Virus record (IMG/VR): IMGVR_UViG_3300048930_000283 | Length of the DNA: 64,000 nt | Source: a virus | Lineage: Duplodnaviria; Heunggongvirae; Uroviricota; Caudoviricetes | Reading direction: 5' to 3' (one strand) | Shown: piece by piece, positions 1 through 64,000 of the stretch | Layout: each line of letters starts with the position of its first letter | Position numbering within the stretch: position 1 is the stretch's first letter | Notes under the pieces: model-generated | Database searches by the model: none | What the model saw: the letters and a program-made list of their open reading frames with translations, nothing else | What the model was told of the DNA's origin: nothing | Made by a program: the position numbers and the translations under genes

Positions 1-540
1 ATCTACGTACTGCTTAGATGCAGCGTGCAATGCATTTGTCGGATCTGCATGTAACGTCAGGTAATTTGTTAGTGTCCCTCCAGATAATTGCAAATATCTC
101 GAGTCCACTAACCCACTAATATCTGTGCTAGTTACTGCAATGTAATTACTTACCCTACCATAAGCATCATGTGCTATTTTATTCCATGTTGGAACTGTAC
201 TTCCTATGGTGGGTTGCCCTAGGTCTATAGTAGGATTTCCAGAAACACCATTACCATTAGTAACAGAAACTCTTGTTGATGCAGGTGTAGATATTGTTCT
301 ACCAGTGAAAGTATCTGCTGCCGTCTGTGTAACTAACCCATTCGTACTATATGAGGCTAATGCTGCTAGGGTGGCGTCATATGCCTGAACATCACTGCCT
401 ATAGTTAAACCTAGGTTTGCTCTAGCAGTAGGTGCAGATACTGCGCCTGTACCCCCATGCGCAACTGGTACAGTATCCCCAGTTTGAATCTGCTGAATTT
501 CCGCAGATGCATTTAATACTAACGGTTTCTTATCTGCCAT
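1..540 (-). CDS. Tail fibre protein, N-terminal part (runs off the window edge; not in ORF track)
   Basis: Hand translation from ATG at 540 (RBS GAGG): MADKKPLVLNAS...GGTGAVSAPTARANLGL...DAYGRV...YLQLSGGTLTNYLTLHADPTNALHAASKQYVD, typical fibre motifs. Confidence 0.8.
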   Translation of the reverse strand, partial: MADKKPLVLNASAEIQQIQTGDTVPVAHGGTGAVSAPTARANLGLTIGSDVQAYDATLAALASYSTNGLVTQTAADTFTGRTISTPASTRVSVTNGNGVSGNPTIDLGQPTIGSTVPTWNKIAHDAYGRVSNYIAVTSTDISGLVDSRYLQLSGGTLTNYLTLHADPTNALHAASKQYVD

Positions 541-550
541 CTTTTCCTCT

Positions 551-1213
551 TTATATTATTATCGGCGTTTCTATATCAATATACAATGAAGTTCCTGACA
601 TTGCCCTGCCCACCTGAATCAGGTTATTGTTAATGTCTGCTGAGTTAGTTATCTCTCCTATATTGGATGATGCATAATAAGGACCCAACAACAGAGGGCC
701 TATCATATTTGTTGCATCTTCCCAATCACCTGTGCTAGCTTCTAATATACCATTAATCTGTACTATACCGTATGACCCCACATCTATATTATCTGAACTA
801 ACAAACCCTATTATTTTCCTGTAGTTTGTCGCTATATTAGTTCTAACTACATCACTGTTTTCTGTGATTGAAACTAGAGTGCATTTCCTAAGGCTAACAG
901 TATCCATATTACGCACACTTACACTAACCACACCCGCAATTCCTGGGGGACCTTGAATTCCTGGTGGTCCTGCGACACCCTGTACCGCACCCCCAACTAC
1001 TACGGCACTTGGTTCCTCAATAATCAACTTACTAACAGACCCGTCACCATGAACAACTAAATTACTATCATAACTCTCTATCCTCAGAGTTGTTCCAGTA
1101 TCAGGAGAATTGACTGTTACATTTTTGTCATCACCAATAACAGTCAATGCCGCCTGACTTGCAGAGTTTAATTCTAGAGGACTATATATGTTTCGAACTA
1201 TAACATCACTCAA
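551..1213 (-). CDS. Virion structural protein with short collagen-like stretch
   Basis: GPPGIQGPPG; beta-rich C-terminus; structural context. Confidence 0.55.
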   Translation of the reverse strand: MSDVIVRNIYSPLELNSASQAALTVIGDDKNVTVNSPDTGTTLRIESYDSNLVVHGDGSVSKLIIEEPSAVVVGGAVQGVAGPPGIQGPPGIAGVVSVSVRNMDTVSLRKCTLVSITENSDVVRTNIATNYRKIIGFVSSDNIDVGSYGIVQINGILEASTGDWEDATNMIGPLLLGPYYASSNIGEITNSADINNNLIQVGRAMSGTSLYIDIETPIII

Positions 1214-1545
1214 GGGATAACTCCGTCTATTATAGTAAACGTGCCCTTAAGAAACTTTACTACATCAGTATTAGCTAATGTTACATTAATTTCGTACTTT
1301 CCTGATTCCATTGTACTTGTGGTAGCATTACTTATGAACAACTCAATTGTTCCGTTAGTACCTCCCAGAGTGATACCAGAGCCTACTGTTAACTGCAATA
1401 TTAGTGCCTGTGAGGAATCTCTTATTTGCATAACAGCAGAACAACCAGTAAGGTCAACTGGTTGATTATTACTTTGTGTCCAAGTTATGGTTTTTCTAAA
1501 AGTGGTGCCTCGAAAAACACTTATATTATGCTGTGGTACAATCAT
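1210..1545 (-). CDS. Baseplate/tail-fibre-associated Ig-like protein (BppU N-term-like)
   Basis: Start moved to MIVPQHNISVFRGTTF (RBS AGGA); 'RGTTF..TITW...PVDLTG...MQIR' pattern. Confidence 0.6.
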   Translation of the reverse strand: MIVPQHNISVFRGTTFRKTITWTQSNNQPVDLTGCSAVMQIRDSSQALILQLTVGSGITLGGTNGTIELFISNATTSTMESGKYEINVTLANTDVVKFLKGTFTIIDGVIP

Positions 1546-1546
1546 A

Positions 1547-3103
1547 TTATCCTGCCACCCATGCAGTACCATTATCAAAAACAGGGCAAACAACTGCCCC
1601 ACCGCCAGTCAATGTACCGAGGAATGTTGGTGCTGTTGCATCTGTGACATAAGCACGCCTACCTGCAACACCTGCTGCAGGCAATGTAGCAACTGTATAT
1701 CCTGATGTTTCAACCGTTCCATATAATTTCGTTCTAGTGGTGTTGCTGGTACCTATACTGGTTGTGTTAGACCCCAATCCAACAACGTCATACCCAACCA
1801 CAATCTCATTGGTATTACCATTAGCACTAGCCCTCGTCTGAAATCCAACATAAACTGAATTTGAGCAGGTTGTTGCTCCATCGGATCCTGCCCCATAGTA
1901 CCTACCTGCCCCATAACCAACAGCTGAATTATTGGTTCCACTAACATTTGATCTTAATGCACTGTGTCCAACTGATGTATTATTCTTTCCTGTGGTATTG
2001 TCCCTAAGGGCATATGACCCCAGTGCAGAATTATCATAACCAAATATATTTGCGTACATTGATTGATAACCGCAGGAAACATTCTCCTTTCCACTAGAAC
2101 TTGAGTAAAGTGAGTACACTCCCATTGAAGTATTTGCCCATCCCGAAGTGTTTCTAAACATTGAAGACCTACCCACAGATGTGTTATCTAATCCTGTGGT
2201 GTTACTCTTCATAGAGCTACTACCTATAGAGGTATTTGAGTAACCTGTGGTGTTACTTGACAATGAACGTCCTCCAACTGCAGTGTTTGTTCCTCCTGTA
2301 GTGTTTAATTCACCAGAATCTAATCCAATATACACATTTCCTAAATCCTCGTTCCCCCTAATCTCAATTGGTAGAGTATCTGCAGCAGTACCCTTAATAA
2401 CACTTGTTGGAATATATGCAGTTATCTCTTTAACTATTACATCATCAATTGTTACTGTACCAGTTGTGGTTATATTGGTGGGGGTCAGAGCAAATGCAAC
2501 GGACCCAGTGGTATCAGCAGCAATAACTTGATATTGCGAACTAGATAATGTATCGTCAGGTGACACTGCAAACCCACTGACAGATCCTATACTAGGAGTA
2601 ATAGAGGCATTATTAGCAATACTACTTGTCTGCGACCAAGAAACATAATATAACTTTCCGTTCTCAACTGTTATATTTTGACTAAGAGTTCCGCTGCCCC
2701 CATCATTTGTTAAAACCACATTATCTACGCCATATGCCCAATCAGCACCCAACGTCCATCCTGTTGCATTTCCTGTGAAATCTCCGTTCGTTATTAAATC
2801 AGATCCTAATGTGGCAGTTGCAGTGCCTGACCCAGTAATTGTAGTGGGTCCTAATGTGGTTGTTCCAGTTGAACTTAATGTGGTAAAATTACCAGCGGCT
2901 GGGGTTGTGCCTCCGATAATAGAATTGTCTATTGTACTTCCTGATATTACTCCTACTACTGCGATTTGTAATTCACTCTTAGATATTTGCTTGTTAGTGC
3001 CACCTGCACCCATTGTATTATCAGAAATATCCAACACCAAAAAGGTGTCACCTGACGCAACATCTAATCCATTAATTGAAACTAGGTCTGATTGTTTTGT
3101 CAT
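1547..3103 (-). CDS. Tail fibre/spike with CBM-like domain and ~17-aa NT(A/S)xG repeats
   Basis: LITNGDFTG..GW carbohydrate-binding-like motif; about 8 repeats of the form NT(S/A)(V/I)G..(S/A)(L/M)..NTTG. Confidence 0.7.
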   Translation of the reverse strand: MTKQSDLVSINGLDVASGDTFLVLDISDNTMGAGGTNKQISKSELQIAVVGVISGSTIDNSIIGGTTPAAGNFTTLSSTGTTTLGPTTITGSGTATATLGSDLITNGDFTGNATGWTLGADWAYGVDNVVLTNDGGSGTLSQNITVENGKLYYVSWSQTSSIANNASITPSIGSVSGFAVSPDDTLSSSQYQVIAADTTGSVAFALTPTNITTTGTVTIDDVIVKEITAYIPTSVIKGTAADTLPIEIRGNEDLGNVYIGLDSGELNTTGGTNTAVGGRSLSSNTTGYSNTSIGSSSMKSNTTGLDNTSVGRSSMFRNTSGWANTSMGVYSLYSSSSGKENVSCGYQSMYANIFGYDNSALGSYALRDNTTGKNNTSVGHSALRSNVSGTNNSAVGYGAGRYYGAGSDGATTCSNSVYVGFQTRASANGNTNEIVVGYDVVGLGSNTTSIGTSNTTRTKLYGTVETSGYTVATLPAAGVAGRRAYVTDATAPTFLGTLTGGGAVVCPVFDNGTAWVAG

Positions 3104-3108
3104 ATTAA

Positions 3109-3654
3109 TTACTCAGATAAATTCTCTACCATATCATGCAGAGTACCGTACTCTTTATCTGACTTAACTACACCAGAACCTGAGACCAACCCAGCATACA
3201 TTCCGTTTCTTTTGAGAACATTAAAATCACCAAACTGAACAACATCATATCCCATACTCATTGCAGTATTTATATGTTCGTTTAAACCAACATTACCCGT
3301 GGTTTCAGTTGTCACCTTAACTTTAACTCCCTCTTTTATTTCTCTTTTGCCTTTAGTCTTTACTTCGAACTCAACTAAAGGATTGAACTCAATAGATTCA
3401 CGAAGAGGTACAAATATTTTTCCTCCAACGATGACCTCGAGTCTTGACTCATATACACCTGCAGGTAAAATTCCCTTTAACTTAGGCACTCTTACTTTTA
3501 TAGATCCTTTTTCCTCCTGGCATCTGCAAATAATATCAAAACCTTCACCCTCAATAACGAATCTAATATCAGATGCCTTCTCTGCAGTACCAAAGACCTC
3601 AACTTCAAAGTCTAATTCAGCTGCTTCCTGTAGATCAATTTTTCCTAGGATCAT
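3109..3654 (-). CDS. Hypothetical protein
   Basis: 181-aa ORF, tightly packed in the operon. Confidence 0.6.
   Translation of the reverse strand: MILGKIDLQEAAELDFEVEVFGTAEKASDIRFVIEGEGFDIICRCQEEKGSIKVRVPKLKGILPAGVYESRLEVIVGGKIFVPLRESIEFNPLVEFEVKTKGKREIKEGVKVKVTTETTGNVGLNEHINTAMSMGYDVVQFGDFNVLKRNGMYAGLVSGSGVVKSDKEYGTLHDMVENLSE
3267..3274 (-). promoter_or_regulatory. Possible late promoter TATAAATA (inside CDS, upstream of fibre gene)
   Basis: Exact T4 late -10 box 164 nt upstream of the 3103 start. Confidence 0.35.
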
Positions 3655-4007
3655 TTTCTTCTAACCTTTACTATTGTCTGTATAATATTTATTGTTTTCA
3701 ATCTTGCTTTGGTTGTTATGTCATTGATAAATTGAACAAATTTCGTAAATCTAGCAATAACCTTCTCTAGAGCCTTACCAACTAATGGATTCACCCAGCG
3801 CTCTTCCACCCATTCTTTATCTTTTCTTCGTATTCTGACAATAACCTTGTACTCAACCTGTTCATATGGCCACCATACTGAAGCTGGGCTACCACCACCT
3901 GATGGAACCGGGACAACTTGGATACTAACTTTGAGTCCCAGCACACTAAAATAGGTGTGACCAGCTCGTATTCCTTCGGTTGCAACTGTATAGTGCCAGT
4001 ATGCCAC
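3651..4007 (-). CDS. Hypothetical protein
   Basis: ORF with stop/start overlap. Confidence 0.55.
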   Translation of the reverse strand: MAYWHYTVATEGIRAGHTYFSVLGLKVSIQVVPVPSGGGSPASVWWPYEQVEYKVIVRIRRKDKEWVEERWVNPLVGKALEKVIARFTKFVQFINDITTKARLKTINIIQTIVKVRRK

Positions 4008-4008
4008 A

Positions 4009-4677
4009 TTATATCCTCGTTACTGTAGTACTATTAGTATCAGTTACGATTTGCTGCTGCACCTCTGCACCAGCAGTTCTACTAGTATTAGTTACAACTA
4101 ATGGTTTTGTTGGGTCTAAACCATACAGGCGATATATCTCAATAAGCATTGTTGCTTGTGATTCCGTTAAACCATTTTGCAATGCCATTAAATGTGTTAT
4201 TTCAGTTAATAGTTCCGCTCGTATTGCATCTGCTATATTTGAATTCCCTAGTGCGGATAATGTTCTTTGCGAATATGTCCACACATCTGCGGCGGTTAAT
4301 GTTCCACCACTAGTTGCTATACCCTGTGCTTGTGTAGAGTTTCTCAATTGAACCAACACAGTATAATTGCCTAAAGTAGGTGTCATAATATCTGCACCAG
4401 CATCACCAAATAAGTTACCATTAATCGTTAATGTGTGGTCTACTTCATCAGGACGAATTACCCACCCATTGATTTGAATTAAAGTTATACCAGTATATAA
4501 GCCCCCTCCTATTGGGTCTCCGCCAATTGCAGTAAATGCAGGCAAATATTTTGAGTTGTCTCCAACCAAAACCCACTCTTTCCAATCTGAATATAAATCA
4601 ATCTTAGCATCTAAACTTGTTATGCCTGAATCTACTATGATTAATTTATTGGGACCATCAAATGTAACTTTAGACAT
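4009..4677 (-). CDS. Putative virion structural protein
   Basis: MSKVTFDGPNKLIIV...DLYSDWKEW; structural context. Confidence 0.55.
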   Translation of the reverse strand: MSKVTFDGPNKLIIVDSGITSLDAKIDLYSDWKEWVLVGDNSKYLPAFTAIGGDPIGGGLYTGITLIQINGWVIRPDEVDHTLTINGNLFGDAGADIMTPTLGNYTVLVQLRNSTQAQGIATSGGTLTAADVWTYSQRTLSALGNSNIADAIRAELLTEITHLMALQNGLTESQATMLIEIYRLYGLDPTKPLVVTNTSRTAGAEVQQQIVTDTNSTTVTRI

Positions 4678-5234
4678 TATTTTTTATGTTTCTTATTAAT
4701 TATTTCGTGAAATTGTTCAATTTCTTTTTCTGTCATTGGTTCAACCTTAAATTCATTTACTTCTGGTTTCATTTCAACCGCAGGTTTGGGTTCGTATTCA
4801 GTTGGTTCAATCTTTCTTTGGCCGATTGGTTTATTCAAAAGTTTAACGTGAATTCTTTTTAAGGTAGGATCCAATTCAACTGACCATATATCAAAAAAAT
4901 TGCCCCATGACGTTATACCTTCTAGCATGTCAGCTTCTATAATGTCAATTACATTTTTCTCTCGAACCGACCAATCCCATTTTAGATTATTTTTCTTTCG
5001 CAACGATGCATCCGTGCATGTTTTAAATACAAAATCAAAATCAGTTTCCGGTTTAATGACAATAATTTCACCTGTTTTTGATAATGTAATATCCCATTCT
5101 TTAGTAAAGTTGCTCCAATTTGCATAGGGAGGTAATTTAGATAATATTCGGTCTTGAACTTCTTTTTGTGATTCTCTAAAGTCTCCTGCCTTTGCTCTAA
5201 AACAAGCATTTCTAACATCTGATCTTTTCAACAT
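4677..5234 (-). CDS. Hypothetical protein
   Basis: 185-aa ORF with RBS GGAG. Confidence 0.55.
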   Translation of the reverse strand: MLKRSDVRNACFRAKAGDFRESQKEVQDRILSKLPPYANWSNFTKEWDITLSKTGEIIVIKPETDFDFVFKTCTDASLRKKNNLKWDWSVREKNVIDIIEADMLEGITSWGNFFDIWSVELDPTLKRIHVKLLNKPIGQRKIEPTEYEPKPAVEMKPEVNEFKVEPMTEKEIEQFHEIINKKHKK

Positions 5235-5296
5235 ATTTCACATATCTCCATAAATGTTATTTTCACCCATTGATCTAAATTACCCACAAAATTATT

Positions 5297-7153
5297 TTAT
5301 AAGTTTGAATAATTCCGCTCAAGTGCAGAGACCAAAGAAATTGCATTGGATGTTGATCTTGCAATAGTACCTGTTGCTTTAACATACTGACTTGATCCTA
5401 ACCCAATTGCAACTGCAGTAATATCAGCATTTGTTCCTGCAGTTCTGCCACCTTGCACGTTACCATCATAGTTAAATGAATGTGTAACACTTGCTCTCTT
5501 TGTTGGCCATGCAGGATTTACATCACCTGACATATCAACTGCATCATTATCATCTACAATAATAGCATTTGTGGTGCCAAATTGGTTACCACCAGCATTG
5601 GTAAAGAATACCCAATACTTAGCATATTGATCGTTCTGAAGGTTATCACCAAAGTTAACAACCAATGATGCTACATATGGGAAAGTTCTTGATGTTCCAG
5701 ACCAGTCATAGAACTCAATTGCGTTGGTATCTTGCGTATTGAAACTATCAATATACACATTGGTGGAAGTAACTAAAGTGTCACCAACGAATCTCAATAA
5801 TGCATCTGCTGTTTTACCAGTAACTGATGCTGTTGCGTCGGCATCAATATCACTGTTCTGACGTAATGACCACTGAACCTTTTCATAAATTTCTGCAGTT
5901 CTAGCATCACCGGAAGATGCGGCAGCAACATCTGTATCAGCGTCGATAATGACATTAAACGCATACCAAGAAGCACCAATTTGACGTTCACCTTCATATG
6001 CAGACCAGTTTGTAGCATTACTTTCTGGTTCGGTTGCGTTGGATGTATAGGCAAGAATACACTTATACCATCTTCCGTTTGCTGATTGGGTAACATCAGC
6101 TAATGCATAAGAATAGGATGATGGGTTGTAATCACCTAAAATATTGTAACGAGCATCTGTAGTATGTCGTAGGTAGGTGATGTTTACTTTGGTATATACT
6201 TCCTTTGTTGTGGTTCCCTGAACAGTAATAACACCACCTGGATCAGCAACAGTATATGTGAATGTGTCGGTATCGGATACAGTAACAGTATATGTTCCAT
6301 TATATCCAGAAGGGGTAACTCCAGCAACAACAACCGAATCACCTGTAGTTAAACCATGTGCTGATGCGGTATTAATTGTTGCTGAACCACCCGACCATGA
6401 GCCAGAGGATGTTGCAACACCACCAACTGCAGCATCAATATGAGTAATTTTTAGGTCATTACTGTTAGATAGCGGGAAACGATATGCCTGATATGATAGT
6501 GATGTAACACCGATATCTGCAATTGCTGACTGTGCATATTGTTTAGCATATTCACGAACGAAAATCTTAAAGTATGTTCTACGATCAAAACCATCACCAT
6601 ATGCACCATCACCGTTAGGGTCATCAATTATCTGAACAGCTTGGTTAACAGGCCCAGATAGTTTGAAGTTAACTGATGCTGTATCCTGGTTAACTTGTTG
6701 ATAGTAAACCTGGTCGGTCGAATCAACCATAGTACCAAGAGTAACAACACCTGCCCACTGTTCGGTGATGTTACCAGAAGTATTAACGACAGACCAACCA
6801 CCAGTTCTTAGTAATTGTGTTGTGTTTGCAGATGCACCACCTGACGTATTGGTTTTATCCCAGTTCCAACCGCTAACCAGTTCAAACTGTTCATCCGTAA
6901 TAGGATTCATAGCAAATGAGAATTTGATCAGGGTAGCGTCTGTACGCCAAATTTCCTTTAACTTTGAATAAACACACTTAATAGTTGCGCCATCAGTACC
7001 AAGTGTACCAGTTACCTTAAGTGCGATTTTCTTATTTGCGTGGTCAATAATCAACTCATCTGTTGCCCCGGCAAAATCTGTGTCTAGGTCTGTAGAAAGG
7101 GCGTAACTTAGAGAATCTGGGTCAACAATTGGGCTTCCTGTATATGCTGGCAT
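5297..7153 (-). CDS. Virion structural (tail-associated) protein
   Basis: 618 aa, T/S/G/N-rich, RBS AGGAG, candidate late box upstream. Confidence 0.6.
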   Translation of the reverse strand: MPAYTGSPIVDPDSLSYALSTDLDTDFAGATDELIIDHANKKIALKVTGTLGTDGATIKCVYSKLKEIWRTDATLIKFSFAMNPITDEQFELVSGWNWDKTNTSGGASANTTQLLRTGGWSVVNTSGNITEQWAGVVTLGTMVDSTDQVYYQQVNQDTASVNFKLSGPVNQAVQIIDDPNGDGAYGDGFDRRTYFKIFVREYAKQYAQSAIADIGVTSLSYQAYRFPLSNSNDLKITHIDAAVGGVATSSGSWSGGSATINTASAHGLTTGDSVVVAGVTPSGYNGTYTVTVSDTDTFTYTVADPGGVITVQGTTTKEVYTKVNITYLRHTTDARYNILGDYNPSSYSYALADVTQSANGRWYKCILAYTSNATEPESNATNWSAYEGERQIGASWYAFNVIIDADTDVAAASSGDARTAEIYEKVQWSLRQNSDIDADATASVTGKTADALLRFVGDTLVTSTNVYIDSFNTQDTNAIEFYDWSGTSRTFPYVASLVVNFGDNLQNDQYAKYWVFFTNAGGNQFGTTNAIIVDDNDAVDMSGDVNPAWPTKRASVTHSFNYDGNVQGGRTAGTNADITAVAIGLGSSQYVKATGTIARSTSNAISLVSALERNYSNL

Positions 7154-7197
7154 GGTTTAGTAAACTCCTGTTTTAGTCATCATATTGTTTATTTGTA

Positions 7198-7205
7198 TAT
7201 TTATC
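7198..7205 (-). promoter_or_regulatory. Late promoter-like GATAAATA
   Basis: 1 mismatch to TATAAATA, 45 nt upstream of the 7153 start. Confidence 0.45.
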
Positions 7206-9879
7206 ATGGATTGTAATACTGTCTATCTGTGTTCTGCGCCACCTGTAATGAACCGCCTGTCACTTTCAGTGTAAAGGCTGGACGTAATGCCTGGTAGTTG
7301 TTATGGAAAACTACGATATAAACTGGAAGATCAGACGCATAGTAATAAGAATATTTGACTCTATATCTACCAGCATTATCTGGGTCCGCATCTACTGTTA
7401 CTCCATTCAGACCACTTGGAGATGCCCCAACATTCTCTGCTCCACCCAATTCAGACAAGTCGGATTGTTTGTATATTCTAACTTCAGTTCCGTCTATAAT
7501 ATTTGTTACATAAAAATCAACAGGATCATCTAATGGATATTGAATAGCTTGTGCTGTTGTATTGCTGCTAGTTAATGCATAAACTTCTGTCAAAATGTTA
7601 GCAGCGTTTGTTGCACTTGCTGTGACCCTGATCTTGAATTTGAAGCCGGCAACCTCATCCACTGTCTCACCTGATAAGTTCGATGCATTAAATGTCTTCC
7701 ATGTTCCATTCCAGCCAGATCCTGTGTCAATCTGGTATTCTGTAGTTATGTTAGTTGAGGTTGTAATTGTGGGTGCACTGTTCTGGAAGCTATCAATACC
7801 AATTATAGTGTGCGGCCATTCAAATATAGCGTAGTCACCTGAGTTAACTAATGCTAAACCTTGTGTAGAGTTAAACCCTGAAGTTCCTGTGGATGATGTA
7901 CTAAAGCTTGTAGTTACATATGGTGCATACTCTGCTGTAGGTTCACTAAACTTTAAACCTAAGCGCCCAGCTGTTGTACTGGTAAAATGATGATAAAAAC
8001 ATGAACCGTATATAGACGCAGTAGAAGCGGGTGCAATTCCTGCAAACCCGCTGTTCTTAACAATTTGGTTCAGTGCTGCAGACACCAGGTTCTTATATAC
8101 TGTGACGTTACCTTCGCAGTTCTCGATCAGCACTTCCTTGCTGGAGTTCACTGCGTTGTAAAACGTGGTAGCTATAAGGTTGAAATAAATGCGCTGGAAC
8201 TTCAAGCGCTGTGAGTTACCCGCATCATTACAGAAGTACAGCATGGCGTTGCTAGACCCTGCCGACAACTTACTAGCGTAGGTTCCAATATTCCTGGCCT
8301 TGACCCCATAAGCAGCGTTTAGATACAATATAGCCGTGTCAGGATGCACGTTAGCAACTGAGGTATACCATGAAAAGCCACTGATTACAGTATTCGAAGT
8401 ACCACCAATTAATTGAATAACTCCAACAGGTGGTGTTGTTGAACTTGATGTAGTATGGTGACTATCAGCGTATTGTTGATTGTTAATTGTAGTGTCTGTG
8501 CAAGTCAAAAAGTATAAAGATCCTCCAACATTTACGCAATTATTAAATGTCAAGCCGTCGCAATATGCAGCATAGAACGGGTGCGACGCCGCGTTGGTGC
8601 GGAATGTCCTGTTGGCAAAGAAGCATCCTGTGAAGGTCAGGTCGTTGCAATACTGGACGTTTGTGCCGTAGTCTGCCGACCCGATGGTACCGGTGCGGCC
8701 CAGTTTGCAACTGTCAATCGTTCCACCAGCGAAGTTGGATGTCAGCACCATCGCGGGCGCATCCTGCGCAATGGTGTAGTTGCCGTTGTGGCACTCCAAC
8801 AGATCAAGCGCGGTCGCGCATTCCGTCAGGGTGTATTGGTCGAAGAGTGCGAGGTTGTGCAACCGTAATGAGTACGCCTGCGACGAGTTGATCTGCCAAT
8901 GGCCAATAGCCCCGTCAATATCGATCTGGCCCGCGTTGGTGGTGGTGAAGTCCGGCCGCGTCGCCAGCGTGCCGTTGGGCACGGAATCCGAAGCCCGCGA
9001 GGCCGTGGCCGCCGACTTGAGGAATACGTTCGGTACGCGAAACTTCGCTCCACTTGTCGGTATTTTACCCCATGCAGTAGTACCGTTACCACCAAAGCGG
9101 ATGATGCCGCCACCTAAACACTCACAGAACTTACTACGAGCATCTGTTCCCATATGTGAAGCAGACCAAAATGTACCTGTACCTGTAATACAAGCTGGCC
9201 AGAATTCCCATGTACCGTTTGCAGCTTCATCAACCCATACACCAGGTAGATAGAAGTTAGCACCGCCATAATTAGGGAATTGTACCTGTTGATGCGCTGA
9301 ACCTGATCCTGTGGTTTCAGACTCGAACCAATCCCCTGTGATTGTGAATTTCTGTGCTCGGCCAATAGTAAAGCCAGCAGCGTCGTCCATGACAACTTCG
9401 ATCCATCCTCGGCGCCCTATACCATTTGCCAAACATAAATCTGTGGAGCCTTGAATCTCAAGTGTCTCATTATCTTGAAACGTGCCTGTGACACTCTTAA
9501 GCTTGAGGTATCCCGTCGCCGGCATAGCCGACCCGGCCGCTGTGGGCGTGGCGTTGATGGCCGACGTGCAGTTCATCAACTCGCCATACGCCCCGGAAGT
9601 CACCCCTGCGATGATGGTGCCCAGGGCCGGGACGTTTGGCGTGCCGATGCGGCCGTCGTAAGCGATCAGCCACACCTTCGTACCATCAATAACAACCTCG
9701 CCGCCCGAGGCCGCCGTCATAGTGAAAGACCCCATCGACCCAGCACGAGACGCTGCAGCATTCTTGCCGTCGCGGGTGTCGCTATCTATGGTGAAGACAG
9801 CGCCTGAATTAATGGTAAATGCTTCTCCTGCGGTTCTTGCTGCAGAATCAAATGTTTGCGATGTGCTTATTGTAGCTAT
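7204..9879 (-). CDS. Large tail spike/fibre with beta-helix-like region; probable 48-codon N-terminal extension beginning at ATA
   Basis: Frame stays open from 9735 up to ATA-GCT-ACA-ATA-AGC (IATISTSQTFDSAARTAGEAFTI...), with an in-frame TAA two codons further upstream. Confidence 0.65.
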   Translation of the reverse strand: MATISTSQTFDSAARTAGEAFTINSGAVFTIDSDTRDGKNAAASRAGSMGSFTMTAASGGEVVIDGTKVWLIAYDGRIGTPNVPALGTIIAGVTSGAYGELMNCTSAINATPTAAGSAMPATGYLKLKSVTGTFQDNETLEIQGSTDLCLANGIGRRGWIEVVMDDAAGFTIGRAQKFTITGDWFESETTGSGSAHQQVQFPNYGGANFYLPGVWVDEAANGTWEFWPACITGTGTFWSASHMGTDARSKFCECLGGGIIRFGGNGTTAWGKIPTSGAKFRVPNVFLKSAATASRASDSVPNGTLATRPDFTTTNAGQIDIDGAIGHWQINSSQAYSLRLHNLALFDQYTLTECATALDLLECHNGNYTIAQDAPAMVLTSNFAGGTIDSCKLGRTGTIGSADYGTNVQYCNDLTFTGCFFANRTFRTNAASHPFYAAYCDGLTFNNCVNVGGSLYFLTCTDTTINNQQYADSHHTTSSSTTPPVGVIQLIGGTSNTVISGFSWYTSVANVHPDTAILYLNAAYGVKARNIGTYASKLSAGSSNAMLYFCNDAGNSQRLKFQRIYFNLIATTFYNAVNSSKEVLIENCEGNVTVYKNLVSAALNQIVKNSGFAGIAPASTASIYGSCFYHHFTSTTAGRLGLKFSEPTAEYAPYVTTSFSTSSTGTSGFNSTQGLALVNSGDYAIFEWPHTIIGIDSFQNSAPTITTSTNITTEYQIDTGSGWNGTWKTFNASNLSGETVDEVAGFKFKIRVTASATNAANILTEVYALTSSNTTAQAIQYPLDDPVDFYVTNIIDGTEVRIYKQSDLSELGGAENVGASPSGLNGVTVDADPDNAGRYRVKYSYYYASDLPVYIVVFHNNYQALRPAFTLKVTGGSLQVAQNTDRQYYNP

Positions 9880-9882
9880 GAC

Positions 9883-10040
9883 TTACCCTTTCAAAACAAT
9901 TTCAATATTATTATCACTCTCTACGATAACCATATCAAGTGGTGCTTTATTATCAGATAATCTAATAGTTATAACAGTTTCTGCGGATAAGTCATAGATA
10001 AAGCATACAATTCACCAATAAGCTCTTGAAGTGTAATCAT
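9883..10040 (-). pseudogene. Small ORF with apparent 1-nt deletion frameshift
   Basis: MITLQELIGELYALSMTY then, after TATCCGCAG, AETVITIRLSDNKAPLDMVIVESDNNIEIVLKG* in another frame; span is 158 nt (3n-1). Confidence 0.5.
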
Positions 10041-10041
10041 G

Positions 10042-10308
10042 TTATCTTCCCTTCGTTGCCTTACGTTGTTCTTGTAGCATCATCTCTATCAGTCGTTCTT
10101 GACGAGCTTGACCTTCCATCATTGCTTTAGTACGTTCATCAATGCGCTCAGATTGCTTCTCAATAGTCTGCACTCTCTGTTGCGTCACTGCATTCTCTTT
10201 AACAACATCTTCTAAGGTAGTTATCTTACTCTGAGTTTGACCCCAAGCTATACCTGCAGTAAGTATAGCTACTAATAGAAACCAATGTTGTTTAAGCCAT
10301 TCAAGCAT
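10042..10308 (-). CDS. Holin-like small membrane protein
   Basis: N-terminal TM (WFLLVAILTAGIAWG) plus coiled coil. Confidence 0.5.
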   Translation of the reverse strand: MLEWLKQHWFLLVAILTAGIAWGQTQSKITTLEDVVKENAVTQQRVQTIEKQSERIDERTKAMMEGQARQERLIEMMLQEQRKATKGR

Positions 10309-10357
10309 AGAAATTAGGTGCCTTATTCTTAGTGTAACGATACGTTTCTACCATAAA

Positions 10358-10864
10358 TTACTTAACTGGTATAGGTACAATTGGTGGCCATCCTGCAGGT
10401 TTATCTATCTCTAAATGCAACTTTGTCTTATCTGCTAACTCTTCGGATGCTTTAATCTTATCATTTACTGTAGATCCAAAGATACTAGCAATAAGAGTAA
10501 TGACTGCAACAGCACCTGTTATCGTGTAAACCCATTTATCTACCTTTTTATCAACTTCACCAATTTTTTTTTCAGCCTCATCCTTGTTAGTCTGAACTTG
10601 TTTTTCTATTGCTTTAAGAATAGCACCAATGTCCTCAATCAGTCGATTGTGGTTCTTATCTCTTTCTTCAATGATCGTAACACGCTCCAGTATCTCAGTG
10701 ACCCGTTGGATATAAGTATCCATGGATTCTATATGTTGCTCAATGCCACTCACACGTACAGAAAACTCTTGTCTAAATGATGATTCTTCCTTGAAGTGCT
10801 CATCTAATTTATCAAACAGGAGTGCAATATCTTTATCGTAACTTCTTCGTTCAGCGTCAGACAA
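10358..10864 (-). CDS. Coiled-coil protein with C-terminal TM (holin-like)
   Basis: TTG start with RBS GAGGA; TM WVYTITGAVAVITLIASIFG. Confidence 0.5.
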   Translation of the reverse strand: MSDAERRSYDKDIALLFDKLDEHFKEESSFRQEFSVRVSGIEQHIESMDTYIQRVTEILERVTIIEERDKNHNRLIEDIGAILKAIEKQVQTNKDEAEKKIGEVDKKVDKWVYTITGAVAVITLIASIFGSTVNDKIKASEELADKTKLHLEIDKPAGWPPIVPIPVK

Positions 10865-10888
10865 TTTAAGTTCCTCTTATAGTTGTTG

Positions 10889-13030
10889 TTATTCGTGATC
10901 TAGTAACCTACCTTCTACGTAATCATTGACAAACTTTACTGCGTGTTTGTGCTCCAAGTTGTGCTTCTTCGCAATTGCTTTGTGTGCTTTGATACAGTGC
11001 ATACCAAGAGTATCTGCATCCATAGTACGATTCTTGTATTTATCTATGTGCTTGTCTAAGTGATCCCCTATATCAGTGTATAGTTGGGACATTTTGGATT
11101 CACTTAAGGTTTCTTCTTTTATTGGGTTACTATCATTGTGGCCTGCAGTCAATTTATTACCGGAAGAGGTCTTACCTCGCTTTAATGTTTCTGGTGTAGT
11201 ATAACCCATAATCTTTGCCGACTTAGTATGGGCAGTTGCTCTAACTAATTGGCCAGATTTAATCTTCTTTACGTTTTCGTTGTTGTCATCTAACCAATTA
11301 ATAGAATGATCGTCGTAACGAATGAAATTCTCATTAGTTTTTCTGACACCATGGTATTCCTTAAATGCACGAAATGCAGAATCTCGGTTAGTATGCCCAA
11401 ATTCCATATATGATTTTCGATGGTGATAAAATCCATATGACCCATTATCATGTCTCAAAATACTACCTAAATAATTACCACTGGTCGAGTTAATTTCTTC
11501 ATGCTCAGTATAATTAGGAGTGGACTCATCCAATCCTTTACGCATGATCTCCTTATTCTTAAGATCACTTGTCTTAGTACCTATAGGTAGTCTCTCGTCT
11601 CCCTTATCCTTAGGTTTGTCATGCTTAAATTTGAATCCTATAGGAAGTCTTTCATCGGTGTCGATTTCTTCTTGTATCTTAAATCTTCCATTAGGTACTT
11701 GTGTTTTGCTATGCTCATTATGTAGTTCATGCATTGCAGCTAATGCGTCTAGTTTAGCTTCATTGGAATGTCCATCATACATTCTCCATCCATCATCCGA
11801 CTTATAGTGTAATATACTATATCCATGTTTATGTTTGTTGATCTCACCGATTTTTTGCTTAGTTTTGCTATCAACGACAAATGATGTGGATTCCTCCAGC
11901 CCCTCCTTAACCAACTTATCGGTATTGATTTCCTCTCTCATTTCATCTCTTCTATCTCTCTTACCTAAATCATATTCATCCTGCCATTTTTTATGGTCAT
12001 TGGTTCCTTGTTTATGCGGGTTAAGTGGATGAGGTTTTTTATACAGGTCTCTATGAAAATGACCATATCCTAGAGTATAAGCATCATTTTCTTCATTCAA
12101 TATGCCACCATTTGGATTTTTTGGTTTATCATATTTACCCGCTGATCTAACCTGGTGAGTACTTACGGCTCCTATTTTTTTGTACTTCACATCTTGTTCA
12201 GTATCATTGACATTTGTAATATAGTGGACCCGCTTTTTTCCATTCTCAGAAGTATAGATGGTATGATTTTCTCTATGACCAAATACAGGATGATCTACAA
12301 TTGCTCGAGCATGATGAATTATCTTCCCCCCTGCAGCTTTTATCTTTTGCTTAATTGTTTCTGAAGTTTCACTTGGGGTTGACTTAAATGCAGACACTGT
12401 AAATGCTTCATCCAAACCACTACGAAGAATCTCAAGTTCTTCCTTCTTTAGTGGATCTGGGAGTCCGAGTTGTTTTCTTCTCTCTGCTGGAGATGGAATG
12501 GAAGGTAGTGGCTTATTGGATTCCTGCTGTTTTTTGATATAGTCAGAAAGTGTCTGACGTGCCTTGGAAGTGTCTTCCTTTAGATTCTTAAAGTGCCTAT
12601 TGATGTAGTCAGTCTTACCTGTCTTATAAGGTGTGTAGCCACCGTGCTCATTTTTTAGTGACTCACCTTTTTGGTGTGTCTTGATTATAGAAGCCCACTC
12701 ATGCTTTTCTCCCTTAGCATGCACGTGCATCTCATATCTATCGCCGTTGTCGAACGATTTGGAGCCCACTACGGTTTTTGCCTCAGCCAACTCAGTTTCT
12801 TCTTTAACCACAGCCTTAGGTACCTTGGGGTGTTTCTCAGGCATTGCAGTAGGGTGTTCATCTTTGTGGTCGATGACTGTTTTTGGTAGCTGTGTCTTAG
12901 GATCGGTGGACACCTTTGCCTTCTTGGACCTTAGCTTGTCAGCAAGATCACCCCAACCAGGCTTTTTACCTTCCAATTTATTCGCTTCGCCAGTCCAGCT
13001 TTCTAGGTACTCTTTGAATTTTTTGGTCAT
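10889..13030 (-). CDS. Putative internal head protein, multi-module, with capsid-targeting N-terminus
   Basis: MTKKFKEYLES; recurring LxE/EE linkers; K/H-rich modules. Confidence 0.65.
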   Translation of the reverse strand: MTKKFKEYLESWTGEANKLEGKKPGWGDLADKLRSKKAKVSTDPKTQLPKTVIDHKDEHPTAMPEKHPKVPKAVVKEETELAEAKTVVGSKSFDNGDRYEMHVHAKGEKHEWASIIKTHQKGESLKNEHGGYTPYKTGKTDYINRHFKNLKEDTSKARQTLSDYIKKQQESNKPLPSIPSPAERRKQLGLPDPLKKEELEILRSGLDEAFTVSAFKSTPSETSETIKQKIKAAGGKIIHHARAIVDHPVFGHRENHTIYTSENGKKRVHYITNVNDTEQDVKYKKIGAVSTHQVRSAGKYDKPKNPNGGILNEENDAYTLGYGHFHRDLYKKPHPLNPHKQGTNDHKKWQDEYDLGKRDRRDEMREEINTDKLVKEGLEESTSFVVDSKTKQKIGEINKHKHGYSILHYKSDDGWRMYDGHSNEAKLDALAAMHELHNEHSKTQVPNGRFKIQEEIDTDERLPIGFKFKHDKPKDKGDERLPIGTKTSDLKNKEIMRKGLDESTPNYTEHEEINSTSGNYLGSILRHDNGSYGFYHHRKSYMEFGHTNRDSAFRAFKEYHGVRKTNENFIRYDDHSINWLDDNNENVKKIKSGQLVRATAHTKSAKIMGYTTPETLKRGKTSSGNKLTAGHNDSNPIKEETLSESKMSQLYTDIGDHLDKHIDKYKNRTMDADTLGMHCIKAHKAIAKKHNLEHKHAVKFVNDYVEGRLLDHE

Positions 13031-13039
13031 TTTTATCTC

Positions 13040-13564
13040 TTAGGTTATTAATACAGAAAGGCATTCTTTCATTGGATGAATATCGTTTTTAGGTTTCACT
13101 ATAGTAAAGTGGGTTTCATGATTTCCAATAATTTCTTCACTGTGCTCAATTTCATGACCATTTTTTCTAGCTACTTTTTCAATAATTGGTTTTAACGCAT
13201 GGTGCATCTGCTTAGTTGCCGATATTTTTAGTGATCGGTTTTGATCTAAAACGTGCTCTTTAGCATACTTCATCATAGTACCGATAAATCTTGGTTTTGC
13301 GTGTTCTAGTCTAGGTTCACTTTCACCGGAACTATTATCTGCTGCAATATGATGTAATTCATGATACTTATTTCGTATTACATGAACTATATGTCCTTGA
13401 TCTTCATCCATTTTATATACTTTAACAGCACCAAATTTGTGATCTTTATAGTTGCTGTTAGTATTTAAATGCAGACGAACCTTCTCTTCCATTTTTAAAT
13501 CTCTAGAATAACCATATGGCTTGTCAAACAGCTCATAAAGGTACTCTTTGAATTTTTTGGTCAT
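13040..13564 (-). CDS. Putative internal head protein (CTS-like N-terminus)
   Basis: Start moved to MTKKFKEYLYELFD; TATAAATA directly upstream. Confidence 0.65.
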   Translation of the reverse strand: MTKKFKEYLYELFDKPYGYSRDLKMEEKVRLHLNTNSNYKDHKFGAVKVYKMDEDQGHIVHVIRNKYHELHHIAADNSSGESEPRLEHAKPRFIGTMMKYAKEHVLDQNRSLKISATKQMHHALKPIIEKVARKNGHEIEHSEEIIGNHETHFTIVKPKNDIHPMKECLSVLIT

Positions 13565-13589
13565 TTGTTTATCCAATCAATGTATCTTA

Positions 13590-13597
13590 TATTTATA
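13590..13597 (-). promoter_or_regulatory. T4-type late promoter TATAAATA
   Basis: Exact consensus, intergenic, 26 nt upstream of the 13564 start. Confidence 0.8.
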
Positions 13598-13664
13598 TGT
13601 TTTTGAAGTTAATGTATGGATATGTGCAAAACTTGCACAAACCACAGCAGCAACCCATTATTTT

Positions 13665-13740
13665 TCTAACTTATTGATAATGAAGATAAATTCTCACAAC
13701 ACAAAACTGCCTATTTTCACTTCATTATCAATAAGTTAGA
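13665..13740. repeat. Perfect 21-bp inverted repeat with 34-nt spacer
   Basis: TCTAACTTATTGATAATGAAG (13665-13685) and CTTCATTATCAATAAGTTAGA (13720-13740). Confidence 0.9.
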
Positions 13741-13769
13741 CACAATTTACTGAAAACCACAAAAGTTTT

Positions 13770-13973
13770 CTACTTTAGGTGTTGTTTAAGCAACCCCAGC
13801 ATATTCCTAACAACAGCATCTGGTTTAATGAATTTATCAACATTGGTTTCCTTGTTTCCATATTTTCGTTTTTCCCGTTGATACTCCTTTGCCTTCCATC
13901 CAACCGCATTACCAGCTGAATCTTTCTCCCATGCATCTTCATGTTCTCTAATGTACTCTTTGAACGTTTTCAT
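13770..13973 (-). CDS. Small putative internal head protein
   Basis: MKTFKEYIRE N-terminus. Confidence 0.65.
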   Translation of the reverse strand: MKTFKEYIREHEDAWEKDSAGNAVGWKAKEYQREKRKYGNKETNVDKFIKPDAVVRNMLGLLKQHLK

Positions 13974-14584
13974 TTTACCTTCTTCACCTTTCCTTCGTGA
14001 TCTACGTGATAAGCATGAAAATTTACCTCTGGGTACTCATGCTTAAGATTCAAAAAATGCTTCAGGTTATTATGTGAGTCATCATAGAAGTGAACGTTCT
14101 TGTATTTGCCTTGATCCAAGTACTTTCTAAGCACTACGTTCTTTTTCTCTCCAGTAGGTATTCCTTTGATATTGCCAGCACGGTGTATATGCATATCATC
14201 AACGTCAATTCCATGCTTGCGAAACTTGTTAAGTACAGGTTCTTTATCATCAAAGTCCTCTCTAGCGGTATTCATGATTATTTTGCTATCGTGACCACCA
14301 CGCTTAATGTTGGAGTGAATTGCCTTGATCTTATTCACCATTCTATGTATGGGCTTAGATTCATCGTGAAATTTCTTAGCATCTCTAAAGTCAGAGAAGT
14401 CATACTTATGACCTTTCTCTAGAGTGTGATCGTTGAACTCCTGATTGGTTAGAGACTTAATTCTCTTGCCTCTAGCATCAGTTACGTGTACTGCTGCAGT
14501 GGTCTTGAATAGAGTTTCGTCGATATCGAAGCAAAACAATTTGCTTTTAGCATTTTCTTCTAAGTATTCTTTAAATGTTTTCAT
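13970..14584 (-). CDS. HAD-superfamily phosphatase with CTS-like N-terminus
   Basis: MKTFKEYLEE; motif I FDIDET, motif II NTAR, K, motif IV FYDD. Confidence 0.8.
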   Translation of the reverse strand: MKTFKEYLEENAKSKLFCFDIDETLFKTTAAVHVTDARGKRIKSLTNQEFNDHTLEKGHKYDFSDFRDAKKFHDESKPIHRMVNKIKAIHSNIKRGGHDSKIIMNTAREDFDDKEPVLNKFRKHGIDVDDMHIHRAGNIKGIPTGEKKNVVLRKYLDQGKYKNVHFYDDSHNNLKHFLNLKHEYPEVNFHAYHVDHEGKVKKVK

Positions 14585-14865
14585 TGTAAAACACTATGCA
14601 ACTTATTATCTATATACAGATTATATTTAATTTTCTTGCCTGGATTGAGTCTTTTAATGTTCTCATGATGTTCTACAGCAGATTTCAAATCTTTAAAAGT
14701 TTTCTTTGCATCGTGCATATTACTCTCTGAACCATCAGCCTTCAATTTATGAAGATAAACAGTGTCGTTTAATTTAGTAATATCTTTTCTATGCTTCATC
14801 AGATCTGAGTGAGCATGCTTCCATCCTTTTATTTGTTCTTCTAAGTATTCCTTAAATGTTTTCAT
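14581..14865 (-). CDS. Small putative internal head protein
   Basis: MKTFKEYLEE. Confidence 0.65.
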   Translation of the reverse strand: MKTFKEYLEEQIKGWKHAHSDLMKHRKDITKLNDTVYLHKLKADGSESNMHDAKKTFKDLKSAVEHHENIKRLNPGKKIKYNLYIDNKLHSVLQ

Positions 14866-15326
14866 AGTCCCTGCTCAAAGTCCAGTCTCTTAACTACAGG
14901 TTTAGACCACTTAAGTGTCACTAAAGAATGAAAGTGTTCGAACTCAGATACAGTATTCATGAGGAAATAGTATCGAACATATCTTCCGAGCTCCTGCATC
15001 TTAGGGAATAGTCTAGTCTCGCCATCCTTCTTAAATCTATACTGAGAACCACTGACACCAACGAATTTAAGTGGCTCGGGTGTAACACTAAGTATAGGTG
15101 TTCTTCGAAGATCAACAAAAGTAGCAACCACTAAGAATTTCTTACCTCTTCGGAGATTCTTATTCAGAAAAGGAGAAATGAACGTTTCCACTTCTTCCTT
15201 ATCTTGATTGGTTAGTTCTTCCATTAGTGCTTCAGATAGTTCTTCCATCATAGTACTATCCATCTCAGACGAGTGCCAGCCTAAAGTTCTATGATCTTCT
15301 TCTAAGTATTCTTTAAAGGTCTTCAT
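14862..15326 (-). CDS. Putative internal head protein
   Basis: MKTFKEYLEE. Confidence 0.65.
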   Translation of the reverse strand: MKTFKEYLEEDHRTLGWHSSEMDSTMMEELSEALMEELTNQDKEEVETFISPFLNKNLRRGKKFLVVATFVDLRRTPILSVTPEPLKFVGVSGSQYRFKKDGETRLFPKMQELGRYVRYYFLMNTVSEFEHFHSLVTLKWSKPVVKRLDFEQGL

Positions 15327-15328
15327 CG

Positions 15329-16642
15329 TTATCTAGGGCGACCTAAGAAATTTGCACGGCTGAACGAATGTCTGCGAACTAACTTCAACGATCCACTGGC
15401 ACCAATTACCACATACCCCTCAGGTGTGGTTTCTTGCATACCTTCTGGAGTGTCGTAGAAATGTTTTATTTGTTGGTTTTTATCCAAGGTATCTATTATC
15501 TCATTCTTTAAATGTTGAATACCTGCGTGAAGACCGAATATTTGACTAATATTATCATGGTTGCTTTGCAGATGTGATACTTCCATGCTTAGTCTTGCTT
15601 GCTTCTTTTCCTTACCCGACTGTGACTTTAGCTTATTGATCTCTTTTCTTGCTTTCTCCTGATACCATTCTATGAAATCTTCTGCCTTAGGTTCAGTACT
15701 ACTCTTTACTGTTGCATTGATGTACTGCTTTAGTGTCTGACTGTTTGCCTTTGCGAAGTCTAGTGCTTCCTTAGATGTCTGATTGAATTGACTGCCTAGA
15801 GCCTTGATTCTATATGAAACATCTATGTCTGCTTGTGGTGACTGTATAGGGAGTGTGAATACGTCCTTGTGCTGCTTGTAGTCTGACTCCTGTGCTGGGT
15901 GTCTCTCTGGCTTGTTGAAGTCATGATACTTAGTGTGGATTGCTATACCAATCTTTGCCGCTGCTATTTTCCTACCCATTTCTGAGTCTACTGGGACTGC
16001 GTACTTGATTGTATTGGGTTTGAAGGTGTAGTAATCAGTGCCTTGGATATTTTCCTTCTTAATATCTTCTTTAGTGAATAATAGGTCACCCTGCAGAGTG
16101 GTTTTTGGTTGAATTTTATGGATATGTTTTAGTGCTGCCTTTAATTTTTCTACTAAACCCGGAGCATGACCGTGATTTAATTCAATATCTTCTTCTGTAT
16201 AATTCAGTTTAGGGGAATTATTAAATGCAGATTTAGTAGAAACCCAGTGTCTTGGTTCGGATTTATCTGATGATTTTGCTGGGAAGTCATAAATTGTCCC
16301 GAAAGTTAAACTAGGACTACCGTCCAACTTGACTACTAATTTTACTCTGTCGTCGTGGCCTTTCATCAGTGCTTCTATACCATGGAGATAGTTCAGAGCG
16401 TTTCTCACTCCTACCACTCCATTATTCAGTATCTCATCTTCCAGGTGCTCTAAGTGTACTAGTGGGGTTTCTCCTTTAGATGCGTGATAGGCATCCTTGA
16501 CCTTCCTCAACCAACCGAACTCTGAGTGATGTGTTACCTTGTTTCTGACACCATAACGACCAAAACCATAGTACTTTAGTCCTAGACGAACTGCTGCCTC
16601 AGATGCTGGAGATTCTTCTAAGTATTGTTTGAATGTTTTCAC
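15329..16642 (-). CDS. Ligase-like covalent nucleotidyltransferase (possibly DUF6267-type) with CTS-like N-terminus
   Basis: GTG start, MKTFKQYLEE; VKLDGS (motif I KxDG), LQGDLLF (III), PEGYVV (IV), LKLV (V). Confidence 0.65.
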   Translation of the reverse strand: MKTFKQYLEESPASEAAVRLGLKYYGFGRYGVRNKVTHHSEFGWLRKVKDAYHASKGETPLVHLEHLEDEILNNGVVGVRNALNYLHGIEALMKGHDDRVKLVVKLDGSPSLTFGTIYDFPAKSSDKSEPRHWVSTKSAFNNSPKLNYTEEDIELNHGHAPGLVEKLKAALKHIHKIQPKTTLQGDLLFTKEDIKKENIQGTDYYTFKPNTIKYAVPVDSEMGRKIAAAKIGIAIHTKYHDFNKPERHPAQESDYKQHKDVFTLPIQSPQADIDVSYRIKALGSQFNQTSKEALDFAKANSQTLKQYINATVKSSTEPKAEDFIEWYQEKARKEINKLKSQSGKEKKQARLSMEVSHLQSNHDNISQIFGLHAGIQHLKNEIIDTLDKNQQIKHFYDTPEGMQETTPEGYVVIGASGSLKLVRRHSFSRANFLGRPR

Positions 16643-17748
16643 GTTTGAATGCCCATTTTCTCTGAGGTTGTCTCATCTTTTGCTCGAAAATATATTTGAT
16701 GTGTCATCATAGAGTCCGAATCCATAGTAAATTCCGGCAACATATTATTATCCAATTTCATAATGTTATAGTAAATAACATTATTGGTCGCGTCTATAAA
16801 TATTTTCTTAAACTCATCTGTTGTTTTTGACCATTCCTCAATTGCTTTCCTGGGTGTTTTGTTATTCTTTCGGACAACCCCCTTACTCAATAGGTACGAA
16901 TATGCAATACCTGGTCCCGATTTTCCATCATTTTCATTAATAATTTTTATAACTTGAAATGCGTGCGACTTAGTTCGTTCCCACTTAGATAACAACCCAT
17001 TAGTTCGTAAAAGGTGCAAAATATCATTCGGCTTAACAGTATTGGTTTTTGAGCTAGAAACAACAGACTTCGCACTTATCTTTATATCCTTCTTACCATC
17101 ATAGACTATATAGTCAACTAAGGGATAGTTAGCTGCTTTAGGTAAAAATATATCATATTGATTTTTATCCTTATTAAATAAAGTATGCTTTCTATTGATT
17201 TGATATAAGGGACCTATCACCTCACTGAAGTTATTCCAAATAGTCTTCGGAATATTTGCCTTACCATATTCTTTAATTATTTTTGGTAAGAACTCTGTGG
17301 CATGTTGTTTTTCTTTAGCAGTTCCTGCAGCATAAAGAGTCATACCCCACGCAATATTACTGCTAATAGGACCAATTTTTTCCTCATTTTCTATTAGCGA
17401 GTTATATGTTGCCTTAACTAAATCATCATATCTCCATTTTACGTCAGTTAACCCTAAATTTTTTGGGGTCATATCAAAGTTCTTCTCACGCCCGGGTTTG
17501 GTTATAACCGAATAACTGATAGTATATATTTTTCCCCCATACTTAACAGTATAAAAATTACCTTCCTTCCCAGTATCGATAAATTCTACAGTACTACCAT
17601 TGTCGATAGTTTTAACAGTAGAACCACTTTTGGGATCCAATAGATTTATACCAGATCCCTTTTTATTTACTAATAACAGCGGAATCCCAGATTTACCTTG
17701 GAGATAATCTCTATATGCAGAGAATTCATTTAACTTCCTGCCTGCCAT
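16639..17748 (-). CDS. PD-(D/E)XK nuclease-like protein with SH3-like N-terminal domain
   Basis: NYPLVDYIV...IKISAK active-site-like pattern; TVKY GKIYTI SH3-like strand pattern. Confidence 0.55.
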   Translation of the reverse strand: MAGRKLNEFSAYRDYLQGKSGIPLLLVNKKGSGINLLDPKSGSTVKTIDNGSTVEFIDTGKEGNFYTVKYGGKIYTISYSVITKPGREKNFDMTPKNLGLTDVKWRYDDLVKATYNSLIENEEKIGPISSNIAWGMTLYAAGTAKEKQHATEFLPKIIKEYGKANIPKTIWNNFSEVIGPLYQINRKHTLFNKDKNQYDIFLPKAANYPLVDYIVYDGKKDIKISAKSVVSSSKTNTVKPNDILHLLRTNGLLSKWERTKSHAFQVIKIINENDGKSGPGIAYSYLLSKGVVRKNNKTPRKAIEEWSKTTDEFKKIFIDATNNVIYYNIMKLDNNMLPEFTMDSDSMMTHQIYFRAKDETTSEKMGIQT

Positions 17749-17760
17749 TTTTAGTACTAC

Positions 17761-17883
17761 TTATTCCCAAGTTCCATATTCTTTAAGTATACTAATTGTC
17801 TCTGAGATGATATCTATCTCGTCTTCCCTTTTATTAGTCACCAAATCGACTGCATCTTTAAAACTTTCCGTAATCATTGGCAT
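17761..17883 (-). CDS. 40-aa hypothetical protein (below ORF-track cutoff)
   Basis: MPMITESFKDAVDLVTNKREDEIDIISETISILKEYGTWE*, strong RBS AGGAGA. Confidence 0.6.
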   Translation of the reverse strand: MPMITESFKDAVDLVTNKREDEIDIISETISILKEYGTWE

Positions 17884-17938
17884 ATCCGTCTCCTATTGTT
17901 ATAACAAAATACACTATTAATAAAATACACTACTATAG

Positions 17939-17946
17939 TATTTATC
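17939..17946 (-). promoter_or_regulatory. Late promoter-like GATAAATA heading the CTS operon
   Basis: Directly downstream of a terminator, upstream of the 17883 start. Confidence 0.6.
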
Positions 17947-17948
17947 AA

Positions 17949-17980
17949 AAAGAAAACCCGACACATGTCGGGTTTTCTTT
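17949..17980 (-). terminator. Rho-independent terminator
   Basis: 14-bp perfect stem AAAGAAAACCCGAC/GTCGGGTTTTCTTT, 4-nt loop, U-tract; follows the modification operon. Confidence 0.85.
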
Positions 17981-18002
17981 CTAATCAGGAACTTAGATTG
18001 TA

Positions 18003-19001
18003 CTACTTAATGCTTAGGTGTGCAGTTATCAGTTTCTCTGCGTAACCAACAAGCCAGGAGATATTTGGAACCTCCAAATTCTCATAATACTTAAGTTGTA
18101 CCAATGGCGCCGGATCTACGGGACCACCAAAGGTGTTATTCGGAAACAGTTCTCGATAACAGTTTGTCTCACTGCCTCGTAGTACAGGTTTGCATCCGTT
18201 GAGTACCGCCTCAACCACACCATAACCAAAGGTTTCTTGTTTAGCGAATGAAACCACATACTCACACTGCTGCTCGATCTTAAATAGGTCATCACGTGTG
18301 CTTGGCTTTTGAATTAGTAGGTTACTCATTTTCCATTTATCTTCATTGGCAAATGCCATGAATAGAATATTTGGATTAGAATCTACGTAGGCGATGAAGT
18401 CATCTACACCTTTATCTGGATCCATTCTAAGTGGCATAACCGCAGTGTTTTTCACACGCTCTAACTTCTGATATTCAGCATTTCTCACAATTGGCAGCAG
18501 GCTAGTTATTGGTAGATACGAAGTAACATATTTACCTGTGCTGCACTTCTTAGCCATCAGCTTGGTAATAACCTCAGAGCCGCAGAAAATTGCATCGTAG
18601 CATTCAGCCCATGAAGATTCGGCGTAGTGAGCCCAATTCTTATATTCTAGTTCAGAAGCAAAGTCACCAGGTAGTTGACTGGAACCATGATGTATTGTAT
18701 AGAATTTGATATTCTGCAATCCCATTCTGGCAACCCAAAACTTCATCTGTACCACCATTGGGTTCCAAAAATCAACTATAAAAATCTTGTCACCTTCCAT
18801 TAGCGGTAGATGCATGAATTCTTCTAGCATTCTACCCCAGTACCAAAGTACCTCTTTTTCTTTACCTGGAATGTGAACCAACCCACCATCACCATGAATC
18901 AGTGAATGGGAATACGACAACCCTTGAGTTTTAAATTCGTTAAATAGTGGTTTAAGAATTGTATCATCGTGATACGCCAACGAACCAAGTACATAAATCA
19001 T
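18003..19001 (-). CDS. GT-B (GT4-like) glycosyltransferase
   Basis: SFAKQETFGYGVVEAVLNGCKPV signature; DFWNP. Confidence 0.75.
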   Translation of the reverse strand: MIYVLGSLAYHDDTILKPLFNEFKTQGLSYSHSLIHGDGGLVHIPGKEKEVLWYWGRMLEEFMHLPLMEGDKIFIVDFWNPMVVQMKFWVARMGLQNIKFYTIHHGSSQLPGDFASELEYKNWAHYAESSWAECYDAIFCGSEVITKLMAKKCSTGKYVTSYLPITSLLPIVRNAEYQKLERVKNTAVMPLRMDPDKGVDDFIAYVDSNPNILFMAFANEDKWKMSNLLIQKPSTRDDLFKIEQQCEYVVSFAKQETFGYGVVEAVLNGCKPVLRGSETNCYRELFPNNTFGGPVDPAPLVQLKYYENLEVPNISWLVGYAEKLITAHLSIK

Positions 19002-19861
19002 GCCAAATCCCTTATCTGCTGTAGTTTATTCATCTGCTCCTCAATCTCACTAGTGAAGAACATAGGACCAAATCCGTCACCATTCCACCCAAGTAAAGCC
19101 CACTGTATTTGTAGATAGAACAGGTCACCACTGTTAAATGGAATCCAATCTAACTCAACCGAATCGTTTATGATAATTTTGTCTGTATTAACATACTTGT
19201 CGTAACCACAAATACACTGCACACCACCAATGTCCCACTCAGTTATTTGCTGGTATGTCTTAACATTTTTGACTTCACCCAATTCACCATTAATTGACAT
19301 AACTAAACCAAGTAGGTGTGATCCTAAATCATACACCTGCCACTTATTCTCCTTTGTTGCTGCTGGAGGTGGCCAGCCATGAACAAATTGAATCTTTTTG
19401 ATCCTATGAACGCCTAGTAGAGACGGATGATAACACCATTCAATTCCATAATGAACATTGTCTGAAATCTTAGGTATTGGATCTCCGTAGGTCACTAACG
19501 GTTTTTCACATATAACTATAGAATCTCTGTCAATGGTGTTCAGATAATCTGCGTGTGTGTAGTCGGGTGTAGCAATAATGAATAGATCCGCCTTATGTGG
19601 CATCCCATGATCTACAATATGATTCAGTGTGGTTTGAATCTTTGTATTGGAGATGTCTATAGTATCCTTAATTGGTCCCCATGAATTCTCCCAAATGTTG
19701 CTTAAGAATGGTTCAAGAGCAGTATTCATCACATCTACAAGATGAATAGTTCCTTCACCATTGTGATTATCAATTAGATATTTGGCAGCAGATAAAGCAT
19801 GCGCCTTACCAACACCACCACAACCAATGATACAGATACTAGGCGACTTGCGGCTTGTCAT
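18998..19861 (-). CDS. Gfo/Idh/MocA-family NAD(P)-dependent oxidoreductase
   Basis: IIGCGGVG Rossmann motif, IATPDYTH, CEKP. Confidence 0.8.
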   Translation of the reverse strand: MTSRKSPSICIIGCGGVGKAHALSAAKYLIDNHNGEGTIHLVDVMNTALEPFLSNIWENSWGPIKDTIDISNTKIQTTLNHIVDHGMPHKADLFIIATPDYTHADYLNTIDRDSIVICEKPLVTYGDPIPKISDNVHYGIEWCYHPSLLGVHRIKKIQFVHGWPPPAATKENKWQVYDLGSHLLGLVMSINGELGEVKNVKTYQQITEWDIGGVQCICGYDKYVNTDKIIINDSVELDWIPFNSGDLFYLQIQWALLGWNGDGFGPMFFTSEIEEQMNKLQQIRDLA

Positions 19862-21296
19862 ATACTAAAGGATCCACAGCATTATTCATAGAAAAGGCTA
19901 TTTGGCGCATGACACACGGCCCGCACTCGCCGCACGGATTTGCATAATCATGATAGCAAGACCAAGTTTTGTCGTAAGGAACACCAATCTCAAGACCAAG
20001 TTTTACAATCTCCTGTTTCATCATATTTACCAAAGGTGCTTCAACACGAATCTTGGTGTTATTCTGCACTGAATACGGAACCAATGCATTTAACTTCTCA
20101 ATGAAATCTAGTGAATTATCAGGATATGCGGCCTGTTCGGTTAAATTAGCACCCAACTGAACTGTCGTACAGCCTAAGTCTTCGGCAATACCAATTGCAA
20201 TGGACATCATGATTAGGTTACGAGCATTTACATACTCGTGGGCATACTCAATTCCCTTATCGCCAATTGATATGTCGCCAGAATGACCTAGTATAGGCGA
20301 CTTCATACCAGCGAATACTGGGCTAATATCAACGAACTTGTACTGACATTTTAAGTGCTCAGCGATCTGAACAATTCTTTCCTTCTCTCTATCTTCTGCC
20401 TTGCATCCGTAATGATAATGCAGTAAAACTGTGTTGTCTGCACCGTACTTTCTACATGCTAATGTAGCTACAGTAGTAGAATCTAACCCACTAGAGCACA
20501 CGATTAATGCTTTTTCCTTACCTTGTTTCTTGTATAGATTTCCTGGATGCTTAATCTGATTGGTTAAAGAATACACCATCTCTTCAAATGTCTTATCATA
20601 TGAAAGTGTTATCGATGTATAGGCAGGAACATCATAAAATGCAACCTCTTTAGACGAAACTTCAAGTAGTGCATCCTTAACATTTGCCCACCAAATCAAC
20701 TTATTCTCAAAATCAACCATTACATGAAGTGGCAAATAATTCTTGAATAGTACTACTTGCTGGTCATGTTCATCCCATAGTGCGCCTGAATATGAACCAA
20801 TTATCTTTTCTTCTTGTAGCGCCCTATTTATGGAGTATGTATCTTCATTTAAAAATACTGTTGAGTCAATTGGAATATTAGTTAACCTAGTTGATGAATC
20901 CATATGAAAATAGTTGAACTCCTTGTTCAGCTTATCATCATTAGCAATTGTCCCATTATGAACCACCATTCTATGGAAATCAGAATCAATTTTGATTACA
21001 TATGGTTGCAGATAATCAACACTCATTTCTGCCCCACCCTCAGAGATTGATGTTGGAATTGCACGGACATTAAACATCGCTAACTGAGTTGTTGATAATG
21101 ATAGAGGGTACAATGAACCATCGAGTATCGATGATTGATTTAATTCTTTAGACAGTGATAATTCACCACCATCAAACCCAACCACAGAAAACCCAATTGA
21201 GTCACGACCTCTTTGGGTTAATTTCTCCAGGAATTTTTCAATCGGAACGAACCCATTTTTAGGTTCAAATGCCAATACACCCGCAATTCCACACAT
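19839..21296 (-). CDS. queC: Class II glutamine amidotransferase-QueC fusion (Gat-QueC)
   Basis: N-terminal MCGIAG (Ntn Cys), HNGTI; SSGLDSTT PP-loop; TWSCY...CGECGPC zinc site. Confidence 0.9.
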   Translation of the reverse strand: MCGIAGVLAFEPKNGFVPIEKFLEKLTQRGRDSIGFSVVGFDGGELSLSKELNQSSILDGSLYPLSLSTTQLAMFNVRAIPTSISEGGAEMSVDYLQPYVIKIDSDFHRMVVHNGTIANDDKLNKEFNYFHMDSSTRLTNIPIDSTVFLNEDTYSINRALQEEKIIGSYSGALWDEHDQQVVLFKNYLPLHVMVDFENKLIWWANVKDALLEVSSKEVAFYDVPAYTSITLSYDKTFEEMVYSLTNQIKHPGNLYKKQGKEKALIVCSSGLDSTTVATLACRKYGADNTVLLHYHYGCKAEDREKERIVQIAEHLKCQYKFVDISPVFAGMKSPILGHSGDISIGDKGIEYAHEYVNARNLIMMSIAIGIAEDLGCTTVQLGANLTEQAAYPDNSLDFIEKLNALVPYSVQNNTKIRVEAPLVNMMKQEIVKLGLEIGVPYDKTWSCYHDYANPCGECGPCVMRQIAFSMNNAVDPLVYDKPQVA

Positions 21297-21307
21297 CTTT
21301 TTATCCT

Positions 21308-22096
21308 TTACAGTAAGATACTATCACGACCATTGATATCCAAATTGTTGGCTTTATAGTTACCATCAGCCTGTTTAACCAATTGCAATTTTCTTAGCCT
21401 TTCAACTCTGCTATTTTTCTCTTTACGAAATACTAGTAGATTGTTGTTTTTGATCCCCTGCAAGGCACCAACATTTTTATGCCATGCTTGAAGCTTAAAA
21501 CCAAATTCCTCAGCAATACGGATGTAATTCTTAGGTCCTAATACTCTTCCACAAATTATATCAGTACTGTCATCTGAATACAAATTGATAACCAAAATAC
21601 CATCCTTCCTCATAATTCGGTTAACTTCTAAGAATGCTTCATAGTCTGATCTAACCTGGAACCAACCATTAAGAAACATAACCCCGTAGAATTTATCACT
21701 CCAGTCTGGGTTTAGTGACTCGGCGACTGCATGGTAAACGTTGTCAGGAAATAAGTTGATGTGTGCACCATCAGAATGCATTTTTCTCAACTTATCACAA
21801 AGTGAGTCAACCATGAATGTTGACGCATCCACAGCGTGAGATACCTGAGGGAATGGATATGCCCACTGACCAACACCAAGTTCTAACACTAGGGAATCTG
21901 GGTGCTCAAAAACTAAGGACGACAAGTGTTCCATAACCAATGTTTTAAAATCTCCTGGAAGACCACCCTCTTGTGCGCCACCACCCTGCTTGGCCGCTGC
22001 GTCAGAATCATATTCATCACCAGAAATAGCTTCAACTAAAAAATCAATGTGTTCTTTCTTATAAGTGCCCCATGGAAAAGTCATATTTGTCCTCAA
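21308..22096 (-). CDS. Class I SAM-dependent methyltransferase
   Basis: VLELGVG motif I, HAVDAS, 'EVNRIMRKDGILVI' motif. Confidence 0.75.
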   Translation of the reverse strand: MRTNMTFPWGTYKKEHIDFLVEAISGDEYDSDAAAKQGGGAQEGGLPGDFKTLVMEHLSSLVFEHPDSLVLELGVGQWAYPFPQVSHAVDASTFMVDSLCDKLRKMHSDGAHINLFPDNVYHAVAESLNPDWSDKFYGVMFLNGWFQVRSDYEAFLEVNRIMRKDGILVINLYSDDSTDIICGRVLGPKNYIRIAEEFGFKLQAWHKNVGALQGIKNNNLLVFRKEKNSRVERLRKLQLVKQADGNYKANNLDINGRDSILL

Positions 22097-23319
22097 TTAA
22101 AAAAATCATCTAACGAGACGCCGGAAGAAACTTCGACTGCCTCAAACTTGCGCTCAATAATTTCTTCCCCTCTAGGAATATTATCGAACGCTTCCATAAT
22201 TACTTGCAAATTTCTATTTACCTTAGATGGTAGGATATGATCTCCTAGTTCTGGAATATCACATGCCATTTCAACCAAAACCGAAACCTGTTTGATATAC
22301 TTCTTCATATGGTATATGTTATGCAGAGAACTCCAAGCAAACGCTTCTGCTGTATTTCCCTTCTCATTGTTCATCATACCATGAAAATCCGTTACCTCTT
22401 GACACACTGGGCAATCGCATATGAATCCATCTTCGAAGTCACCTTTACTTAACTTAGACCAATCAACCTGGTTAGTAATAACAATATCAGTGAACCCATC
22501 AAATTTTGAGAACATAAAGTATCGACCAAATGCCGCAGTTCTAACTGGATATGAACTATCAAACGTCAAATCGAAGTTGTATTTCAATTTTGGGTTCTTA
22601 CGAATTGCATGCTTAATAGCTGCGAAGTAAATGCACATTGCAGCGCTTGATACACCAAAGATGTGAAATGCCTTTGCCTTTTCTAGGTAACCAGAAGTAA
22701 GCATGAAGAATAAACCCTTGATGATCTGTTTTGGGTTGCCCTCATGAGACGAACCAACTGCCCAGCCATCCAATTCAACCTTAGAAATCTTGTCAGTCCA
22801 CTTCTTAGTTTCAACTAGGTTTCTACCGTGAGCTACGTTCAAGATGATCTCACCGTTACCTGGTTTTCTTGATTTGTAGTACTGAGCAGATTCATAACTC
22901 AATTTAAGACAGTCATCAAAGTCAGTACCAGCAACTGGGGGAATATCAAGAATGGGGAAGATGTTACCATTTTGGATTGAAATATCAAAAGCGTCTTTGT
23001 TGCCCCATTTATCTAATGTAACTGCACCTGTTGCAATCGAATACCCACCAGAGTCAATGAAGAGCATATTATTTGGGTCTTTATCCAACCCCATAACATC
23101 GGCAAGTGTTTTGCCTTTCTTAACAGCAGATCTAAAATGGAACGCACTGAATAGTAGATCCCCATGGTGAAAATAGGAATTCACATTCTTTTTATAGAAT
23201 CGAATATCCTTGGTGGTACCGATGTTTTTATAGTAATCTGGCAACGAACCAGTTTCATTATATTTTTTGAGAACGTGCAGCAGGTTCCCAGACATCGCAA
23301 GTAGGTATCTAGTTCTCAT
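22093..23319 (-). CDS. dpdA: DpdA/TGT-like guanine transglycosylase
   Basis: FIDSGGYS, ILDIPP, HIFGVS, FDSS, CDCPVC...HN zinc site; adjacent to folE and queC. Confidence 0.75.
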   Translation of the reverse strand: MRTRYLLAMSGNLLHVLKKYNETGSLPDYYKNIGTTKDIRFYKKNVNSYFHHGDLLFSAFHFRSAVKKGKTLADVMGLDKDPNNMLFIDSGGYSIATGAVTLDKWGNKDAFDISIQNGNIFPILDIPPVAGTDFDDCLKLSYESAQYYKSRKPGNGEIILNVAHGRNLVETKKWTDKISKVELDGWAVGSSHEGNPKQIIKGLFFMLTSGYLEKAKAFHIFGVSSAAMCIYFAAIKHAIRKNPKLKYNFDLTFDSSYPVRTAAFGRYFMFSKFDGFTDIVITNQVDWSKLSKGDFEDGFICDCPVCQEVTDFHGMMNNEKGNTAEAFAWSSLHNIYHMKKYIKQVSVLVEMACDIPELGDHILPSKVNRNLQVIMEAFDNIPRGEEIIERKFEAVEVSSGVSLDDFFN

Positions 23320-23981
23320 TATGACTGTTTCAGTGCAAGTGAATAAAATTCTTGTCTTACTGTTGGATTATTCATGAATTCACCACTCAAACAAGAAACA
23401 ACCATTGTGGCATCATCGTTTTCCACACCACGCCATTTAACACAGTAATGAGATGCATCAATATAGACAGCTACGTCGTTTGAACCAAGAATGAATTTCA
23501 ATGTCTCCAGGACCTGCATCCCATATCTCTCTTGTTCCTGTGGTCTACGAGCAAAGAAATCAACCACTCGATTGATTTTGGATAACCCAAGAACTTTAGA
23601 ATTGGGTATGTATCCAACTACTGCTGTACCAATGGTAGGCACAAAGTGATGACTACATGCCGAGTTAACCTTAATCCCCTTCTCCACAACCATTCCAGCA
23701 TTCTTAAATGAATTTTCAAAGGTCATGATTTTGGGGAAATGCTCGTAATTAAGTCCCTTAAACACCTCATCTACATACATCTTAGCAATTCTTCGTGGTG
23801 TATCTCTCAAGGAATCATTGGTTGCATCCAATCCTAGGGCAACCATAATTTCCTTAACATTTTGCTCAATGATAACTTTCTTGTCATGATCTGTTAATGC
23901 ATTGGGGATTGTGGGAGTTTCCAAACCCAAAGACATTAAGTGTTCATGTACCTTCCAACCTAATTCTGAATCATAGCTCAT
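23319..23981 (-). CDS. folE: GTP cyclohydrolase I
   Basis: LRDTPRRIAKMY, CSHHFVP, GLSKINR, RPQEQER, HYCVKWRGV. Confidence 0.95.
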   Translation of the reverse strand: MSYDSELGWKVHEHLMSLGLETPTIPNALTDHDKKVIIEQNVKEIMVALGLDATNDSLRDTPRRIAKMYVDEVFKGLNYEHFPKIMTFENSFKNAGMVVEKGIKVNSACSHHFVPTIGTAVVGYIPNSKVLGLSKINRVVDFFARRPQEQERYGMQVLETLKFILGSNDVAVYIDASHYCVKWRGVENDDATMVVSCLSGEFMNNPTVRQEFYSLALKQS

Positions 23982-24167
23982 TTATTCTCCTTCTGGCACT
24001 CTATCACGATACTTCCAAACCAATTCGTCGCTGTGTCCCCAGTCCCGAATTGCCCAAACATAATCCAACCAAATTATTTCATCCTTATCCTCAAGACGAA
24101 CTGGATACCAGGCGAACCATAGGTTCCATCTATTTGGGTCAAATCTAGGACTAACTTTAAATCTCAA
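23982..24167 (-). CDS. Small Trp-rich hypothetical protein
   Basis: WFAWYPVRL motif; tight packing. Confidence 0.55.
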   Translation of the reverse strand: MRFKVSPRFDPNRWNLWFAWYPVRLEDKDEIIWLDYVWAIRDWGHSDELVWKYRDRVPEGE

Positions 24168-24721
24168 AATGGCACCTCATCTAACATACCCATAAGAACC
24201 TTAGCCTGACTTTTTGCATCTGATAATGCATTATGCAGGGCCTCGTTGTTTTTGTCACGTTCTGACTTACTTATACCAGCAATATTACATGCAGTCCTAT
24301 AGCACATTACATTTCTATAACTCCATGGTGATTCCATATCAAGATTCTTGTATGCTATTTCCATGATAGGAATATCGTATGCTGCGCCATTTGACCAAAC
24401 ATATGGAGACTTGGTTGTTGAACCAACCCATTTAGATAGTTCAGTTAACGCAGACTTTAGGTCAATTGGTTTTGGGTCTTGCAATGCCTTGATAACATCC
24501 TTAGATTGTTTCTCCCACCAGGATACAGTACTGGCTTCAATACGCATACCATGTTTCTTACAATCTCTAGCATCTACGTTAGTGTAGAATGAGTTTAGAA
24601 TCAATCCACCATTATTGAACTTGAAATGAACCACCCCGATTGACATTATGGCAGCATCTGGCCTCTGTGCCAACGTCTCGAGATCAATCATTAGGTTATC
24701 TGCTTCTAAGAAATGTGTCAT
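24164..24721 (-). CDS. 3'-5' exonuclease, DEDDh (Rv2179c/DUF5051-like)
   Basis: Start moved to MTHFLEAD (ATGA overlap); MIDLET, WSNGAAYD, HNALSDA. Confidence 0.85.
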   Translation of the reverse strand: MTHFLEADNLMIDLETLAQRPDAAIMSIGVVHFKFNNGGLILNSFYTNVDARDCKKHGMRIEASTVSWWEKQSKDVIKALQDPKPIDLKSALTELSKWVGSTTKSPYVWSNGAAYDIPIMEIAYKNLDMESPWSYRNVMCYRTACNIAGISKSERDKNNEALHNALSDAKSQAKVLMGMLDEVPF

Positions 24722-25026
24722 TTGTCCTCGCAAAGTCTTTTCATAACTTCGAATGCATTTCGGCACTCTTTTAGTCCAGGATGCTGCTCGCACAGGTCAT
24801 CCAACTTCTTTTCCTCTTCCATCTTTCGTTTCACCCATTCTATAGCATCGGCTGTCTCCTGGTTCAAGGCAACACTACTACCTAAATATGATGAAGATGC
24901 CACACCACTACCACCATTGAATGTTTTCATTAATTTTGTCTCGTTGTCCCAGAAGAGAGCTCCAGAATCGGGTGGGACTCCAAAATAGAGAATATCAATA
25001 CCGTATCCAGCTTGTGTATTATACAT
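24718..25026 (-). CDS. Hypothetical protein
   Basis: ORF with overlaps at both ends. Confidence 0.55.
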   Translation of the reverse strand: MYNTQAGYGIDILYFGVPPDSGALFWDNETKLMKTFNGGSGVASSSYLGSSVALNQETADAIEWVKRKMEEEKKLDDLCEQHPGLKECRNAFEVMKRLCEDK

Positions 25027-25384
25027 TTTTTGACCACAAATACCAATCGGGATCCTTCTTGTATTTTACGAACCCACGATCGGTGTAGAATTTTCTGAGT
25101 TGCTTTTTGTTCAATTTATCACCATCACCATAAGGACACACCCTAATAAACAACTTCAATTTTTGACGTACTGCATATTTCTTCACGAGATCAATTATCT
25201 TAGATGCTTTGCCTTTACCCCTGTGTTTGGGTTCGATGTACAGGTTAGTTAACTCTACCATTCTCTGATCGTTAAACGTATTTACGTCTCCGATCTTAGG
25301 TGGATATATCAATTCGACGGTCGCCCCGGGGCAGTTAAACTCCTTATTCCAATGTCTACCAGTTTCTAAAATCAACACACCCAT
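25019..25384 (-). CDS. GNAT acetyltransferase
   Basis: LYIEPKHRGKGKAS acetyl-CoA motif; FYTDRGF. Confidence 0.8.
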   Translation of the reverse strand: MGVLILETGRHWNKEFNCPGATVELIYPPKIGDVNTFNDQRMVELTNLYIEPKHRGKGKASKIIDLVKKYAVRQKLKLFIRVCPYGDGDKLNKKQLRKFYTDRGFVKYKKDPDWYLWSKNV

Positions 25385-25414
25385 AAATCACATTAATATT
25401 CATACACATAGTAC

Positions 25415-25443
25415 ATTATAACAGTAAAACTATTTTAACTCAA
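25415..25443 (-). promoter_or_regulatory. Sigma70-type promoter
   Basis: TTGAGT-N17-TATAAT with extended -10 (TGT). Confidence 0.7.
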
Positions 25444-26016
25444 ATTTGCTACCTTATCACAGAGCCCCAGTTCCAGTGCCTCTGCGGATGACAGGTAAAT
25501 GTCTTCTGGTGGGAGTAGATACTTCTTAATCTTAGCTTCCGGGAGTCCAGTGCAGACCCTGTAATGAGCCATCATTCGATCTGCGGTTAACTGAAATTCC
25601 TTAGCGATAGAAAATAATTCATGTTCCTTTCCCAGTGCCCCTGCTGTAAATCTATGTGATAATATACTAGTATTGGGTGTCAATGTTCGCATTCCTTTTG
25701 TACCTGCCATAAAAATCATAAGCCCTGCGCTACTTATTTCGCCGAGACCAATAGTTCTAATAGGAATATGGGATGATCTCATAATATCAATTAACGCAAA
25801 CGCCCCTCTTAGATCACCCCCACTTGAACAAACCAAAAGATTCAACACCGATGGCCTATTGTCTGAGAAATTAGATTCTATGATCCACTGCATTGCTTCC
25901 TTAACCACGCCATCTTCAATATCACTCACCAAAAGGAAAAAGGACGAAGATAAATTTGCTATCTTGAAGTCCTTTTTATTTAACTGACTGAACATTTGCG
26001 TTAATTCACGACTCAT
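25435..26016 (-). CDS. ClpP-like serine protease subunit
   Basis: CSSGGD, GLGEISSAG (catalytic Ser), ILSH, YLSSAEALELGLCD. Confidence 0.85.
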   Translation of the reverse strand: MSRELTQMFSQLNKKDFKIANLSSSFFLLVSDIEDGVVKEAMQWIIESNFSDNRPSVLNLLVCSSGGDLRGAFALIDIMRSSHIPIRTIGLGEISSAGLMIFMAGTKGMRTLTPNTSILSHRFTAGALGKEHELFSIAKEFQLTADRMMAHYRVCTGLPEAKIKKYLLPPEDIYLSSAEALELGLCDKVANLS

Positions 26017-26653
26017 TATTCCTTCTCCATTTAGTTAGAATATCTTTTACATCACCACGCCAATTCATTCTGTTTTCCACAAAGAACTGAGCAGGTTGAT
26101 TCTCCACCGCGATCAAAATCACAACCTGAGGAATCTTTACTGAGTACAACTCCTCAACCATATAACTATATATGCTAGTTTGAAGGAAGTAACTTTTAAT
26201 CCACTCCTTCTTCTTGGATTTTCCTGATGTCTTAAAGTCAATAATTGATGGGATATCATCAAACGATCCCACGCAGTCGACTGTACCGGCAAGACCCATT
26301 GACTTACTGTATAGAGGTGCTTCTAGTAAATTGACTTCGGTTATTCTATTCAGAAGAGGTTTGATCGTTTTTCTCAAGCCAATTTGCAGTGGGTTGTTAG
26401 TTCTTACTTCCTTCTGATAAAGATAGGATTCAATCCACTCGTGCAATTCGGTGCCCCTACTAGTGGCAGCTTTGCTTATTTTATCTGCTTCCTTCTCACC
26501 GACCCGTTGTTTCCACTCAGCAACATCAAAGTCACTGAACATGGAAAGGAGTGTGGTAACAGATAGGTATTGCTCACCATCAACCACATATTTTCTACCC
26601 TCGAGTGTATCTATTTTAGGTATGTGATACTGCTTCCAAAGATTCAAATTCAT
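26006..26653 (-). CDS. PD-(D/E)XK exonuclease (Cas4/exoA-like)
   Basis: SVTTLL, RGTELH, GTVDC, IIDFKTS, YFLQ; start moved to MNLNLW downstream of the promoter. Confidence 0.85.
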   Translation of the reverse strand: MNLNLWKQYHIPKIDTLEGRKYVVDGEQYLSVTTLLSMFSDFDVAEWKQRVGEKEADKISKAATSRGTELHEWIESYLYQKEVRTNNPLQIGLRKTIKPLLNRITEVNLLEAPLYSKSMGLAGTVDCVGSFDDIPSIIDFKTSGKSKKKEWIKSYFLQTSIYSYMVEELYSVKIPQVVILIAVENQPAQFFVENRMNWRGDVKDILTKWRRNNES

Positions 26654-26659
26654 TATTAA

Positions 26660-26688
26660 ATTATAACAGTGAATCAAAATAGTATCAA
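26660..26688 (-). promoter_or_regulatory. Sigma70-type promoter
   Basis: TTGATA-N17-TATAAT with extended -10. Confidence 0.7.
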
Positions 26689-26691
26689 AAT

Positions 26692-27171
26692 TTAACTAAC
26701 GGGATCTAAGAACAATGCCCGCTCAGCCTTCCTTCTTCTTAGTAAACCTGCTTCAGATCCTTTTGTTCTGTACCAAACTAAAAATTGATCCGCAGCACCC
26801 TGATAATCACCTTCGTTTAGTTTTCTAAGTAGTGTAGATGGAGAGCCGTTTCTCAAGGTAATTATTCCACTCTTACCATTCTTCATACCAGGACCCACAT
26901 TATAAACAATGGACACCATAGCATCAAATTGGTTTTGATTTAGAGGAACTTTCACATTTTTATTCACCATATCTTCAAACCTAGCAACATCTAACTCTAA
27001 CCATATAGTGGCCTCTTCTTTGGTGCAGGTGTCTGTCTCTCTAACTGGTCTATCGTGTATTCTTGTGGTGCCCCAGCCTATGGTCCAAACTCCACCAGTA
27101 TCTTGATATGCCTTCTCTCTGAACCCCTCAAATTCCTTGATTAGTTCTAATCCTCGTTTTCCTACAATCAT
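26692..27171 (-). CDS. Lysozyme/endolysin (GH24)
   Basis: IKEFEG...YQDTGGVWTIGWGTT; QFDAMVS..YNVG; GLLRRRKAE. Confidence 0.92.
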   Translation of the reverse strand: MIVGKRGLELIKEFEGFREKAYQDTGGVWTIGWGTTRIHDRPVRETDTCTKEEATIWLELDVARFEDMVNKNVKVPLNQNQFDAMVSIVYNVGPGMKNGKSGIITLRNGSPSTLLRKLNEGDYQGAADQFLVWYRTKGSEAGLLRRRKAERALFLDPVS

Positions 27172-27881
27172 CAGTATCCCATCCTGTGTTTATTGATTAT
27201 GTATTCCCTGACAATTGATGATCTGACTATATCATCCTCACTAAACTCAACGTGTCGGAATTTGGATATTCGTTTCAGGATATCCAAAAACTTTGAGATT
27301 CCATTTATGTCATCTTTCTTTATCAAGTCTGTCTGTGATTTATCTCCACAAAACACTATTTTGCAATCATCACCTAGGCGGGTTATTATAGAATCCAATT
27401 CGTGAAAATTCATGTCTTGGCATTCATCTACAATCAATATTGCATTTTTCAAAGTGATACCGCGAATGAACGAAGTTGGAATAAACTCATACATATCTTG
27501 CTCTTTCAATCTCAACATAACATCATCAACGTTAGGCATCAGTTCTCTAAAGATAGCTATATATGGTTGTTCATACACTGCAATCTTTTCTTCTTCACTA
27601 CCAGGCAGATAACCAATATCTCTAACAGGAACTATACTTCTAACTACTACTAACTTTTTATAAGGTGTTTCTCTACTTAGGATATCCTTAAGCGCTAGAT
27701 ATATTGCTAAGAATGTTTTTCCTGACCCTGCCATACCATGCAAAACTAAATTATTCTCCCATTCAGCAAATACTCTCCCCTGATTATTTGTTAGTGGTTG
27801 TATCTTAATCAATGAATCATAACGTATCTTTTTTGTACTTACTACTCGTGGGATTGAGTCTTTTTGAGCAGTTCTACCCAT
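27171..27881 (-). CDS. phoH: PhoH-family ATPase
   Basis: Start moved to MGRTAQK (RBS AGGAG); GMAGSGKT, SFIRGIT, IVDECQ, GDKSQTD, DIVRS. Confidence 0.92.
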   Translation of the reverse strand: MGRTAQKDSIPRVVSTKKIRYDSLIKIQPLTNNQGRVFAEWENNLVLHGMAGSGKTFLAIYLALKDILSRETPYKKLVVVRSIVPVRDIGYLPGSEEEKIAVYEQPYIAIFRELMPNVDDVMLRLKEQDMYEFIPTSFIRGITLKNAILIVDECQDMNFHELDSIITRLGDDCKIVFCGDKSQTDLIKKDDINGISKFLDILKRISKFRHVEFSEDDIVRSSIVREYIINKHRMGY

Positions 27882-27993
27882 TGATTCTCCTTCGGTGGGA
27901 CTAAAAACAAAAAGGCGAAGATTCCTATTCCTCGCCTTTGATGTTCTTTGGTTGCAAACTTTCATTTAACTTAATATGTTTATTGTCTCCTTT

Positions 27994-28001
27994 TATTTAT
28001 G
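27994..28001 (-). promoter_or_regulatory. Late promoter-like CATAAATA
   Basis: Intergenic, upstream of phoH and lysozyme. Confidence 0.4.
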
Positions 28002-28006
28002 TTTTC

Positions 28007-28282
28007 TTACAGTTTTACTATAGTACTATTTTTATCCAGTTGAGAACCTGGTGTCTTTTCATGAATTCTCTGTAGGGCCTCTTTCATCCCTGAATCAGGT
28101 TTCATAAATCCCATCCTTACTGGATCACCAAACCCAACTGTAGTTATAATTCGTTGTATCTTTCCGATAACACCACATGACGGACAGGGTTCACTAAGTG
28201 GTATCTCCCTATCTATAATCTTAGACTGCCACTCAAATTGGTGACCGCATTCACATTTATACGGGTATGTAGGCATCGTCAC
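28007..28282 (-). CDS. FmdB-like zinc-ribbon protein
   Basis: MPTYPYKCECG...CPSCG. Confidence 0.8.
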   Translation of the reverse strand: MTMPTYPYKCECGHQFEWQSKIIDREIPLSEPCPSCGVIGKIQRIITTVGFGDPVRMGFMKPDSGMKEALQRIHEKTPGSQLDKNSTIVKL

Positions 28283-28315
28283 TCCAGACTTGTTCTATAA
28301 ATTTATTGATCTTTT

Positions 28316-28744
28316 CTATTTTAGGTGGGGTGTTATAACTTGCCCCATTTTAAATACAGAAACACCACCCTGTCTAAGCAATTCAACACCCTCAGATGAA
28401 CGATAGTCATGTAAATACCAAACCTCTGAGATACCACTGGCCAAGATGTGTTTTGCACAGTTTTCTAAGCAGGGAGCATGGGTTAAGTACAACGTAGCTC
28501 CTAATACAGATTTACCCAATCTGGCACATTTCATCAACGCATTCATCTCTGCGTGTATAACTTCTGGTCTAGTTATATTATCAATTTCGCAACAGTTATC
28601 CCAACCAGGTGGTGTTCCGTTGTATCCAAATTCAATTAAAGAGCCATCCTTAGCAATTACTGCACCAACCTTGAGACGTTCAGCCGAAGATTCATTAGCA
28701 ACACGAACTGCAATATCCAAAAATAACCTATGATTATGCTTCAT
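28316..28744 (-). CDS. cd: dCMP deaminase
   Basis: KVGAVI, GYNG, HAEMNA, APCLENC. Confidence 0.9.
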   Translation of the reverse strand: MKHNHRLFLDIAVRVANESSAERLKVGAVIAKDGSLIEFGYNGTPPGWDNCCEIDNITRPEVIHAEMNALMKCARLGKSVLGATLYLTHAPCLENCAKHILASGISEVWYLHDYRSSEGVELLRQGGVSVFKMGQVITPHLK

Positions 28745-29177
28745 CCTTAGTTCCTACCAGATGTGGATGGTGTTTTGCTACTAACTCCTTGGTAATATTT
28801 GGGAATAATTCTTGTAATGCCTTATCTTTACAAAAAATCAAAATCTCAGCACTCTTGGGTGGAATTGATTCTAGCATCTCAATAAAGATACGCTCTTTTG
28901 CAAACTTCTTCATCTGCATATACGGCAGGCAGTTTTTAAGTCTGTGAATAGAATGAACCAGTGTACCCTGAAAATCAGCGTGAGTCAAATCGTCTCTCTT
29001 ATATGGCGGGACACCCTCGGGTAAATCCAATTTTACTTTATCGTTGAAGTTTAGAGAAAGAAGGTAATTAATCGGGTTTGAGTTACCATACTGCTTCATC
29101 AATTCATCTGCTAACTCTGGCTTGTTCATATCCTCCAGAATTTCCCACTCTCGTATCAATTTGTACTGTTTTTTCAT
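28734..29177 (-). CDS. Hypothetical protein
   Basis: Adjacent to rnh; FIEMLES..P..AEIL. Confidence 0.6.
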   Translation of the reverse strand: MKKQYKLIREWEILEDMNKPELADELMKQYGNSNPINYLLSLNFNDKVKLDLPEGVPPYKRDDLTHADFQGTLVHSIHRLKNCLPYMQMKKFAKERIFIEMLESIPPKSAEILIFCKDKALQELFPNITKELVAKHHPHLVGTKDEA

Positions 29178-30094
29178 ATGTCACCCATTTCAGATAATAA
29201 TTTAGCCATTTTGTTCTTCATGAAGTAGTTCATCAGTTTCATCTTACTTGACTTTACCTCATACCCTTTATATGTATCAAGGATATTATCCTGAATTTCT
29301 TGAGGTATGAAACTAAGATCAATGAGCTTTTGGTTTCTGAACCAATTGCCATGAAGGTTTTTCGGCAGCACCTTCATCGGATCTTCCAGAGTGAGATCTC
29401 TAACCAAGGACGCCTTAAGGGGTGTTTGTCTTTTAGGTTTGACACCTGAGGCACGATCTATTGCCCATTGGTCTGGTGTCATCACTGATGGTACATTATC
29501 ACCAGAGTCACCCTCAGCAATATGTTCGATTAGGTACTCATGCACGTTAGCAGTGGAAACCCATTTCTTATGCTGATTGTTCCATTGCTTCACCTTATCA
29601 TACCGTTGCAACTGAACTAGGTCACCATCTGAGCTGATAATCAGGTTGCGTTGTGGTTCGGAATCAAACAACCCATCCTGCACCAATTCGTTTGTTTGGG
29701 TATACTTAGTCAATACTGCAATAACATCATCGCCCTCAGCTGTGTCAATCTCAATTAACGGCCAAGGAAAGTTTTCTCTAATGTCTGTCTTTAGTTCATC
29801 TATTGCTTCATAAATCAATGAATAGTCTAGGTTAGATGCTGCCCGGTCATGTTTTCGGTGCCCTTTGTACGCTGGGAAGAAGGCTTTGCGCCAATATTTA
29901 GAACCATCTGCGCAAAGAACCATCTTACCATACTCATGACCAAACTTCTTCTTAAAATTAAGCAGCATCATAAACACCATATGCTTAATTAGCTGCTTAT
30001 TCCCTTTTGGGTCAATCGCACCCTTCTTTAACTCGCGAGATAGATCAACATGAACTCCGGAGAATACTATCTGGGAGAAGTCTACTAGTATCAC
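29174..30094 (-). CDS. rnh: RNase H / 5'-3' exonuclease
   Basis: MILVDFSQ, YWRK, YKGHR, AEGDDVIA, SSDGDL.QL, GDSGDNVP. Confidence 0.92.
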   Translation of the reverse strand: MILVDFSQIVFSGVHVDLSRELKKGAIDPKGNKQLIKHMVFMMLLNFKKKFGHEYGKMVLCADGSKYWRKAFFPAYKGHRKHDRAASNLDYSLIYEAIDELKTDIRENFPWPLIEIDTAEGDDVIAVLTKYTQTNELVQDGLFDSEPQRNLIISSDGDLVQLQRYDKVKQWNNQHKKWVSTANVHEYLIEHIAEGDSGDNVPSVMTPDQWAIDRASGVKPKRQTPLKASLVRDLTLEDPMKVLPKNLHGNWFRNQKLIDLSFIPQEIQDNILDTYKGYEVKSSKMKLMNYFMKNKMAKLLSEMGDI

Positions 30095-30363
30095 TCGGTG
30101 TATTCCCTCATAATTTTGACTGCTTCGTTAGCAATTTTAGCACAACGGTCTAACTCGGCTGGGTTCCGTGTTTGAAAATTCCTGCAGGCTGCAATAAACG
30201 CCAATTGCCAAAAAGCCTTATCATCACCAACCTTAAATACTGGCATGGCGTTTGGATCCTTTTTGGGTCTACCAGGCCCACGCTTCACTGGTTGTTCTTC
30301 GGTGTCACCATTCAAATCATTTACAACCTCTGCCTCAATATTACTCATTTGTTCTCCTTTCAA
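30091..30363 (-). CDS. AT-hook-containing small protein
   Basis: KRGPGRPKK. Confidence 0.55.
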   Translation of the reverse strand: MKGEQMSNIEAEVVNDLNGDTEEQPVKRGPGRPKKDPNAMPVFKVGDDKAFWQLAFIAACRNFQTRNPAELDRCAKIANEAVKIMREYTE

Positions 30364-31466
30364 AATACCTTCAAAATAATCTGCTTATCATTAATCCTAC
30401 CTGTTACTTTACCTAGTATAGCATTGGTATCATTAAACAGTTTATTGATAACTCTCTTACCCATCGCAGAGGAATCCTTCAACTGAACTTCTGGTTTTCT
30501 CATGATTTTTGAACCACTCGTATCAGGATTCCAATTCATAACCGAAGAATTCTTAACAGTCAAGAATGAACCCTCTAAAGCCTCATAACGATGAATTCTA
30601 CGATTACTAGTATCGTAGAGCCACAATTCTGTTGCATCAAGAATCTTTTCCGGGGATACTGAAGACATTAAAAGTGGTTCATAATATTTCATATACTTCA
30701 ATTTAGATACCACCTTAGCAGGAATTACCTTCTTAACCTTCCTGGTTACTACCATCTTGCCAATAGTTTCCAACTTAGAGCAATCTGCAATAACCTGTTC
30801 AAGAATATGTTTTAAAGATTTGAAGGTCTTTTTAGTGTATCCTCGTTCAGTGAATGTTGCATCAGACTCAACATCTTTTAATTTTTCTGCAAAATGAGAT
30901 CTGATTCGTTTGGCAATCAGTGGCTTAACATAATTGCTAGACAGGTAATTGTAAATTTTGACTTGCTTACCACCCCAAACAAAATCATCAACGAAACCCT
31001 CAATCTCACCTATATGAGTTGAGGCAGTTGCATTAATTCGATCCTGAATTGATACCTGATCTTCCTTTGGTTTTTCAACCTTTGGTAAATCATCCTTGAC
31101 ACCTGCTGCCATTTCCGCAATTTCTTTATATCTTTGGTCGATGTAATCCATATGCTTTTTACTAATGGTTAGATTCCGCTCATAAAGCATATGAACCAGC
31201 GCACCGACTTGACTAAAATACTCTGGCTTTACCGAAGCAAACTTAGATACCGACTTGCCCTGTTTCTTCCAATTAGAAATTGCCCATTGTTGCTTCATTT
31301 TTGGGTCAACTTCCAGGTTATAATAATTAAGCTGGTTAATCAGACTAAGCTGATAATCAATAATATCATACTCAGGGAACTGAAAGGTAGACCTGGCTTT
31401 CAGAATTTTTCTACCTTTATGCTTAAGACTCTTTCTCATTTGGTTACCTATAAAAGTATTTCTCAA
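30360..31466 (-). CDS. Hypothetical protein (start may be ATG at 31439)
   Basis: 368-aa ORF; C-terminal GRIN. Confidence 0.6.
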   Translation of the reverse strand: MRNTFIGNQMRKSLKHKGRKILKARSTFQFPEYDIIDYQLSLINQLNYYNLEVDPKMKQQWAISNWKKQGKSVSKFASVKPEYFSQVGALVHMLYERNLTISKKHMDYIDQRYKEIAEMAAGVKDDLPKVEKPKEDQVSIQDRINATASTHIGEIEGFVDDFVWGGKQVKIYNYLSSNYVKPLIAKRIRSHFAEKLKDVESDATFTERGYTKKTFKSLKHILEQVIADCSKLETIGKMVVTRKVKKVIPAKVVSKLKYMKYYEPLLMSSVSPEKILDATELWLYDTSNRRIHRYEALEGSFLTVKNSSVMNWNPDTSGSKIMRKPEVQLKDSSAMGKRVINKLFNDTNAILGKVTGRINDKQIILKVF

Positions 31467-31484
31467 CTATTATAGTATATCAAA

Positions 31485-31778
31485 TTACATATTTTCTGTC
31501 AATGATGTTGCAATCTCAATACCACTGGTGTTTCTAAGATATGCATCCTCAATTTGCTTTGGTGCCTCTATAATCGAAGTGATATGATTATCATTAACGA
31601 TACAATCACCGTCTGGGTTGGAAATAAAGAATGGAACCAAACCAACCTGATAACCATTTTGAGATGGCATTATTTGCAGTACCCTAGGTTTATGGAGTAG
31701 TGTCTTTTCATCCACCTTACTCATCTGTGACACAATCTCCGAACCCTCAGACAACTTGATTACAACAATTTTACTCAT
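31485..31778 (-). CDS. Small Sm-like-fold hypothetical protein
   Basis: VIKLSEGSEIV...KPRVL pattern. Confidence 0.55.
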   Translation of the reverse strand: MSKIVVIKLSEGSEIVSQMSKVDEKTLLHKPRVLQIMPSQNGYQVGLVPFFISNPDGDCIVNDNHITSIIEAPKQIEDAYLRNTSGIEIATSLTENM

Positions 31779-31947
31779 TTACAGCTCCTTTATCTTTTTC
31801 TGTATAACGACGATTCTTAAATTCCTGCTCAGCCTTTAGTGCAGAGATCATGAGTTTTAAGTATGCCTTAGCTTTTTTCTTATCCTTCATTAATGCGCAC
31901 TTACCCTTAATTGCTTTAGGTACATTTATAGTATCAGATTTTTTCAT
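31771..31947 (-). CDS. Small basic hypothetical protein
   Basis: Start moved to MKKSDT (ATGA overlap). Confidence 0.55.
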   Translation of the reverse strand: MKKSDTINVPKAIKGKCALMKDKKKAKAYLKLMISALKAEQEFKNRRYTEKDKGAVNE

Positions 31948-32132
31948 TCTGCTTCTCCATATGTTGCAAAACAACCAATAGTCCAACTAGCGGTTGCACC
32001 ACCATCCGTCTCAGCTGCAGTTATGTTATTGAACATTGGAACAATTGAATATAGTACGAAATTATTATCTCGTTGCCACTCAACAAATTCTTCATTATTA
32101 TAGAACATCTTAAAATTGACAATCTTTTTCAT
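31944..32132 (-). CDS. Hypothetical protein
   Basis: RBS AGGAG; tight packing. Confidence 0.55.
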   Translation of the reverse strand: MKKIVNFKMFYNNEEFVEWQRDNNFVLYSIVPMFNNITAAETDGGATASWTIGCFATYGEAE

Positions 32133-32140
32133 GTAATCTC

Positions 32141-33520
32141 CTAATCAAAATTCAAATCACTAACATCAACTTGTTTCCTACTACCAACCGATAGATCAGA
32201 ATCTGTTTTTCCTTGATCTGTTATCCTCATTGGTGTATTATCTACATCATACAACTTAAACTTACTAACATCAATCCCAACAATGAACCTCTTGTAGAAA
32301 TTTAGATCATTGAATCTGTTCTTTAATTGCTTTATCATCAATTGACCCATTTCATCCAGTTCATCGGATCTAATCATAGCAAACAATAAATCCAATGACA
32401 TTGGGAGGCCCATACTTTCTGAGGTATCTGTCATCTCTATATCAGAATTATTGACACCACCTCTATTGGTTTGAGTTGCAGTAAACACTGCTATATTGTT
32501 TTCAACCGCCATACCTCGCAACTCCTCAGCAATTGCCTTAATTGCAAAATATGAATTCCAATTGGCCCCTGGTTTATACCTCTGACTAGCGCATATGTTA
32601 ATATAGTCAACATACACTATATCTGGGATGAAGTTTTTCTTGAGTCTCAATTCATCCAACAATGACTTAAAATGCCCAACATGAGCAGAGCTAGTAGGAT
32701 ATTCCTTGATAACCAATCTACCCTTTGATTTGTTCCTTAACTGAACAATCTTATCTTCATAATCACTATGTTTCAACCTATGCAGATCGTCAACAGTGCA
32801 ATCCAATATATTACAATCTATTCTCTCGGCAATTCGCTGCTCTGCCATCTCAAGGGTAATATACAAGCAATTCCACCCTGCCATAACTGCTTTGGCCGCA
32901 TGATCGCATAAAAACAAACTTTTACCCACACCAGTTGGGGCTAAGATTGCAGACAGAGTTTTTCTAGGAATACCGCCCTTAGTGATCTTATTGAACATCC
33001 CAAGACCAAAAGGAATCCTATCCTCTTTCAAGTGATAAAACTTAAATCGTTCATCGGTGTCACCGAAATAATCATGACCAATGGTTTTATCAAACGAGGT
33101 AGCTAGCGCCTCCTGCAATAGTGTTGGTATGGCAGTTTTAGAATACTTAGTGTTATCTCCATTCAGAATACCAATTGATTCGGTGATTGCATTGTATATC
33201 GCACGCTCTGAGCAAAACTGTTCGGTCCTATCCAACAACCATTTAGTGTTTAACTCAATGTCACCCCAACTATCTATTACCTCAAGTGCCTTTTTGTATT
33301 CATCCTGCTTAAACTTATTGTAATCCTCAATGAATAGTTTTAGGATCTTTTTAGTGGGGACCTTGTTATGTTCGGCATGAAATCTCTTTATTTCCTTTAT
33401 CAATATTCGTTCAACATGAGATTCAAAGTAATCTGGTTCTAAATGATGTAGTGCTTTCCTTGTGTAGTCATCGGATCCAAGTAAATTTTCGAAGATTATC
33501 TTTTCTATTCTTTCGGTCAA
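32141..33520 (-). CDS. gp41: Replicative DNA helicase (DnaB-like)
   Basis: APTGVGKS, YITLEMAE, IKEYPT, VDYINI, TATQTNR, KQLKNR. Confidence 0.95.
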   Translation of the reverse strand: MTERIEKIIFENLLGSDDYTRKALHHLEPDYFESHVERILIKEIKRFHAEHNKVPTKKILKLFIEDYNKFKQDEYKKALEVIDSWGDIELNTKWLLDRTEQFCSERAIYNAITESIGILNGDNTKYSKTAIPTLLQEALATSFDKTIGHDYFGDTDERFKFYHLKEDRIPFGLGMFNKITKGGIPRKTLSAILAPTGVGKSLFLCDHAAKAVMAGWNCLYITLEMAEQRIAERIDCNILDCTVDDLHRLKHSDYEDKIVQLRNKSKGRLVIKEYPTSSAHVGHFKSLLDELRLKKNFIPDIVYVDYINICASQRYKPGANWNSYFAIKAIAEELRGMAVENNIAVFTATQTNRGGVNNSDIEMTDTSESMGLPMSLDLLFAMIRSDELDEMGQLMIKQLKNRFNDLNFYKRFIVGIDVSKFKLYDVDNTPMRITDQGKTDSDLSVGSRKQVDVSDLNFD

Positions 33521-33810
33521 ACAGACTCCTTAATTATGTTATTCATTAGTTCACCCATTGATTCTCCATGATAATGGACCTTACCATCACTGTCAATTAG
33601 CTGCCATTCATAGCATGACATGCACCTACACCCCCTAGCTACAGTATATGTCAAGTCTAAGAACTCCTCGACCATTTTGTTTCCAATGACAGTGGTGGAA
33701 CCCTCGACAAAATAATTAACCATCTTAGCTAAGTTTTCATTGTCAAAAGAAAACGATGGGAGAAGTCTAATATATTTTTCGATAGAATCGGCTGAACAAT
33801 ATTCTATCAT
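33517..33810 (-). CDS. Hypothetical protein
   Basis: Overlapping ORF in operon. Confidence 0.5.
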   Translation of the reverse strand: MIEYCSADSIEKYIRLLPSFSFDNENLAKMVNYFVEGSTTVIGNKMVEEFLDLTYTVARGCRCMSCYEWQLIDSDGKVHYHGESMGELMNNIIKESV

Positions 33811-34088
33811 GCTGTGACCTTATCAAGTGGGTTAATAATCATCAAATCAAGTTGTGTTGTTTGCACTTTTGAATTGATACTAGGATATTTTCCGTTCTTC
33901 ATCCACTTGGCAGGAATCCACTCCTCACCATTCCACCACGAACCTAGTATTGGTGTAGTTCCCTTGGCTTCCTGTAGAAAAATGATGGCTGGACTGCCAC
34001 CTCGTGTTAAAACAACCTTAGGCGGATTATAGGTTTTAGAAAACGTGAACTTTATTAGTTCTTCAAGTTCACTCTGATTTAGTTTCAT
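33807..34088 (-). CDS. Hypothetical protein
   Basis: Overlapping ORF in operon. Confidence 0.5.
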   Translation of the reverse strand: MKLNQSELEELIKFTFSKTYNPPKVVLTRGGSPAIIFLQEAKGTTPILGSWWNGEEWIPAKWMKNGKYPSINSKVQTTQLDLMIINPLDKVTA

Positions 34089-34368
34089 CTATCCCACCCT
34101 TATATACTATCTCATTGTTAGCAATTTGCTCTTCCAAAATGGCAACTAGTGTATCACCGATAAACTTTTCAAATTCATCCTTGTTATACTCGGTTGGTTG
34201 TTCAGTAATAAAATATTCAAATATCAACGGCCAGGTACCATCATCATTGGCCACTTCACCAAACTTTGTTTCTGTGTAGTAATATTTGAATCCAATATAT
34301 GGATTTTCGGTTATTTCCAGTTCAAAGAAACCACCAAAATCCTTACCTGTCGGTTTTACATTAATCAT
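34069..34368 (-). CDS. gp40-like head vertex assembly chaperone
   Basis: Sits after uvsX and before gp41 as in T4; acidic ~100 aa. Confidence 0.5.
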   Translation of the reverse strand: MINVKPTGKDFGGFFELEITENPYIGFKYYYTETKFGEVANDDGTWPLIFEYFITEQPTEYNKDEFEKFIGDTLVAILEEQIANNEIVYKGGIDETKSE

Positions 34369-35383
34369 CTAACTCCTCCATTGGGTAAGATGTGTTAGTT
34401 GCAAGCATATATTTCTTAGATACCCATTCACTGAATTCTGGGTTAGTTACTATATCAGTCCAAAATTCCTCAGTGTTAGTATCCTTAGCTCTAACCTTCT
34501 CCTTGGATCCTTTCTTCTGAAACCAACCCATAGAAGGTTTGGTTACATGCCCGGACTCCAACGCTAAATCTAATAAACCAGAATACTTATTCATACCTTC
34601 CTCATAAAGAACCTGGAACGTCAATCTGGATTTCTCTTTAACGAATCTAGACTTCTCCACAACTAAAGTGAAGTTCCACCCAACAATATCTGTACCCGTC
34701 TTTTCCTGTGACCTGCCAACAATAAAGATCGTATTCGCCGAATAATATACCCCGGTACCACCACTAACGATTTGTTTCGGGAACATGCCAGTCTCTTCAT
34801 ATGTGTGATTTACAACGATACATGGTATATTTTTGATTGTAAGTGACGGTGTGATAATCCTGAAAAGACTTTTGATTTGTTTCGCTCTAGACATATCTGC
34901 AACAGCCTTTTCATTTTGAGCATCCTCAACTTCCTTCTTAGAAGCTAAGTTGCCAAGCGAATCGACAAAAATAATTACTCTCTCGCCCTTTTCAATTGAA
35001 TCCAACTTTTTACGAATATCGAATTTTAGTTGCTCGACGTGCTCAATTGGTAGGTGAATTACTCTAGAGGTATCAATACCATTTGCTGTTAGATACTCCG
35101 ACGTAATACCAAATTCAGAGTCATAAAACAAACACACTGCCTCTGGATACTTATCCAAGTATGCCTTAACGCAGATCAAACCAAAATTTGACTTGTAGTT
35201 TTTAGATGGGCCAGCTATGACAGTTAATCCACTAGTGATACCACCATCCATTTTACCACTGAATGCAGTATTAATGATAGGGATTGGTGTTTGAACAAAG
35301 TCCTTCGGTTTGAAAAAATTTGATTCTGATAGAACTTCAGATGGGATGGATCCTGCTGATTTTAGTTTCTGTAATAAACTCAT
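34361..35383 (-). CDS. uvsX: RecA-like recombinase
   Basis: AGPSKNYKS, FYDSEFG, DSLGNLAS, ADMSRAK, SGGTG. Confidence 0.95.
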   Translation of the reverse strand: MSLLQKLKSAGSIPSEVLSESNFFKPKDFVQTPIPIINTAFSGKMDGGITSGLTVIAGPSKNYKSNFGLICVKAYLDKYPEAVCLFYDSEFGITSEYLTANGIDTSRVIHLPIEHVEQLKFDIRKKLDSIEKGERVIIFVDSLGNLASKKEVEDAQNEKAVADMSRAKQIKSLFRIITPSLTIKNIPCIVVNHTYEETGMFPKQIVSGGTGVYYSANTIFIVGRSQEKTGTDIVGWNFTLVVEKSRFVKEKSRLTFQVLYEEGMNKYSGLLDLALESGHVTKPSMGWFQKKGSKEKVRAKDTNTEEFWTDIVTNPEFSEWVSKKYMLATNTSYPMEELDD

Positions 35384-35601
35384 TCGGTTACCTCAATATC
35401 ATTGAAAATTTTACCACTAACCTTAGCCATAAGAACACCACACAAATCTATTTTAATCCCATTTGGTAGTATGATATATGTCATACCTGGCTTTAGTTCT
35501 CTCCGCAAAAAACCATTATGTAGCATCCAATCAACATAAATCTTATATAAGACTTCTCTTAACCTCTCAGTGTCCTCTTCTGGAATGATATATTCTTTCA
35601 T
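35380..35601 (-). CDS. Hypothetical protein
   Basis: Overlapping ORF. Confidence 0.5.
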   Translation of the reverse strand: MKEYIIPEEDTERLREVLYKIYVDWMLHNGFLRRELKPGMTYIILPNGIKIDLCGVLMAKVSGKIFNDIEVTE

Positions 35602-36137
35602 TTAGTATGCCTCATTTCAATTTGGTGTCTGGCCTTACCTTCACCCCAAATTTTAGATTCATTTTCGTCTATGTTATTCTTCGTCAGTTGTCCTATCGTG
35701 TTACCATTATGAATGTGGTGAAATGAGATTCCCTCTGGGGATTTCTTTATCAAGGTTTTCCATAAATGTTTAGATCCGTTGGTGTGCACTGTATCAGATG
35801 TTAATCTTCCATGAACTCTAGCATGATGCAACATAAAGGAATGAATGTGGGACGAATCGCCAGCATCACCCTTCTCCGTATCAACCTGAATATGGTTACT
35901 ACTAATGGTTGATATTTCCTTTACATTGTTACCATCATGGTGATAATACACATGATCTCCATCAGAGTTTATAAAATGATAATGATTATCACCTAAGTGT
36001 AAGGATTTGCCAGTGGTATGTATATTTTGATGGATCAGATTTCGATAAGATTTAGAACCAACTGAATATACATCCTTGGTTAAGGTCTTATCAATGTGTG
36101 GTGGTGCTTCTGATAGATATTGCCTGAACTTTATCAA
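35598..36137 (-). CDS. His-rich putative internal head protein (CTS-like)
   Basis: MIKFRQYLSE; exact TATAAATA upstream. Confidence 0.6.
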   Translation of the reverse strand: MIKFRQYLSEAPPHIDKTLTKDVYSVGSKSYRNLIHQNIHTTGKSLHLGDNHYHFINSDGDHVYYHHDGNNVKEISTISSNHIQVDTEKGDAGDSSHIHSFMLHHARVHGRLTSDTVHTNGSKHLWKTLIKKSPEGISFHHIHNGNTIGQLTKNNIDENESKIWGEGKARHQIEMRHTK

Positions 36138-36192
36138 ATAACTCTCCTGCTGTGGTTTTGATTGATATGCATGGAACCACCATGCTATTGTT

Positions 36193-36200
36193 TATTTATA
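36193..36200 (-). promoter_or_regulatory. T4-type late promoter TATAAATA
   Basis: Exact consensus, just downstream of a hairpin. Confidence 0.75.
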
Positions 36201-36206
36201 CAAATT

Positions 36207-36229
36207 GAGAGGGGCATTGCACCCCTCTC
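36207..36229 (-). terminator. Hairpin/terminator
   Basis: GAGAGGGG/CCCCTCTC 8-bp stem; weak U-tract on minus strand. Confidence 0.6.
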
Positions 36230-36251
36230 TTATTATTTTATGGCTCTTTGA

Positions 36252-36470
36252 TTAGCCACGAACGATAGTGAAGCCGTACTGGTTGATACGAGGATTTGAA
36301 TAGTTGAACGTAGATTCTGCAGCTGAATCATACGAACGTGTAGTACGAATATACTTACGAACCGCGGAACGAGCCTGCTCATAGTTCTTAAACGTAGCCT
36401 CACGAAGAGCCTTCGGTAAAGAAGAACCCATACCCTTAACTCGACGAACTGTATATTTTGCTTTTGCCAT
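36252..36470 (-). CDS. Small basic protein
   Basis: RBS AGGAG; K/R-rich; GC higher than flanks. Confidence 0.7.
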   Translation of the reverse strand: MAKAKYTVRRVKGMGSSLPKALREATFKNYEQARSAVRKYIRTTRSYDSAAESTFNYSNPRINQYGFTIVRG

Positions 36471-36561
36471 ACTATCTCCTTAAAATAAAAGTAATTTTCA
36501 AATCACTGATGAACTATTCATCATGATATAGTATAATTCACTTGTTATTATATTACAAATT

Positions 36562-36798
36562 TCAACTATTCAGAACCATCAATAAAAATTCCTCACTAAA
36601 TCCCTGAGCGGTCGCACCTTCCTCAGTAAGACCATAGGCCGTAACACCAAACCGAAAATCAGCTGGGCCAGCTGGGCCACGAGCCAAATCACTAACAATA
36701 TGTTTAGTGCCGTCTATAGCAGTAAGTATTAAATTCCTAGGAAGATTCTCAAATTCCTCGGGTGTTACTAACCACAATGATTTGACCCATCTCTTCAT
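36562..36798 (-). CDS. Hypothetical protein
   Basis: Start moved to MKRWVK (TAATG overlap with polymerase stop). Confidence 0.5.
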   Translation of the reverse strand: MKRWVKSLWLVTPEEFENLPRNLILTAIDGTKHIVSDLARGPAGPADFRFGVTAYGLTEEGATAQGFSEEFLLMVLNS

Positions 36799-38121
36799 TA
36801 TCCGAAAAAGTCCTCTAACGACGACTGCTCCTCTAACTTCCACTTAGCTGCAACAGCCAAACCCTCTAGAGGTTTTAGAAATGTCTTCTCAAATTGGGTA
36901 TCGTAATCAATATACCCTTTAATAGCATCTGGGAATGATATTCCTGCAGGTACAGCTAAGACATCTTCTTTAATTGGGTTCGGTAATTTCAAATATATGA
37001 ATCGTATCTTATCCGAATTTGCAATTGGTGGTATATCCTTATTGGCATAGTGAGAGTTATATAAAATAGATCCTCGAACATGAATGGGTGTACCTGATTT
37101 GTATCTACCAGAACCCAAACTCCATTTTTCTAGGTCTGTTACCCCACGAGGAAACGCTATGTCCTCAGGTGGCATTTGCATAAACTTCCCTCGAACCTCA
37201 GTTATATGTTTTTGCAGATCCTTCTCGGACTTCTCGAACATCAACTTCAACGAATCCTTTAAGATGGCTCTAATAGTGTGTGGTGTTGATGATCTAACAA
37301 TATCTAACCCCATAATTTTTAGTTTTGGCGGATCGTACTCAACCCCCTCAGAGTTATGAACCAATAATGCATACCTTTTCTTAGATACCCATAGTCCCTT
37401 GGATGCAATCGCCTCCCTCTTAGCATTCATTGTCTTGGTTCGACAATTGCAATAAGAGAACATTTTATCTACGGATTTCTGCACCACCTTCTGCAGCACA
37501 TCTTCACAAAACTTATCCAAAAATGCTGTTGTTTCCTTGATGTTCTTACCTGCACAGTGCTTATCTACTAGCGATTGTAGATTTAGGTATACTGAATCTG
37601 TGTCCAAATAAATTGCATAAGAAACATCTTCAGTTTTTAGAGCCTTGTTTAAGAATATATTTAGTTCTCTTTCGAGAAACTTATCTGATGCCTGACCAGT
37701 TAGAGTAATTGCCTCAGCAATACGAATGTCGTAATACCTAAACCCAGCATTTGAAACCGCACCATACGCAGAGTTGGCCTTTTGTGTTTAGTATAAGTCG
37801 TTAATTTATACCCATATAGCTGCATATTCCTATGCAGAACAGACTATATCATCATCTCATAGAGATGCTCCGTGCTTCAACTCACTTGAGTTTACACCTT
37901 GCGGTTAGTCGTTACACCTTCCCAAATAGGGCTCGGCTCGGTATTGTCCGGTCTGGAGTTTCACCGAATTCTCGGAGTTTTCGTGTAGAAATCACTTTCT
38001 ACCGCCTCTGCATTTAAAGGATTTTTAATGCCATTTGCTTATTATTCAATGAAGAAATTCTAGCTTCTAGTTCTCGTTTTCTCATTAAAAGCTGATCTAA
38101 AGTCATTGAGTGAATTTCCAT
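36798..38121 (-). CDS. gp43: DNA polymerase B, C-terminal subunit (gp43B); exons 38121-38017 and 37778-36798, 361 aa spliced
   Basis: RBS AGGAGG then MEIHSM...NNKQMALKIL|ANSAYG (motif B restored by splicing), YLDTDS (motif C), KKRY. Confidence 0.9.
37779..38016 (-). mobile_element. Group I intron (238 nt, no ORF) in gp43B
   Basis: Exon ends in U (CCUU pairs with GAGG, U.G at the site); GACTA/TAGTC P7; GATATAGTC; CTGCATA-GGAA-TATGCAG hairpin; terminal G; removal restores KILANSAYG. Confidence 0.9.
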
Positions 38122-38395
38122 TTTCGTTGCCTCCTTTCTTTATAATTATCGAACCATCAACATTACCAACAAATTCATCTACTCTGACCAACCTAATTCC
38201 TAATTTAGAGTATGACATTCCTTCATATTTCTTGCAAAAACTATTTCTTTCTGACGACATATTAAAATGAGGAAGAAATTTGGAATCCAACGTTCTTTGT
38301 GCTAATGTCGGAAACTCAGGCAAGAGAGTGTTGAATGTGTGAACTGAGTCAAAGATAAAATTTTCAAAAACGACTAAATAACCATTATTAGGCAC
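38060..38395 (-). CDS. Unknown ORF between gp43A and gp43B
   Basis: 111-aa ORF (GTG start, no clear RBS) overlapping the gp43B start in another frame. Confidence 0.45.
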   Translation of the reverse strand: MPNNGYLVVFENFIFDSVHTFNTLLPEFPTLAQRTLDSKFLPHFNMSSERNSFCKKYEGMSYSKLGIRLVRVDEFVGNVDGSIIIKKGGNENGNSLNDFRSAFNEKTRTRS

Positions 38396-38436
38396 ATTTA
38401 GTTGAACTCTAGTTATCTGATATGATTTATATTGTT

Positions 38437-39903
38437 CTACGTATTTCTCCTGTTTATTTCACTAACTATTTTCTGAAATTCATCTTCAAGCCTGAGCATC
38501 TCCTTTTTAGCACCTTTTCTACCATCTAACATCTCAGACATCAATTTCGGCAAAATGCCCTCTTTACCAATAGAATACGTTGATCCATTAGCAGCAACAG
38601 AGACCTCACCATCTCTAGGATACTCATTCATATCAACCATTTTATCTACGTTCATATCAACTATAGTTGAAGTGATGGTTTCTGGACTCATGTTCCATTG
38701 GCGAATGATATTTGGGTATAGAGAAGCAAAGTCGAAAGAAACCACCCACCCATACATGCCAGGAATTGGATCCTTTACATAGGCACCCTCGAATTCCCTA
38801 CTACTTCTCTTTGATTGTGGTGGGATAGCTATCTTTTGTTTAGATAGATAGTTGTAGATATACACATCCCAGGTCTTGACAGGACCGAACACATCCCTAA
38901 TATTACATTTTGCCTGATATGCAATCGAGATAACCAAATCAATCAATTGCATTTTATCATCCAACTTTAAAGGCAGAACCGTATCCTTACAGTTGTATTC
39001 AACGAATCGATTCCAATCTTTGCTGTAGAAGTCCTTGAACGTCGCATATGGGTTTTCAACCTTCTTCTCACCCAACTCAATTGATGAAATGTTATCTAGT
39101 GAATACGACTCCTGAGATGTATAGGTGAATTTCTTATACAACGTCAAATAGTCTAACTGAGTAACACCCAAAATCTCATAGGTCTGCACCTCTTTGCCTC
39201 TAATCTCAACCTTTCTCTCTTGAATAACACCAAATGGAGATAATTTCTTAACCCAATCATCATCCATTACACGAGCGATTCGGTTGACTAGATATGGAAA
39301 GTCAAATACATCAATAGACCAACCAGTTACAATTTCTGGATAATTCGCCTGCCAGTACTCAACAAACCCCCTTAGCATGGAATATTCATCTTTGAATAAC
39401 TTATACTCAAATTGGATATCACTATCTGCAGTTGGTGTGTATGACCTAGAACCAAACACAACCGACTTTCTGCTAGTTCTGTCTGTCAATGCTATTAGCA
39501 GGATTTCTTCATTGGCTGTTTCAATGTTAGGAAAACCTAGCTCCGAAGCACATTCTATATCCAAAGACTGAATGTTCATCTGCTTCGTGTCATATTGGAC
39601 TTCATCCGGGAAATGCTGATTAATATACTGATATTGAAACTGAGTCATTCCATGAAGCTCAAATCCTTCTACACCCTCATACTGTTTAACATAGTCTTTT
39701 GCCTCATTAATATCAGTGAATGATACCTCAGCTAAAGGATCACCATACAGAGAAACCCAATCCGAATGTTTCTTAGCACGAACGAAAAGAGAAGGAGAGA
39801 AAGAATCCTTGAGTGTGACCTTTCTCCCATTCTCTATACCGCGATAAAAAATTCTATTTCCGTACTGCCACGCCCCTATGTAAAATTTCAAAACCACCCC
39901 CAC
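38437..39903 (-). CDS. gp43: DNA polymerase B, N-terminal subunit (gp43A: exonuclease, palm A)
   Basis: LDIE, GWSIDVFDFPY, YNCKD, SFDFASLYP; ends at TAG within the fingers helix. Confidence 0.92.
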   Translation of the reverse strand: MGVVLKFYIGAWQYGNRIFYRGIENGRKVTLKDSFSPSLFVRAKKHSDWVSLYGDPLAEVSFTDINEAKDYVKQYEGVEGFELHGMTQFQYQYINQHFPDEVQYDTKQMNIQSLDIECASELGFPNIETANEEILLIALTDRTSRKSVVFGSRSYTPTADSDIQFEYKLFKDEYSMLRGFVEYWQANYPEIVTGWSIDVFDFPYLVNRIARVMDDDWVKKLSPFGVIQERKVEIRGKEVQTYEILGVTQLDYLTLYKKFTYTSQESYSLDNISSIELGEKKVENPYATFKDFYSKDWNRFVEYNCKDTVLPLKLDDKMQLIDLVISIAYQAKCNIRDVFGPVKTWDVYIYNYLSKQKIAIPPQSKRSSREFEGAYVKDPIPGMYGWVVSFDFASLYPNIIRQWNMSPETITSTIVDMNVDKMVDMNEYPRDGEVSVAANGSTYSIGKEGILPKLMSEMLDGRKGAKKEMLRLEDEFQKIVSEINRRNT

Positions 39904-40259
39904 TAAATATCAAACATACTTGAGGATACTCTAGGAAAGGAATCCTTTTTAGGGCACCTTCTCGAAGGATATAAACGACCCTGTTTCGTTATAACATGGT
40001 ACACAAAAACAACGTCACATAAATTTGGATTGACCCTACCACACCCAACATATGGTGTCGAGCCATTAGTAAATTTAGATCCCCCCTTAACCTGAACCTT
40101 TGCCAAATGGCCATCCTTTTCGGCAATAAAATCATATCCAGGATTTTTTAGTGACCTTGGCCAATTTATAATGCATCCTCGTTCGCTAAAATATGCGGCA
40201 GCAACTAGTTCAGCAGTTTGTCCAACTATAGTTCTCTCATTATGTTTATTTTTACTCAT
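39903..40259 (-). CDS. Free-standing PD-(D/E)XK endonuclease (homing-endonuclease-like)
   Basis: G..AE..AAAYF..RG, YDFIAEK...KVQVK. Confidence 0.75.
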   Translation of the reverse strand: MSKNKHNERTIVGQTAELVAAAYFSERGCIINWPRSLKNPGYDFIAEKDGHLAKVQVKGGSKFTNGSTPYVGCGRVNPNLCDVVFVYHVITKQGRLYPSRRCPKKDSFPRVSSSMFDI

Positions 40260-41527
40260 TTAAGTTCTCCAAACGAATTGGCAACATCCTTATCCTCACG
40301 GAAACAAACAAATCGAGGTAAGAACAACGACCACTTCCCGGTAAATTTATCCTGTATCTTTTGATTATACCTGACAGTAATGATCTTGTCAATTGTAGAA
40401 TCTCCAAGTGTCAACCGAACATCATCAGTAAATCCAGATACATTGACGGAGACAATACCATCAGAAGTTTCACAATCAAGAGCACCAACTTGCCCAATAA
40501 ATTTACCTTTACCTTCTTTCCACCCAACCACAACTAGGTCGGCCTCTTCCTCAGCCTTGATTTTCCCAAGGTCTTTAGTGCGCCTAGGAACCCACACTGA
40601 ATTAATATTTTTAAGAACAGCACCCTCTTCCCCATTACTAATGCACTTATTGTAGAAGTCTGTCGCCTCTTTTTCGTTATTTACTTCAACTGTTTCTACA
40701 ATAAAAAACTTATTTTCATCAATGTTACAATCAAGATCAGATTCAAATTCCAATACATCCATCAGACTTTGCAGTCTATCCTTATATGGTTTCTTACTGG
40801 TGAAATCTACGTTATCCCAAACGCAGAATCGAGCCATCTCAGCTTCAACCTCAGAAATGGTTCCTCGAATGGCTTTGTTTCCCAAACCATTGGATGTTTT
40901 TCTATCTAGAGGTTTTCCATTTTTGTAGAAAACAATCTCACCATCAAACGTCTGACCTGATTGCATGACACCCTTAGCATAGGAATCAAACTTACCAAGC
41001 AATTCAATTTGTTTTCCGTTTCGAGACCAGGCAGTTGCTTTCTTGCCATCATAATGAAGATGACACCGCATTCCATCTTTTTTTACTTGTGCATATGCGG
41101 GGTACTTGATACCAGATGTATCACTATGGGCAAGCATAACATCAAAGGTCGGAATAAGACCAGGCCAGATCTTATTGATTGTGGGGATACCAACACCACA
41201 CTTTAGGTCTCGTTCAATAACACGCTCAATTACTTCTGCATCATCTACATTGATGCAGCTCAGTAATGCGCCAAAATACTCAATACCTTTGTTTCCTGTA
41301 TATTCTCGAGACACCAATGGGTATAGGGATTTAAGGGCCCAATCTAGCCCCTGATCCTCTCTACACTTGTATGGCGGAATCTTTTTGATCCAATAGTTGA
41401 TGAAAGGATCATACGCAGCTTTAAACGTATCCTTTAGTAATTGATTGTTCTTCTCTCGTTTAAGAATTGCCTCCTTGGCTAGGCGTGAGTTGTCTGCTGC
41501 TAGTTCATTAAGAATTTTAAGTATCAT
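40256..41527 (-). CDS. gp30: ATP-dependent DNA ligase
   Basis: VKKDGMR, FDGEI, GEEGAVLK, KIK, SLFLPRF. Confidence 0.93.
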   Translation of the reverse strand: MILKILNELAADNSRLAKEAILKREKNNQLLKDTFKAAYDPFINYWIKKIPPYKCREDQGLDWALKSLYPLVSREYTGNKGIEYFGALLSCINVDDAEVIERVIERDLKCGVGIPTINKIWPGLIPTFDVMLAHSDTSGIKYPAYAQVKKDGMRCHLHYDGKKATAWSRNGKQIELLGKFDSYAKGVMQSGQTFDGEIVFYKNGKPLDRKTSNGLGNKAIRGTISEVEAEMARFCVWDNVDFTSKKPYKDRLQSLMDVLEFESDLDCNIDENKFFIVETVEVNNEKEATDFYNKCISNGEEGAVLKNINSVWVPRRTKDLGKIKAEEEADLVVVGWKEGKGKFIGQVGALDCETSDGIVSVNVSGFTDDVRLTLGDSTIDKIITVRYNQKIQDKFTGKWSLFLPRFVCFREDKDVANSFGELK

Positions 41528-41530
41528 ACT

Positions 41531-41710
41531 TTAGTACCAGGTTGGAACTGAATCAATTCGTTCTCTAAGCCACTCAATTTCATTTGCTGCCTCTTCTAGA
41601 AGATCAGCAATTCGATCTGGTTCTCCTTCTTGAACACTTTTCCTAGTTGGAATTTGGCGCCGGATTTCGGCCCGCTTCCTTAGACGATAAACAAGGTCAT
41701 TTTCATCCAT
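41531..41710 (-). CDS. 59-aa hypothetical protein (not in track)
   Basis: MDENDLVYRLRKRAEIRRQIPTRKSVQEGEPDRIADLLEEAANEI...; TAATG overlap. Confidence 0.7.
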   Translation of the reverse strand: MDENDLVYRLRKRAEIRRQIPTRKSVQEGEPDRIADLLEEAANEIEWLRERIDSVPTWY

Positions 41711-42465
41711 TATGCAGCAATCCTATTCAATAGTTTTTGGTTGGTAGAGAAACCCATTCGTGATGCAACTGTTACTTTTTCATTTTTATAAGTAAGTATG
41801 TGTTTCTTCACCGTGAAATTGACGTTATACGTATTTCCCTCCAAACCACCACGAAGGCAATTGTGATACATAATCACATTACCTTCATTGGTTTCAAATA
41901 CAGAAAGATACATTCGCCCAAAATCACCAATACCACGATCAATGACCCGTTTCAAGATAACGGTAGTATTGACCCTCTCACCCTCATTACCGATAAATTT
42001 AGACTTAGACACCACTGCAGGGGGTGGTTCAAACACGTCAATCTTGATACCAGGCGGCCGCTGCCACTCGAGTTTAGTTTTGGCGGAATCTGGTTCGCTG
42101 AAATTACCATTGTCTTCATAACGATACCCAAGCTTATATTTTCTTAGGACTCCGGTATCGTCCATAACATAAAACCAGCCAGAACGACGAATAGATTTTC
42201 TACCATAATCAGCCCACTTGGTGTAACCCTCCAGGATCATGCCAAATTCACCATCATGAAGTTCAACACCAAACATTTTAGCATTTGCGGCATCACGAGG
42301 AAAGGCAGCATCCGCAACCGGAAGCAACCGACTAGATACGTATGATTGTTGCTTAAAGCTAGTCCAACCACCAGACTTATACTTAATCATGGTGTTAATT
42401 GTCTTAGCAACATTAGCACAACCAAAACCCCATGTAAATTGCATGACCTTTACCTCAAATAACAA
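41710..42465 (-). CDS. Hypothetical protein with probable C-terminal OB-fold
   Basis: FIGNEGERV...GNVIMY...FTVKKH..YK. Confidence 0.55.
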   Translation of the reverse strand: MLFEVKVMQFTWGFGCANVAKTINTMIKYKSGGWTSFKQQSYVSSRLLPVADAAFPRDAANAKMFGVELHDGEFGMILEGYTKWADYGRKSIRRSGWFYVMDDTGVLRKYKLGYRYEDNGNFSEPDSAKTKLEWQRPPGIKIDVFEPPPAVVSKSKFIGNEGERVNTTVILKRVIDRGIGDFGRMYLSVFETNEGNVIMYHNCLRGGLEGNTYNVNFTVKKHILTYKNEKVTVASRMGFSTNQKLLNRIAA

Positions 42466-42527
42466 ACTATAATGTTATTATACAGGATAACCAATTTACA
42501 TGATATTATTATTCCAACTACTTGATT

Positions 42528-42794
42528 TTATGACCAATCTTCCCAGATAAACTTAGATGCATCTATTTCTAATTTATCCATCCACTCCCTCAAATCACCA
42601 TTATCCATGGAAGTCGAACCATGAAGTTCATCACCAACAATATTGATATCCCAACTATCACCCTTATATTGTTGAGTTCCGTATGCGTATGTCGCCTGCA
42701 TCAACCCAACCAACTGCTCGTCAGTTATATCAGCTAGTTTAACCACAAAACTAGCTGAGCTGGAATTACTAACAAACCCCATTCTAATTTTCAT
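42528..42794 (-). CDS. 'FVSNSSS' family protein 3
   Basis: MKIRMGFVSNSSSASF. Confidence 0.75.
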   Translation of the reverse strand: MKIRMGFVSNSSSASFVVKLADITDEQLVGLMQATYAYGTQQYKGDSWDINIVGDELHGSTSMDNGDLREWMDKLEIDASKFIWEDWS

Positions 42795-43291
42795 TCGTTA
42801 TCGTTCCCACCCTGAATAAACGACCCAGACCCAAATAAGAAATCTTTTAGTGTAGTTTCATCACTAAACATCTTTGTGTTTTCTCCTTCGGTAGCACTAG
42901 ATTGATGGTCGATATACGCAGAATCTGGTAAATTCCAAGTAATAGAACTAGCTCCGGTGTGCCGTTTTATAACCATATCTAGTACGTACTCAAAGGTCAT
43001 CTCACCTCTAAGAACATCTATCAATACTTTGTGACCAAATTTAGAATCAACGGATTCAAATCTAAAGTTAGTTGCATTACCCATCATTCTAGCTTGGATT
43101 TTAGCGAAGTTTAATCTGTCGTATATCGAATCATATTTGCGATTTGTCCACCCAAATTCACATTCACCAGAATCACCCAAAACTAATTCTTGACCAGCGA
43201 ATACATCATCAGACCACTCCAACCACCCGGGACTTATGACAATAAAACTTGAGGAAGAGCTATTACTCACAAAACCACATCGAATCTTCAT
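42791..43291 (-). CDS. 'FVSNSSS' family protein 2
   Basis: Start moved to MKIRCGFVSNSSSSSF (RBS GAGGA). Confidence 0.75.
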   Translation of the reverse strand: MKIRCGFVSNSSSSSFIVISPGWLEWSDDVFAGQELVLGDSGECEFGWTNRKYDSIYDRLNFAKIQARMMGNATNFRFESVDSKFGHKVLIDVLRGEMTFEYVLDMVIKRHTGASSITWNLPDSAYIDHQSSATEGENTKMFSDETTLKDFLFGSGSFIQGGNDNE

Positions 43292-43292
43292 A

Positions 43293-43730
43293 TCAATCCT
43301 CAACGGTAAAGGTTACAAAATCCTCAGAGAATAGGTTATCAAAACAACCAATTTCACTTCGTAATTCTGAACCAACACCACCACTTTCGTCTGAGACACG
43401 AACCAAATAAAAAATCATATCTTTATTCTGCTCCATTGCTGACTCCAACTGAGAACCATAAACCTCACCAACAGTATGAATTTCTTTATCAAAATCGTAA
43501 TTATCCTTGATATATCGTTTAACCTCATGCGCTTCATCCACAATATAATCAATGACGCCGGGCATATTACAGTATGCCTTCTGACAAATCTTCTTAACTA
43601 CTGCTCTATCCGGAATTGGTTTTGAGTCACTCAAGATATCCAAAAGATGTTGCTTTTCATCTTTAATTCGGATACCCATAATAAAACTTGAAGAAGAACT
43701 ATTACTTACAAAACCCATTCTAACTTTCAT
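43293..43730 (-). CDS. 'FVSNSSS' family protein 1
   Basis: Start moved to MKVRMGFVSNSSSSSF (RBS GGAG). Confidence 0.75.
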   Translation of the reverse strand: MKVRMGFVSNSSSSSFIMGIRIKDEKQHLLDILSDSKPIPDRAVVKKICQKAYCNMPGVIDYIVDEAHEVKRYIKDNYDFDKEIHTVGEVYGSQLESAMEQNKDMIFYLVRVSDESGGVGSELRSEIGCFDNLFSEDFVTFTVED

Positions 43731-43800
43731 ATGTCGTCTCCATAACAAAACAACTACATTTACTTCTTAATTTTTGCTCACACTTTTGATGCCTGTTCAT

Positions 43801-44919
43801 TCACAATGTCTTTAAAATTGGTCGGTATATAGTGTCAGATGCATTACCAATATCACCATGATACAAATCATATACTGGACAAAGTCTGCAATCACCACAA
43901 ATATGCGGGTGTTCCTGCTCAGTCAATTTCTTGCGAAAACGAAGTGTCTCAGGATCGTTCCAAACTTCCATAAAGTCCTTCTTACCAAGAACATTTACAC
44001 CAGACCAACCAGGTTGATCCTCAGTAAATGAACAATGCCAATAAACACCATCCACATTGATATAACTAGAGAACAACCCAGATTCACACGACTCGGCCAT
44101 CTCGGCATAACGATCGAAGTTCTTATCATTCTTCATAGAATACAGGAAAATAGGAGCAGTGCAAGAATCGAATCCAAGTTGTACCTCACGGTCAAGAGCA
44201 TGGTCAATAAGACCTTTGTACTTGGCAACATCCTTAACGATATTCATTCCATTTCGCTTGCCCTTGGGTTTTAGAGTAAGGAACATTACGGCCTTCAAGT
44301 GTTTGACTAACCTCTCGTCCGTAGCGGCATCCTCAATTAGATCATGACACTTTTGCAAAGTTTCAACCGATACGACTTGGTGAATGTTGCATTGGTGAAT
44401 GCCAGCCTTGCTTAGTAGCTGAATTGCATCGTAACAAACGTCCTTATCATGGTACAGACTAACTGCAACGCCACCACAATACTCACCCAAAATCTTCACC
44501 CACTCATCTGTGAGCCCATATCCGTTTATGGTGATGTTAGGTGCAACGCCATGTGCTCGACAATACTCAAACATCTTAACCAAATCGGTACACGAATCCA
44601 TATCCCCGATTCCGAATGCGATCTGGGTCAGTGTCTTAGGCATTGAGTCGAATATCTGTTTGAATGTGTCAAACGACATTTGCTCACCCTTGGGGATATT
44701 TGACTTGTAACAGTGCTTGCATGGTCCCTGATCTGTACCATGGCAAACAGTTGACACCTCTAGGTCGAGGATCTCAGGACCGAAAGGTGAATATTTCGGG
44801 TCATCTGCTGTGGTTTTGCCCCAACGAGCAAAATAACCCGACTGTTTATCAAACACGAAGTTGTATTCGTCTGATACTAGACGCTTATGCTGATCATTTT
44901 CTAAGATTGTGTATTTCAT
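43801..44919 (-). CDS. Radical SAM enzyme with SPASM/Twitch-like C-terminus
   Basis: C-x7-C-x2-C (CHGTDQGPCKHC), TING, CESG...HCSF...CRLC. Confidence 0.85.
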   Translation of the reverse strand: MKYTILENDQHKRLVSDEYNFVFDKQSGYFARWGKTTADDPKYSPFGPEILDLEVSTVCHGTDQGPCKHCYKSNIPKGEQMSFDTFKQIFDSMPKTLTQIAFGIGDMDSCTDLVKMFEYCRAHGVAPNITINGYGLTDEWVKILGEYCGGVAVSLYHDKDVCYDAIQLLSKAGIHQCNIHQVVSVETLQKCHDLIEDAATDERLVKHLKAVMFLTLKPKGKRNGMNIVKDVAKYKGLIDHALDREVQLGFDSCTAPIFLYSMKNDKNFDRYAEMAESCESGLFSSYINVDGVYWHCSFTEDQPGWSGVNVLGKKDFMEVWNDPETLRFRKKLTEQEHPHICGDCRLCPVYDLYHGDIGNASDTIYRPILKTL

Positions 44920-44940
44920 CTAAATTTAAAATAGTTTATG

Positions 44941-45013
44941 TGGGCCCGGAGGGACTTGAACCCCCAATCTACGAATTATGAGTTCGCTGCCTTGACCATT
45001 CGGCTACAGGCCC
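44941..45013 (-). tRNA. tRNA with CAU anticodon, probably Ile2 (lysidine type); CCA not encoded
   Basis: GGGCCTG/CGGGCCC acceptor stem, loop CT-CAT-AA, GGTTCAAGTCC T-arm; lacks the initiator GGG/CCC anticodon stem. Confidence 0.88.
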
Positions 45014-45019
45014 ATTGTT

Positions 45020-45187
45020 CTACACGAATTCCAAAAGATCAAAAATGTAATCTGGTTCTAGACCAAATTCTTCCAAGAGAAGCTCTTCTGGATCAGTCAT
45101 ATCTTCTGTTGCACTCTTAATCCATTTAATGACCTCGGATTCGGTCATGTCCTCACGATACATTAAAACCTGCACCAAATTATTCAT
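45020..45187 (-). CDS. Small acidic hypothetical protein
   Basis: Start moved to MNNLVQVLM; EEFGLEPDYIFDL. Confidence 0.6.
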   Translation of the reverse strand: MNNLVQVLMYREDMTESEVIKWIKSATEDMTDPEELLLEEFGLEPDYIFDLLEFV

Positions 45188-45188
45188 T

Positions 45189-45461
45189 CTACATTGACCA
45201 ATAGGTTTCCGAACTAGGATCGCAACACAGAGGGGTATTAACAGGTTGAGTGAACTCCTTCCCACTCACCAAATTGACTTTTGTTTCCGTCTTTTCAATA
45301 CCCTTATGGAAAAAGTCTTTATGAGCGATTAGCCACTCCTTGGGATCAAGTTTTGCTTTGGAGCGAACAACTTTAGCTCCTCTCCAAGTATCCCAAGATG
45401 ATTTATAAGTCTTGGGATGTTGATACAAGATGGTTGACTCTTTGTGATAGATAACAAACAT
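45189..45461 (-). CDS. Hypothetical protein
   Basis: C-terminal NTPLCCDPSSETYWSM. Confidence 0.65.
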   Translation of the reverse strand: MFVIYHKESTILYQHPKTYKSSWDTWRGAKVVRSKAKLDPKEWLIAHKDFFHKGIEKTETKVNLVSGKEFTQPVNTPLCCDPSSETYWSM

Positions 45462-45463
45462 GA

Positions 45464-45682
45464 TTACATATCCCGGTAAAGAACTACTGCGGGGTCCTGC
45501 CCCAGAATCTGATTCAACTCAGAAGCAGCGTCGTCATGCCACCCCATAACTTGTCGAATTTCCTCGGCCGTCTTGTCCGTTTCCATAGTGTACCGAGAAA
45601 CCATACCGCCATAGACGACAATCGAACTCACCAGCTGAGCAATCTTCTTAGCTTGTTTCTTGGAAAGCATCACAATCTCCAT
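45464..45682 (-). CDS. Hypothetical protein
   Basis: First gene downstream of a sigma70-type promoter. Confidence 0.5.
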   Translation of the reverse strand: MEIVMLSKKQAKKIAQLVSSIVVYGGMVSRYTMETDKTAEEIRQVMGWHDDAASELNQILGQDPAVVLYRDM

Positions 45683-45699
45683 ATCAACTAACAATTACA

Positions 45700-45727
45700 A
45701 TTATACAGGAAATGAAATAAAATGCAA
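45700..45727 (-). promoter_or_regulatory. Sigma70-type promoter
   Basis: TTGCAT-N16-TATAAT. Confidence 0.6.
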
Positions 45728-45769
45728 TATTTTACATAAACCATTGAATAGTTTAGAGAATTTTACTTT

Positions 45770-45777
45770 GATAAATA
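45770..45777 (+). promoter_or_regulatory. Late promoter-like GATAAATA
   Basis: Upstream of the only plus-strand gene. Confidence 0.6.
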
Positions 45778-45830
45778 TTTTATGGCACAAGAATTTAGCA
45801 ATCCCGCTAAAGCAGATGTCTAAGGAGAAA

Positions 45831-46625
45831 ATGAATATGACACAAATTACTTTCGCAAGTGGTCAGTACCCAAAAAGAATGACCGGAACAATCAAATTCA
45901 ATGCAGGTGGTTCTGGCACCTATACAATAGGGGAGAGTGTTACTGGATCTGGGTTCTCAGCAAGGGTTATCAAATGGGACGCTACCAATTACAAGCTAAC
46001 AGTCAAGGAAGTCTCTGGCACTCCGTCTGGAGTGATAACTGGTGGTAGTTCAGGTGCTGCATGGACTGTTGCAACGGTTAACTCAGTAACTTCTGGTGGT
46101 ATTGCAGTTAAAACTGGGGGTTGGAACCTAAGAGAAACAAATCATGGGATTACACGATCAAAGGTTATTGGTGGTCGTGTATTAGCAGAAGTTCTGTTAG
46201 CATCTGCCAACCTATTATCCAAGAGAACTGACTTCGCTACAATTCCAGCATTTACATTGACTGCGTTTACTTCAACAGGACCTTATGATGTAAGTGATGG
46301 TGATCTAATTACATTTACTATAACATCGTCTGAAGCAATTGAAGTTGTTGGTGCACCAACATATGCTATTACTGTGGGGGCCAATGGCAGAACAGCAACA
46401 TATTCCGATATTGATTCAGGTGGCACAGTCATGACCTTCCAGTATGCGGTTACTGCTGATGATATTGCTGGTCCTATCACATTAACATTAGCAGATGGGG
46501 ACTTCACCTTCCCAGCGGGTGCAGCATTCCTAGACAAAGCATCAGGTTCTGTTCTAGCTATGACTGGTACCGTATCAGCAACGGGTGGCCCAGTAACACA
46601 GGGTACAGTAACAATACAGGCTTAA
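45831..46625 (+). CDS. Virion structural/decoration-like protein
   Basis: RBS AAGGAG at 45822; G/S/T-rich; GWNLRE...GGRVLAEVLLA; flanked by late box and terminator. Confidence 0.7.
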   Translation: MNMTQITFASGQYPKRMTGTIKFNAGGSGTYTIGESVTGSGFSARVIKWDATNYKLTVKEVSGTPSGVITGGSSGAAWTVATVNSVTSGGIAVKTGGWNLRETNHGITRSKVIGGRVLAEVLLASANLLSKRTDFATIPAFTLTAFTSTGPYDVSDGDLITFTITSSEAIEVVGAPTYAITVGANGRTATYSDIDSGGTVMTFQYAVTADDIAGPITLTLADGDFTFPAGAAFLDKASGSVLAMTGTVSATGGPVTQGTVTIQA

Positions 46626-46642
46626 TTAGTTTTAAATAGACG

Positions 46643-46668
46643 GAAAAGCCCTCCTAGGAGGGCTTTTC
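46643..46668. terminator. Bidirectional terminator
   Basis: GAAAAGCCCTCC-TA-GGAGGGCTTTTC between convergent genes. Confidence 0.88.
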
Positions 46669-46669
46669 T

Positions 46670-46868
46670 TTACTTCTCAGTATTTGCTCTAACTTCAGCA
46701 AACGTCCATTCCTTAGTAATTTTACCATTAAAGAATACAGTTACTAACTGACCATCTCTTGACTGTATTTTGCCAATCAGGACATCCTGTGATTCCTCCT
46801 GCCATGAGTACAACAGTTTCACCAGGAAAAACACGATCTAGATCATTTGGACATTCAATAAAAATCAT
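46670..46868 (-). pseudogene. Deletion scar: deoxyribosyltransferase-like 5' fragment joined out of frame to a NAMPT-like 3' fragment
   Basis: Frame 1 MIFIECP...VVLMAGGITGCPDWQ; second frame RDGQLVTVFFNGKITKEWTFAEVRANTEK*. Confidence 0.65.
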
Positions 46869-47170
46869 ACTTCCCTCTCATCTTCTGATAGTTTATACTT
46901 TGTTGCATATACAGGAACCTTGTCAATAATTTCATTTAGATCAAACTCCATATTAACACCAAACACTTTCTCTTTGATGAAGTAGTGAGTTGAGCTGGCT
47001 GTATATGTGCGACCCATATCATTATAAGGAATAGAAATGACGTATGGTCTGACTTTATACTTCTTTCCTTTTATCATGACTTCCTTTATATCATCTACAT
47101 ACACCTTATTAACACTGTAGATGTCATATTCCCAGTCATTTCTGTAGCTTAATCTATCACCAGTTTTCAT
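46865..47170 (-). CDS. Hypothetical protein
   Basis: RBS GGAG; ATGA overlap. Confidence 0.55.
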   Translation of the reverse strand: MKTGDRLSYRNDWEYDIYSVNKVYVDDIKEVMIKGKKYKVRPYVISIPYNDMGRTYTASSTHYFIKEKVFGVNMEFDLNEIIDKVPVYATKYKLSEDEREV

Positions 47171-47245
47171 GATACCGACTCCATTAAATAAAGTACTTCA
47201 CAATAATAGTGATCCTCAAAGATCACTGCCTCCATCTTGTCTAAC

Positions 47246-47380
47246 TTATTGAATTCTTACAACCATATGATTTCCATCAGAATAATACTTCTCGTACAAA
47301 CTATTTAATAGAGATCTAGAGTTGGACGTAACAAAATATTTATTGGTTTTCAGATTCAGAATTGCGTATTTCAGTTGCAT
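47246..47380 (-). CDS. 44-aa hypothetical protein (not in track)
   Basis: MQLKYAILNLKTNKYFVTS...; RBS GAGGAG. Confidence 0.55.
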   Translation of the reverse strand: MQLKYAILNLKTNKYFVTSNSRSLLNSLYEKYYSDGNHMVVRIQ

Positions 47381-47555
47381 TGGTATTCTCCTCAACAATC
47401 TCTACTTTATCGGGAATGTTCCTACTAAACTGTGAAACTGGACACACAAAATACCTAACTAACATATTATTTATATATCTAGACACACCAGGATCTACCA
47501 AGGCGAACTTTCTACCATCAATTGAGATTTCATCTAGTATTTTTACCGTTTCCAT
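47340..47555 (-). CDS. Hypothetical protein
   Basis: Overlapping ORF. Confidence 0.5.
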   Translation of the reverse strand: METVKILDEISIDGRKFALVDPGVSRYINNMLVRYFVCPVSQFSRNIPDKVEIVEENTNATEIRNSESENQ

Positions 47556-47757
47556 AACTTAACCTATACCAAACTGCGTCATCTAATTTCTCAAAATAAA
47601 CATTTTCTGACAATGAAATGTTTGGCCAATAGAACCTACCATTAGATGGATAATCTAATAGATTCTTATACAAATCAAATGGTGTATCATCAAATAGACA
47701 CCAAACACTAACAGGATACCAACTACCAATAACTCGTTTATGATTATAGTGTTTCAT
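47530..47757 (-). CDS. Hypothetical protein
   Basis: Start moved to MKHYNH (ATGA overlap). Confidence 0.5.
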   Translation of the reverse strand: MKHYNHKRVIGSWYPVSVWCLFDDTPFDLYKNLLDYPSNGRFYWPNISLSENVYFEKLDDAVWYRLSYGNGKNTR

Positions 47758-48221
47758 ACTTCCCAAGGAAAGACAACCCAGCGTTTATCAATAGCTCGAT
47801 TGATACTATTAGTCCAGTAATTCGGAGTAAAGACTCGCTGATCAGTATTATTCCACAATGAAACAACCTGTATGTTTGGTAAATTCAATTCAGAATATTC
47901 TTTTATCGAGGAGAATAGTTCTTTCATGGTTACTCCAGAATCCACAATGTCTTCGACAATCAAAAACTTTCTACCTTCCGTTGAACTAATGACAATATCA
48001 GTCCACTTCAAATAATCTCGTTCAAGAAAATCTCTAGTCGACCAATTTAATGGAATTAGTGGTTTATTGAATTTGTGAGATAGATATGTTGCTGGTACTA
48101 ATCCACCTCGCATAACCCCAACCACAGCATCTGGTATAAAATCCTCTGCGTTGCACCACTTATATAAACTAATAACGTCTTCTTCAAATAAGGTTTGATT
48201 GTATGTTATCAACTCAGCCAT
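47754..48221 (-). CDS. Type I phosphoribosyltransferase (Gpt/XGPRT-like)
   Basis: Start moved to MAELITY; VGVMRGGLVP, LIVEDIVDSGVT, WVVFPWE. Confidence 0.88.
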   Translation of the reverse strand: MAELITYNQTLFEEDVISLYKWCNAEDFIPDAVVGVMRGGLVPATYLSHKFNKPLIPLNWSTRDFLERDYLKWTDIVISSTEGRKFLIVEDIVDSGVTMKELFSSIKEYSELNLPNIQVVSLWNNTDQRVFTPNYWTNSINRAIDKRWVVFPWEV

Positions 48222-48222
48222 A

Positions 48223-49137
48223 TTACGTCCCCACTTTATTAGAAAATAGTACAGATTGCAACCTACCACTAATATGATACCCTTCTTTAATGGCTCTAGT
48301 AGCAATTCGTTCAAGACAATCAGTATCTGTTTGCTGTTCCTTAGTGCTCCCAACTGGCATAACATAAATCGGTGGTAATGGAAAATGCATCTCCCTCAAT
48401 TCGTTAACCTTCTCATTAAGTTCATTCCACGCAGCATCACTATCATTCATCACGAATTTTAAATGACCGCTTACATTTTCAGAAAAATCGAAATATGAAG
48501 CAATAACATCTGGTTTCCATGAGTCGGTTTCCCCGGAAACATTAAACAATTTTGGTGATACATTCCAATTTATGTAAGATGCAGATTTACCTGATCTGGT
48601 ACCGTCATGCATATCATTTACCCACTGAATAAAATCTTTCTTCAAAGGTACTGTTCCATTTGTTTCAATTTGAATCCACCATGGATACAAATCAATATCT
48701 TCAATTGAATAATTTGAAAATGCAAAGTTCCAAAAATCAACAATTTTCATCTGTTGCAACATTGGTTCACCACCAGTAAAGCAGATGTCAATCTTATTTT
48801 CTGTTAATGGATGCTGCCAACTAATAACCAATTGACGCAACGAATCGGCCAATTCCTTATTAGTGTAATCCTTGGCTAAGTGTTTATACAATGGAGACCA
48901 ACTATACCCGGAATCGCAACCGTATTCAAATATTGGCAACTCATTTAAATTTTTGGTATTGAATACACCTTCAATTGAAAATTGGGGTAGAACCCACGTA
49001 GATGGGTTCGTTGGGTCTTTTTGCTTAAAACCTGAACAATTTAGGTTGCAGCCAAATAACCTAACAAACGCTGTTAAAACACCTGTTCTATTTCCTTCAC
49101 CCTGAATACTAAGAAATGGCGGTTCGCCTAGACGCAT
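48223..49137 (-). CDS. queE: 7-carboxy-7-deazaguanine synthase (radical SAM)
   Basis: SIQGEG, VRLFGCNLNC...CD, FTGGEP, IETNG, VSPK, RLQ. Confidence 0.9.
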   Translation of the reverse strand: MRLGEPPFLSIQGEGNRTGVLTAFVRLFGCNLNCSGFKQKDPTNPSTWVLPQFSIEGVFNTKNLNELPIFEYGCDSGYSWSPLYKHLAKDYTNKELADSLRQLVISWQHPLTENKIDICFTGGEPMLQQMKIVDFWNFAFSNYSIEDIDLYPWWIQIETNGTVPLKKDFIQWVNDMHDGTRSGKSASYINWNVSPKLFNVSGETDSWKPDVIASYFDFSENVSGHLKFVMNDSDAAWNELNEKVNELREMHFPLPPIYVMPVGSTKEQQTDTDCLERIATRAIKEGYHISGRLQSVLFSNKVGT

Positions 49138-49160
49138 GATTAACCTTTCACCAAAATTAC

Positions 49161-49189
49161 ATTATAACAATCTAATCTAATTCCTTCAA
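49161..49189 (-). promoter_or_regulatory. Sigma70-type promoter for queE
   Basis: TTGAAG-N17-TATAAT with extended -10. Confidence 0.7.
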
Positions 49190-49387
49190 ATTTACAGACT
49201 GCATAATTAGGTAATCCACCCAATCAGCAGCCATAGTTTCACTATCAAAGTATCTTACATTAGTGTACTGAAAAATGGGGTTAAATGCAACTATGCAAAT
49301 AACCCCATCATTATTGTTTACTGAAGTTTTAAACAACCAGTCACCTCGTTGAATTAATGGTAAATAGGTGACTGGTATGTTTTTCAC
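49172..49387 (-). CDS. Hypothetical protein
   Basis: Follows hsp20 with ATGA overlap. Confidence 0.6.
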   Translation of the reverse strand: MKNIPVTYLPLIQRGDWLFKTSVNNNDGVICIVAFNPIFQYTNVRYFDSETMAADWVDYLIMQSVNLKELD

Positions 49388-49797
49388 TTAACTTCGATTT
49401 TCTTTGGGGTTTCCTTTTCAGGAACCATTCGATCAAGAATAACTCGAAGCATACCATTCATCATCTCAGCATTTTTGACAACTACACTATCTGCTAATGT
49501 GAATGTCTTAGAGAACGATCTCTCAGAAATACCTTTATATAGGTAGTCATCACTTTTCTGATTGACACTTCCTGAAATTTTCAGTTGGTCTCCATCAAGA
49601 ACAACCTCAACATCTGATTTCCCAAAACCAGCAAGGGCCATCTCTATAGAATAGCTATTTTCACCAGTTCGCTTGATGTTGTATGGTGGGAAGTTCTGTG
49701 TAATGAACTTTCGATTACCTTCAATAAGGGAATCTAGTGTGTCAAACATACCTTCAAAACCAACCCAATTTGGTAAATACTCTTTTACTTTAGTCAT
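49384..49797 (-). CDS. Small heat-shock protein (Hsp20)
   Basis: FPPYNI, EMALAGF, GISERSF...F.LA, NGML. Confidence 0.93.
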   Translation of the reverse strand: MTKVKEYLPNWVGFEGMFDTLDSLIEGNRKFITQNFPPYNIKRTGENSYSIEMALAGFGKSDVEVVLDGDQLKISGSVNQKSDDYLYKGISERSFSKTFTLADSVVVKNAEMMNGMLRVILDRMVPEKETPKKIEVK

Positions 49798-49859
49798 ACA
49801 TTTCTCCTTCTATGAAGCAAGAATACACTTGAACAGCAAGTGCTACCGATTCGAGCCTA

Positions 49860-50279
49860 TTAGGCACTCAAATTCTTTTTGGACCTACCACCAACTGAGT
49901 ACTTAGCCTCCAGTTGCCAATCATTTTTCTCTGAAAACGGAATAACCTTAACTGTACTTATTTTTGCCCTCTCACCTAAAGTTGACTTAACTTTAAGCAA
50001 ACCCCAATCTTGCAGCAACGACGCTATCAGATTTCTGCGTTTTACATCATCTTCACTAATATCAGATGACTTACCATCCAAGGCAAACATCTCTTTAAAG
50101 TGCATCAGGTAATAATTACCTCGTTTGTGAAGTATATGCACTGACTGATACAATGTTTTAGTTCTTAGTGATGGTATACCTATTCTAGTTAGGGTCTCTT
50201 TAACCTTTAAGAATGCATCCGGATCATCCAACTCAATCTGAACTCCCAGGATATTTCCGTTTTCTTGAATTATAGTCAT
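49860..50279 (-). CDS. regA: Translational repressor
   Basis: FLKVKETLTRIGI, LYQSVHILHKRG.YY.MHFKE. Confidence 0.95.
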   Translation of the reverse strand: MTIIQENGNILGVQIELDDPDAFLKVKETLTRIGIPSLRTKTLYQSVHILHKRGNYYLMHFKEMFALDGKSSDISEDDVKRRNLIASLLQDWGLLKVKSTLGERAKISTVKVIPFSEKNDWQLEAKYSVGGRSKKNLSA

Positions 50280-50285
50280 AATTAT

Positions 50286-50663
50286 TCACCTTTTCTTTCC
50301 GCCATAGTTTTGTGATTCTTTTATTTCTTCTAATTGTTCATCGGAAAGTAACTTTAAATACTGTTCCGCCACACTTTTATTTATGCAGAAATAGTTCATG
50401 ATATTGGATAAATTTTCCTCTAATTTATCAGCTTTTGCCCACTTCCCCCAACGCTTACCCTTAGGTACTGCATTTAAATAAAAATCAAACTGCTGATCCT
50501 TATCCAAGTGTGCTCTCTGATTCATTTCATTAGCGAAAAATACAGTATCCATAGTCATTGAAAGACCACGATTTATAATGAAGGGACTATATTCCGAGAC
50601 AACATCAGATCTATCGCAGATCTTTTTCTCATTGATTATATTGATAATATCAAACGGACTCAT
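50286..50663 (-). CDS. gp62: Clamp loader small subunit
   Basis: YSPFIINRGLS, ANEMN, QFDFY, KRWGKW. Confidence 0.9.
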   Translation of the reverse strand: MSPFDIINIINEKKICDRSDVVSEYSPFIINRGLSMTMDTVFFANEMNQRAHLDKDQQFDFYLNAVPKGKRWGKWAKADKLEENLSNIMNYFCINKSVAEQYLKLLSDEQLEEIKESQNYGGKKR

Positions 50664-51135
50664 TTTTCATCGCATCGTAAAATGGTTTATACCCCTCTTT
50701 CTCACCCTTCCATGGCATTAAATTATCACGCTTCTTTGATGCGTATACTAACTCACCCCAATCTCCATATTCACTAACTAATCTATAAAGTTCTGGGATA
50801 TCCTCAATAGTAACATCTTCGCCGTCAGCTGCTGGATAAAAGAAATCATTGCATAGTACATACAACCCAATTTCGTCACCAACATCCAAATACAATGCGT
50901 TTCTCTCAAACAAAAATAAAACCATCTCCTTAATGTCATCACCAAGAGACCTAAACCATTCTTCGGCCTTAATTTCCTTTTTATTGATACTCATTAATGC
51001 CGCATTCCACCCATCCTGCCACTCAGTTCTCTTAGTTTCCTTCCCACCCTCAATCACCGCAGCTGGGTATATTCCCATAGATTCTACTACAGAAGATAAA
51101 AATACATCTCGTAGTTTATTTGGCGTCACTTCCAT
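50650..51135 (-). CDS. Hypothetical protein inserted between gp44 and gp62
   Basis: Overlapping ORF. Confidence 0.55.
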   Translation of the reverse strand: MEVTPNKLRDVFLSSVVESMGIYPAAVIEGGKETKRTEWQDGWNAALMSINKKEIKAEEWFRSLGDDIKEMVLFLFERNALYLDVGDEIGLYVLCNDFFYPAADGEDVTIEDIPELYRLVSEYGDWGELVYASKKRDNLMPWKGEKEGYKPFYDAMKNESV

Positions 51136-52079
51136 TCTATCCCCTGATTTAACATAACTTCAGTTAAAGCTGCCATCGTATTTATTTCTTGGTCGGCAAC
51201 AAACGCTGCTTTATATTGATAGTCAGCTAGAATTAGAACCAAACTAGGTAGTGACTTAGGCATCATTTTTTCGGTTGCTAGGTCATAGAATGATCTAAAT
51301 AGCATTGATGTATCCATGTCTGAGTTTTGAGCAACCCACTTCCTAACATCACCATATTTCTTTTCCTTTAGAGACTTCATCAAGGATGAAAATGCTTCGG
51401 TAGAAAAATTCAGAAGAATACCAGAATCAATCTTACCTGCTGCTGAATATCTCTGCAACTCATTTAGACATCTACGAAAATCTGGGAAATGTTTTTTGAC
51501 AACTTCTGCTACAACCTTCTTATCAAACTCAACCCCCTCATTACTCAAAATTTCAGTGGTTCGTTTGAAGAATGCAGCCATCAACTCTGCTCTTTCAGAT
51601 GTAGGAATTTTAAAATCAAAGACAGCTGAACGAGAATGGAGGGGCTCAATGATCTTATTTTTAAAGTTGCAGGTGAGAATCATTGAATGATTCCCAGCAA
51701 ACTCTTCAATAAAATTTCTTAATGCGGCTTGGGCCTGCGCCGTGAGGTAATCAGCCTCATCTAGTAAAGTAACCTTTTTGCTATCACTAAATGATACTGT
51801 TGAGGCGAACTGAGCAATTTTAGTTCTAATAGTGTCGATACCATTCTCAGATGATGCGTTAATAATAAGTAGATCCGCACCAATTTCATTACACATTGCC
51901 TTAGCAAGTGTAGTTTTCCCTATGCCAGCAGTTCCAGTAAAAAGCATATTTGGGAAATGACCTTGCTTAACAAATCCCAATGCCTCATTTCTCAACGCCT
52001 CAGGTAAAATACATTCAGATACTGTTTTTGGTCGGTATCGCTCGACCCAAATCGTGTGGCGGGTGTCACTAGAAACCAT
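51126..52079 (-). CDS. gp44: Clamp loader AAA+ subunit
   Basis: WVERYRP, GTAGIGKTT, LDEAD, SR, FPDFRR. Confidence 0.95.
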   Translation of the reverse strand: MVSSDTRHTIWVERYRPKTVSECILPEALRNEALGFVKQGHFPNMLFTGTAGIGKTTLAKAMCNEIGADLLIINASSENGIDTIRTKIAQFASTVSFSDSKKVTLLDEADYLTAQAQAALRNFIEEFAGNHSMILTCNFKNKIIEPLHSRSAVFDFKIPTSERAELMAAFFKRTTEILSNEGVEFDKKVVAEVVKKHFPDFRRCLNELQRYSAAGKIDSGILLNFSTEAFSSLMKSLKEKKYGDVRKWVAQNSDMDTSMLFRSFYDLATEKMMPKSLPSLVLILADYQYKAAFVADQEINTMAALTEVMLNQGIEWK

Positions 52080-52094
52080 AATATACTCCTAGTA

Positions 52095-52757
52095 TTACTT
52101 AAACTCAGATGTTGCTTCAACCGCAATATATGTTGTTGAGTTATAAGTGGTATTCTCGAACTTACTAATTTTCTTTGAAGATATTTCTACCTTATGGTCA
52201 CCAGGTAGTAACTTGATTTTCTCAACCTTAAAATTGACCACAAATTCATCTTTTGTGTTTGTATCCATATCAATATCAAAGTTATTGCCAGAAGGGTTTT
52301 TCAAATCCAAAACCCTGGCTACAATCTTATTTCCATCACCAACAAAAGATAGGTCCTCGACCGCCAAAATACCAGCCATCTTCTGAATTCTAGCTAAATC
52401 TGCCGCACTAAGAGTAAATGAAACTTCTGCTTTAGGCATGTTAATTGCCTTTGACGGAGAAACCAAAAGTGTAGGGTCAGCATAAACATATTTCACCGAT
52501 TGCTTCCCCTCGGTTATAGTCATGTATTTATCCTCCAGTTCAATCTCAGGATCACTAAAACTAGACAAAACACCAAGAAGTTCTGACAGATTAAAAATTG
52601 AAACTTGTTTTGCAAATTTCTCAGAAACATCAACCACTGCCATAATATCCTTAGCAATACTCATTGTAGATATTTTACTACCAGCAGGAATAACCAGGTT
52701 GGTGTTAATAGAACTCCATACCTTAAGAACTTCAATTGTTTGTTTAGACAGTTTCAT
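52095..52757 (-). CDS. gp45: Sliding clamp
   Basis: MKLSKQTIEVLK..SSIN; synteny with gp44/62. Confidence 0.92.
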   Translation of the reverse strand: MKLSKQTIEVLKVWSSINTNLVIPAGSKISTMSIAKDIMAVVDVSEKFAKQVSIFNLSELLGVLSSFSDPEIELEDKYMTITEGKQSVKYVYADPTLLVSPSKAINMPKAEVSFTLSAADLARIQKMAGILAVEDLSFVGDGNKIVARVLDLKNPSGNNFDIDMDTNTKDEFVVNFKVEKIKLLPGDHKVEISSKKISKFENTTYNSTTYIAVEATSEFK

Positions 52758-52956
52758 TTATTTCACCTTTCTTCTTTGGTTTATACCTATCCAAAATTGG
52801 ATCAGGATCAATTCGATTCATTAACTTTTGCCCAAGTTCATGCAGGGTTGGTGGTATGACACCAATATATTTCTTCATTTTGTTAATTCTACCCAAATGA
52901 CCGCCAGGACTCTCACGTCGCCATTCTTTCATTTTGTTTTTAGCTTTTCTTGGCAT
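52744..52956 (-). CDS. Small basic hypothetical protein
   Basis: Start moved to MPRKAKNK. Confidence 0.5.
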   Translation of the reverse strand: MPRKAKNKMKEWRRESPGGHLGRINKMKKYIGVIPPTLHELGQKLMNRIDPDPILDRYKPKKKGEINETV

Positions 52957-53194
52957 TTTTATCCTTTCTAAGATTCTCAATATGACGCTTAATATACCAC
53001 ACCGCCTTTTCGCAGTCCTCAATTTGTTTATCTAAAACATCCTCATTGGCACCAGTTTTCAGTCCCTGCCTCCATAGATATTTTATACCATTACCAATAC
53101 AGAAGTTATAATGTTCGGTTATTTCGATGCATTCTACACCACTAGGATGACTAGTGTAATGCTTAGGATGATTTACTGGATCGTTTTCTGTCAT
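52940..53194 (-). CDS. DUF3310-like protein
   Basis: DPVNHPKHYT...ECIE...GN.IKYLWR. Confidence 0.85.
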   Translation of the reverse strand: MTENDPVNHPKHYTSHPSGVECIEITEHYNFCIGNGIKYLWRQGLKTGANEDVLDKQIEDCEKAVWYIKRHIENLRKDKNAKKS

Positions 53195-54207
53195 GCAATT
53201 TTTTCCTCAATGTATTCAATCATCTCGACTGTAGTATCAAACTTCTCAGCTAATTTGATTCTAGCAATCCAATCACCGGTAGATATTTCCTTCCATACAT
53301 CGTCTCGGGGTGATAAGAAATAGTCCTGAAAAATACGCTGTGATACAGATTCCCAGTTATCTTCGAAATAGTCGTGATCATTCCACTCCTCATGCGGGTC
53401 GTCTGATCTAACAACAGGTGAATCGGTATAATCCGAATTATCATTTCTTAAGTTCTGCCAGTCTTTCAGCTCCCCGACAACCACATATGCGCAGCACCTA
53501 CCCTTTGCATTATTGTAATCGCTAGGAATACTAACAACATCTTCTGGATTAATTTTAACTAAAACACACTTACTTGAAGTGGTAGAACCATAATGAGGCA
53601 AATATTCTTTACTACAAAAGTGGAATCCAGTTGAGCAGGTATTATGTCTTCGGTCATCAACTTCATTCCTAGGCATAGACAAGTACTGCCCAACAGAATT
53701 ATCGAATTTACCAGAATGAATATCCTTATAGTCTTTACGAACTAACTTATATGCAATGAAATAGCCATCCTCAGTAATAGGCAACCTAGTTGCCTCAAGG
53801 AACATATAGAGTTCATCAACCGACTGCTTAGATGGATTACCCAGGAGATTTTCCATGAAATTTAGCATAGGAGTAATATTCATATCCGCCTTAGCCATAG
53901 CGATAATTCTTGAAGAGATAGAATTGTGTAGTGTCTGCCACAAATCATCCTCAGTGTATCTAAACTCTATGGAGTCATCAGTGATACGAAATTCCATCCC
54001 CCAATCTGACTTAGCAGTAGTCAAAAACTTATTAACAGCAACCTTAACATCACCAAGTCGTTCTGCCCCAACATAATCACCAAGATTGATTAGGTTAATA
54101 AAATTCTCATAATCCTTTTCAGATGAATATTTGGTAACTGAATTACCATTACTGATATTCACCAGACAAGTGAAATCTTCACCAATTATATAACTATACT
54201 TTTCCAT
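53191..54207 (-). CDS. rIIB: rIIB-like protein
   Basis: NPS..ELYMFL...LPITEDG..IAYK; PR..VDD...CSTGFH. Confidence 0.88.
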   Translation of the reverse strand: MEKYSYIIGEDFTCLVNISNGNSVTKYSSEKDYENFINLINLGDYVGAERLGDVKVAVNKFLTTAKSDWGMEFRITDDSIEFRYTEDDLWQTLHNSISSRIIAMAKADMNITPMLNFMENLLGNPSKQSVDELYMFLEATRLPITEDGYFIAYKLVRKDYKDIHSGKFDNSVGQYLSMPRNEVDDRRHNTCSTGFHFCSKEYLPHYGSTTSSKCVLVKINPEDVVSIPSDYNNAKGRCCAYVVVGELKDWQNLRNDNSDYTDSPVVRSDDPHEEWNDHDYFEDNWESVSQRIFQDYFLSPRDDVWKEISTGDWIARIKLAEKFDTTVEMIEYIEEKIA

Positions 54208-56263
54208 TCTTCAACTCCTTATCAATTAAATTGACATACTCAAGAAAATCTTTTTCTGACATATCATAATTATGATATTTCAGCATTGGATAAATGTCAA
54301 AAAGATTACCATAATGCGGTAGATTTGTACCCTTGTTAATTTTACTAAATAAACGATATTTAGCGATAGTCTCCTTAGAGATGCAAGAATATTGTTTGTA
54401 TTCTTCAACAATTTTAGATGTTTGCGGTAATTTATCACACCACAATGAACAAGAATATGAGAATCTGGTGTTTTCAGTAAACCAACGCCACCTCAAATAA
54501 CTGATATAATCCGACTTAACAAATAATTTGCATTCAGATAAAACATCCTCCACTTTCTTAGCATTTTTTGGTGGATTGGTTCCCTGCCTAACACCCAAAA
54601 GATGTAACGTGTCATTCGCTGATTTTAGGTGTTTATAGTTAACTACATCCAAGTCTACTGTTGAAGATTGTCTGGCTTTGGTGAAATTGGCGTACACTAA
54701 ATTGGTATCACCTAATATAGATTCTACTTCATCCTTAGAAATTGGCCTAAATTTCAGTTCCCCGTAATTTGAATCCAACCAATACCAATCCTTAGATGCA
54801 TCAACCCCATTTATCTTCCTCTCAACCTTAATTCTTGGCGGATCCGTTAGTGTTGAAGCCTTTTTGATGAATCCCTTTAACTCCTTAGGAATGTTTCTAA
54901 CTTCATCTGGTGTTATAACTAAAATGTTAGTGACACCACCTAATTTAATTTGATGTTTGATTCGTGCGGATGTATTAAACACGTTCTTAACAACAATCAT
55001 AAAACTCTTATCAATAATTGCACCAATGGTAATCCCAACACCATGACCATCACCGGTCTTTACTCCAAAAGAAAATATGCCATACCTACTATTAAGCTTT
55101 GGTCTAACGATATTTGCTAATCGATTGGTTTTAACCCCAACCACACTGGCCGTTATAACAATTGAATTGAGATCATACTCAGATCTTATATCATATGGAT
55201 TACCAAATTCATGTAGGCACAACTCTACAGTGCCTGAAAATTTCCGAAAATAGGTATTGATGTACTTAGCTAATGACACCTTATAGTTTATTTGCGACTC
55301 TGTAGGAACCATTTCACGGAACTTATCCTTAAAGAATCCTAAGATAATTCGTATCTTCGATTCAAACGCATCAATAGTATATTTAGTGTATTGAATTGAT
55401 TCTCTGGATATACTTAGTTCCAGTTCACCAACACCAAATAATAGTCGAATACCACCATTTTTAAGAATCTCAGAGATTGCACGCTGTTCTTTTGCATCAA
55501 ATCTCGGTGATATAAACTGGTATAGTTCGGAAAAATTTATACCATATTTTCGGTTCGAAATAATTACACTCAAACCAGAATATGACACATATGTCTCATG
55601 CAATAGAACCCAATCGGTTGATTGGTATATAGTTTTGGGCTCAGGGAAAACCGGGGTGGCACCAAAAAACTTAGGCTTAACAGGATAAAACTCATAAACA
55701 GATGAAAACAAGTCAATCCAGATTTTCTTCTTGGTTGGATCAATCGGTATTGAAACCTCCAACCCAGTTTCATCAGTCTGATTCTCAGTCAGTTTAGTTA
55801 GGGCAGGAATGCCCCGTTCATTAACAAATACCTTGTATAGTGTTGAAACACCATTATGGTTTGATCTAATATCCCACGTTTTTGTTACCGCAGCAGGAGA
55901 CTTTGCCCCAATACCCCATGACCCTAAATATTCATTAGATGTTCTCTTGTGAGAACCAGACTCACCATAAGTTGTTAGTAGCTTACGGACGTCTGCCTCA
56001 GATAAACCGGGACCAAAATCTCTAATTCGTAGAGAAGAGTTAAACTCTGTTGGTGCATATACATGAATCGGTTCGTTTTCTTTACCGACTAATTTATGCG
56101 CATCCAATGCATTTGCGGAAATTTCATGAAGAACACACGCCTCCTTATTAGAATAAAGGAAGTCTGATAACATTCGGAACAATCTAGCACTGTCTGTGGT
56201 TGTAGAAAACTCCTGTGTGTTTGAAATATTGCTTTTTATTGGTGCTGGTTTATTGACAATCAT
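54194..56263 (-). CDS. rIIA: rIIA-like protein (GHKL ATPase N-terminus)
   Basis: LYSNK...EISANALDA, RDFGPGL, GIGAKS. Confidence 0.88.
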   Translation of the reverse strand: MIVNKPAPIKSNISNTQEFSTTTDSARLFRMLSDFLYSNKEACVLHEISANALDAHKLVGKENEPIHVYAPTEFNSSLRIRDFGPGLSEADVRKLLTTYGESGSHKRTSNEYLGSWGIGAKSPAAVTKTWDIRSNHNGVSTLYKVFVNERGIPALTKLTENQTDETGLEVSIPIDPTKKKIWIDLFSSVYEFYPVKPKFFGATPVFPEPKTIYQSTDWVLLHETYVSYSGLSVIISNRKYGINFSELYQFISPRFDAKEQRAISEILKNGGIRLLFGVGELELSISRESIQYTKYTIDAFESKIRIILGFFKDKFREMVPTESQINYKVSLAKYINTYFRKFSGTVELCLHEFGNPYDIRSEYDLNSIVITASVVGVKTNRLANIVRPKLNSRYGIFSFGVKTGDGHGVGITIGAIIDKSFMIVVKNVFNTSARIKHQIKLGGVTNILVITPDEVRNIPKELKGFIKKASTLTDPPRIKVERKINGVDASKDWYWLDSNYGELKFRPISKDEVESILGDTNLVYANFTKARQSSTVDLDVVNYKHLKSANDTLHLLGVRQGTNPPKNAKKVEDVLSECKLFVKSDYISYLRWRWFTENTRFSYSCSLWCDKLPQTSKIVEEYKQYSCISKETIAKYRLFSKINKGTNLPHYGNLFDIYPMLKYHNYDMSEKDFLEYVNLIDKELKNGKV

Positions 56264-56457
56264 CCCAACTTATCTCCATACTTAAGTAAAAACATCAAAT
56301 ATTCTTTTGGGTTCTCTAGTTCACCCGCAGAGTCTCTGGCCACTATTCTATAACAACTACAACAAACATAGCCAATTATCCCATAGTATCCAGTCAAATA
56401 CCAACCACCGGGATCAACAGGATTACCACAAAATTTGCAACATCTAGAACTACCCAT
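56260..56457 (-). CDS. Small Cys-rich (zinc-finger-like) protein
   Basis: CKFC...CCSC. Confidence 0.5.
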   Translation of the reverse strand: MGSSRCCKFCGNPVDPGGWYLTGYYGIIGYVCCSCYRIVARDSAGELENPKEYLMFLLKYGDKLG

Positions 56458-56478
56458 AGTATAATTATATCATACTAA

Positions 56479-57084
56479 CTACTTCTTTGCAATGAGCTCA
56501 GTCAACTCATTGAATTTTTTGATAAATTCCTTATATGCCTCTATAGATCTAATTGGGTTGGGAAACTGCTGCAAGTCAACTAAAGTGATGTTGTATTTGC
56601 CATAGTTACACCAATCCCTACCTCTAGACTCCATAAACGCATGCGCCTCAATATAAAGGGCCCGTTTATCAAAAAAATCTACAATAACAGATGCATCGGG
56701 CGATAGGTTAGTACCAACATATTTAACGAATATCATATCCAACAACCTATTTTCTAAACGCTTAAACACTTCATGTAACCCGTTTATTCGTTTTATAGGT
56801 GACGGAATATCACCAATATATGCCTCAGCTGCATCATGAAGCAAACCAAAAAGAGCTAACCGTGGGTTGTTTGAATACTCATGTTCTATCATATTGCATA
56901 CGAATAATGAATGTTGAGCAACATTATAGGGAATCTCAGTAATAGTATGGCCAGCAAACCTACTTATTCTACTAAGAGCCCACGCAATATCATTTATTTC
57001 AATATCATCAACTGTACTATGTAGTGGACTAACAAACCTTCCACTAACTGTTTCAATTGATCCCTCTATATTAACACTCCCCAT
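56479..57084 (-). CDS. HD-domain deoxynucleotide phosphohydrolase (YfbR-like)
   Basis: RFAGHT...YNVAQHS...LLHDAAEAYIGD. Confidence 0.88.
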   Translation of the reverse strand: MGSVNIEGSIETVSGRFVSPLHSTVDDIEINDIAWALSRISRFAGHTITEIPYNVAQHSLFVCNMIEHEYSNNPRLALFGLLHDAAEAYIGDIPSPIKRINGLHEVFKRLENRLLDMIFVKYVGTNLSPDASVIVDFFDKRALYIEAHAFMESRGRDWCNYGKYNITLVDLQQFPNPIRSIEAYKEFIKKFNELTELIAKK

Positions 57085-57085
57085 A

Positions 57086-57571
57086 TCAAACCCCCAACAT
57101 TTTCAAAACATCAATCGTATCATCTACTGAGGTATGTAATATACCCAAACCACCCCGTTGTCTCCACTGTGGTATGTTCAATTCACTATCATCAATCAGT
57201 ATATCATCAATCCCTTTACAATGAAACTGCTTGTCCCACGCAAAAGGACCAAATAAAACGTCGACATCAGAACCAAAATGTTTCCATACCCACTCCCTCT
57301 TATGTGAGGTACAATCTGGCCAATGTATTCGTCTGGGAATAGCAGTCAAAATTTTAACAGAAGAAACACCAGAGGAATTACGAACATAATCCCACAACTT
57401 AACAGCAGATGGCATCAACTCTAGGTCAGCATATAACCTTGGTGCAGCCTCAAGTAACTCCTCCCAAGTAAAATCTCTAACAGCAGAGTCTCTTCCCAAA
57501 ACTTCAGTTACTGATTTTTCCCAATTAGCTAAAACACCATCCATATCCAAGAAAATTCTCTTCATAATCAA
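57086..57571 (-). CDS. 5'(3')-deoxyribonucleotidase (HAD, NT5C-like)
   Basis: FLDMDGVL, ILTA, K, LIDD. Confidence 0.88.
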   Translation of the reverse strand: MIMKRIFLDMDGVLANWEKSVTEVLGRDSAVRDFTWEELLEAAPRLYADLELMPSAVKLWDYVRNSSGVSSVKILTAIPRRIHWPDCTSHKREWVWKHFGSDVDVLFGPFAWDKQFHCKGIDDILIDDSELNIPQWRQRGGLGILHTSVDDTIDVLKMLGV

Positions 57572-59259
57572 TCCTGTATAATTGTAAAATTATTTTTTGT
57601 ACCCATCTGAATAACCGAAGGAAACTTATCAAACGACCCCTCTCGGTGTGAAATAACAAAGACGTTACTATCTTTCATGTCATCTAAAAGACCTAATGCC
57701 AAATCCATACCACCGCCATCCATTGAACTATCTAGTAATTCATCAAAGAACACTATATTGGTGTTTATACTATTTTTCATTCTAGCAATTTCTCGCCAAG
57801 TAAAAATCAAGGCTAGATTAATACGCATCTTTTGACCTTCGCTAAATGAACCCCAAGTAAATTCGTCACGGTGTCTTGATTTAACGGATTCATTAAAATT
57901 CTCATCTAAGTTAAATGACACGAAGAAATCCAACTTTGCCAAATACTTATTCACCAACTTGTTTATAACCGGTACATATTGCTTTATTATCTTAGCTTTT
58001 ATACCACTATCTTGCAATAGGTTGGTTACTATAGTGTTTAGATGCAAGGACTCCACAATTTTCTTTTTGTGATTATCAACCTTAACAATAGCTTTCGCAT
58101 ATGTACGTAACTTTTCCTTTTCTTCATCAATACTAGTCGTATCACTTATTGATTCCAATAAACCCTGATCCTTCATTATAATGGCATTGTTGATTGAAAT
58201 CTGTTCATTTAGAACGGAAATTGATTCTTGAATTTTTTTTACTTCTTTAGATTGTTCTTCAATCTTAGAAATTTCTTTATTGATGTTTATAATATCCAAA
58301 TCTATAGATTTTCCATACCTAGATAATTGGTCAACCTCTTTATCAATCTCGATATCAATTTTCATCCGAACAGAATCAGATACATCTTGCTTACAGGTTG
58401 GGCAAACGTCTCCAATTAGTCGTTTACTAGTTCTCGAGGAAACATCTAACTCATTCTCACTCTTTTTAATACGTAATTCACTCAATTTTTCATACAATGA
58501 ATCATCAAAACTAGAAGTTATAGAATCAACCTTCTCTCTAAGTTTGGTAACCCGTTCAACTAACTGTTTATTATCACTGAAGTTCTTCTCAATACTATCA
58601 TGTAAGGACTGTTTATTTTCATCTTTCTCCTTAACTTGTTTTTCGATAAAACTCTTTTGCATTAAGGCCTTTTCCTTAAGAGACTTTATCTCTAGATCAG
58701 TTTCTCTAATTTCATCCTTTAAGGATTTTACTCGGTCCTTAACTAAGGTGTTCATCACCGAAAAAATCTTTATATCAAGCAAATCTTCAATGAATTCCCT
58801 TCTTTGATATGGTTGTAACTCCATAAACGGAATATAATTTCCACTACCCATCATAACAACCTGAGTAAAAGTCTTATAACTCATTTTAAGAATTTGAGAT
58901 TCTAAAACCTTTTGGTGGTCTCTAATATTTGGGTTTTGATTTAAAACCTTCCCATTCTCATAAATTTCAAAGACATTTGGTTTTATACCACGAACAATGC
59001 GATATTTCTTCTTACCAATTTCAAAATCCAACTCTACAAGGCATTGTTTTTGGTTGATCGAATTTATAAGTTGATTTTTATTGATGTTTCTGTATGGCTT
59101 ACCAAATAGTCCAAAGACAATAGCCTCAACTATAGTTGACTTCCCGCTACCATTCTTACCAGAGATCAAGGTTAAATGTGTTTTATTTAACTTGATCTCT
59201 ATAGGGATATTTCCAGAACTTAAAAAATTTCGATATGATACACGAATAAATTTTACCAA
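57568..59259 (-). CDS. gp46: Recombination ATPase (Rad50-like)
   Basis: GKNGSGKS, zinc hook CPTC, FSEGQK, FFDE. Confidence 0.95.
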   Translation of the reverse strand: MVKFIRVSYRNFLSSGNIPIEIKLNKTHLTLISGKNGSGKSTIVEAIVFGLFGKPYRNINKNQLINSINQKQCLVELDFEIGKKKYRIVRGIKPNVFEIYENGKVLNQNPNIRDHQKVLESQILKMSYKTFTQVVMMGSGNYIPFMELQPYQRREFIEDLLDIKIFSVMNTLVKDRVKSLKDEIRETDLEIKSLKEKALMQKSFIEKQVKEKDENKQSLHDSIEKNFSDNKQLVERVTKLREKVDSITSSFDDSLYEKLSELRIKKSENELDVSSRTSKRLIGDVCPTCKQDVSDSVRMKIDIEIDKEVDQLSRYGKSIDLDIININKEISKIEEQSKEVKKIQESISVLNEQISINNAIIMKDQGLLESISDTTSIDEEKEKLRTYAKAIVKVDNHKKKIVESLHLNTIVTNLLQDSGIKAKIIKQYVPVINKLVNKYLAKLDFFVSFNLDENFNESVKSRHRDEFTWGSFSEGQKMRINLALIFTWREIARMKNSINTNIVFFDELLDSSMDGGGMDLALGLLDDMKDSNVFVISHREGSFDKFPSVIQMGTKNNFTIIQD

Positions 59260-60336
59260 TTAGATCTCCAAACCCAACGCATCAGTATATAATGATTTCA
59301 ATATTCGTTTAACCTTATCCCGATCAAAATCGGTATCTACAATACCATCAACATAGGAATCCATTAAGGTCATCGTATCTTCCATCTCAATGTCTTCATC
59401 CGATACTGAATCTGCATCATAATCAGATAAATCCTCAATGACCTTAAGATCAGCTAGTTGCACGTTGTATAACTTATCCAAAAATTTATCAAACTGATAT
59501 GGATCGGTTTTGTTAAGAACAACTACCTTAACAAAGGTATCCACGATGGTCTTAAGATCAAACGACTGACAATAATGATCTCCTTTATCTTTATCATCCC
59601 AGTATAATTTGTTAAAAATTGATACTGGATTCTCAATAAAAATCATATCTCTAGTTTCAAAATCAAACTCATAAAAACCTCGGCGATCACCAGCATCCGC
59701 CCATGTTAGTTCATAGGGTGTGCCCAGATAGAATATATTTCCCTTTGAACTTTTCTCGTGGAAGTGTCCAGATAAAACCAAATCAAACCGCTTAAACAGA
59801 TTAGAATCCAAACCATCAACACTAACCTGCCCTCGATGCATCTCAAACCCACTAATATCGAAATGACCAAGACACAGCTGAGCTTTAGTTTCATTTAACT
59901 CAGTCATACAATCATTGAAGTTTTCCTTACACATCCATGGTATTATCGAAACATCAGTGTTACCAAATTTAACTGTTTGTGGTTTGTCATAAATTACTAT
60001 ATTTTCATACTCCATTAGCATCAAACTAGGGGTGTTGGCATCTAATTTATTTGCCCAGGGTATATCATGATTTCCTATGATAACATGAAACTCGACACCC
60101 ATGTTTTCCAAAACATCAAAGAATCTTCGTTTCCACTCATTTAATACTACGTGGTTGGTATACTTTCTTCGATCAAACAGGTCACCACAAGTTAATAACT
60201 TCTTCAACTTGTGTTTCCTCATATAAGGGAAAACCTCATTCTCAAAGAATGAGAGTTGGTGATTCATCATTATAGATGAGTCGTTCCTAGAACTTATATG
60301 AATGTCACCAACAATAATAAACTTACTCGTCATCAC
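59260..60336 (-). CDS. gp47: Recombination nuclease (Mre11-like)
   Basis: GDIH, GDLFD, GNHD, SGHFH. Confidence 0.95.
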   Translation of the reverse strand: MMTSKFIIVGDIHISSRNDSSIMMNHQLSFFENEVFPYMRKHKLKKLLTCGDLFDRRKYTNHVVLNEWKRRFFDVLENMGVEFHVIIGNHDIPWANKLDANTPSLMLMEYENIVIYDKPQTVKFGNTDVSIIPWMCKENFNDCMTELNETKAQLCLGHFDISGFEMHRGQVSVDGLDSNLFKRFDLVLSGHFHEKSSKGNIFYLGTPYELTWADAGDRRGFYEFDFETRDMIFIENPVSIFNKLYWDDKDKGDHYCQSFDLKTIVDTFVKVVVLNKTDPYQFDKFLDKLYNVQLADLKVIEDLSDYDADSVSDEDIEMEDTMTLMDSYVDGIVDTDFDRDKVKRILKSLYTDALGLEI

Positions 60337-60886
60337 AAATAAACTTCTCTAAGGTATCCATCAATTCAGGATCTGTATTCTTTTTTCGTTTACTGCTTTC
60401 CATTTTCGTAGAGTCGGAAAAACTATTACTCTTCATAAATTCCATATACATACTTCTAAACTCAACCTCATCTGCATCATCCGGGTTAATGTCAAATAGT
60501 TCATCTATAGGAATCTCTTGTATTAATTTCCCCTTTATATTAGATTGTTTCTTTTCAGCCTCGATTCTACGTAGAAATGCATTGTAACAAATCTGTGTTG
60601 TATATGCAAATATATTACTTGACCTTTCTGGATTAAACTTATGTAGAACTCTTGAACAGTTTTCTATAGCATCACCGATCATATCATTTCGATATGAATA
60701 ATTTATAAAGTTCGCCTTAAACGCTAAATGATTCGCAATTTTTATTATGCATTCACCTAAATATCGTGGCATAACCGGTGGTGGTGTTCCATTGACTGAC
60801 GCTGTATCTAATTGTGTCTTCCATTCAATGAAGTGTTCTAAAAACTCCTTATTACTAACATAATGGTTAGATTTTGGTTTAGCCAT
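60323..60886 (-). CDS. gp55: Late-transcription sigma factor
   Basis: HYVSNKEF, NFINYSYR.DMI.DAIEN, FAYTTQI..NAFLRRI. Confidence 0.93.
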   Translation of the reverse strand: MAKPKSNHYVSNKEFLEHFIEWKTQLDTASVNGTPPPVMPRYLGECIIKIANHLAFKANFINYSYRNDMIGDAIENCSRVLHKFNPERSSNIFAYTTQICYNAFLRRIEAEKKQSNIKGKLIQEIPIDELFDINPDDADEVEFRSMYMEFMKSNSFSDSTKMESSKRKKNTDPELMDTLEKFICDDE

Positions 60887-60898
60887 ATTAACTCCTAC

Positions 60899-61381
60899 TC
60901 AATGCACTAATGGTTTAAATTTTTCTGACTCCTGTTCAAAATCAGTTAAATCAATTTCTGGTATATCAAACTTAACAGACATTTCCTTAGAAACCTGTCT
61001 AATCTTTTCTACTGCCGCCTGAATATCGTAATACTGTGTATCTGATGTCATATTTTCTGCGACCTGCGCCTTAATCTGATTTATTATTATTTGGGATATA
61101 AATGACCCATACACCTTTACATAGTTAGGTGAAACCTCTTCCATCAAAATAACATCAGATTGATGTATAGACACAAATGGGGTCGCTAAGAATGGTATTA
61201 TCCATTCCGAAAATGAAAACCGCTGATTCTTAACATCTTGATCTATACTTATTGGACTCATTAAGTGTATAATGTCATCATCCTCATTATCAACAATGAC
61301 TTCAGACATTAACAACTCGCCTGTTCTAAGTTTAAGAATAAACACCGAAACAGTAGTATCTTCTTCTAATTCTTCTGTCAT
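60899..61381 (-). CDS. Hypothetical protein (Sm-like N-terminus)
   Basis: ILKLRTGELL. Confidence 0.6.
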   Translation of the reverse strand: MTEELEEDTTVSVFILKLRTGELLMSEVIVDNEDDDIIHLMSPISIDQDVKNQRFSFSEWIIPFLATPFVSIHQSDVILMEEVSPNYVKVYGSFISQIIINQIKAQVAENMTSDTQYYDIQAAVEKIRQVSKEMSVKFDIPEIDLTDFEQESEKFKPLVH

Positions 61382-62880
61382 AAGTTCACCGTAGTTATTG
61401 TATATGGGAATTCTTCATTAGTATAGATATTAAGTCTTTCAACTAAATGTCTGTATGTAAAGTTCTTTTTCTTATTATTAGACAAATCATCTGCAATGTC
61501 AAATAATACTAATTCATCCTTGCCAGATGCCACCCTTAGTCCCCTACCAATTGCCTGTAATACACGAACTAATGAATTACTAGGTGATGCAAAGATTATA
61601 TTGTGTATTCTTTTTATGTTGGTACCTGCACCAAACACACCATATGACGCAAGAGTTATGGCATTATTACTCTGTTCCATGATTGATCTAACTTCTTCTC
61701 GATCATCAACCTGAGTTTTACCATGAACATAAAAGTATTTTCTGTCACCTACTTTATCCAAAAACAACCTATTCAATACATCACCGTGTTTCTCAACCAA
61801 TCTATACATTACCAGAGTATTACCATCCAACGAGAGAGCTAAATTGACTATAAACTTATTCCTCTTTTCACACGAAACCAAATAATCCAATTCAACATCA
61901 TATTCCTTATTCTTCCTTAGAAGAGTCTTAGCTTCAACCGGATGATTCAATACAATACACTTAATATCAACCGGTGATAATTGTTTTTTCTCTATCAGTT
62001 GTTTGGTTGAGGCAACCTTTATAATAGGACCAATTGCCCCCTTAATCATCATCTTATGGGTTGTTGACTTGTCTAATGAGCCAGATGTACCAAAACGATA
62101 TTTGGTATCTGCACATTTTTCCAACAACTTCTGCAATTCTACAGACTTAGCAGATTGACACTCATCTATTATAACACAATCAAAGTTGAACCACTCTCTA
62201 GGTAAACGCATCAAACTCTGCCAGGTACTAATTACGATCTTCTTCTTTGTATTCTTTTCATACCCACCCATTATTTGATGGACATTACCATCAACATCAA
62301 ATTTATTTTTGGTACTATAATCAATAAAATCAGTTGTCATCTGATTAACGAGGGCGGTTGTTGGAACCACAATAAGTGTTCTTGCATCTATAGAATCTAA
62401 TAGGTATCTAGTGATAAGGTAGATTACCAATGACTTTCCACTACCTGTTGGGGACAAAATTACGTGCCGAGTATCTCGTATAGCTCTATACGCAGCCTCA
62501 TATTGATATGACCTAATTTTTAAGTCATCATTGTTAGATTGAACTTCTATTGACTTGCAATATTCAACAAAATCCTCAGGGAGGATATTGGTCTTTTCTC
62601 CAGGAAACCCATATTCAGGTGACTCAACCAACTCTATATTATACCCGGCGGCTTTCGCAAACTCAACTAACTCAGGATAAACACCAGCATAAAGTGTTGA
62701 ATTACTAGCATCAAAAAGTGATATTTTCCCATCCCAAATCTTGGCTCTAAATTTAGGCATGAATCTAGCTCCCGGGACATCAAACGTGAAGTGATCCTTT
62801 ATTTCATACTTGATTCCTAGATCACAATCAATTTGCAGAAAAACGTAATTCTTAAGTTTTATCCTGATGACTTCTGGCAT
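61378..62880 (-). CDS. uvsW: SF2 DNA helicase
   Basis: SPTGSGKS, STWQS, DECQ, QAIGRGLR. Confidence 0.95.
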   Translation of the reverse strand: MPEVIRIKLKNYVFLQIDCDLGIKYEIKDHFTFDVPGARFMPKFRAKIWDGKISLFDASNSTLYAGVYPELVEFAKAAGYNIELVESPEYGFPGEKTNILPEDFVEYCKSIEVQSNNDDLKIRSYQYEAAYRAIRDTRHVILSPTGSGKSLVIYLITRYLLDSIDARTLIVVPTTALVNQMTTDFIDYSTKNKFDVDGNVHQIMGGYEKNTKKKIVISTWQSLMRLPREWFNFDCVIIDECQSAKSVELQKLLEKCADTKYRFGTSGSLDKSTTHKMMIKGAIGPIIKVASTKQLIEKKQLSPVDIKCIVLNHPVEAKTLLRKNKEYDVELDYLVSCEKRNKFIVNLALSLDGNTLVMYRLVEKHGDVLNRLFLDKVGDRKYFYVHGKTQVDDREEVRSIMEQSNNAITLASYGVFGAGTNIKRIHNIIFASPSNSLVRVLQAIGRGLRVASGKDELVLFDIADDLSNNKKKNFTYRHLVERLNIYTNEEFPYTITTVNL

Positions 62881-63320
62881 CAGTTACCACCTAAATACTT
62901 TTGATAATCAACGATTGTCTTCATTGAGTAGTCACGACTACCAATACTCTTCATTATATACTCAAGTGAAGAAACTGCAGTTTTATAGTAATCAACCTTA
63001 ATTTTAAGATCATTCATATCTCGATCGGATTCAAGCAAGAAATTCAACTCCTGATATGTGGGTTTTATACCCTGCCATTGCGACCATCCATATTGTTGTA
63101 GTTCATGTTCCTCACACTCACCTCGAAAATACTTCCTCTTGATCCATTGCATAGTATTGTATTTTCTCTCAGCGTCAGAAAGCTTACCCTTAAACTGAAC
63201 ATAATATTCTAGATACTTTGCATGAATATTTGGAGTATTGAAAAGGTCATTCTCAAGTGTATTCATCGCAATTTTTGAATCAATCTTCCATTCATTAAGT
63301 ATATCTTCTAATTTTGCCAT
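62880..63320 (-). CDS. uvsY: Recombination mediator
   Basis: W..D..I, P..HAKY; synteny with uvsW. Confidence 0.88.
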   Translation of the reverse strand: MAKLEDILNEWKIDSKIAMNTLENDLFNTPNIHAKYLEYYVQFKGKLSDAERKYNTMQWIKRKYFRGECEEHELQQYGWSQWQGIKPTYQELNFLLESDRDMNDLKIKVDYYKTAVSSLEYIMKSIGSRDYSMKTIVDYQKYLGGN

Positions 63321-63350
63321 AAATTGCCTTATCTTAGATCACAGAAATTC

Positions 63351-63379
63351 ATAATATAACATATTGATTTATATCTCAA
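63351..63379 (-). promoter_or_regulatory. Sigma70-type promoter
   Basis: TTGAGA-N17-TATTAT upstream of uvsY. Confidence 0.55.
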
Positions 63380-63481
63380 ATTCCAACTAACTACTTTAGA
63401 AATAGTTGTCGATTTGACAATAAATAAATCGCATGTCAGTATGTGCTTGTTGCTGCTTCGGTATGTAATATAAAACCAAAT

Positions 63482-63958
63482 TTAAATAAATTCGTAATAA
63501 TCGTACTTAAATGTGATATTACTAGTTAGATATATCATGTCTTGTTCATTAGATCGAAATTGAAGACCTGATATAGATGTAGGAAATGCATTATAAAATC
63601 TAGCAGAAGTTGATGAACCCATAGATAAAACAGGATTTTCATATTCATCTTCTTGTTCTCTACCGCTCATTGTAGTGATTCTCTTCATCCATTCTGTTAT
63701 TTCTTTATAGTTCTTAAGATTCTTATCTACAAGAAATGTACAAACTAGTGGTTCATATGCTATTTTTTCTCCAGGATGACCAAAAGCTACATAGGTAGAT
63801 GGTTGCTCAACTACACTTAAGGATATTCCGGGAAATGTAAATTCTTGAATGAACATTTCAGTAAAGGGTAGTTTCATGAAAGAAAGCCTAAAATTAATTG
63901 ACGCTATTCCGTCATAATTTAGTGAACTACCGTCTGGCATTGTTACAGTGCCTACCAT
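63482..63958 (-). CDS. gp3: Tail tube terminator / sheath stabiliser
   Basis: PGISL...PGEKIAYEPL..TFLVDKNLKNYKEI..WM; next to uvsY as in T4-like phages. Confidence 0.85.
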   Translation of the reverse strand: MVGTVTMPDGSSLNYDGIASINFRLSFMKLPFTEMFIQEFTFPGISLSVVEQPSTYVAFGHPGEKIAYEPLVCTFLVDKNLKNYKEITEWMKRITTMSGREQEDEYENPVLSMGSSTSARFYNAFPTSISGLQFRSNEQDMIYLTSNITFKYDYYEFI

Positions 63959-64000
63959 ATAATCACCTATTGATTAGAAATCTTAGAATCAACTTGAATG

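Follow-up and report, generated by a model that had tools for sequence, protein, structure and literature searches.

Seven consecutive genes with a putative T4-type capsid targeting sequence in an uncultured T4-like phage

The window, which is the whole analyzed stretch of 64,000 nucleotides, derives from an uncultured, distant T4-like phage found in sludge (wastewater) and bioreactor samples. The DNA polymerase of this phage is about 45% identical to cyanophage DNA polymerases. Between positions 10889 and 16642, seven consecutive genes on the minus strand encode proteins with unrelated bodies, all of which start with the decapeptide MKTFKEYLEE or a close variant (the tag). An eighth tagged gene is located outside this array. 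The genes of the locus are:

10889-13030, minus strand: g713, 713 aa, start MTKKFKEYLES
13040-13564, minus strand: g174, 174 aa, start MTKKFKEYLYE
13770-13973, minus strand: g67, 67 aa, start MKTFKEYIRE, Lys-rich and basic
13970-14584, minus strand: g204, 204 aa, start MKTFKEYLEE
14581-14865, minus strand: g94, 94 aa, start MKTFKEYLEE, Lys-rich (19%) and basic
14862-15326, minus strand: g154, 154 aa, start MKTFKEYLEE, the sole near-neutral member (pI 6.5)
15329-16642, minus strand: g437, 437 aa, GTG start, VKTFKQYLEE (V read as M)
16639-17748, minus strand: g369, 369 aa, basic, without the canonical tag
17761-17883, minus strand: g40, putative ORF of 40 aa, acidic, without the tag
35598-36137, minus strand: eighth tagged gene, outside the array, TTG start, MIKFRQYLSE, 179 aa, His-rich

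The genes are arranged in two units. Unit 1 comprises g40, g369, g437, g154, g94, g204 and g67, with g40 and g369 at its head, and unit 2 comprises g174 and g713. A preliminary description of this DNA had counted seven to eight tagged genes in the array; seven were found and the number eight was not reached, as g369 starts without the tag. The array had no match among 50,697 phage records (megablast), and no match in Pfam, PHROG or NCBIfam was obtained for g713, g174, g67, g94, g154, g369 and the eighth tagged protein. Gene content differs between relatives, one of which is missing five of the array genes, and this agrees with the expandable cassette proposed in the same description.

The array proteins are alike only over their first 10-15 residues in an all-against-all BLASTP comparison. 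Together with the ORF starts, this establishes the shared N-termini on unrelated bodies that had been noticed before. When a regular expression for the tag was applied to all ORF starts of the 104-kb contig, only six of the seven array genes and the gene at 35598-36137 were retrieved; g713 escaped it, having no Glu at the required position. A degenerate DNA pattern of the tag gave 4-5 matches on the contig, whereas the reversed control gave 0.

In the T4 record, ipI starts with MKTFKEF.. and ipII and ipIII start with MKTYQEFIAE, compared to MKTFKEY-L/I-x-E for the array. Five array genes (MKTFK[EQ]Y..) match the MKTFKEF of T4 ipI at 5-6 of the first 7 residues, with Y in place of F at residue 7, and g174 and g713 carry the variant MTKKFKEY.., which is shifted by one residue. 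For T4 IPIII, targeting was assigned to residues 4 and 7 and processing to residues 8 and 10 (PMC9026906). The aromatic positions are F4 and Y7 in five array genes and F5 and Y8 in the two with the extra residue. L or I at position 8 and Glu at position 10 are kept in six of the seven (g713, with ..YLES, lacks the Glu), and in six of the seven all four T4 determinants are conserved in type. The likeness to a T4 capsid targeting sequence, which the preliminary description had pointed out, is therefore confirmed by a start nearly identical to that of ipI and by the retention of determinants 4, 7, 8 and 10.

The distribution of the tag was examined in a set of at least 119 IMG/VR contigs, picked by MKTFKEY alone. 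At least 95 of the 119 contigs listed carry MKTFKEY at an ORF start, and the next three residues, which are left unspecified by the pattern, are mostly L-x-E in the matches listed. T4-like genes in common with the source contig were found for 99 of 136 tagged loci among the matches listed. The tag is kept family-wide in the DUF6267 family and in the g174 family. In T4, a fourth tagged gene, 61.1 (MKTFKEFIKE), is located in the primase region, and we know of no report of its product being packaged. No paper with MKTFKEY or MKTFKEF came up in a full-text literature search, and internal proteins go unmentioned in PMC2993671 and PMC1524935.

The late boxes that had been described at the head of the two units could be located on the minus strand, GATAAATA at 17939-17946 and TATAAATA at 13590-13597, and a further copy precedes the eighth tagged gene:

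17939..17947, minus strand: late-promoter-like motif GATAAATAC, heading unit 1 and containing GATAAATA
13590..13597, minus strand: late-promoter-like TATAAATA, heading unit 2, 25 nt upstream of the ATG of g174
36193..36200, minus strand: TATAAATA, 55 nt upstream of the eighth tagged gene

By itself, TATAAATA is not above chance in the window (5 seen versus 7 expected). The core ATAAATA is strand-biased (28 versus 5) and enriched in intergenic DNA, since 10 of 28 sites fall in the 7% non-coding part of the contig (p = 1e-5); these intergenic sites lie upstream of tail-sheath, scaffold, baseplate and fibre genes. The NATAAATA motif is also present upstream of gp18, gp22, baseplate and fibre genes on the source contig; in L026 and L024, a conserved ATAAATAT precedes DUF6267 and the g713 homologue, respectively. 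Judged from these promoter motifs, the tagged genes would be expressed late. Coverage by contigs from four RNA libraries is similar for the array and its neighbours; it gives neither timing nor strand and may include DNA carry-over.

As in T4, a gp21/gp22/gp23 head-maturation module is present in the source phage. The contig encodes a Peptidase_S77/gp21 (4e-38), a gp22-like scaffold and gp23 (1e-134). The gp23 sequence contains L-N-E|A before the conserved core, aligned near the T4 L-T-E|A site.

Virion proteomes of cultured relatives bear on the packaging of tagged proteins. In the 174-kb genome of S-SM1, the tag pattern matches once, at the start of SSM1_190 (MKKFSAFLNE). This cytidylyltransferase was detected in purified S-SM1 virions (PMC3037559). 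The cytidylyltransferase of S-SZBM1 (MRFRQFIIE) is present in the virion proteome of that phage (PMC9146016), and PA5oct gp202, a homologue of a tagged family of about 190 aa, was identified as a virion protein by mass spectrometry. Two small S-SZBM1 proteins with perfect tags, S-SZBM1_191 (MKSFKSFLSE) and _192 (MKTFKQYITE), are absent from the table of 30 virion proteins, which includes the untagged S-SZBM1_139; S-SZBM1_191, _192 and _141 are unnamed in the text and Table 1 of the same paper (PMC9146016). Because S-SZBM1_191 and _192 are missing from the virion table and T4 61.1 is tagged in the primase region, the tag alone is an imperfect predictor of packaging.

The cyanophage cytidylyltransferase T4-GC190 (SSM1_190, Syn9 gp184, S-SZBM1_140), found in the virions of S-SM1 and S-SZBM1 by mass spectrometry, resembles the array proteins in its type of tag (MKKFSAFLNE, MRFRQFIIE). 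Its gene is located directly downstream of the DUF6267 gene. In S-SM1 it also has the N-terminal module of about 50 residues of g437: the first 48 residues of g437 and the first 52 of SSM1_190 are 42% identical (E = 1e-7). The catalytic body of T4-GC190, a cytidylyltransferase-like nucleotidyltransferase, is absent from the window; in the source phage the module is fused to the ligase-like DUF6267 body instead.

The ten shared residues are best explained as a T4-type capsid targeting sequence (CTS) which loads cargo into the head by a mechanism inferred from T4, a reading to which we assign a probability of roughly 65%. The seven tagged proteins, judged by their N-termini, are probably carried in the virion. 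By analogy with T4, the tagged genes would be transcribed late from NATAAATA promoters, and the N-terminal tag, with its aromatics at positions 4 and 7, would bring each protein to the scaffolding core while the prohead assembles and dock it there. A gp21-type protease would then cut at L/I-x-E (positions 8-10), behind the Glu. The mature, mostly Lys-rich and basic proteins would remain in the head with the DNA, and some of them, at least, would exit with it on infection. From docking and cleavage to head retention, ejection and the action of the cargo in the host, all steps are extrapolated here from T4. To our knowledge, the docking partner of the CTS is undefined even in T4. The cargo would be mixed, consisting of a DUF6267 ligase-like nucleotidyltransferase, a HAD phosphatase, a GNAT-fold protein, g713, possibly processed into several fragments, and three small proteins.

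Within the cargo, g437 consists of the tag, the N-terminal module of about 50 aa and a DUF6267 body (Pfam 8e-80). DUF6267 has 1,753 homologues at E <= 1e-10, and homologues without the tag, a point against capsid targeting, occur in several cultured cyanophages and in HTVC008M. In the AF2 model of g437 (pLDDT 88.8), the best 15 VIA matches are all RNA/DNA ligases, with Z 8.1-5.7 over 160-190 residues, where values of Z <8 are common by chance. A Foldseek search of the model against the PDB gave nothing at E <= 0.001, and a PDB sequence search gave no match. The ligase motif I, K-x-D-G, whose lysine becomes adenylylated in ligases, is present in g437, and the residues K105, D107 and G108 do not vary among 39 homologues. 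By its model, the g437/DUF6267 body looks like a ligase-like covalent nucleotidyltransferase fold with a putative activity of this type.

The sequence of g204 contains FDIDETL, which corresponds to DxDxT, the HAD phosphatase motif I. It matches PHROG 415 (polynucleotide kinase family) at 3.5e-7; the matches to Pfam DUF2608 (19.4 bits) and TIGR01488 (4e-4) are both under the curated cut-off, and a PDB sequence search gave nothing meaningful. A tagged homologue, 53% identical, is present in L010. From these motif and profile matches, g204 looks like a HAD-type phosphatase. The His-rich body of g174 was modelled with AF2 at a pLDDT of 87.6. All 50 best Foldseek rows are GNAT-type, as are 418 VIA chains at Z >= 5 (best Z 7.9 over 115 residues), with no profile match, so the modelled body looks GNAT-like in fold. 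These three enzyme-like bodies (ligase-like DUF6267, HAD phosphatase and GNAT-like fold) fit the earlier suggestion that several of the cargo proteins are enzymes.

The Lys- and His-rich g713 was poorly modelled and had no usable relatives in the protein atlas. A tagged protein of 553 aa in L024 is a mosaic homologue of g713, which contains three G-L-[DE]-E repeats near residues 204, 377 and 499. The untagged g369 starts with MAGRKLNE|FSAY, with L-N-E at residues 6-8. Its family is phage-only, represented in the protein atlas by unnamed phage clusters, and weak g369 homologues adjoin DUF6267 in L026 and in S-PM2.

The composition of the array proteins bears on what they would do once in the head. 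Lys accounts for 8-19% of residues in the seven proteins (11-19% in six) versus 7% genome-wide, and His for 2.6-9% (5-9% in five) versus 1.9% genome-wide; six of the seven have a pI of 9-9.6. The T4 internal proteins are basic too and contact DNA via lysines (PMC3012670). Such Lys/His-rich, mostly basic proteins are as expected for charge neutralisation of DNA. The tag could accordingly load the head while the proteins are structural, DNA-condensing or degraded in the manner of a scaffold and not effectors for the next host, with the enzyme folds incidental or active in the head. Several T4 core proteins are cut and lost, not injected (PMC9026906), and the repeated G-L-[DE]-E sites of g713 could be protease sites. 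However, catalytic motifs are kept, as the K-x-D-G and other invariant residues of DUF6267 and the DxDxT of g204. The rapid turnover of genes between relatives fits host-directed functions better, and T4 offers precedents for injected active cargo in IPI* and Alt. A purely structural role is therefore considered improbable.

A second explanation denies the tag a role in sorting. The shared start would serve in translation initiation, as an mRNA element or as a recombination linker for the swapping of cassettes, and the cell that makes the proteins would also be where they act, in its cytoplasm. As RNA, the A-rich leader is unstructured, and contigs of related strains from RNA libraries end at 13976, 14555, 14572, 15320 and 15326, which are leader boundaries. 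T4 61.1 has the same tag in the primase region, and the tagged module is found in the replication-gene region of other phages. The leader codons, however, show 24 synonymous versus 12 non-synonymous pairwise differences; since these differences are mostly synonymous, it is the peptide that is conserved, which argues against a recent duplication of the DNA. The peptide stays conserved even across families at <=30% identity, while many changes in its codons are synonymous, and the conserved positions are exactly the T4 determinants for targeting and cleavage. A tagged cytidylyltransferase is moreover found in the virions of two cyanophages, and a role as recombination linker is compatible with one in sorting. 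An explanation without sorting is thus quite unlikely. That the tag serves another phage enzyme, e.g. as a degron of a ClpP-like protease or as a modification site, and is not a capsid address, is very improbable: a ClpP-family protease is encoded a few kb upstream in L024 and L026, but T4, which has no ClpP, directs proteins to its capsid with the same peptide, no enzyme strictly co-occurring with the tag was found, and the L-x-E site fits the cleavage rule of gp21.

[quoted passage not shown] The array resembles the T4 internal proteins in a decapeptide of one sequence type, with aromatics at 4/7 and L/I-x-E at 8-10, on unrelated, mostly basic and Lys-rich bodies, and in clustered genes that vary between relatives. 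It differs in the number of tagged genes, seven in a row plus one elsewhere compared to three (plus 61.1) in T4, and in bodies of up to 713 aa, some with enzyme-like folds. For the delivery of an enzyme, and not of a small inhibitor, from the head with the DNA, T4 Alt provides the precedent. This ADP-ribosyltransferase is packaged in the head, trimmed by gp21 through removal of a short N-terminal propeptide after Glu, and injected (PMC9026906). Unlike the array tag, the Alt propeptide has 7 residues and is not of the internal-protein type (PMC9026906). Alt has no sequence relation to any gene described here, and its activity differs from the ligase-like, HAD and GNAT-like classes of the array.

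Beyond capsid targeting itself, a wider role of the tag can be proposed, which we regard as unlikely but worth stating. The tag would be the label of a conserved set of enzymes, a kit packed into the capsid in advance, injected, and active before phage gene expression. In this phage the kit would include DUF6267 and the HAD phosphatase, and in relatives also a P-loop adenylate-kinase-like protein and cytidylyltransferase-like nucleotidyltransferases. It could, for example, heal and seal the breaks that the host makes in tRNA or in incoming 7-deazaguanine-modified DNA, and each small tagged protein would be an exchangeable inhibitor directed at host nucleases. A Walker A motif is absent from all array proteins, so a kinase partner for a full healing-and-sealing set is lacking in the window. 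The tagged enzymes of relatives include adenylate kinase and 5′-nucleotidase, whose role as injected proteins is not obvious, which counts against the reading of the tag as a T4-type CTS.

If the tag works as in T4, the head-internal or injected proteome of many uncultured T4-like phages could be read from sequence. If so, DUF6267, the HAD phosphatase and the cytidylyltransferase-like proteins would be placed in the virion, together with a testable idea of their purpose.

Two further DNA elements were identified at the unit borders:

17944..17985, minus strand: terminator-like G+C-rich hairpin followed by a T run, 20-nt arms, 90% complementary, 2 nt apart
13665..13740, no strand assigned: inverted repeat of 26 nt, 92% complementary, with a 24-nt loop

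With the hairpin, the upstream 7-deazaguanine/glycosyltransferase operon ends immediately ahead of the first late-promoter motif, and the inverted repeat is located in the 170-nt spacer between the two units.

The window derives from a 104-kb IMG/VR virus contig (CheckV completeness 57%), of which it shows the minus strand, and nearly all genes lie on the window's own minus strand. The contig is that of a distant T4-like phage. Its head-maturation genes encode a Peptidase_S77/gp21 prohead protease (4e-38), a gp22-like scaffold protein and the capsid protein gp23 (1e-134). Portal, sheath, baseplate and terminase genes were identified as well, together with rIIA, a DnaB-like helicase and an ATP-dependent ligase. 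The DNA polymerase is about 45% identical to cyanomyovirus polymerases. For the window as a whole, near-identical DNA occurs in 11 studies, whose metagenomes and metatranscriptomes come from sludge and bioreactors rather than from marine samples.

The array is best explained as a variable set of late, head-loaded proteins with a T4-type capsid targeting sequence (CTS), a reading to which we assign a probability of roughly 0.65. The tag is an N-terminal decapeptide of the MKTFKEYLEE type. The genes, named by protein length in amino acids, are the following:

10889-13030, minus strand: g713, starts MTKKFKEYLES
13040-13564, minus strand: g174, starts MTKKFKEYLYE
13770-13973, minus strand: g67, starts MKTFKEYIRE
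13970-14584, minus strand: g204, starts MKTFKEYLEE
14581-14865, minus strand: g94, starts MKTFKEYLEE
14862-15326, minus strand: g154, starts MKTFKEYLEE
15329-16642, minus strand: g437, GTG start, starts VKTFKQYLEE
16639-17748, minus strand: g369, head of unit 1, no tag
17761-17883, minus strand: 40-aa ORF, head of unit 1, no tag
35598-36137, minus strand: eighth tagged gene, TTG start, starts MIKFRQYLSE, 179 aa, His-rich

The preliminary description had placed 7-8 tagged genes at 10889-17748. Seven consecutive tagged genes span 10889-16642, and g369 (16639-17748) proved to be untagged. By scanning every possible start on the contig, one more tagged gene was found besides the array (35598-36137). 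The occurrence of the tag on otherwise unrelated neighbouring proteins was confirmed from the ORF starts and by BLASTP, in which similarity between the array proteins was confined to the first 10-15 residues. The leader codons showed 24 synonymous versus 12 non-synonymous pairwise differences. Since these changes are mainly synonymous, the peptide is what is conserved.

In the T4 record, ipI starts with MKTFKEFTST, and ipII and ipIII start with MKTYQEFIAE|A. In mutants studied by Mullaney and Black, as reviewed by Kuhn and Thomas, residues 1-10 of IPIII were enough for packaging; residues 4 and 7 were the main determinants of targeting, processing depended on residues 8 and 10, and an Asp at position 10 blocked cleavage with targeting kept (PMC9026906). 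F4, Y7, L/I8 and E10 are present in five array genes and recur in g174 one position later; g713 is the only array gene without the Glu. The gp23 of the contig contains L-N-E|A just ahead of the conserved core, and T4 gp23 has L-T-E|A, its known cleavage site, in the corresponding N-terminal propeptide region.

A scan of IMG/VR for DNA encoding only MKTFKEY matched at least 119 contigs. In 95 of the 119 listed contigs, MKTFKEY started at the first ATG of an ORF 40 aa or longer, and among the listed contigs the three following residues, which the pattern leaves unspecified, were overwhelmingly L-x-E (LAE, LTE, LVE, LSE etc.). Among the matches listed, 99 of 136 tagged loci have T4-like genes (tail sheath, large terminase, DUF6267) in common with the contig. 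Nearly all homologues of DUF6267, the family of the g437 body (n = 120), start with M-x-x-F-x-x-[YF]-[LI]-x-E, with Glu10 in at least 90%; in the g174 family the tag is conserved likewise, down to 25% identity. A relaxed DNA pattern of the tag gave five matches in this contig, three each in T4 and the cyanophage S-SZBM1, one each in the cyanophages S-SM1 and Syn9, and none in S-PM2. The strict pattern MKT[FY][KQ]EF had four matches in T4. Reversed-pattern controls gave zero matches in this contig, T4, S-SM1, Syn9 and S-SZBM1, and up to two in three of the remaining genomes. A conserved family of about 190 aa starting with MKTFKEYLxESKKxYSFKxKVAGELPE was found at L030:6812-7405 and at some 40 other loci in IMG/VR, often on contigs with terminase and tail-sheath homologues; no member was seen on this contig (57% complete).

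In S-SM1 (174 kb), the sole relaxed-pattern match is the start of SSM1_190 (MKKFSAFLNE), a T4-GC190 cytidylyltransferase directly downstream of DUF6267, which was detected in purified virions by Sullivan et al. 2010 (PMC3037559). Residues 1-52 of SSM1_190 align with residues 1-48 of g437 (42% identity, E = 1e-7), so that g437, with its ligase-like fold, has the tag and a small N-terminal module in common with a proven virion protein. The single match in Syn9 is gp184, the SSM1_190 orthologue. The virion proteome table of S-SZBM1 lists the cytidylyltransferase _140 (MRFRQFIIE) and the untagged _139, and lists neither the untagged DUF6267 protein _141 nor the small tagged proteins _191 and _192 (PMC9146016). 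PA5oct gp202 (MKSFRDYYDAS), a homologue of the family of about 190 aa, is a virion protein by mass spectrometry. Taken together, the tag makes a virion location more likely without proving it. S-SZBM1 _191 (MKSFKSFLSE) and _192 (MKTFKQYITE), at L157:2812-3626, have perfect tags and adjoin a virion structural gene. T4 gene 61.1 (54 aa; L027:1467-1631; NC_000866 18966-19130), in the primase region, starts with MKTFKEFIKE and thus has I8, E10 and a complete CTS-type leader. To our knowledge, packaging of its product has not been reported.

Late boxes had been described ahead of both tagged units and were present at these positions:

17939-17947, minus strand: late-promoter-like GATAAATAC, heading unit 1
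17944-17985, minus strand: strong terminator hairpin closing the upstream operon, with GATAAATAC directly after
13590-13597, minus strand: late-promoter-like TATAAATA, 25 nt ahead of the g174 ATG

TATAAATA also lies 55 nt upstream of the eighth tagged gene; alone, it is not over-represented in the window. The core ATAAATA occurs 28 times on the coding strand versus 5 on the opposite strand, and 10 of the 28 fall in the intergenic 7% of the contig (p = 1e-5), preceding sheath, scaffold, baseplate and fibre genes. In relatives, ATAAATAT is kept ahead of the g713 homologue in L024 and of DUF6267 in L026. We infer from these motifs that the tagged genes are expressed late. Contigs of four metatranscriptome libraries extend over the array as well as over its neighbours. 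The spacer between the units contains, just upstream of the late-promoter motif, a 26-nt inverted repeat (13665-13740, 92% complementary), which resembles the promoter/stem-loop junctions (PeSLs) described for T4-like phage hyperplastic regions (PMC4122927).

The shared-tag principle has already been published for T-even phages (PMC3012670, PMC9026906); what is of interest here is the enzyme-like cargo, along with the tagging of DUF6267 and its neighbours across whole families. For g437 (DUF6267, Pfam 8e-80), the best 15 structural matches of the AF2 model (pLDDT 88.8) were all RNA/DNA ligase adenylyltransferase domains (Z 8.1-5.7 over 160-190 residues), including the Naegleria nick-sealing RNA ligase, T. 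brucei editing ligase REL1, T4 Rnl2, T4 Rnl1 and tRNA ligases. K105-x-D107-G108 is invariant among 39 DUF6267 homologues. The predicted ligase-like fold is likely but not firm, since Foldseek and a PDB sequence search gave nothing significant. For g174 (pLDDT 87.6), every top match was a GNAT acetyltransferase (Z up to 7.9), suggesting a GNAT-like fold. g204 has an FDIDETL motif and weak profile matches to HAD and polynucleotide-kinase-phosphatase. As to the proposal that several cargo proteins are enzymes, g437, g204 and g174 look enzyme-like by predicted folds and motifs; g67, g94 and g154 belong to no recognisable family. Tagged genes in other loci encode DUF6267 proteins, HAD phosphatases and cytidylyltransferase-like proteins, and also an adenylate kinase (1.8e-39) and an NT5C-type nucleotidase.

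Lys accounts for 11-19% of residues in six of the seven array proteins (g154 8%) versus 7% genome-wide, and His for 5-9% in five (g67 3.0%, g154 2.6%) versus 1.9%; the pI is 9-9.6 in six. This composition fits proteins lying among packaged DNA (PMC3012670). The poorly modelled g713 has three repeats starting with [KR]-x-G-L-[DE]-E at residues ~204, 377 and 499, each followed by a His-rich segment; these may be prohead-protease sites cutting a polyprotein into pieces.

Exchange at leaders has been proposed for T-even IP genes. In L024, a DUF6267 gene (65% identical) is directly followed by a mosaic g713 homologue, and g154, g94, g204, g67 and g174 are missing; L026, L010 and L150 have three to five tagged genes each, with differing content. 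In RNA-library contigs of related strains, identity ends at 13976, 14555, 14572, 15320 and 15326, at or inside leader-coding segments. This hints at gene exchange at the leaders, for which such contigs are weak evidence.

After the array (10042-10864) lie two untagged genes: g168, with a coiled coil and a membrane helix at its C-terminus, and g88, with a membrane helix at its N-terminus. L024 and L150 both keep them beside tagged genes, and they may function in lysis or fibre assembly. Contigs X15 and X18, from two different studies, diverge from the window at 7539 and rejoin it at 10064, with foreign sequence identical at both junctions; related strains therefore differ from the window in the C-terminal part of the 843-aa fibre/spike gene. 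Within the window, G+C is highest (0.50) in the segment 7540-10064.

Follow-up and report, generated by a model that had tools for sequence, protein, structure and literature searches.

Our analysis inclines us, on balance, to the view that this marine, T4-like phage carries a 7-deazaguanine DNA modification operon of the Gat-QueC (archaeosine, dG+) type to which a glycosylation module has been added. The window, by which we mean the whole 64,000-nucleotide stretch analysed here, comes from a 104-kb source record that is 57% complete, 43% of the genome being missing; every feature whose coordinates we give lies on its minus strand. The operon is a run of six abutting genes from 23981 to 18003, encoding in order FolE, a TGT/DpdA-like transglycosylase, a methyltransferase, Gat-QueC, a Gfo/Idh/MocA oxidoreductase and a glycosyltransferase, with neighbours that overlap by 1, 4, 23 and 4 nt and a single gap of 11 nt. 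It ends in an intrinsic terminator at approximately 17944..17985 (hairpin plus T-run, -26.2 kcal/mol, z -7.9), a hairpin that a simple terminator scan missed. The six genes form a single, tightly packed unit; all lie where the initial annotation had placed them, and the terminator it named is real. It had also proposed that an upstream GNAT acetyltransferase gene (25019..25384, identified by Pfam) may be co-transcribed. That gene exists, but three ORFs intervene between it and folE, and a homolog is found solely in the closest relative (L002/L003), so that its membership of the system is not supported.

The genes for base synthesis point to a G+-type product. The folE gene (23319..23981) encodes GTP cyclohydrolase I, the first step of 7-deazaguanine synthesis, and is recognised both by Pfam (GTP_cyclohydroI, 1e-56) and by the NCBIfam FolE equivalog model (3.9e-81, exceeding the model cut-off). 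The gat-queC gene (19839..21296) encodes a class II glutamine amidotransferase fused to QueC, as in an archaeosine-type synthase (Pfam QueC 5.4e-50, together with GATase_7); the protein begins with MCGIAG and is 31% identical to the Gat-QueC of phage 9g across 100% of its length. A divergent QueE-like radical SAM enzyme (7-carboxy-7-deazaguanine synthase; 48223..49137) is encoded 24 kb from the operon, adjoining regA; tblastn with the L005 QueE finds it at 32% identity (E 4.5e-37), and its N-terminal part matches five QueE NCBIfam models, each under its cut-off. Searches of the 104-kb record, which holds 57% of the genome, turned up no QueD. We propose that 7-carboxy-7-deazaguanine would be made by FolE, the distant QueE-like protein and a QueD either host-supplied or encoded in the missing 43%, and that Gat-QueC would turn it first into preQ0 and next into the amidine G+.

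In phage 9g, DpdA and Gat-QueC suffice for dG+ in DNA (PMC6884629). The likeness to the 9g system (FolE, QueD, QueE, Gat-QueC and DpdA1; Hutinet et al. 2019, PMC6884629) lies in FolE, the QueE-like protein, the full-length Gat-QueC and a TGT-superfamily transglycosylase, and leads us to expect a G+-type base in DNA as the core product here. The two systems differ, however, in that 9g has a QueD, that the transglycosylase of the window phage is not DpdA1 and bears a putative clamp-binding tail, and that the window operon adds a glycosyltransferase, an oxidoreductase and a methyltransferase. None of these three added genes occurs in the fetched 12.6-kb deazaguanine region of 9g, and a tblastn search of the 9g genome was also empty.

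The strongest case among the added genes is that of the glycosyltransferase (18003..19001). It has no Pfam match of its own, while 11 of the 15 family members match Glycos_transf_1; its AlphaFold model (pTM 0.83) matches retaining GT-B enzymes (BshA, E 3.7e-10; MshA; OtsA), making it a GT4-type enzyme, and its EX7E motif, R192 and K197 are invariant. Close homologs number 8 among 5.8 billion proteins. All four homologs for which contigs were fetched (P0007, P0009, P0010 and P0013, representing lineages at 35-60% identity to the window protein) have DpdA-like, Gat-QueC and Gfo genes as neighbours. The wider family comprises 645 representatives (50%-identity clusters) at E<=1e-30, and at 19 of the 22 dereplicated family loci with enough flank there is a 7-deazaguanine gene (FolE, QueD, QueE, QueC or DpdA) within 8 kb; a DpdA-type gene is present at 16 of the 22. 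At least 11 loci have a DpdA1-like gene immediately after the glycosyltransferase gene, its family matching 9g DpdA with an hhalign probability of 99.1%, and many metagenomic relatives adjoin a QueD paralog with the DpdL motif LxxxHRHxF. Moreover, further representatives taken from across the profile-search ranking, chosen blind to context, were in the same deazaguanine setting in 4/4 cases. The linkage recurs with two subfamilies of DpdA and with both the Gat-QueC and the DpdL type of pathway, in groups of phages that are not related to one another, namely T4-like phages, Acidovorax phage ACP17 and the PA5oct group. Gene context thus supports well the assignment of the glycosyltransferase to the 7-deazaguanine pathway, and because this linkage is conserved we propose that the enzyme would tailor the 7-deazaguanine of the operon.

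The NAD(P)-dependent Gfo/Idh/MocA oxidoreductase (287 aa; 18998..19861; Pfam 5.1e-6) has full-length structural matches in the Atlas (TM 0.72-0.76) and retains as invariants GxxGxG, E119-K120-P121, D178 and H182 (EKP, D..H). At every locus of the Gat-QueC/A2-type DpdA kind its gene adjoins that of the glycosyltransferase; it is missing at L059, where Gat-QueC occurs together with a DpdA1-like gene, and none of the DpdL-type loci has it. The class I SAM-dependent methyltransferase (21308..22096; 262 aa from a TTG start, or 258 aa from an ATG at 22084) has no Pfam match of its own and is identified by its homologs, which bear PF08241/PF13649, by Atlas structure matches to class I SAM methyltransferases (TM 0.61-0.68) and by motif I, E72-x-G74-x-G76, which is invariant in 14 homologs. 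It is confined to a subset of lineages and missing from most loci, and no relative is detectable in 50,697 phage genomes; as these include the DpdM carrier VH7D, the identification of the methyltransferase as DpdM is ruled out. The initial annotation had all three extra enzymes tailoring the base made by the operon. This idea stands up well for the glycosyltransferase and is a reasonable one for the oxidoreductase; the methyltransferase is a weaker candidate for the module, to which it would belong in some lineages only.

Could the three enzymes instead act on something unrelated, for instance glycans of the host envelope, a protein of the phage or some other nucleotide, with the DNA carrying plain dG+ and the linkage reflecting shared synteny or co-regulation? 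We consider this unlikely, though it is the best of the alternatives. Enzymes of the GT4, Gfo/Idh/MocA and class I methyltransferase kinds act generically on sugars and small molecules, and the three families here are acidic (median pI ~5.3-5.5, against 9.25 for the DpdA1-like family), which fits small-molecule enzymes better than DNA-binding ones; moreover, no 7-deazaguanine gene was detected near the glycosyltransferase gene at L007, L025 and L026, whose flanks are adequate, nor at the shorter L029. Against this reading, the linkage recurs across both DpdA subfamilies, both pathway types, unrelated phages and all of the blind-picked representatives, and the genes overlap within a single terminated unit. 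The 104-kb record, 57% complete, also shows no thymidylate-synthase homolog as a possible source of a hydroxylated pyrimidine acceptor.

Somewhat less probable still is that free preQ0 or G+ is made into a soluble glycosylated, methylated 7-deazapurine resembling huimycin or dapiramicin, the base in DNA being unglycosylated. [quoted passage not shown] The huimycin and dapiramicin clusters are actinomycete secondary-metabolite clusters whose product is a free metabolite. A genome-mining study found DpdA absent from known 7-deazapurine secondary-metabolite clusters (bioRxiv 10.64898/2026.04.15.718813), whereas here the glycosyltransferase nearly always adjoins DpdA, and such a metabolite would have no known use for a lytic T4-like phage.

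Our proposal of a glycosylated base in DNA depends as well on the target of the transglycosylase (408 aa; 22093..23319), a divergent, DpdA-like member of the TGT superfamily (Pfam TGT 1.2e-8; 34.9 bits versus a cut-off of 26.3). Its motifs DSGGY, FDSSY and CxCxxC...H, the last a zinc motif, are invariant in alignment A2, and TGTs make up 50 of the 50 PDB matches listed by Foldseek for its low-confidence model (pLDDT 56). By hhalign it is related to the DpdA1-like family (probability 82%, E 1e-5) and to the PA5oct-group protein (probability 97.3%). The alignment to 9g DpdA1 covers nothing beyond the DSGG motif, and identity with DpdA1 was rejected on this basis; no named DpdA subfamily could be assigned.

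The C-terminal tail of this protein, SLDDFFN (22096..22116), is a putative gp45 sliding-clamp-binding motif. The C-terminal part of the phage's own family B DNA polymerase gp43 (36798..37787; Pfam DNA_pol_B 5.3e-10) ends in SSLEDFFG, giving the two proteins a common SL[DE]DFF tail, and in T4 the gp43 tail EKASLDFLFG binds gp45 (PMC6212786). An L-x-x-[FLM]-F ending is found in 3 of the 413 stop-to-stop ORFs of the 104-kb record, namely these two and a 63-aa opposite-strand ORF that is probably not a gene. The tail is kept in relatives, and in ACP17 the polymerase and DpdA tails match likewise. The presumed docking partner is the gp45 clamp (52095..52757; Pfam gp45-slide_C 5.3e-8), and a predicted complex of gp45 with the tail scored 0.42 versus 0.05 for the best control, with runs sharing >=75% of contacts and a partner pLDDT >=42. 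This pass lends weak support: of 78 solved complexes 51 reached the mark, as did 2 of 108 mismatched pairs; with a score <=0.60 it was reached by 5 of the 78 and by each of the 4 passing mismatches; and a similar clamp-peptide complex is already solved, so that the pass may merely echo that known structure. The polymerase-like tail suggests that the transglycosylase is a DNA enzyme working on the sliding clamp rather than a tRNA enzyme, and that it probably acts on DNA.

The eukaryotic tRNA-queuosine alpha-mannosyltransferase QTMAN/GTDC1 is, like the window glycosyltransferase, a GT4 enzyme of GT-B fold, and it adds its sugar to a 7-deazaguanine nucleoside that is part of a nucleic acid; that nucleoside, however, is queuosine in tRNA, and G+ has nothing equivalent to the cyclopentenediol on which queuosine accepts the sugar. 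It appears at ranks 16 and 18 of the Swiss-Prot fold matches (TM 0.64-0.66), not set apart from other GT4 enzymes. That the TGT-like enzyme puts G+ into phage or host tRNA for a QTMAN-like decoration, a target for which the initial annotation had left room, is very unlikely in our estimation: QTMAN is among the top structural matches, and the transglycosylase retains the zinc motif and is closer to tRNA TGTs than to 9g DpdA1 in Pfam, PDB sequence search and fold search, but against this stand the polymerase-like tail here and in ACP17, the hhalign ties to the DpdA1-like family and to the protein of the PA5oct group, a phage whose DNA shows restriction resistance linked to G, and the lack of any QTMAN_N domain hit in 15 glycosyltransferase family members.

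Among cultured phages, the PA5oct group (Pseudomonas jumbo phage, Wroclawvirus) has the closest homologs of the DpdA-like gene and of the glycosyltransferase gene alike; there the two are adjacent, the DpdA-like gene immediately upstream of the GT4 gene (25% identity) and the pair near queE and a phosphoribosyltransferase gene. PA5oct DNA is resistant at several G-containing restriction sites (PMC12191111). Its DpdA-like protein differs in being longer (540 aa) and without the FF tail, and the fetched 18.6-kb region contains no Gat-QueC, Gfo or methyltransferase gene. In the DpdL/DpdA3-type dDG systems (Cellulophaga phage phiST, Acidovorax phage ACP17; Cui et al. 2023, PMC10516641), and with DpdM and DpdN, extra enzymes likewise diversify phage 7-deazaguanine; the window phage has Gat-QueC instead of DpdL. 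In ACP17 the gene for a homolog of the window glycosyltransferase (28% identity) is flanked by queE and the DpdA-like gene, and Cui et al. nowhere mention a glycosyltransferase (PMC10516641). The DpdL-type clusters share the glycosyltransferase family, yet their predicted base, 7-deazaguanine, is without a C7 side chain, so that the acceptor site may not be common to all.

How might a glycosylated archaeosine-type base arise in this phage? Building on the observed gene identities, catalytic motifs, operon structure and conserved linkage, we infer every chemical step beyond Gat-QueC, together with the sugar, the atom that accepts it and whether insertion or glycosylation comes first. The DpdA-like transglycosylase, its tail docked on gp45, would swap guanine in phage DNA for the G+-type base. 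The GT4 enzyme would take a sugar from a nucleotide-sugar and attach it to the 7-deazaguanine, most likely at its C7 side chain, which faces the major groove. Chemical precedents for such tailoring are HuiC and HuiG, which act on preQ0, and the GT4 enzyme QTMAN, which adds mannose to tRNA queuosine. The Gfo/Idh/MocA enzyme would most likely oxidise or reduce the sugar, either as the nucleotide-sugar or after transfer, and the methyltransferase would methylate base or sugar. The resulting glycosylated, perhaps methylated 7-deazaguanine would shield the DNA from restriction and other nucleases. We found no paper on glycosylated 7-deazaguanine in DNA in the literature searched; if our proposal is correct, phage DNA may hold a sugar-bearing purine absent from that literature.

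A possible accessory gene adjoins queE in the window: it encodes a purine-type phosphoribosyltransferase (47754..48365; Pfam Pribosyltran 1.7e-14) with weak matches to xanthine and hypoxanthine-guanine phosphoribosyltransferase models, and phosphoribosyltransferase-like genes adjoin glycosyltransferase, DpdA or QueE genes at other loci too.

Our analysis leads us to lean, if only slightly, towards a reading in which the six minus-strand genes running from 23981 to 18003 would make a G+-type base (that of archaeosine-type DNA, dG+), the DpdA-like enzyme would insert this base into DNA at the clamp, the glycosyltransferase would add a sugar that the Gfo/Idh/MocA oxidoreductase would tailor, and the methyltransferase may add a methyl group. 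The six open reading frames are all present, with boundaries exactly as proposed in the initial annotation; four junctions between neighbours are overlaps (1, 4, 23 and 4 nt) and the remaining one is a gap of 11 nt. The FolE, Gat-QueC, TGT-like and Gfo/Idh/MocA proteins are recognized directly by Pfam, and FolE and QueC also by NCBIfam. A closing terminator had been proposed too, and we indeed find a hairpin followed by a T-run 20-60 nt past the glycosyltransferase stop codon (-26.2 kcal/mol, z = -7.9), which a simple terminator scan misses. A promoter scan returned 33 sites against 33.1 in shuffled sequence, i.e., no excess. The GNAT gene that was thought to be possibly co-transcribed from upstream exists, but it sits three ORFs upstream of the operon. 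After the terminator and an AT-rich stretch, a 39-codon ORF (17763-17882) with a Shine-Dalgarno-like AGGAG marks the next transcription unit.

The parent IMG/VR record of 104 kb, with a CheckV completeness estimate of 57%, carries the genes of a T4-like phage: the gp45 clamp, the gp44/gp62 clamp loader, RegA and a split family B polymerase, together with UvsX, a DnaB-like helicase, RNase H and ligase. A Megablast search of 50,697 phage genomes with the operon gave no match. Upstream of folE, with a 61-aa ORF in between, lies a gene for an Rv2179c-like DEDD 3'-5' exonuclease (24164-24793), which is kept beside folE or the DpdA-like gene in the related loci L002/L003, L004, L006, L021 and L023 at 43-62% identity; this placement may reflect no more than the gene order of T4-like phages, or it may have a functional basis.

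The likely nature of the base follows from analogy. Gat-QueC begins with MCGIAG and joins an N-terminal class II glutamine amidotransferase, which has Cys2, to a QueC PP-loop domain (Pfam GATase_7, and QueC at 5.4e-50); it aligns over its full length (E = 2e-53) to the Gat-QueC of Enterobacteria phage 9g, in which DpdA and Gat-QueC place dG+ in DNA (PMC6884629). We infer from this likeness that the enzyme would make G+ from CDG or preQ0. Tblastn with the QueE of a relative found a divergent QueE-like gene (48223-49137) that a PF04055 profile search of the genome had missed, and QueD was not found in the 104-kb record by PF01242 or by tblastn with four QueD or PTPS-like queries. The QueE-like gene adjoins, and overlaps, a purine-type phosphoribosyltransferase gene (the two spanning 47754-49137). 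Similar phosphoribosyltransferase genes adjoin glycosyltransferase, DpdA-like or QueE genes in L013, L041/L042, L045 and L058, and in a phage of the group of the Pseudomonas jumbo phage PA5oct; such an enzyme might recycle the guanine set free in the exchange reaction, or turn a deazaguanine base into its nucleotide.

How could a sugar come to be attached to a base of this kind? The 332-aa glycosyltransferase has no Pfam match, and its AlphaFold model, for which eight homologs were used (pTM 0.83), is a GT-B, two-Rossmann fold whose top matches are BshA, MshA, OtsA, PimC-type mannosyltransferases and glycogen synthase, the closest being retaining GT4/GT20 enzymes. An EX7E pair (E256...E264) and the basic residues R192 and K197, for diphosphate binding, are invariant in 15 family members down to 18% identity; 11 of these 15 match Pfam Glycos_transf_1 (best 1.2e-14), a profile to which the window protein gives no match at E ≤ 1. 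QTMAN, the GT4 enzyme that mannosylates queuosine in tRNA, ranks 16 and 18 among the Swiss-Prot structural matches and is not distinct there from other GT4 enzymes; we rejected membership of its family on the QTMAN_N domain, for which the 15 members gave no Pfam match at E ≤ 1. We also considered a pterin glycoside, with FolE and a PTPS feeding a BGluT-like glycosyltransferase (BGluT is the rank 40 fold match), and rejected it because the genes that go with the family are those for QueE, QueC or DpdL, and for DpdA, not for pterin reductases. A glycosylated hydroxy-pyrimidine (PMC13326640) was rejected because no thymidylate-synthase homolog was found in the 104-kb record and because the glycosyltransferase is linked to DpdA.

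Members of this glycosyltransferase family accompany the DpdA systems of phages, in two pathway types, one G+-type and the other a DG-type without a side chain. Only eight close homologs of the window protein were found among 5.8 billion proteins. Contigs were fetched for four of these, from lineages 35-60% identical to it, and each of the four has FolE, Gat-QueC, Gfo and the same DpdA-like gene as neighbours. Scanning viral and metagenome contigs for patterns yielded 51 loci, which dereplication at 90% reduced to 43; of these, 22 had enough flank, and a 7-deazaguanine gene lies within 8 kb in 19 of these 22, and a DpdA-type gene in 16. At least 11 loci have, immediately downstream of the glycosyltransferase, a gene from a family that is linked by hhalign to the DpdA of 9g (probability 99.1%, E = 1.3e-18), and many of these DpdA1-like loci also hold a QueD paralog with LxxxHRHxF, the published DpdL motif (PMC10516641). 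A profile search of 1.84 billion representatives of 50%-identity clusters returned 645 family members at E ≤ 1e-30. Four further representatives were chosen across this ranking, their context not being known at the time of choice: three adjoin a DpdA1-like gene, and at one of these three QueD, QueE, FolE and Gat-QueC are present as well; the fourth adjoins FolE, a phosphoribosyltransferase gene and a paralog with the DpdL motif. That the tailoring enzymes instead act on some unrelated substrate, a view to which the broad range of fold matches lends some room and against which this linkage speaks, we consider unlikely.

Some loci add detail. L005, a T4-like relative, also holds QueD, QueE and an SDR epimerase/dehydratase; the latter gene (10996-11988, GDP-mannose dehydratase/RmlD-like) lies between the glycosyltransferase and Gfo genes, a position that points, tentatively, to a deoxy- or keto-sugar nucleotide as donor. 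In L025, L026 and L029 no deazaguanine genes were detected, and all three have in common two conserved genes upstream, about 630 and about 465 aa in length, which may represent a different context for the family. Pfam gave no match for ten unknown neighbours in L007, L008, L009, L059 and 9g.

The oxidoreductase would be suited to tailoring a sugar. Its Pfam score is 27.6 bits against a cut-off of 24, it retains the Gfo/Idh/MocA invariants, namely GxxGxG (G13, G16, G18), E119-K120-P121 and the catalytic D178 and H182, and its structural matches extend over the full length, including the C-terminal alpha/beta domain, at TM 0.72-0.76, some of them being fused to nucleotide-sugar domains. The gene adjoins the glycosyltransferase in all loci with the window-type DpdA and Gat-QueC, and is absent from L059 and from all DpdL-type loci; a strict co-occurrence of Gfo and Gat-QueC, which held in the first 22 loci, is broken by L059. 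In two loci, L004 (8240-9141) and L006 (7985-8446), a NADAR-domain gene stands between gat-queC and the Gfo/glycosyltransferase pair, joined in L004 by an Acb2/Tad1-like hairpin gene, so that counter-defence genes are lodged inside the modification cluster.

For the 262-aa methyltransferase there is no Pfam match; its homologs carry Methyltransf_11/25 (PF08241/PF13649), its Atlas model resembles those of class I SAM methyltransferases (TM 0.61-0.68), and SAM motif I (E72, G74, G76) is invariant in 14 homologs. Its gene occurs together with that of the glycosyltransferase in the window, L002/L003/L021, L007, L008, L009 and L027, and tblastn against the 50,697 phage genomes gave no match at E ≤ 1e-3. 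With no tblastn match in phage genomes, DpdM, the preQ1 methyltransferase of phiSM and VH7D, was ruled out; a distinct fold has been described for DpdM (PMC10516641). All three tailoring families have acidic isoelectric points, a crude test of DNA binding that counts against their acting directly on DNA, so that the sugar may be added to the free base, before insertion. A soluble metabolite is another alternative reading: in huimycin biosynthesis HuiC and HuiG methylate and glycosylate preQ0 (bioRxiv 10.64898/2026.04.15.718813). The likeness of this pair to the window genes is at the level of domain families only (PF08241 and a GT-B glycosyltransferase), the glycosyltransferase keeps company with DpdA, and we regard a huimycin-like product as slightly more doubtful than an unrelated substrate.

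We return to insertion into DNA, the step on which our preferred reading depends. The DpdA-like protein scores 34.9 bits with Pfam TGT (cut-off 26.3), and all 50 listed Foldseek PDB matches of its low-confidence model are TGTs (E down to 1.4e-6), a poor AlphaFold model (pLDDT 56) that we used solely to confirm the superfamily. D89-S-G-G-Y, F-D254-S-S-Y and the zinc site CxCxxC...H (C301, C303, C306, H333) are invariant in the alignment with its relatives. Hhalign to the DpdA1-like family gives a probability of 82% with the catalytic motifs in register with DSGA and DSSSW; membership of DpdA1 itself was rejected, since hhalign to the 9g enzyme aligns nothing beyond the DSGG motif. Hhalign to a probable VH7D DpdA2 and to gp123 of Acidovorax phage ACP17 is too weak for a subfamily to be assigned, with motifs in register, matches to tRNA TGTs are likewise weak, and the closest cultured relative is a 540-aa protein of the PA5oct group (probability 97.3%). 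What distinguishes the window is that Gat-QueC, Gfo and the methyltransferase come together with a DpdA-like protein of a separate subfamily.

The C-terminus of the DpdA-like protein is SLDDFFN. Within the whole 104-kb record, ends of the form L-x-x-[FLM]-F occur only here, in the C-terminal part of gp43 (SSLEDFFG) and in a 63-aa ORF on the opposite strand that is probably not a gene. The relatives carry SLDGFFN, SLEGFFG, SLEDFFG, TLDDFFE and SLEDFFS, and in ACP17 (L055, 560-3124 and 6490-7764) the polymerase ends in SLDDLFE and the DpdA-like gp123 in the near-identical TLDELFE, so that, in different phage groups, the end of the DpdA protein appears to follow that of the polymerase. The gp45-binding motif of T4 gp43 is the tail EKASLDFLFG (PMC6212786). 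Complex prediction for gp45 with the last 54 residues of the DpdA-like protein gave weak support, scoring 0.42 against 0.05 for the best control; of 78 solved complexes 51 reached that mark, as did 2 of 108 mismatched pairs, and at 0.60 or under only 5 of the 78 reached it, along with all four mismatches that passed. Agreement between runs is at least 75% of contacts, with partner pLDDT of at least 42, and the pass may come from the predictor's having learned a similar complex that is already solved. We take the tail as good, if indirect, evidence that the DpdA-like enzyme would work on DNA at the clamp, and it points to a probable coupling of base exchange and replication. An RNA target, a caveat raised by the initial annotation, would be answered by this polymerase-like tail, and we find it improbable.

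More generally, it is quite possible, if a little short of probable, that the virion DNA carries a glycosylated G+-derived 7-deazaguanine, possibly methylated and sugar-oxidised, and that the same holds for many environmental and some cultured carriers of the DpdA/GT4 gene pair (the PA5oct group, ACP17), the base being put in by a clamp-riding transglycosylase. The glycosylated DNA bases known to us are all pyrimidines (glucosyl-hydroxymethylcytosine, base J and arabinosyl-5-hydroxycytosine), and this would to our knowledge be the first sugar-bearing purine in any DNA. If true, a sugar-bearing 7-deazaguanine would form a new class of DNA base, with consequences for restriction, CRISPR and glycosylase-based defences and for the sequencing and cloning of environmental phage DNA, and its enzymes would be a source of DNA-labelling tools. 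Given so large a glycosyltransferase family (645 representatives), marine and freshwater phages could commonly carry the modification. Eight 7-deazaguanines have been reported in DNA, with small C7 groups and none glycosylated, and the known tailoring enzymes are DpdL, DpdM and DpdN (PMC10516641); a full-text literature search, whose coverage of subscription journals is poor, found no report of a glycosylated one. Two observations would become testable in this light. One is that dDG, the DpdL/DpdA3-type product, was not reconstituted from ACP17 DpdL and DpdA alone, the authors noting that other enzymes may be needed (PMC10516641). The other is that PA5oct DNA resists five restriction enzymes and is suspected of containing a modified G (PMC12191111); relatives of PA5oct carry the DpdA-like/GT4 pair beside queE.

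Follow-up and report, generated by a model that had tools for sequence, protein, structure and literature searches.

Organization of the locus

The window, a stretch of 64,000 nucleotides from a T4-like phage (IMG/VR record IMGVR_UViG_3300048930_000283, Caudoviricetes), contains four co-directional minus-strand genes in which a radical SAM gene is followed by three genes, of 145, 166 and 88 codons, whose products begin with a common 16-residue sequence, hereafter the tag. This arrangement had been proposed in a first-pass annotation of the DNA and was recovered with the same coordinates and strand. Coordinates and lengths of the tagged genes start at the ATG of the motif.

43801..44919, minus strand: radical SAM enzyme, 372 aa; phrog_7293; SPASM/twitch-like C-terminal half and four-stranded N-terminal β-domain
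44710..44745, minus strand: codons of the radical SAM cluster motif C59-x7-C67-x2-C70, read off the translation
43293..43730, minus strand: tagged protein 1, 145 aa; tag at residues 1-16 (43683-43730), followed by an acidic body
42791..43291, minus strand: tagged protein 2, 166 aa; tag at residues 1-16 (43244-43291), followed by a body of a large viral family
42528..42794, minus strand: tagged protein 3, 88 aa; tag at residues 1-16 (42747-42794), with Ala at position 14

The four-gene run is tightly packed, with neighbouring ends overlapping by a few bases or nearly abutting, and the complete 104-kb record contains these three tag genes only. Small hypothetical genes surround the tag genes. 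The window further encodes nucleotide-related products, namely a PRTase and a second Fe-S enzyme. An Rfam search of the window returned tRNA and nothing else, and promoter and terminator scans gave fewer sites than in shuffled controls.

The tag and the tagged proteins

The N-termini of the three proteins (MKVRMGFVSNSSSSSF, MKIRCGFVSNSSSSSF and MKIRMGFVSNSSSASF) conform to the consensus MK(I/V)RxGFVSNSSS(S/A)SF. Their bodies, taken from residue 19 on, display no mutual BLASTP match even at E ≤ 10 and have isoelectric points of 4.63 (145 aa), 4.59 (166 aa) and 4.05 (88 aa), in agreement with their initial description as unrelated and acidic. The Ser residues of the tag are encoded by AGY in some copies and by TCN in others, with the peptide unchanged; this synonymous switching indicates selection on the peptide and rules out a DNA-level repeat or recombination signal as the origin of the tag. 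A reversed control pattern gave 0 matches in all 53 of 53 records, and the true tag pattern gave 1-10 per positive record. The common tag is neither a product of chance nor a DNA repeat.

Profile phrog_7397 matches all three proteins through residues 1-22/36, the tag, and not over the full length (E about 1e-4); in the 145-aa protein the match ends at residue 36. For the 145-aa protein, a word-based homologue search revealed one near copy (94% identity). A tblastn search of isolate phages gave three chance-level matches, and then none, for the 166-aa and 145-aa proteins, probably because the tag was masked by the low-complexity filter. The 166-aa protein has 278 homologues and belongs to a viral body family with invariant EFGW, YIDHQS and GGNDN motifs. 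In the alignment gathered through this body (A1), tag residues N10-S13 are invariant and S14-F16 nearly so, which exceeds the conservation of most body motifs; outside this alignment the invariance of the Asn-Ser run is partly circular, as the tag searches fixed much of it. The 88-aa body represents a recurrent family of about 85-110 aa, with 18 other relatives in other loci (19 BLAST matches including its own).

The AF2 model of the 166-aa protein has a pLDDT of 84, with residues 1-11 below 50 and unplaced, as expected of an exposed tail. Structural searches of its body named no fold in the PDB (Foldseek, best E 0.88), in a wide VIA-align search (best Z 2.0) or among AFDB clusters, and the ESM Atlas matches were uncharacterised viral clusters only (TM 0.66-0.68). 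The tagged proteins of the window had no match in Pfam, NCBIfam or PADLOC, and ten further tagged proteins contained zero Pfam domains above cut-off. The bodies of 226 tagged proteins fall into at least 79 unrelated clusters, and at least 24,864 protein clusters overall begin with the tag. The lengths of tagged proteins have a median of 129 aa and a maximum of 305 aa, while the shortest tagged ORFs, of 37-52 aa, have little body left. The possibility raised at first reading that the tag is a β-strand of a common fold fits poorly with at least 79 unrelated body clusters and with the unplaced residues 1-11; the suggestion of an autoprocessing N-S site gained no support of its own.

Sequence and fold of the radical SAM enzyme

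The enzyme matches phrog_7293, a phage radical SAM family, with an E-value of 3.7e-80, residues 5-356 corresponding to profile positions 18-367 of 384. It scores just below the gathering cut-off of Pfam Radical_SAM (PF04055; 26.3 bits, E 9.6e-6, cut-off 29.5) and above that of SPASM (PF13186; 25.0 bits, cut-off 21.5) over residues 278-344. The atypical C-x7-C-x2-C motif (C59, C67 and C70) and the Cys-rich C-terminus seen at first reading are both present. In the alignment of the enzyme family (A2), C67 is conserved to at least 90%, C59 and C70 do not vary, and the loop between the first two Cys ranges from x3, the canonical length, to about x16. Judged from these sequences, CX7CX2C is an insertion variant in a family whose other members have the canonical CX3CX2C. 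The Cys invariant among 23 family members are C59, C70, C253, C278, C296 and C347; the extra C341 and C344 of the window enzyme are not conserved. A full SPASM domain is defined by seven conserved Cys, and the four invariant auxiliary Cys found here (C253, C278, C296 and C347) fit one auxiliary cluster in the style of a twitch domain. A match to the twitch-type model NF033640 was weak (E 3e-4).

The AF2 model of the enzyme has a pLDDT of 88.7. A Foldseek search revealed that its best structural matches are SuiB (E 2e-11, TM 0.68), CteB, SkfB, anSMEcpe (E 1.3e-8) and PqqE, and a probability of 1.00 was obtained to SuiB, CteB, SkfB, anSME, PqqE, BtrN, viperin and MoaA, which identifies the radical SAM partial TIM-barrel fold. 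The best NCBIfam matches, all far under their cut-offs, are SPASM maturases other than anSME, with weak matches to the MftC and WgkB models; the likeness to anSME is structural. No Pfam match to a PqqD-like RRE was found in the enzyme, and its modelled N-terminal domain comprises four strands and no helices. The radical SAM core also weakly resembles PADLOC pVip (E 4.8e-5).

Co-occurrence of enzyme and tag

The first-pass annotation had proposed examining whether the tag and this radical SAM family occur together, and the result was positive in both directions. Starting from the tag, the phrog_7293 enzyme is present in 35 of 39 tag-bearing IMG/VR records, including all 13 of those at least 90% complete; the four tag-bearing records that lack it are each at most 40% complete. 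The base rate of the enzyme in isolate phages is 173 of 50,697. Starting from the enzyme, a strict tag lies within 10 kb in 60 of 80 enzyme-centred loci, always on the strand of the enzyme, mostly directly downstream and in up to 9 copies. With relaxed tag variants and whole-record searches, tag genes accompany about 70 of the 80 enzymes, nearly all on the same strand. The enzymes of these pairs are only 30-57% identical to that of the window, and up to 10 different tagged proteins occur in one genome. Enzyme and tag are both present in the isolates Lw1, D479, Miro and GAP161, and neither is found in three cyanomyoviruses that are close by DNA polymerase. One exception, a complete 322-kb phage (G044), carries an enzyme homologue and no tag detectable by pattern. 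Not every pair forms an operon, as some tag genes are separated from the enzyme by 20-45 kb. The pair is present in bacterial operons too, and a sister form adjoins an Avs2-like gene in a bacterium. The bacterial form is represented by an Acetatifactor and a Sporomusa operon, with the layout Avs2-like gene, 142-aa protein, tagged 137-aa protein, enzyme and 332-aa protein. These observations make it very likely that enzyme and tag constitute one functional system.

A third conserved partner gene was not observed, as no gene other than enzyme and tag occurs in more than 8 of 79 loci, and no protease or exporter is conserved near the pair in these 79 loci. The gene content bears on a reading in which the tagged proteins act on the enzyme as regulators or chaperones (activator, inhibitor or scaffold), the true substrate of the enzyme being a small molecule or nucleic acid. 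The viperin-like features of the radical SAM core, namely the pVip resemblance and viperin among the Foldseek matches, would suit such a role, as would the PRTase and second Fe-S enzyme of the window. We consider it improbable, since structural searches rank maturases of peptides and proteins, equipped with auxiliary-cluster domains, above viperin; as many as ten different tagged proteins per genome are hard to square with the regulation of one enzyme; and genes of nucleotide pathways are not conserved next to the pair.

Tag variants and enzyme clades

The tag occurs in the variants GFVS, D[FY]VS, D[FY]VT and SLVS. Genomes mostly keep to one variant: a single variant dominates every record, and a few records contain one or two minority variants. 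The D[FY]VS and D[FY]VT types each correspond to one clade of the enzyme tree (support 100/100). A relative of the 88-aa body (L222:11463-11795) bears the DFVT tag of its own genome, while the window member bears GFVS, which indicates that the tag follows the enzyme and not the body. Among 85 columns conserved in the enzymes of G-type tags, 6 are changed in both D clades. Two of the 6 (F30 and Q176) are modelled against tag residue 6, the position of the G-to-D change (P about 0.012), a co-variation that comprises two or three independent events in D clades that are divergent overall.

The variants also bear on two candidate sites of chemistry. A glycyl-radical-like R-x-G-F site is ruled out, since entire clades have D, S or N in place of G6 and the spacing departs from that of RVxG(Y/F). 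A three-residue cyclophane on F7 (F-x-S) is unlikely, as F7 is Leu in the SLVS variant.

Predicted enzyme-tag complex

Modelling of an enzyme-peptide complex, another check suggested at the outset, placed the tag in the enzyme and passed its controls. The complex, modelled with SAM and two 4Fe-4S clusters, presents an ipSAE of 0.90, against 0.05 for the best control; custom alignments and ligands put these values outside the calibration of the tool. In the benchmark, 58 of the 80 solved complexes attain this ipSAE mark, compared with 2 of the 110 mismatched pairs. The model runs agree on at least 71% of their contacts. Tag residues 1-20 extend along the N-terminal strand and then into the enzyme barrel, and the most confident contacts are those through which tag residues 2-7 pair as a strand with residues 27-33 of the enzyme. 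The enzyme residues touching the tag (27-34, 99-103, 126-130, 148-152, 176-180, 247-253, 270-280, 284 and 296-298) include most invariant columns of the family, with tag residues 8-20 modelled against invariant residues of the barrel and the auxiliary cluster. The pLDDT of the tag in the complex is 55-59, and the placement of the Ser run is thus uncertain. On this model, the enzyme probably binds the tag directly.

The controls also bear on the proposal that the tag is an enzyme-independent signal for targeting, assembly or self-association, akin to T4 capsid targeting or a polar-zipper strand, and that the enzyme merely co-travels in variable regions. T4 internal proteins do put a common short N-terminus on unrelated bodies, the window is T4-like and tag genes lie among small hypothetical genes. 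This proposal is nevertheless very improbable, as it sits poorly with the two-way genome-level co-occurrence across enzymes 30-57% identical to that of the window, the pair in bacterial operons, the tracking of enzyme clade by tag variant, a complex model that passes controls, and a tag devoid of a T4-type (L/I)xE protease site.

A stronger competitor, which we regard as possible though doubtful, is that the tag serves solely for docking. The site of chemistry would then be the variable body just past the tag, or else a third molecule recruited to the enzyme by each body (a host protein, a nucleic acid or a metabolite), with the tagged proteins acting as interchangeable specificity subunits. 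Linkage, co-variation and predicted binding suit docking as well as modification, the surest contacts of the model are those of the strand pairing, RiPP leaders act as handles by precedent, and the extreme diversity of the bodies recalls target-recognition modules. However, docking would not need an invariant Asn and five Ser, of which N10-S13 are invariant in alignment A1, and the model sets residues 8-20 against invariant barrel and auxiliary-cluster residues. Moreover, the bodies lack a common residue that could be the target, and ORFs of 37-52 aa have hardly any body to act upon.

Proposed mechanism and significance

Marking of whole proteins through radical chemistry is the most likely function of the enzyme-tag pair. 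The specific form we favour, with an even chance of being correct, is a two-part phage system in which the radical SAM enzyme covalently alters the 16-residue tag of otherwise unrelated small acidic proteins. The original suggestion of one maturase with several clients, their shared motif being a recognition or modification site, is supported by the co-occurrence, the clade-following variants, the complex model and the maturase-like fold, which includes likeness to anSME; that the covalent change lies inside the tag itself is an evenly balanced prospect. Tag residues K2-V8 are predicted to dock as a β-strand on strand 27-33 of the N-terminal sheet of the enzyme. Docking would insert the invariant Asn-Ser5-Phe run (10-16) between the SAM and auxiliary clusters inside the barrel, where the 5′-deoxyadenosyl radical would take a hydrogen atom and leave a covalent change in the tag. 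The simplest candidate chemistry, known from anSME and BtrN, would oxidise a Ser CH2OH, with a crosslink or epimerisation equally open. Beyond the genetic link, co-variation and predicted docking, which are computed, we infer catalysis, its place in the tag and the type of reaction.

In a literature search on the tag sequence, on phage radical SAM/SPASM enzymes and on RB43 or Slopekvirus radical SAM, no description was found. If the enzyme truly modifies the tag, this would be an undescribed post-translational modification, present in tens of thousands of phage protein families and in proteins of bacterial immune-type operons. It would provide a handle on phage “dark matter”, the small acidic early-type proteins, add a protein-modifying branch to the radical SAM/SPASM superfamily, offer a 16-residue portable recognition tag of possible use as a tool, and link phage biology to Avs-like STAND defence. 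A tentative and rather speculative extension is an arms race between phages and bacteria, in which a covalent mark in a universal N-terminal tag licenses, stabilises or localises fast-evolving small acidic effectors, and bacterial Avs2-like STAND operons use or watch for the enzyme-tag chemistry. The tag would then be a common currency and a new kind of protein tagging. The system is directly testable in Lw1 and RB43, phages that can be grown on laboratory E. coli and have two tag genes in addition to the enzyme gene.

Comparison with known systems

The sulfatase maturases anSME/AtsB act on whole proteins, oxidising Ser or Cys in a short conserved motif. Similar to them, the phage protein combines a radical SAM core with an auxiliary Fe-S domain at the C-terminus and has no RRE, and anSMEcpe is among its best structural matches. 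It differs in that no (C/S)-x-(P/A)-x-R substrate motif occurs in the tag, the invariant auxiliary Cys number four against the seven of a full SPASM domain, and the clients comprise at least 24,864 unrelated protein clusters rather than one enzyme family, with the motif at the extreme N-terminus.

The radical SAM maturases of RiPPs (SuiB of streptide, CteB, SkfB, PqqE and MftC) provide the best fold matches, and here too a conserved N-terminal peptide is predicted, from the model, to bind by strand addition and to feed the barrel. The conserved N-terminal segment in RiPP systems usually serves as a handle and is not itself the modified site. In contrast, handle and presumed target lie here within 16 invariant residues, the enzyme lacks a PqqD-like RRE, and the substrates are folded proteins of 60-300 aa (median 129 aa, up to 305) rather than short precursors, with a conserved protease or exporter absent nearby. 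In the prochlorosins, one ProcM serves about 30 ProcA peptides with a common leader, and the phage system likewise has one enzyme per genome and several tandem genes with a common N-terminus and a differing remainder. The enzyme there is a lanthionine synthetase, whereas a radical SAM enzyme is found here, and the variable part is a whole protein domain instead of a short modified core, with the conserved part presumed to hold the site.

The T4 internal proteins (IPI-III and Alt) carry a capsid-targeting sequence, which the prohead protease cuts at (L/I)xE and which has no known enzyme partner. They share with the tagged proteins a short N-terminus common to unrelated, fast-evolving small proteins of T4-like phages, but the tag lacks an (L/I)xE site and has an enzyme partner.

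FxsA/FxsB, in which FxSxx-COOH peptides accompany a radical SAM/SPASM enzyme, belong to STAND-associated conflict systems; their motif is C-terminal and released by a peptidase (Kaur et al. 2020, PMC7159879). The tag described here is N-terminal and of another sequence, and its phage form lacks a STAND partner. Both systems nonetheless place variable proteins with a short conserved Ser-containing piece beside a radical SAM/SPASM enzyme, and the STAND NTPase of the former finds a counterpart in the Avs2-like neighbour of the bacterial sister form.

Enzyme and tag gene cluster

Four genes lie head to tail on the minus strand, comprising a radical SAM enzyme followed by three small proteins with a common 16-residue N-terminus, MK(I/V)RxGFVSNSSS(S/A)SF, termed the tag.

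Gene cluster, as translated
43801-44919, minus strand: radical SAM enzyme, 372 aa
43293-43730, minus strand: tagged protein 1, 145 aa, N-terminus MKVRMGFVSNSSSSSF
42791-43291, minus strand: tagged protein 2, 166 aa, N-terminus MKIRCGFVSNSSSSSF
42528-42794, minus strand: tagged protein 3, 88 aa, N-terminus MKIRMGFVSNSSSASF

The enzyme gene is separated from the first tag gene by 70 nt, and the ends of the three tag genes overlap by a few bases or nearly abut. The bodies downstream of the tag (residue 19 onward) displayed no BLASTP match among themselves at E ≤ 10 and are acidic (pI 4.05-4.63). Coordinates, BLASTP and pI thus agree with the first-pass annotation, which described three tagged genes with unrelated acidic bodies after a radical SAM gene. 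These are the only tag genes in the entire 104-kb virus record. A tRNA-Met gene (anticodon CAT; 44940-45013, minus strand), the sole tRNA in the window, is located directly upstream of the enzyme gene.

Co-occurrence of enzyme and tag

The enzyme is a full-length member of family phrog_7293 (E 3.7e-80), which is present in 173 of 50,697 isolate phage genomes. A phrog_7293 gene was identified in 35 of 39 tag-bearing viral records and in all 13 tag-bearing records of at least 90% completeness; the four lacking it are 26-40% complete. Starting from the enzyme, a strict tag was located within 10 kb in 60 of 80 loci, with up to nine copies, all on the enzyme's strand and mostly directly downstream. 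The co-occurrence anticipated by the earlier annotation is therefore observed in both directions. A relaxed motif revealed eight further loci with variant tags and whole-record searches two more, leaving small fragments and one complete 322-kb phage (G044, IMGVR_UViG_3300028886_000031, locus L201). The latter is a real exception, as it encodes an enzyme homologue at 40% identity and a degenerate-pattern search of its whole record found no tag gene; either its tag has diverged or its enzyme has another client.

Whole records contain 1-10 tag genes, some located 20-45 kb away from the enzyme. Both components are present in isolates Lw1, D479, Miro and GAP161, and neither was found in three cyanomyoviruses near the window phage by polymerase. 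No third gene family is conserved beside the pair in more than eight of 79 loci, so that enzyme and tag alone make up the unit. That the two constitute one functional system is well supported and very probable.

Selection on the tag and diversity of the bodies

The Ser codons of the tag alternate freely between AGY and TCN from copy to copy, which excludes a DNA-level signal as the reason for the shared N-terminus; judged from these codons, selection is acting on the tag as a peptide. A degenerate DNA pattern of the tag matched at least 120 stretches in IMG/VR and at least 120 in prokaryotic genomes, while a 40-position N-terminal profile retrieved 24,864 of 1.84 billion cluster representatives (E ≤ 0.001), the match beginning at residue 1 in nearly all. 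The bodies of 226 tagged viral proteins (those of at least 45 aa among 232 collected; median length 129 aa) form at least 79 BLAST clusters, and median body pI is 4.5 (n = 355 bodies). No Pfam domain was found above cut-off in any tagged protein tested. The body family of the 166-aa protein comprises more than 270 detected homologues with invariant EFGW, YIDHQS and GGNDN motifs, and no known fold was found for this body. AF2 predicts it confidently and leaves tag residues 1-11 unplaced, which fits an exposed tail better than a strand of the core. Some database entries (proteins P0122-P0131) contain two complete tags, the first at residue 1 and the second inside the chain, each with its Met; these look like adjacent tag genes fused or read through.

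Structure of the enzyme and predicted docking of the tag

Pfam recognizes a SPASM domain in the enzyme above cut-off, with Radical_SAM narrowly below its own. Alignment of 23 family members revealed that the cluster-motif loop varies in length, and the CX7CX2C motif of the window enzyme, previously flagged as atypical, indeed differs from the canonical CX3CX2C of several relatives. The only further invariant cysteines are C253, C278, C296 and C347, which would suffice for one auxiliary cluster, so that the C-terminal domain looks closer to twitch than to full SPASM. The structures closest to the AF2 model (pLDDT 88.7) are SuiB, CteB, SkfB, anSMEcpe, TigE and PqqE, all maturases that modify peptides or proteins. 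The N-terminal 35 residues comprise a four-stranded sheet and not a PqqD-like RRE.

Modelling of an enzyme-peptide complex, as proposed at first pass, combined the enzyme with SAM, a pair of 4Fe-4S clusters and a tag alignment of 40 residues, and placed the tag in the enzyme with an ipSAE of 0.90 (best control 0.05). Among solved complexes 58 of 80 attain this mark, and among mismatched pairs 2 of 110; the custom alignments and ligands fall outside the tool's calibration. Runs had at least 71% of contacts in common, with a partner pLDDT of 55-59. In the model, enzyme strand 27-33 pairs with tag residues 2-7, and tag residues 7-20 pass enzyme residues 99-103, 126-130, 148-152, 176-180, 247-253, 270-280, 284 and 296-298. 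These segments cover most invariant columns of the family.

Most genomes display one tag variant across all paralogues, with one or two minority variants in a few records. Residues 6-9 are GFVS in most genomes, the others being D[FY]VS, D[FY]VT and SLVS. In the enzyme tree each of the two D types forms a single 100/100 clade with long branches. Within the body family of the 88-aa protein, the tag is GFVS in the window and DFVT in compared locus L222, so it follows the resident enzyme, not body ancestry. G-type enzymes conserve 85 columns, of which only six differ in both D clades. F30 and Q176 belong to these six and are modelled next to tag residue 6, where G is replaced by D (P about 0.012). 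The Asn-Ser run and the enzyme barrel residues are constant across every variant.

Possible function

It is likely that the enzyme binds the tag directly. Whether it also alters the tag is evenly poised: the invariance of N10-S15, bodies devoid of any shared feature and the route modelled for the tag across the active site favour modification of the tag itself, whereas the tag's low confidence in the model and the precedent of RiPP systems, where leaders serve as handles, disfavour it. Were the tag modified, conversion of a Ser hydroxymethyl group by oxidation, in the manner of anSME and BtrN, would be the simplest chemistry for a radical SAM enzyme whose auxiliary cluster accepts electrons. 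Crosslinking or epimerisation of the tag would be alternatives, not separable from Ser oxidation here.

Other genes of the window

The T4-like backbone comprises RegA, UvsX, an ATP-dependent ligase and a gp43 polymerase. The polymerase shares about 45% identity with its cyanomyovirus counterparts and is divided into two ORFs (36798-39903, minus strand).

38437-39903, minus strand: gp43 N-terminal part, 488 aa
36798-37607, minus strand: gp43 C-terminal part, 269 aa, DTDS motif
40256-41527, minus strand: ATP-dependent DNA ligase

About 830 nt separate the gp43 halves and contain a 111-aa ORF (38060-38395) without Pfam match; Rfam at gathering threshold found no intron in the split gene. Between polymerase and ligase, a 118-aa ORF (39903-40259, minus strand) weakly matches PD-(D/E)XK endonuclease, just below cut-off (24.9 bits), and is a candidate mobile nuclease. 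A second gene resembling those of Fe-S enzymes (48223-49137, minus strand), which encodes CNLNC close to the N-terminus and gives a weak Fer4_12 match, is overlapped by a long TTG-start ORF (47754-48365, minus strand), whose tested part (47754-48230, 158 aa) is a phosphoribosyltransferase; the two may work together on nucleotides or in base modification, apart from the tag system. The 2-kb bin 8001-10000 has a GC content of 0.50, compared with 0.33-0.42 elsewhere in the window.

Bacterial form and comparison with known systems

Among the prokaryotic matches listed, DFVT is the dominant tag variant and the enzyme is within 8 kb at 82 of 120 tag loci. Two operons were compared.

1061-6831, Acetatifactor muris (L233): Avs2-like protein (984 aa), 142-aa protein, tagged protein (137 aa, GFVT), enzyme, 332-aa protein
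55-4281, Sporomusa sp. KB1 (L251): small protein, tagged protein, enzyme, M1E1E6-like protein

The 984-aa protein is Avs2-like (PADLOC E 9e-16) with an N-terminal LmuA/HamA-like piece, and the 332-aa protein contains an M1E1E6-like 'integron cassette' domain. Sporomusa shares the lower part of this gene order; its large upstream ORF had no PADLOC or Pfam match. Speculatively, the bacterial operon suggests a role for enzyme and tag in phage-host conflict.

No published description of the tag or of its pairing with the enzyme was found in the literature searched. The closest published case pairs an rSAM/SPASM enzyme with the FxSxx peptide in STAND-associated systems (PMC7159879), where the conserved piece is C-terminal, in contrast with the N-terminal tag described here.
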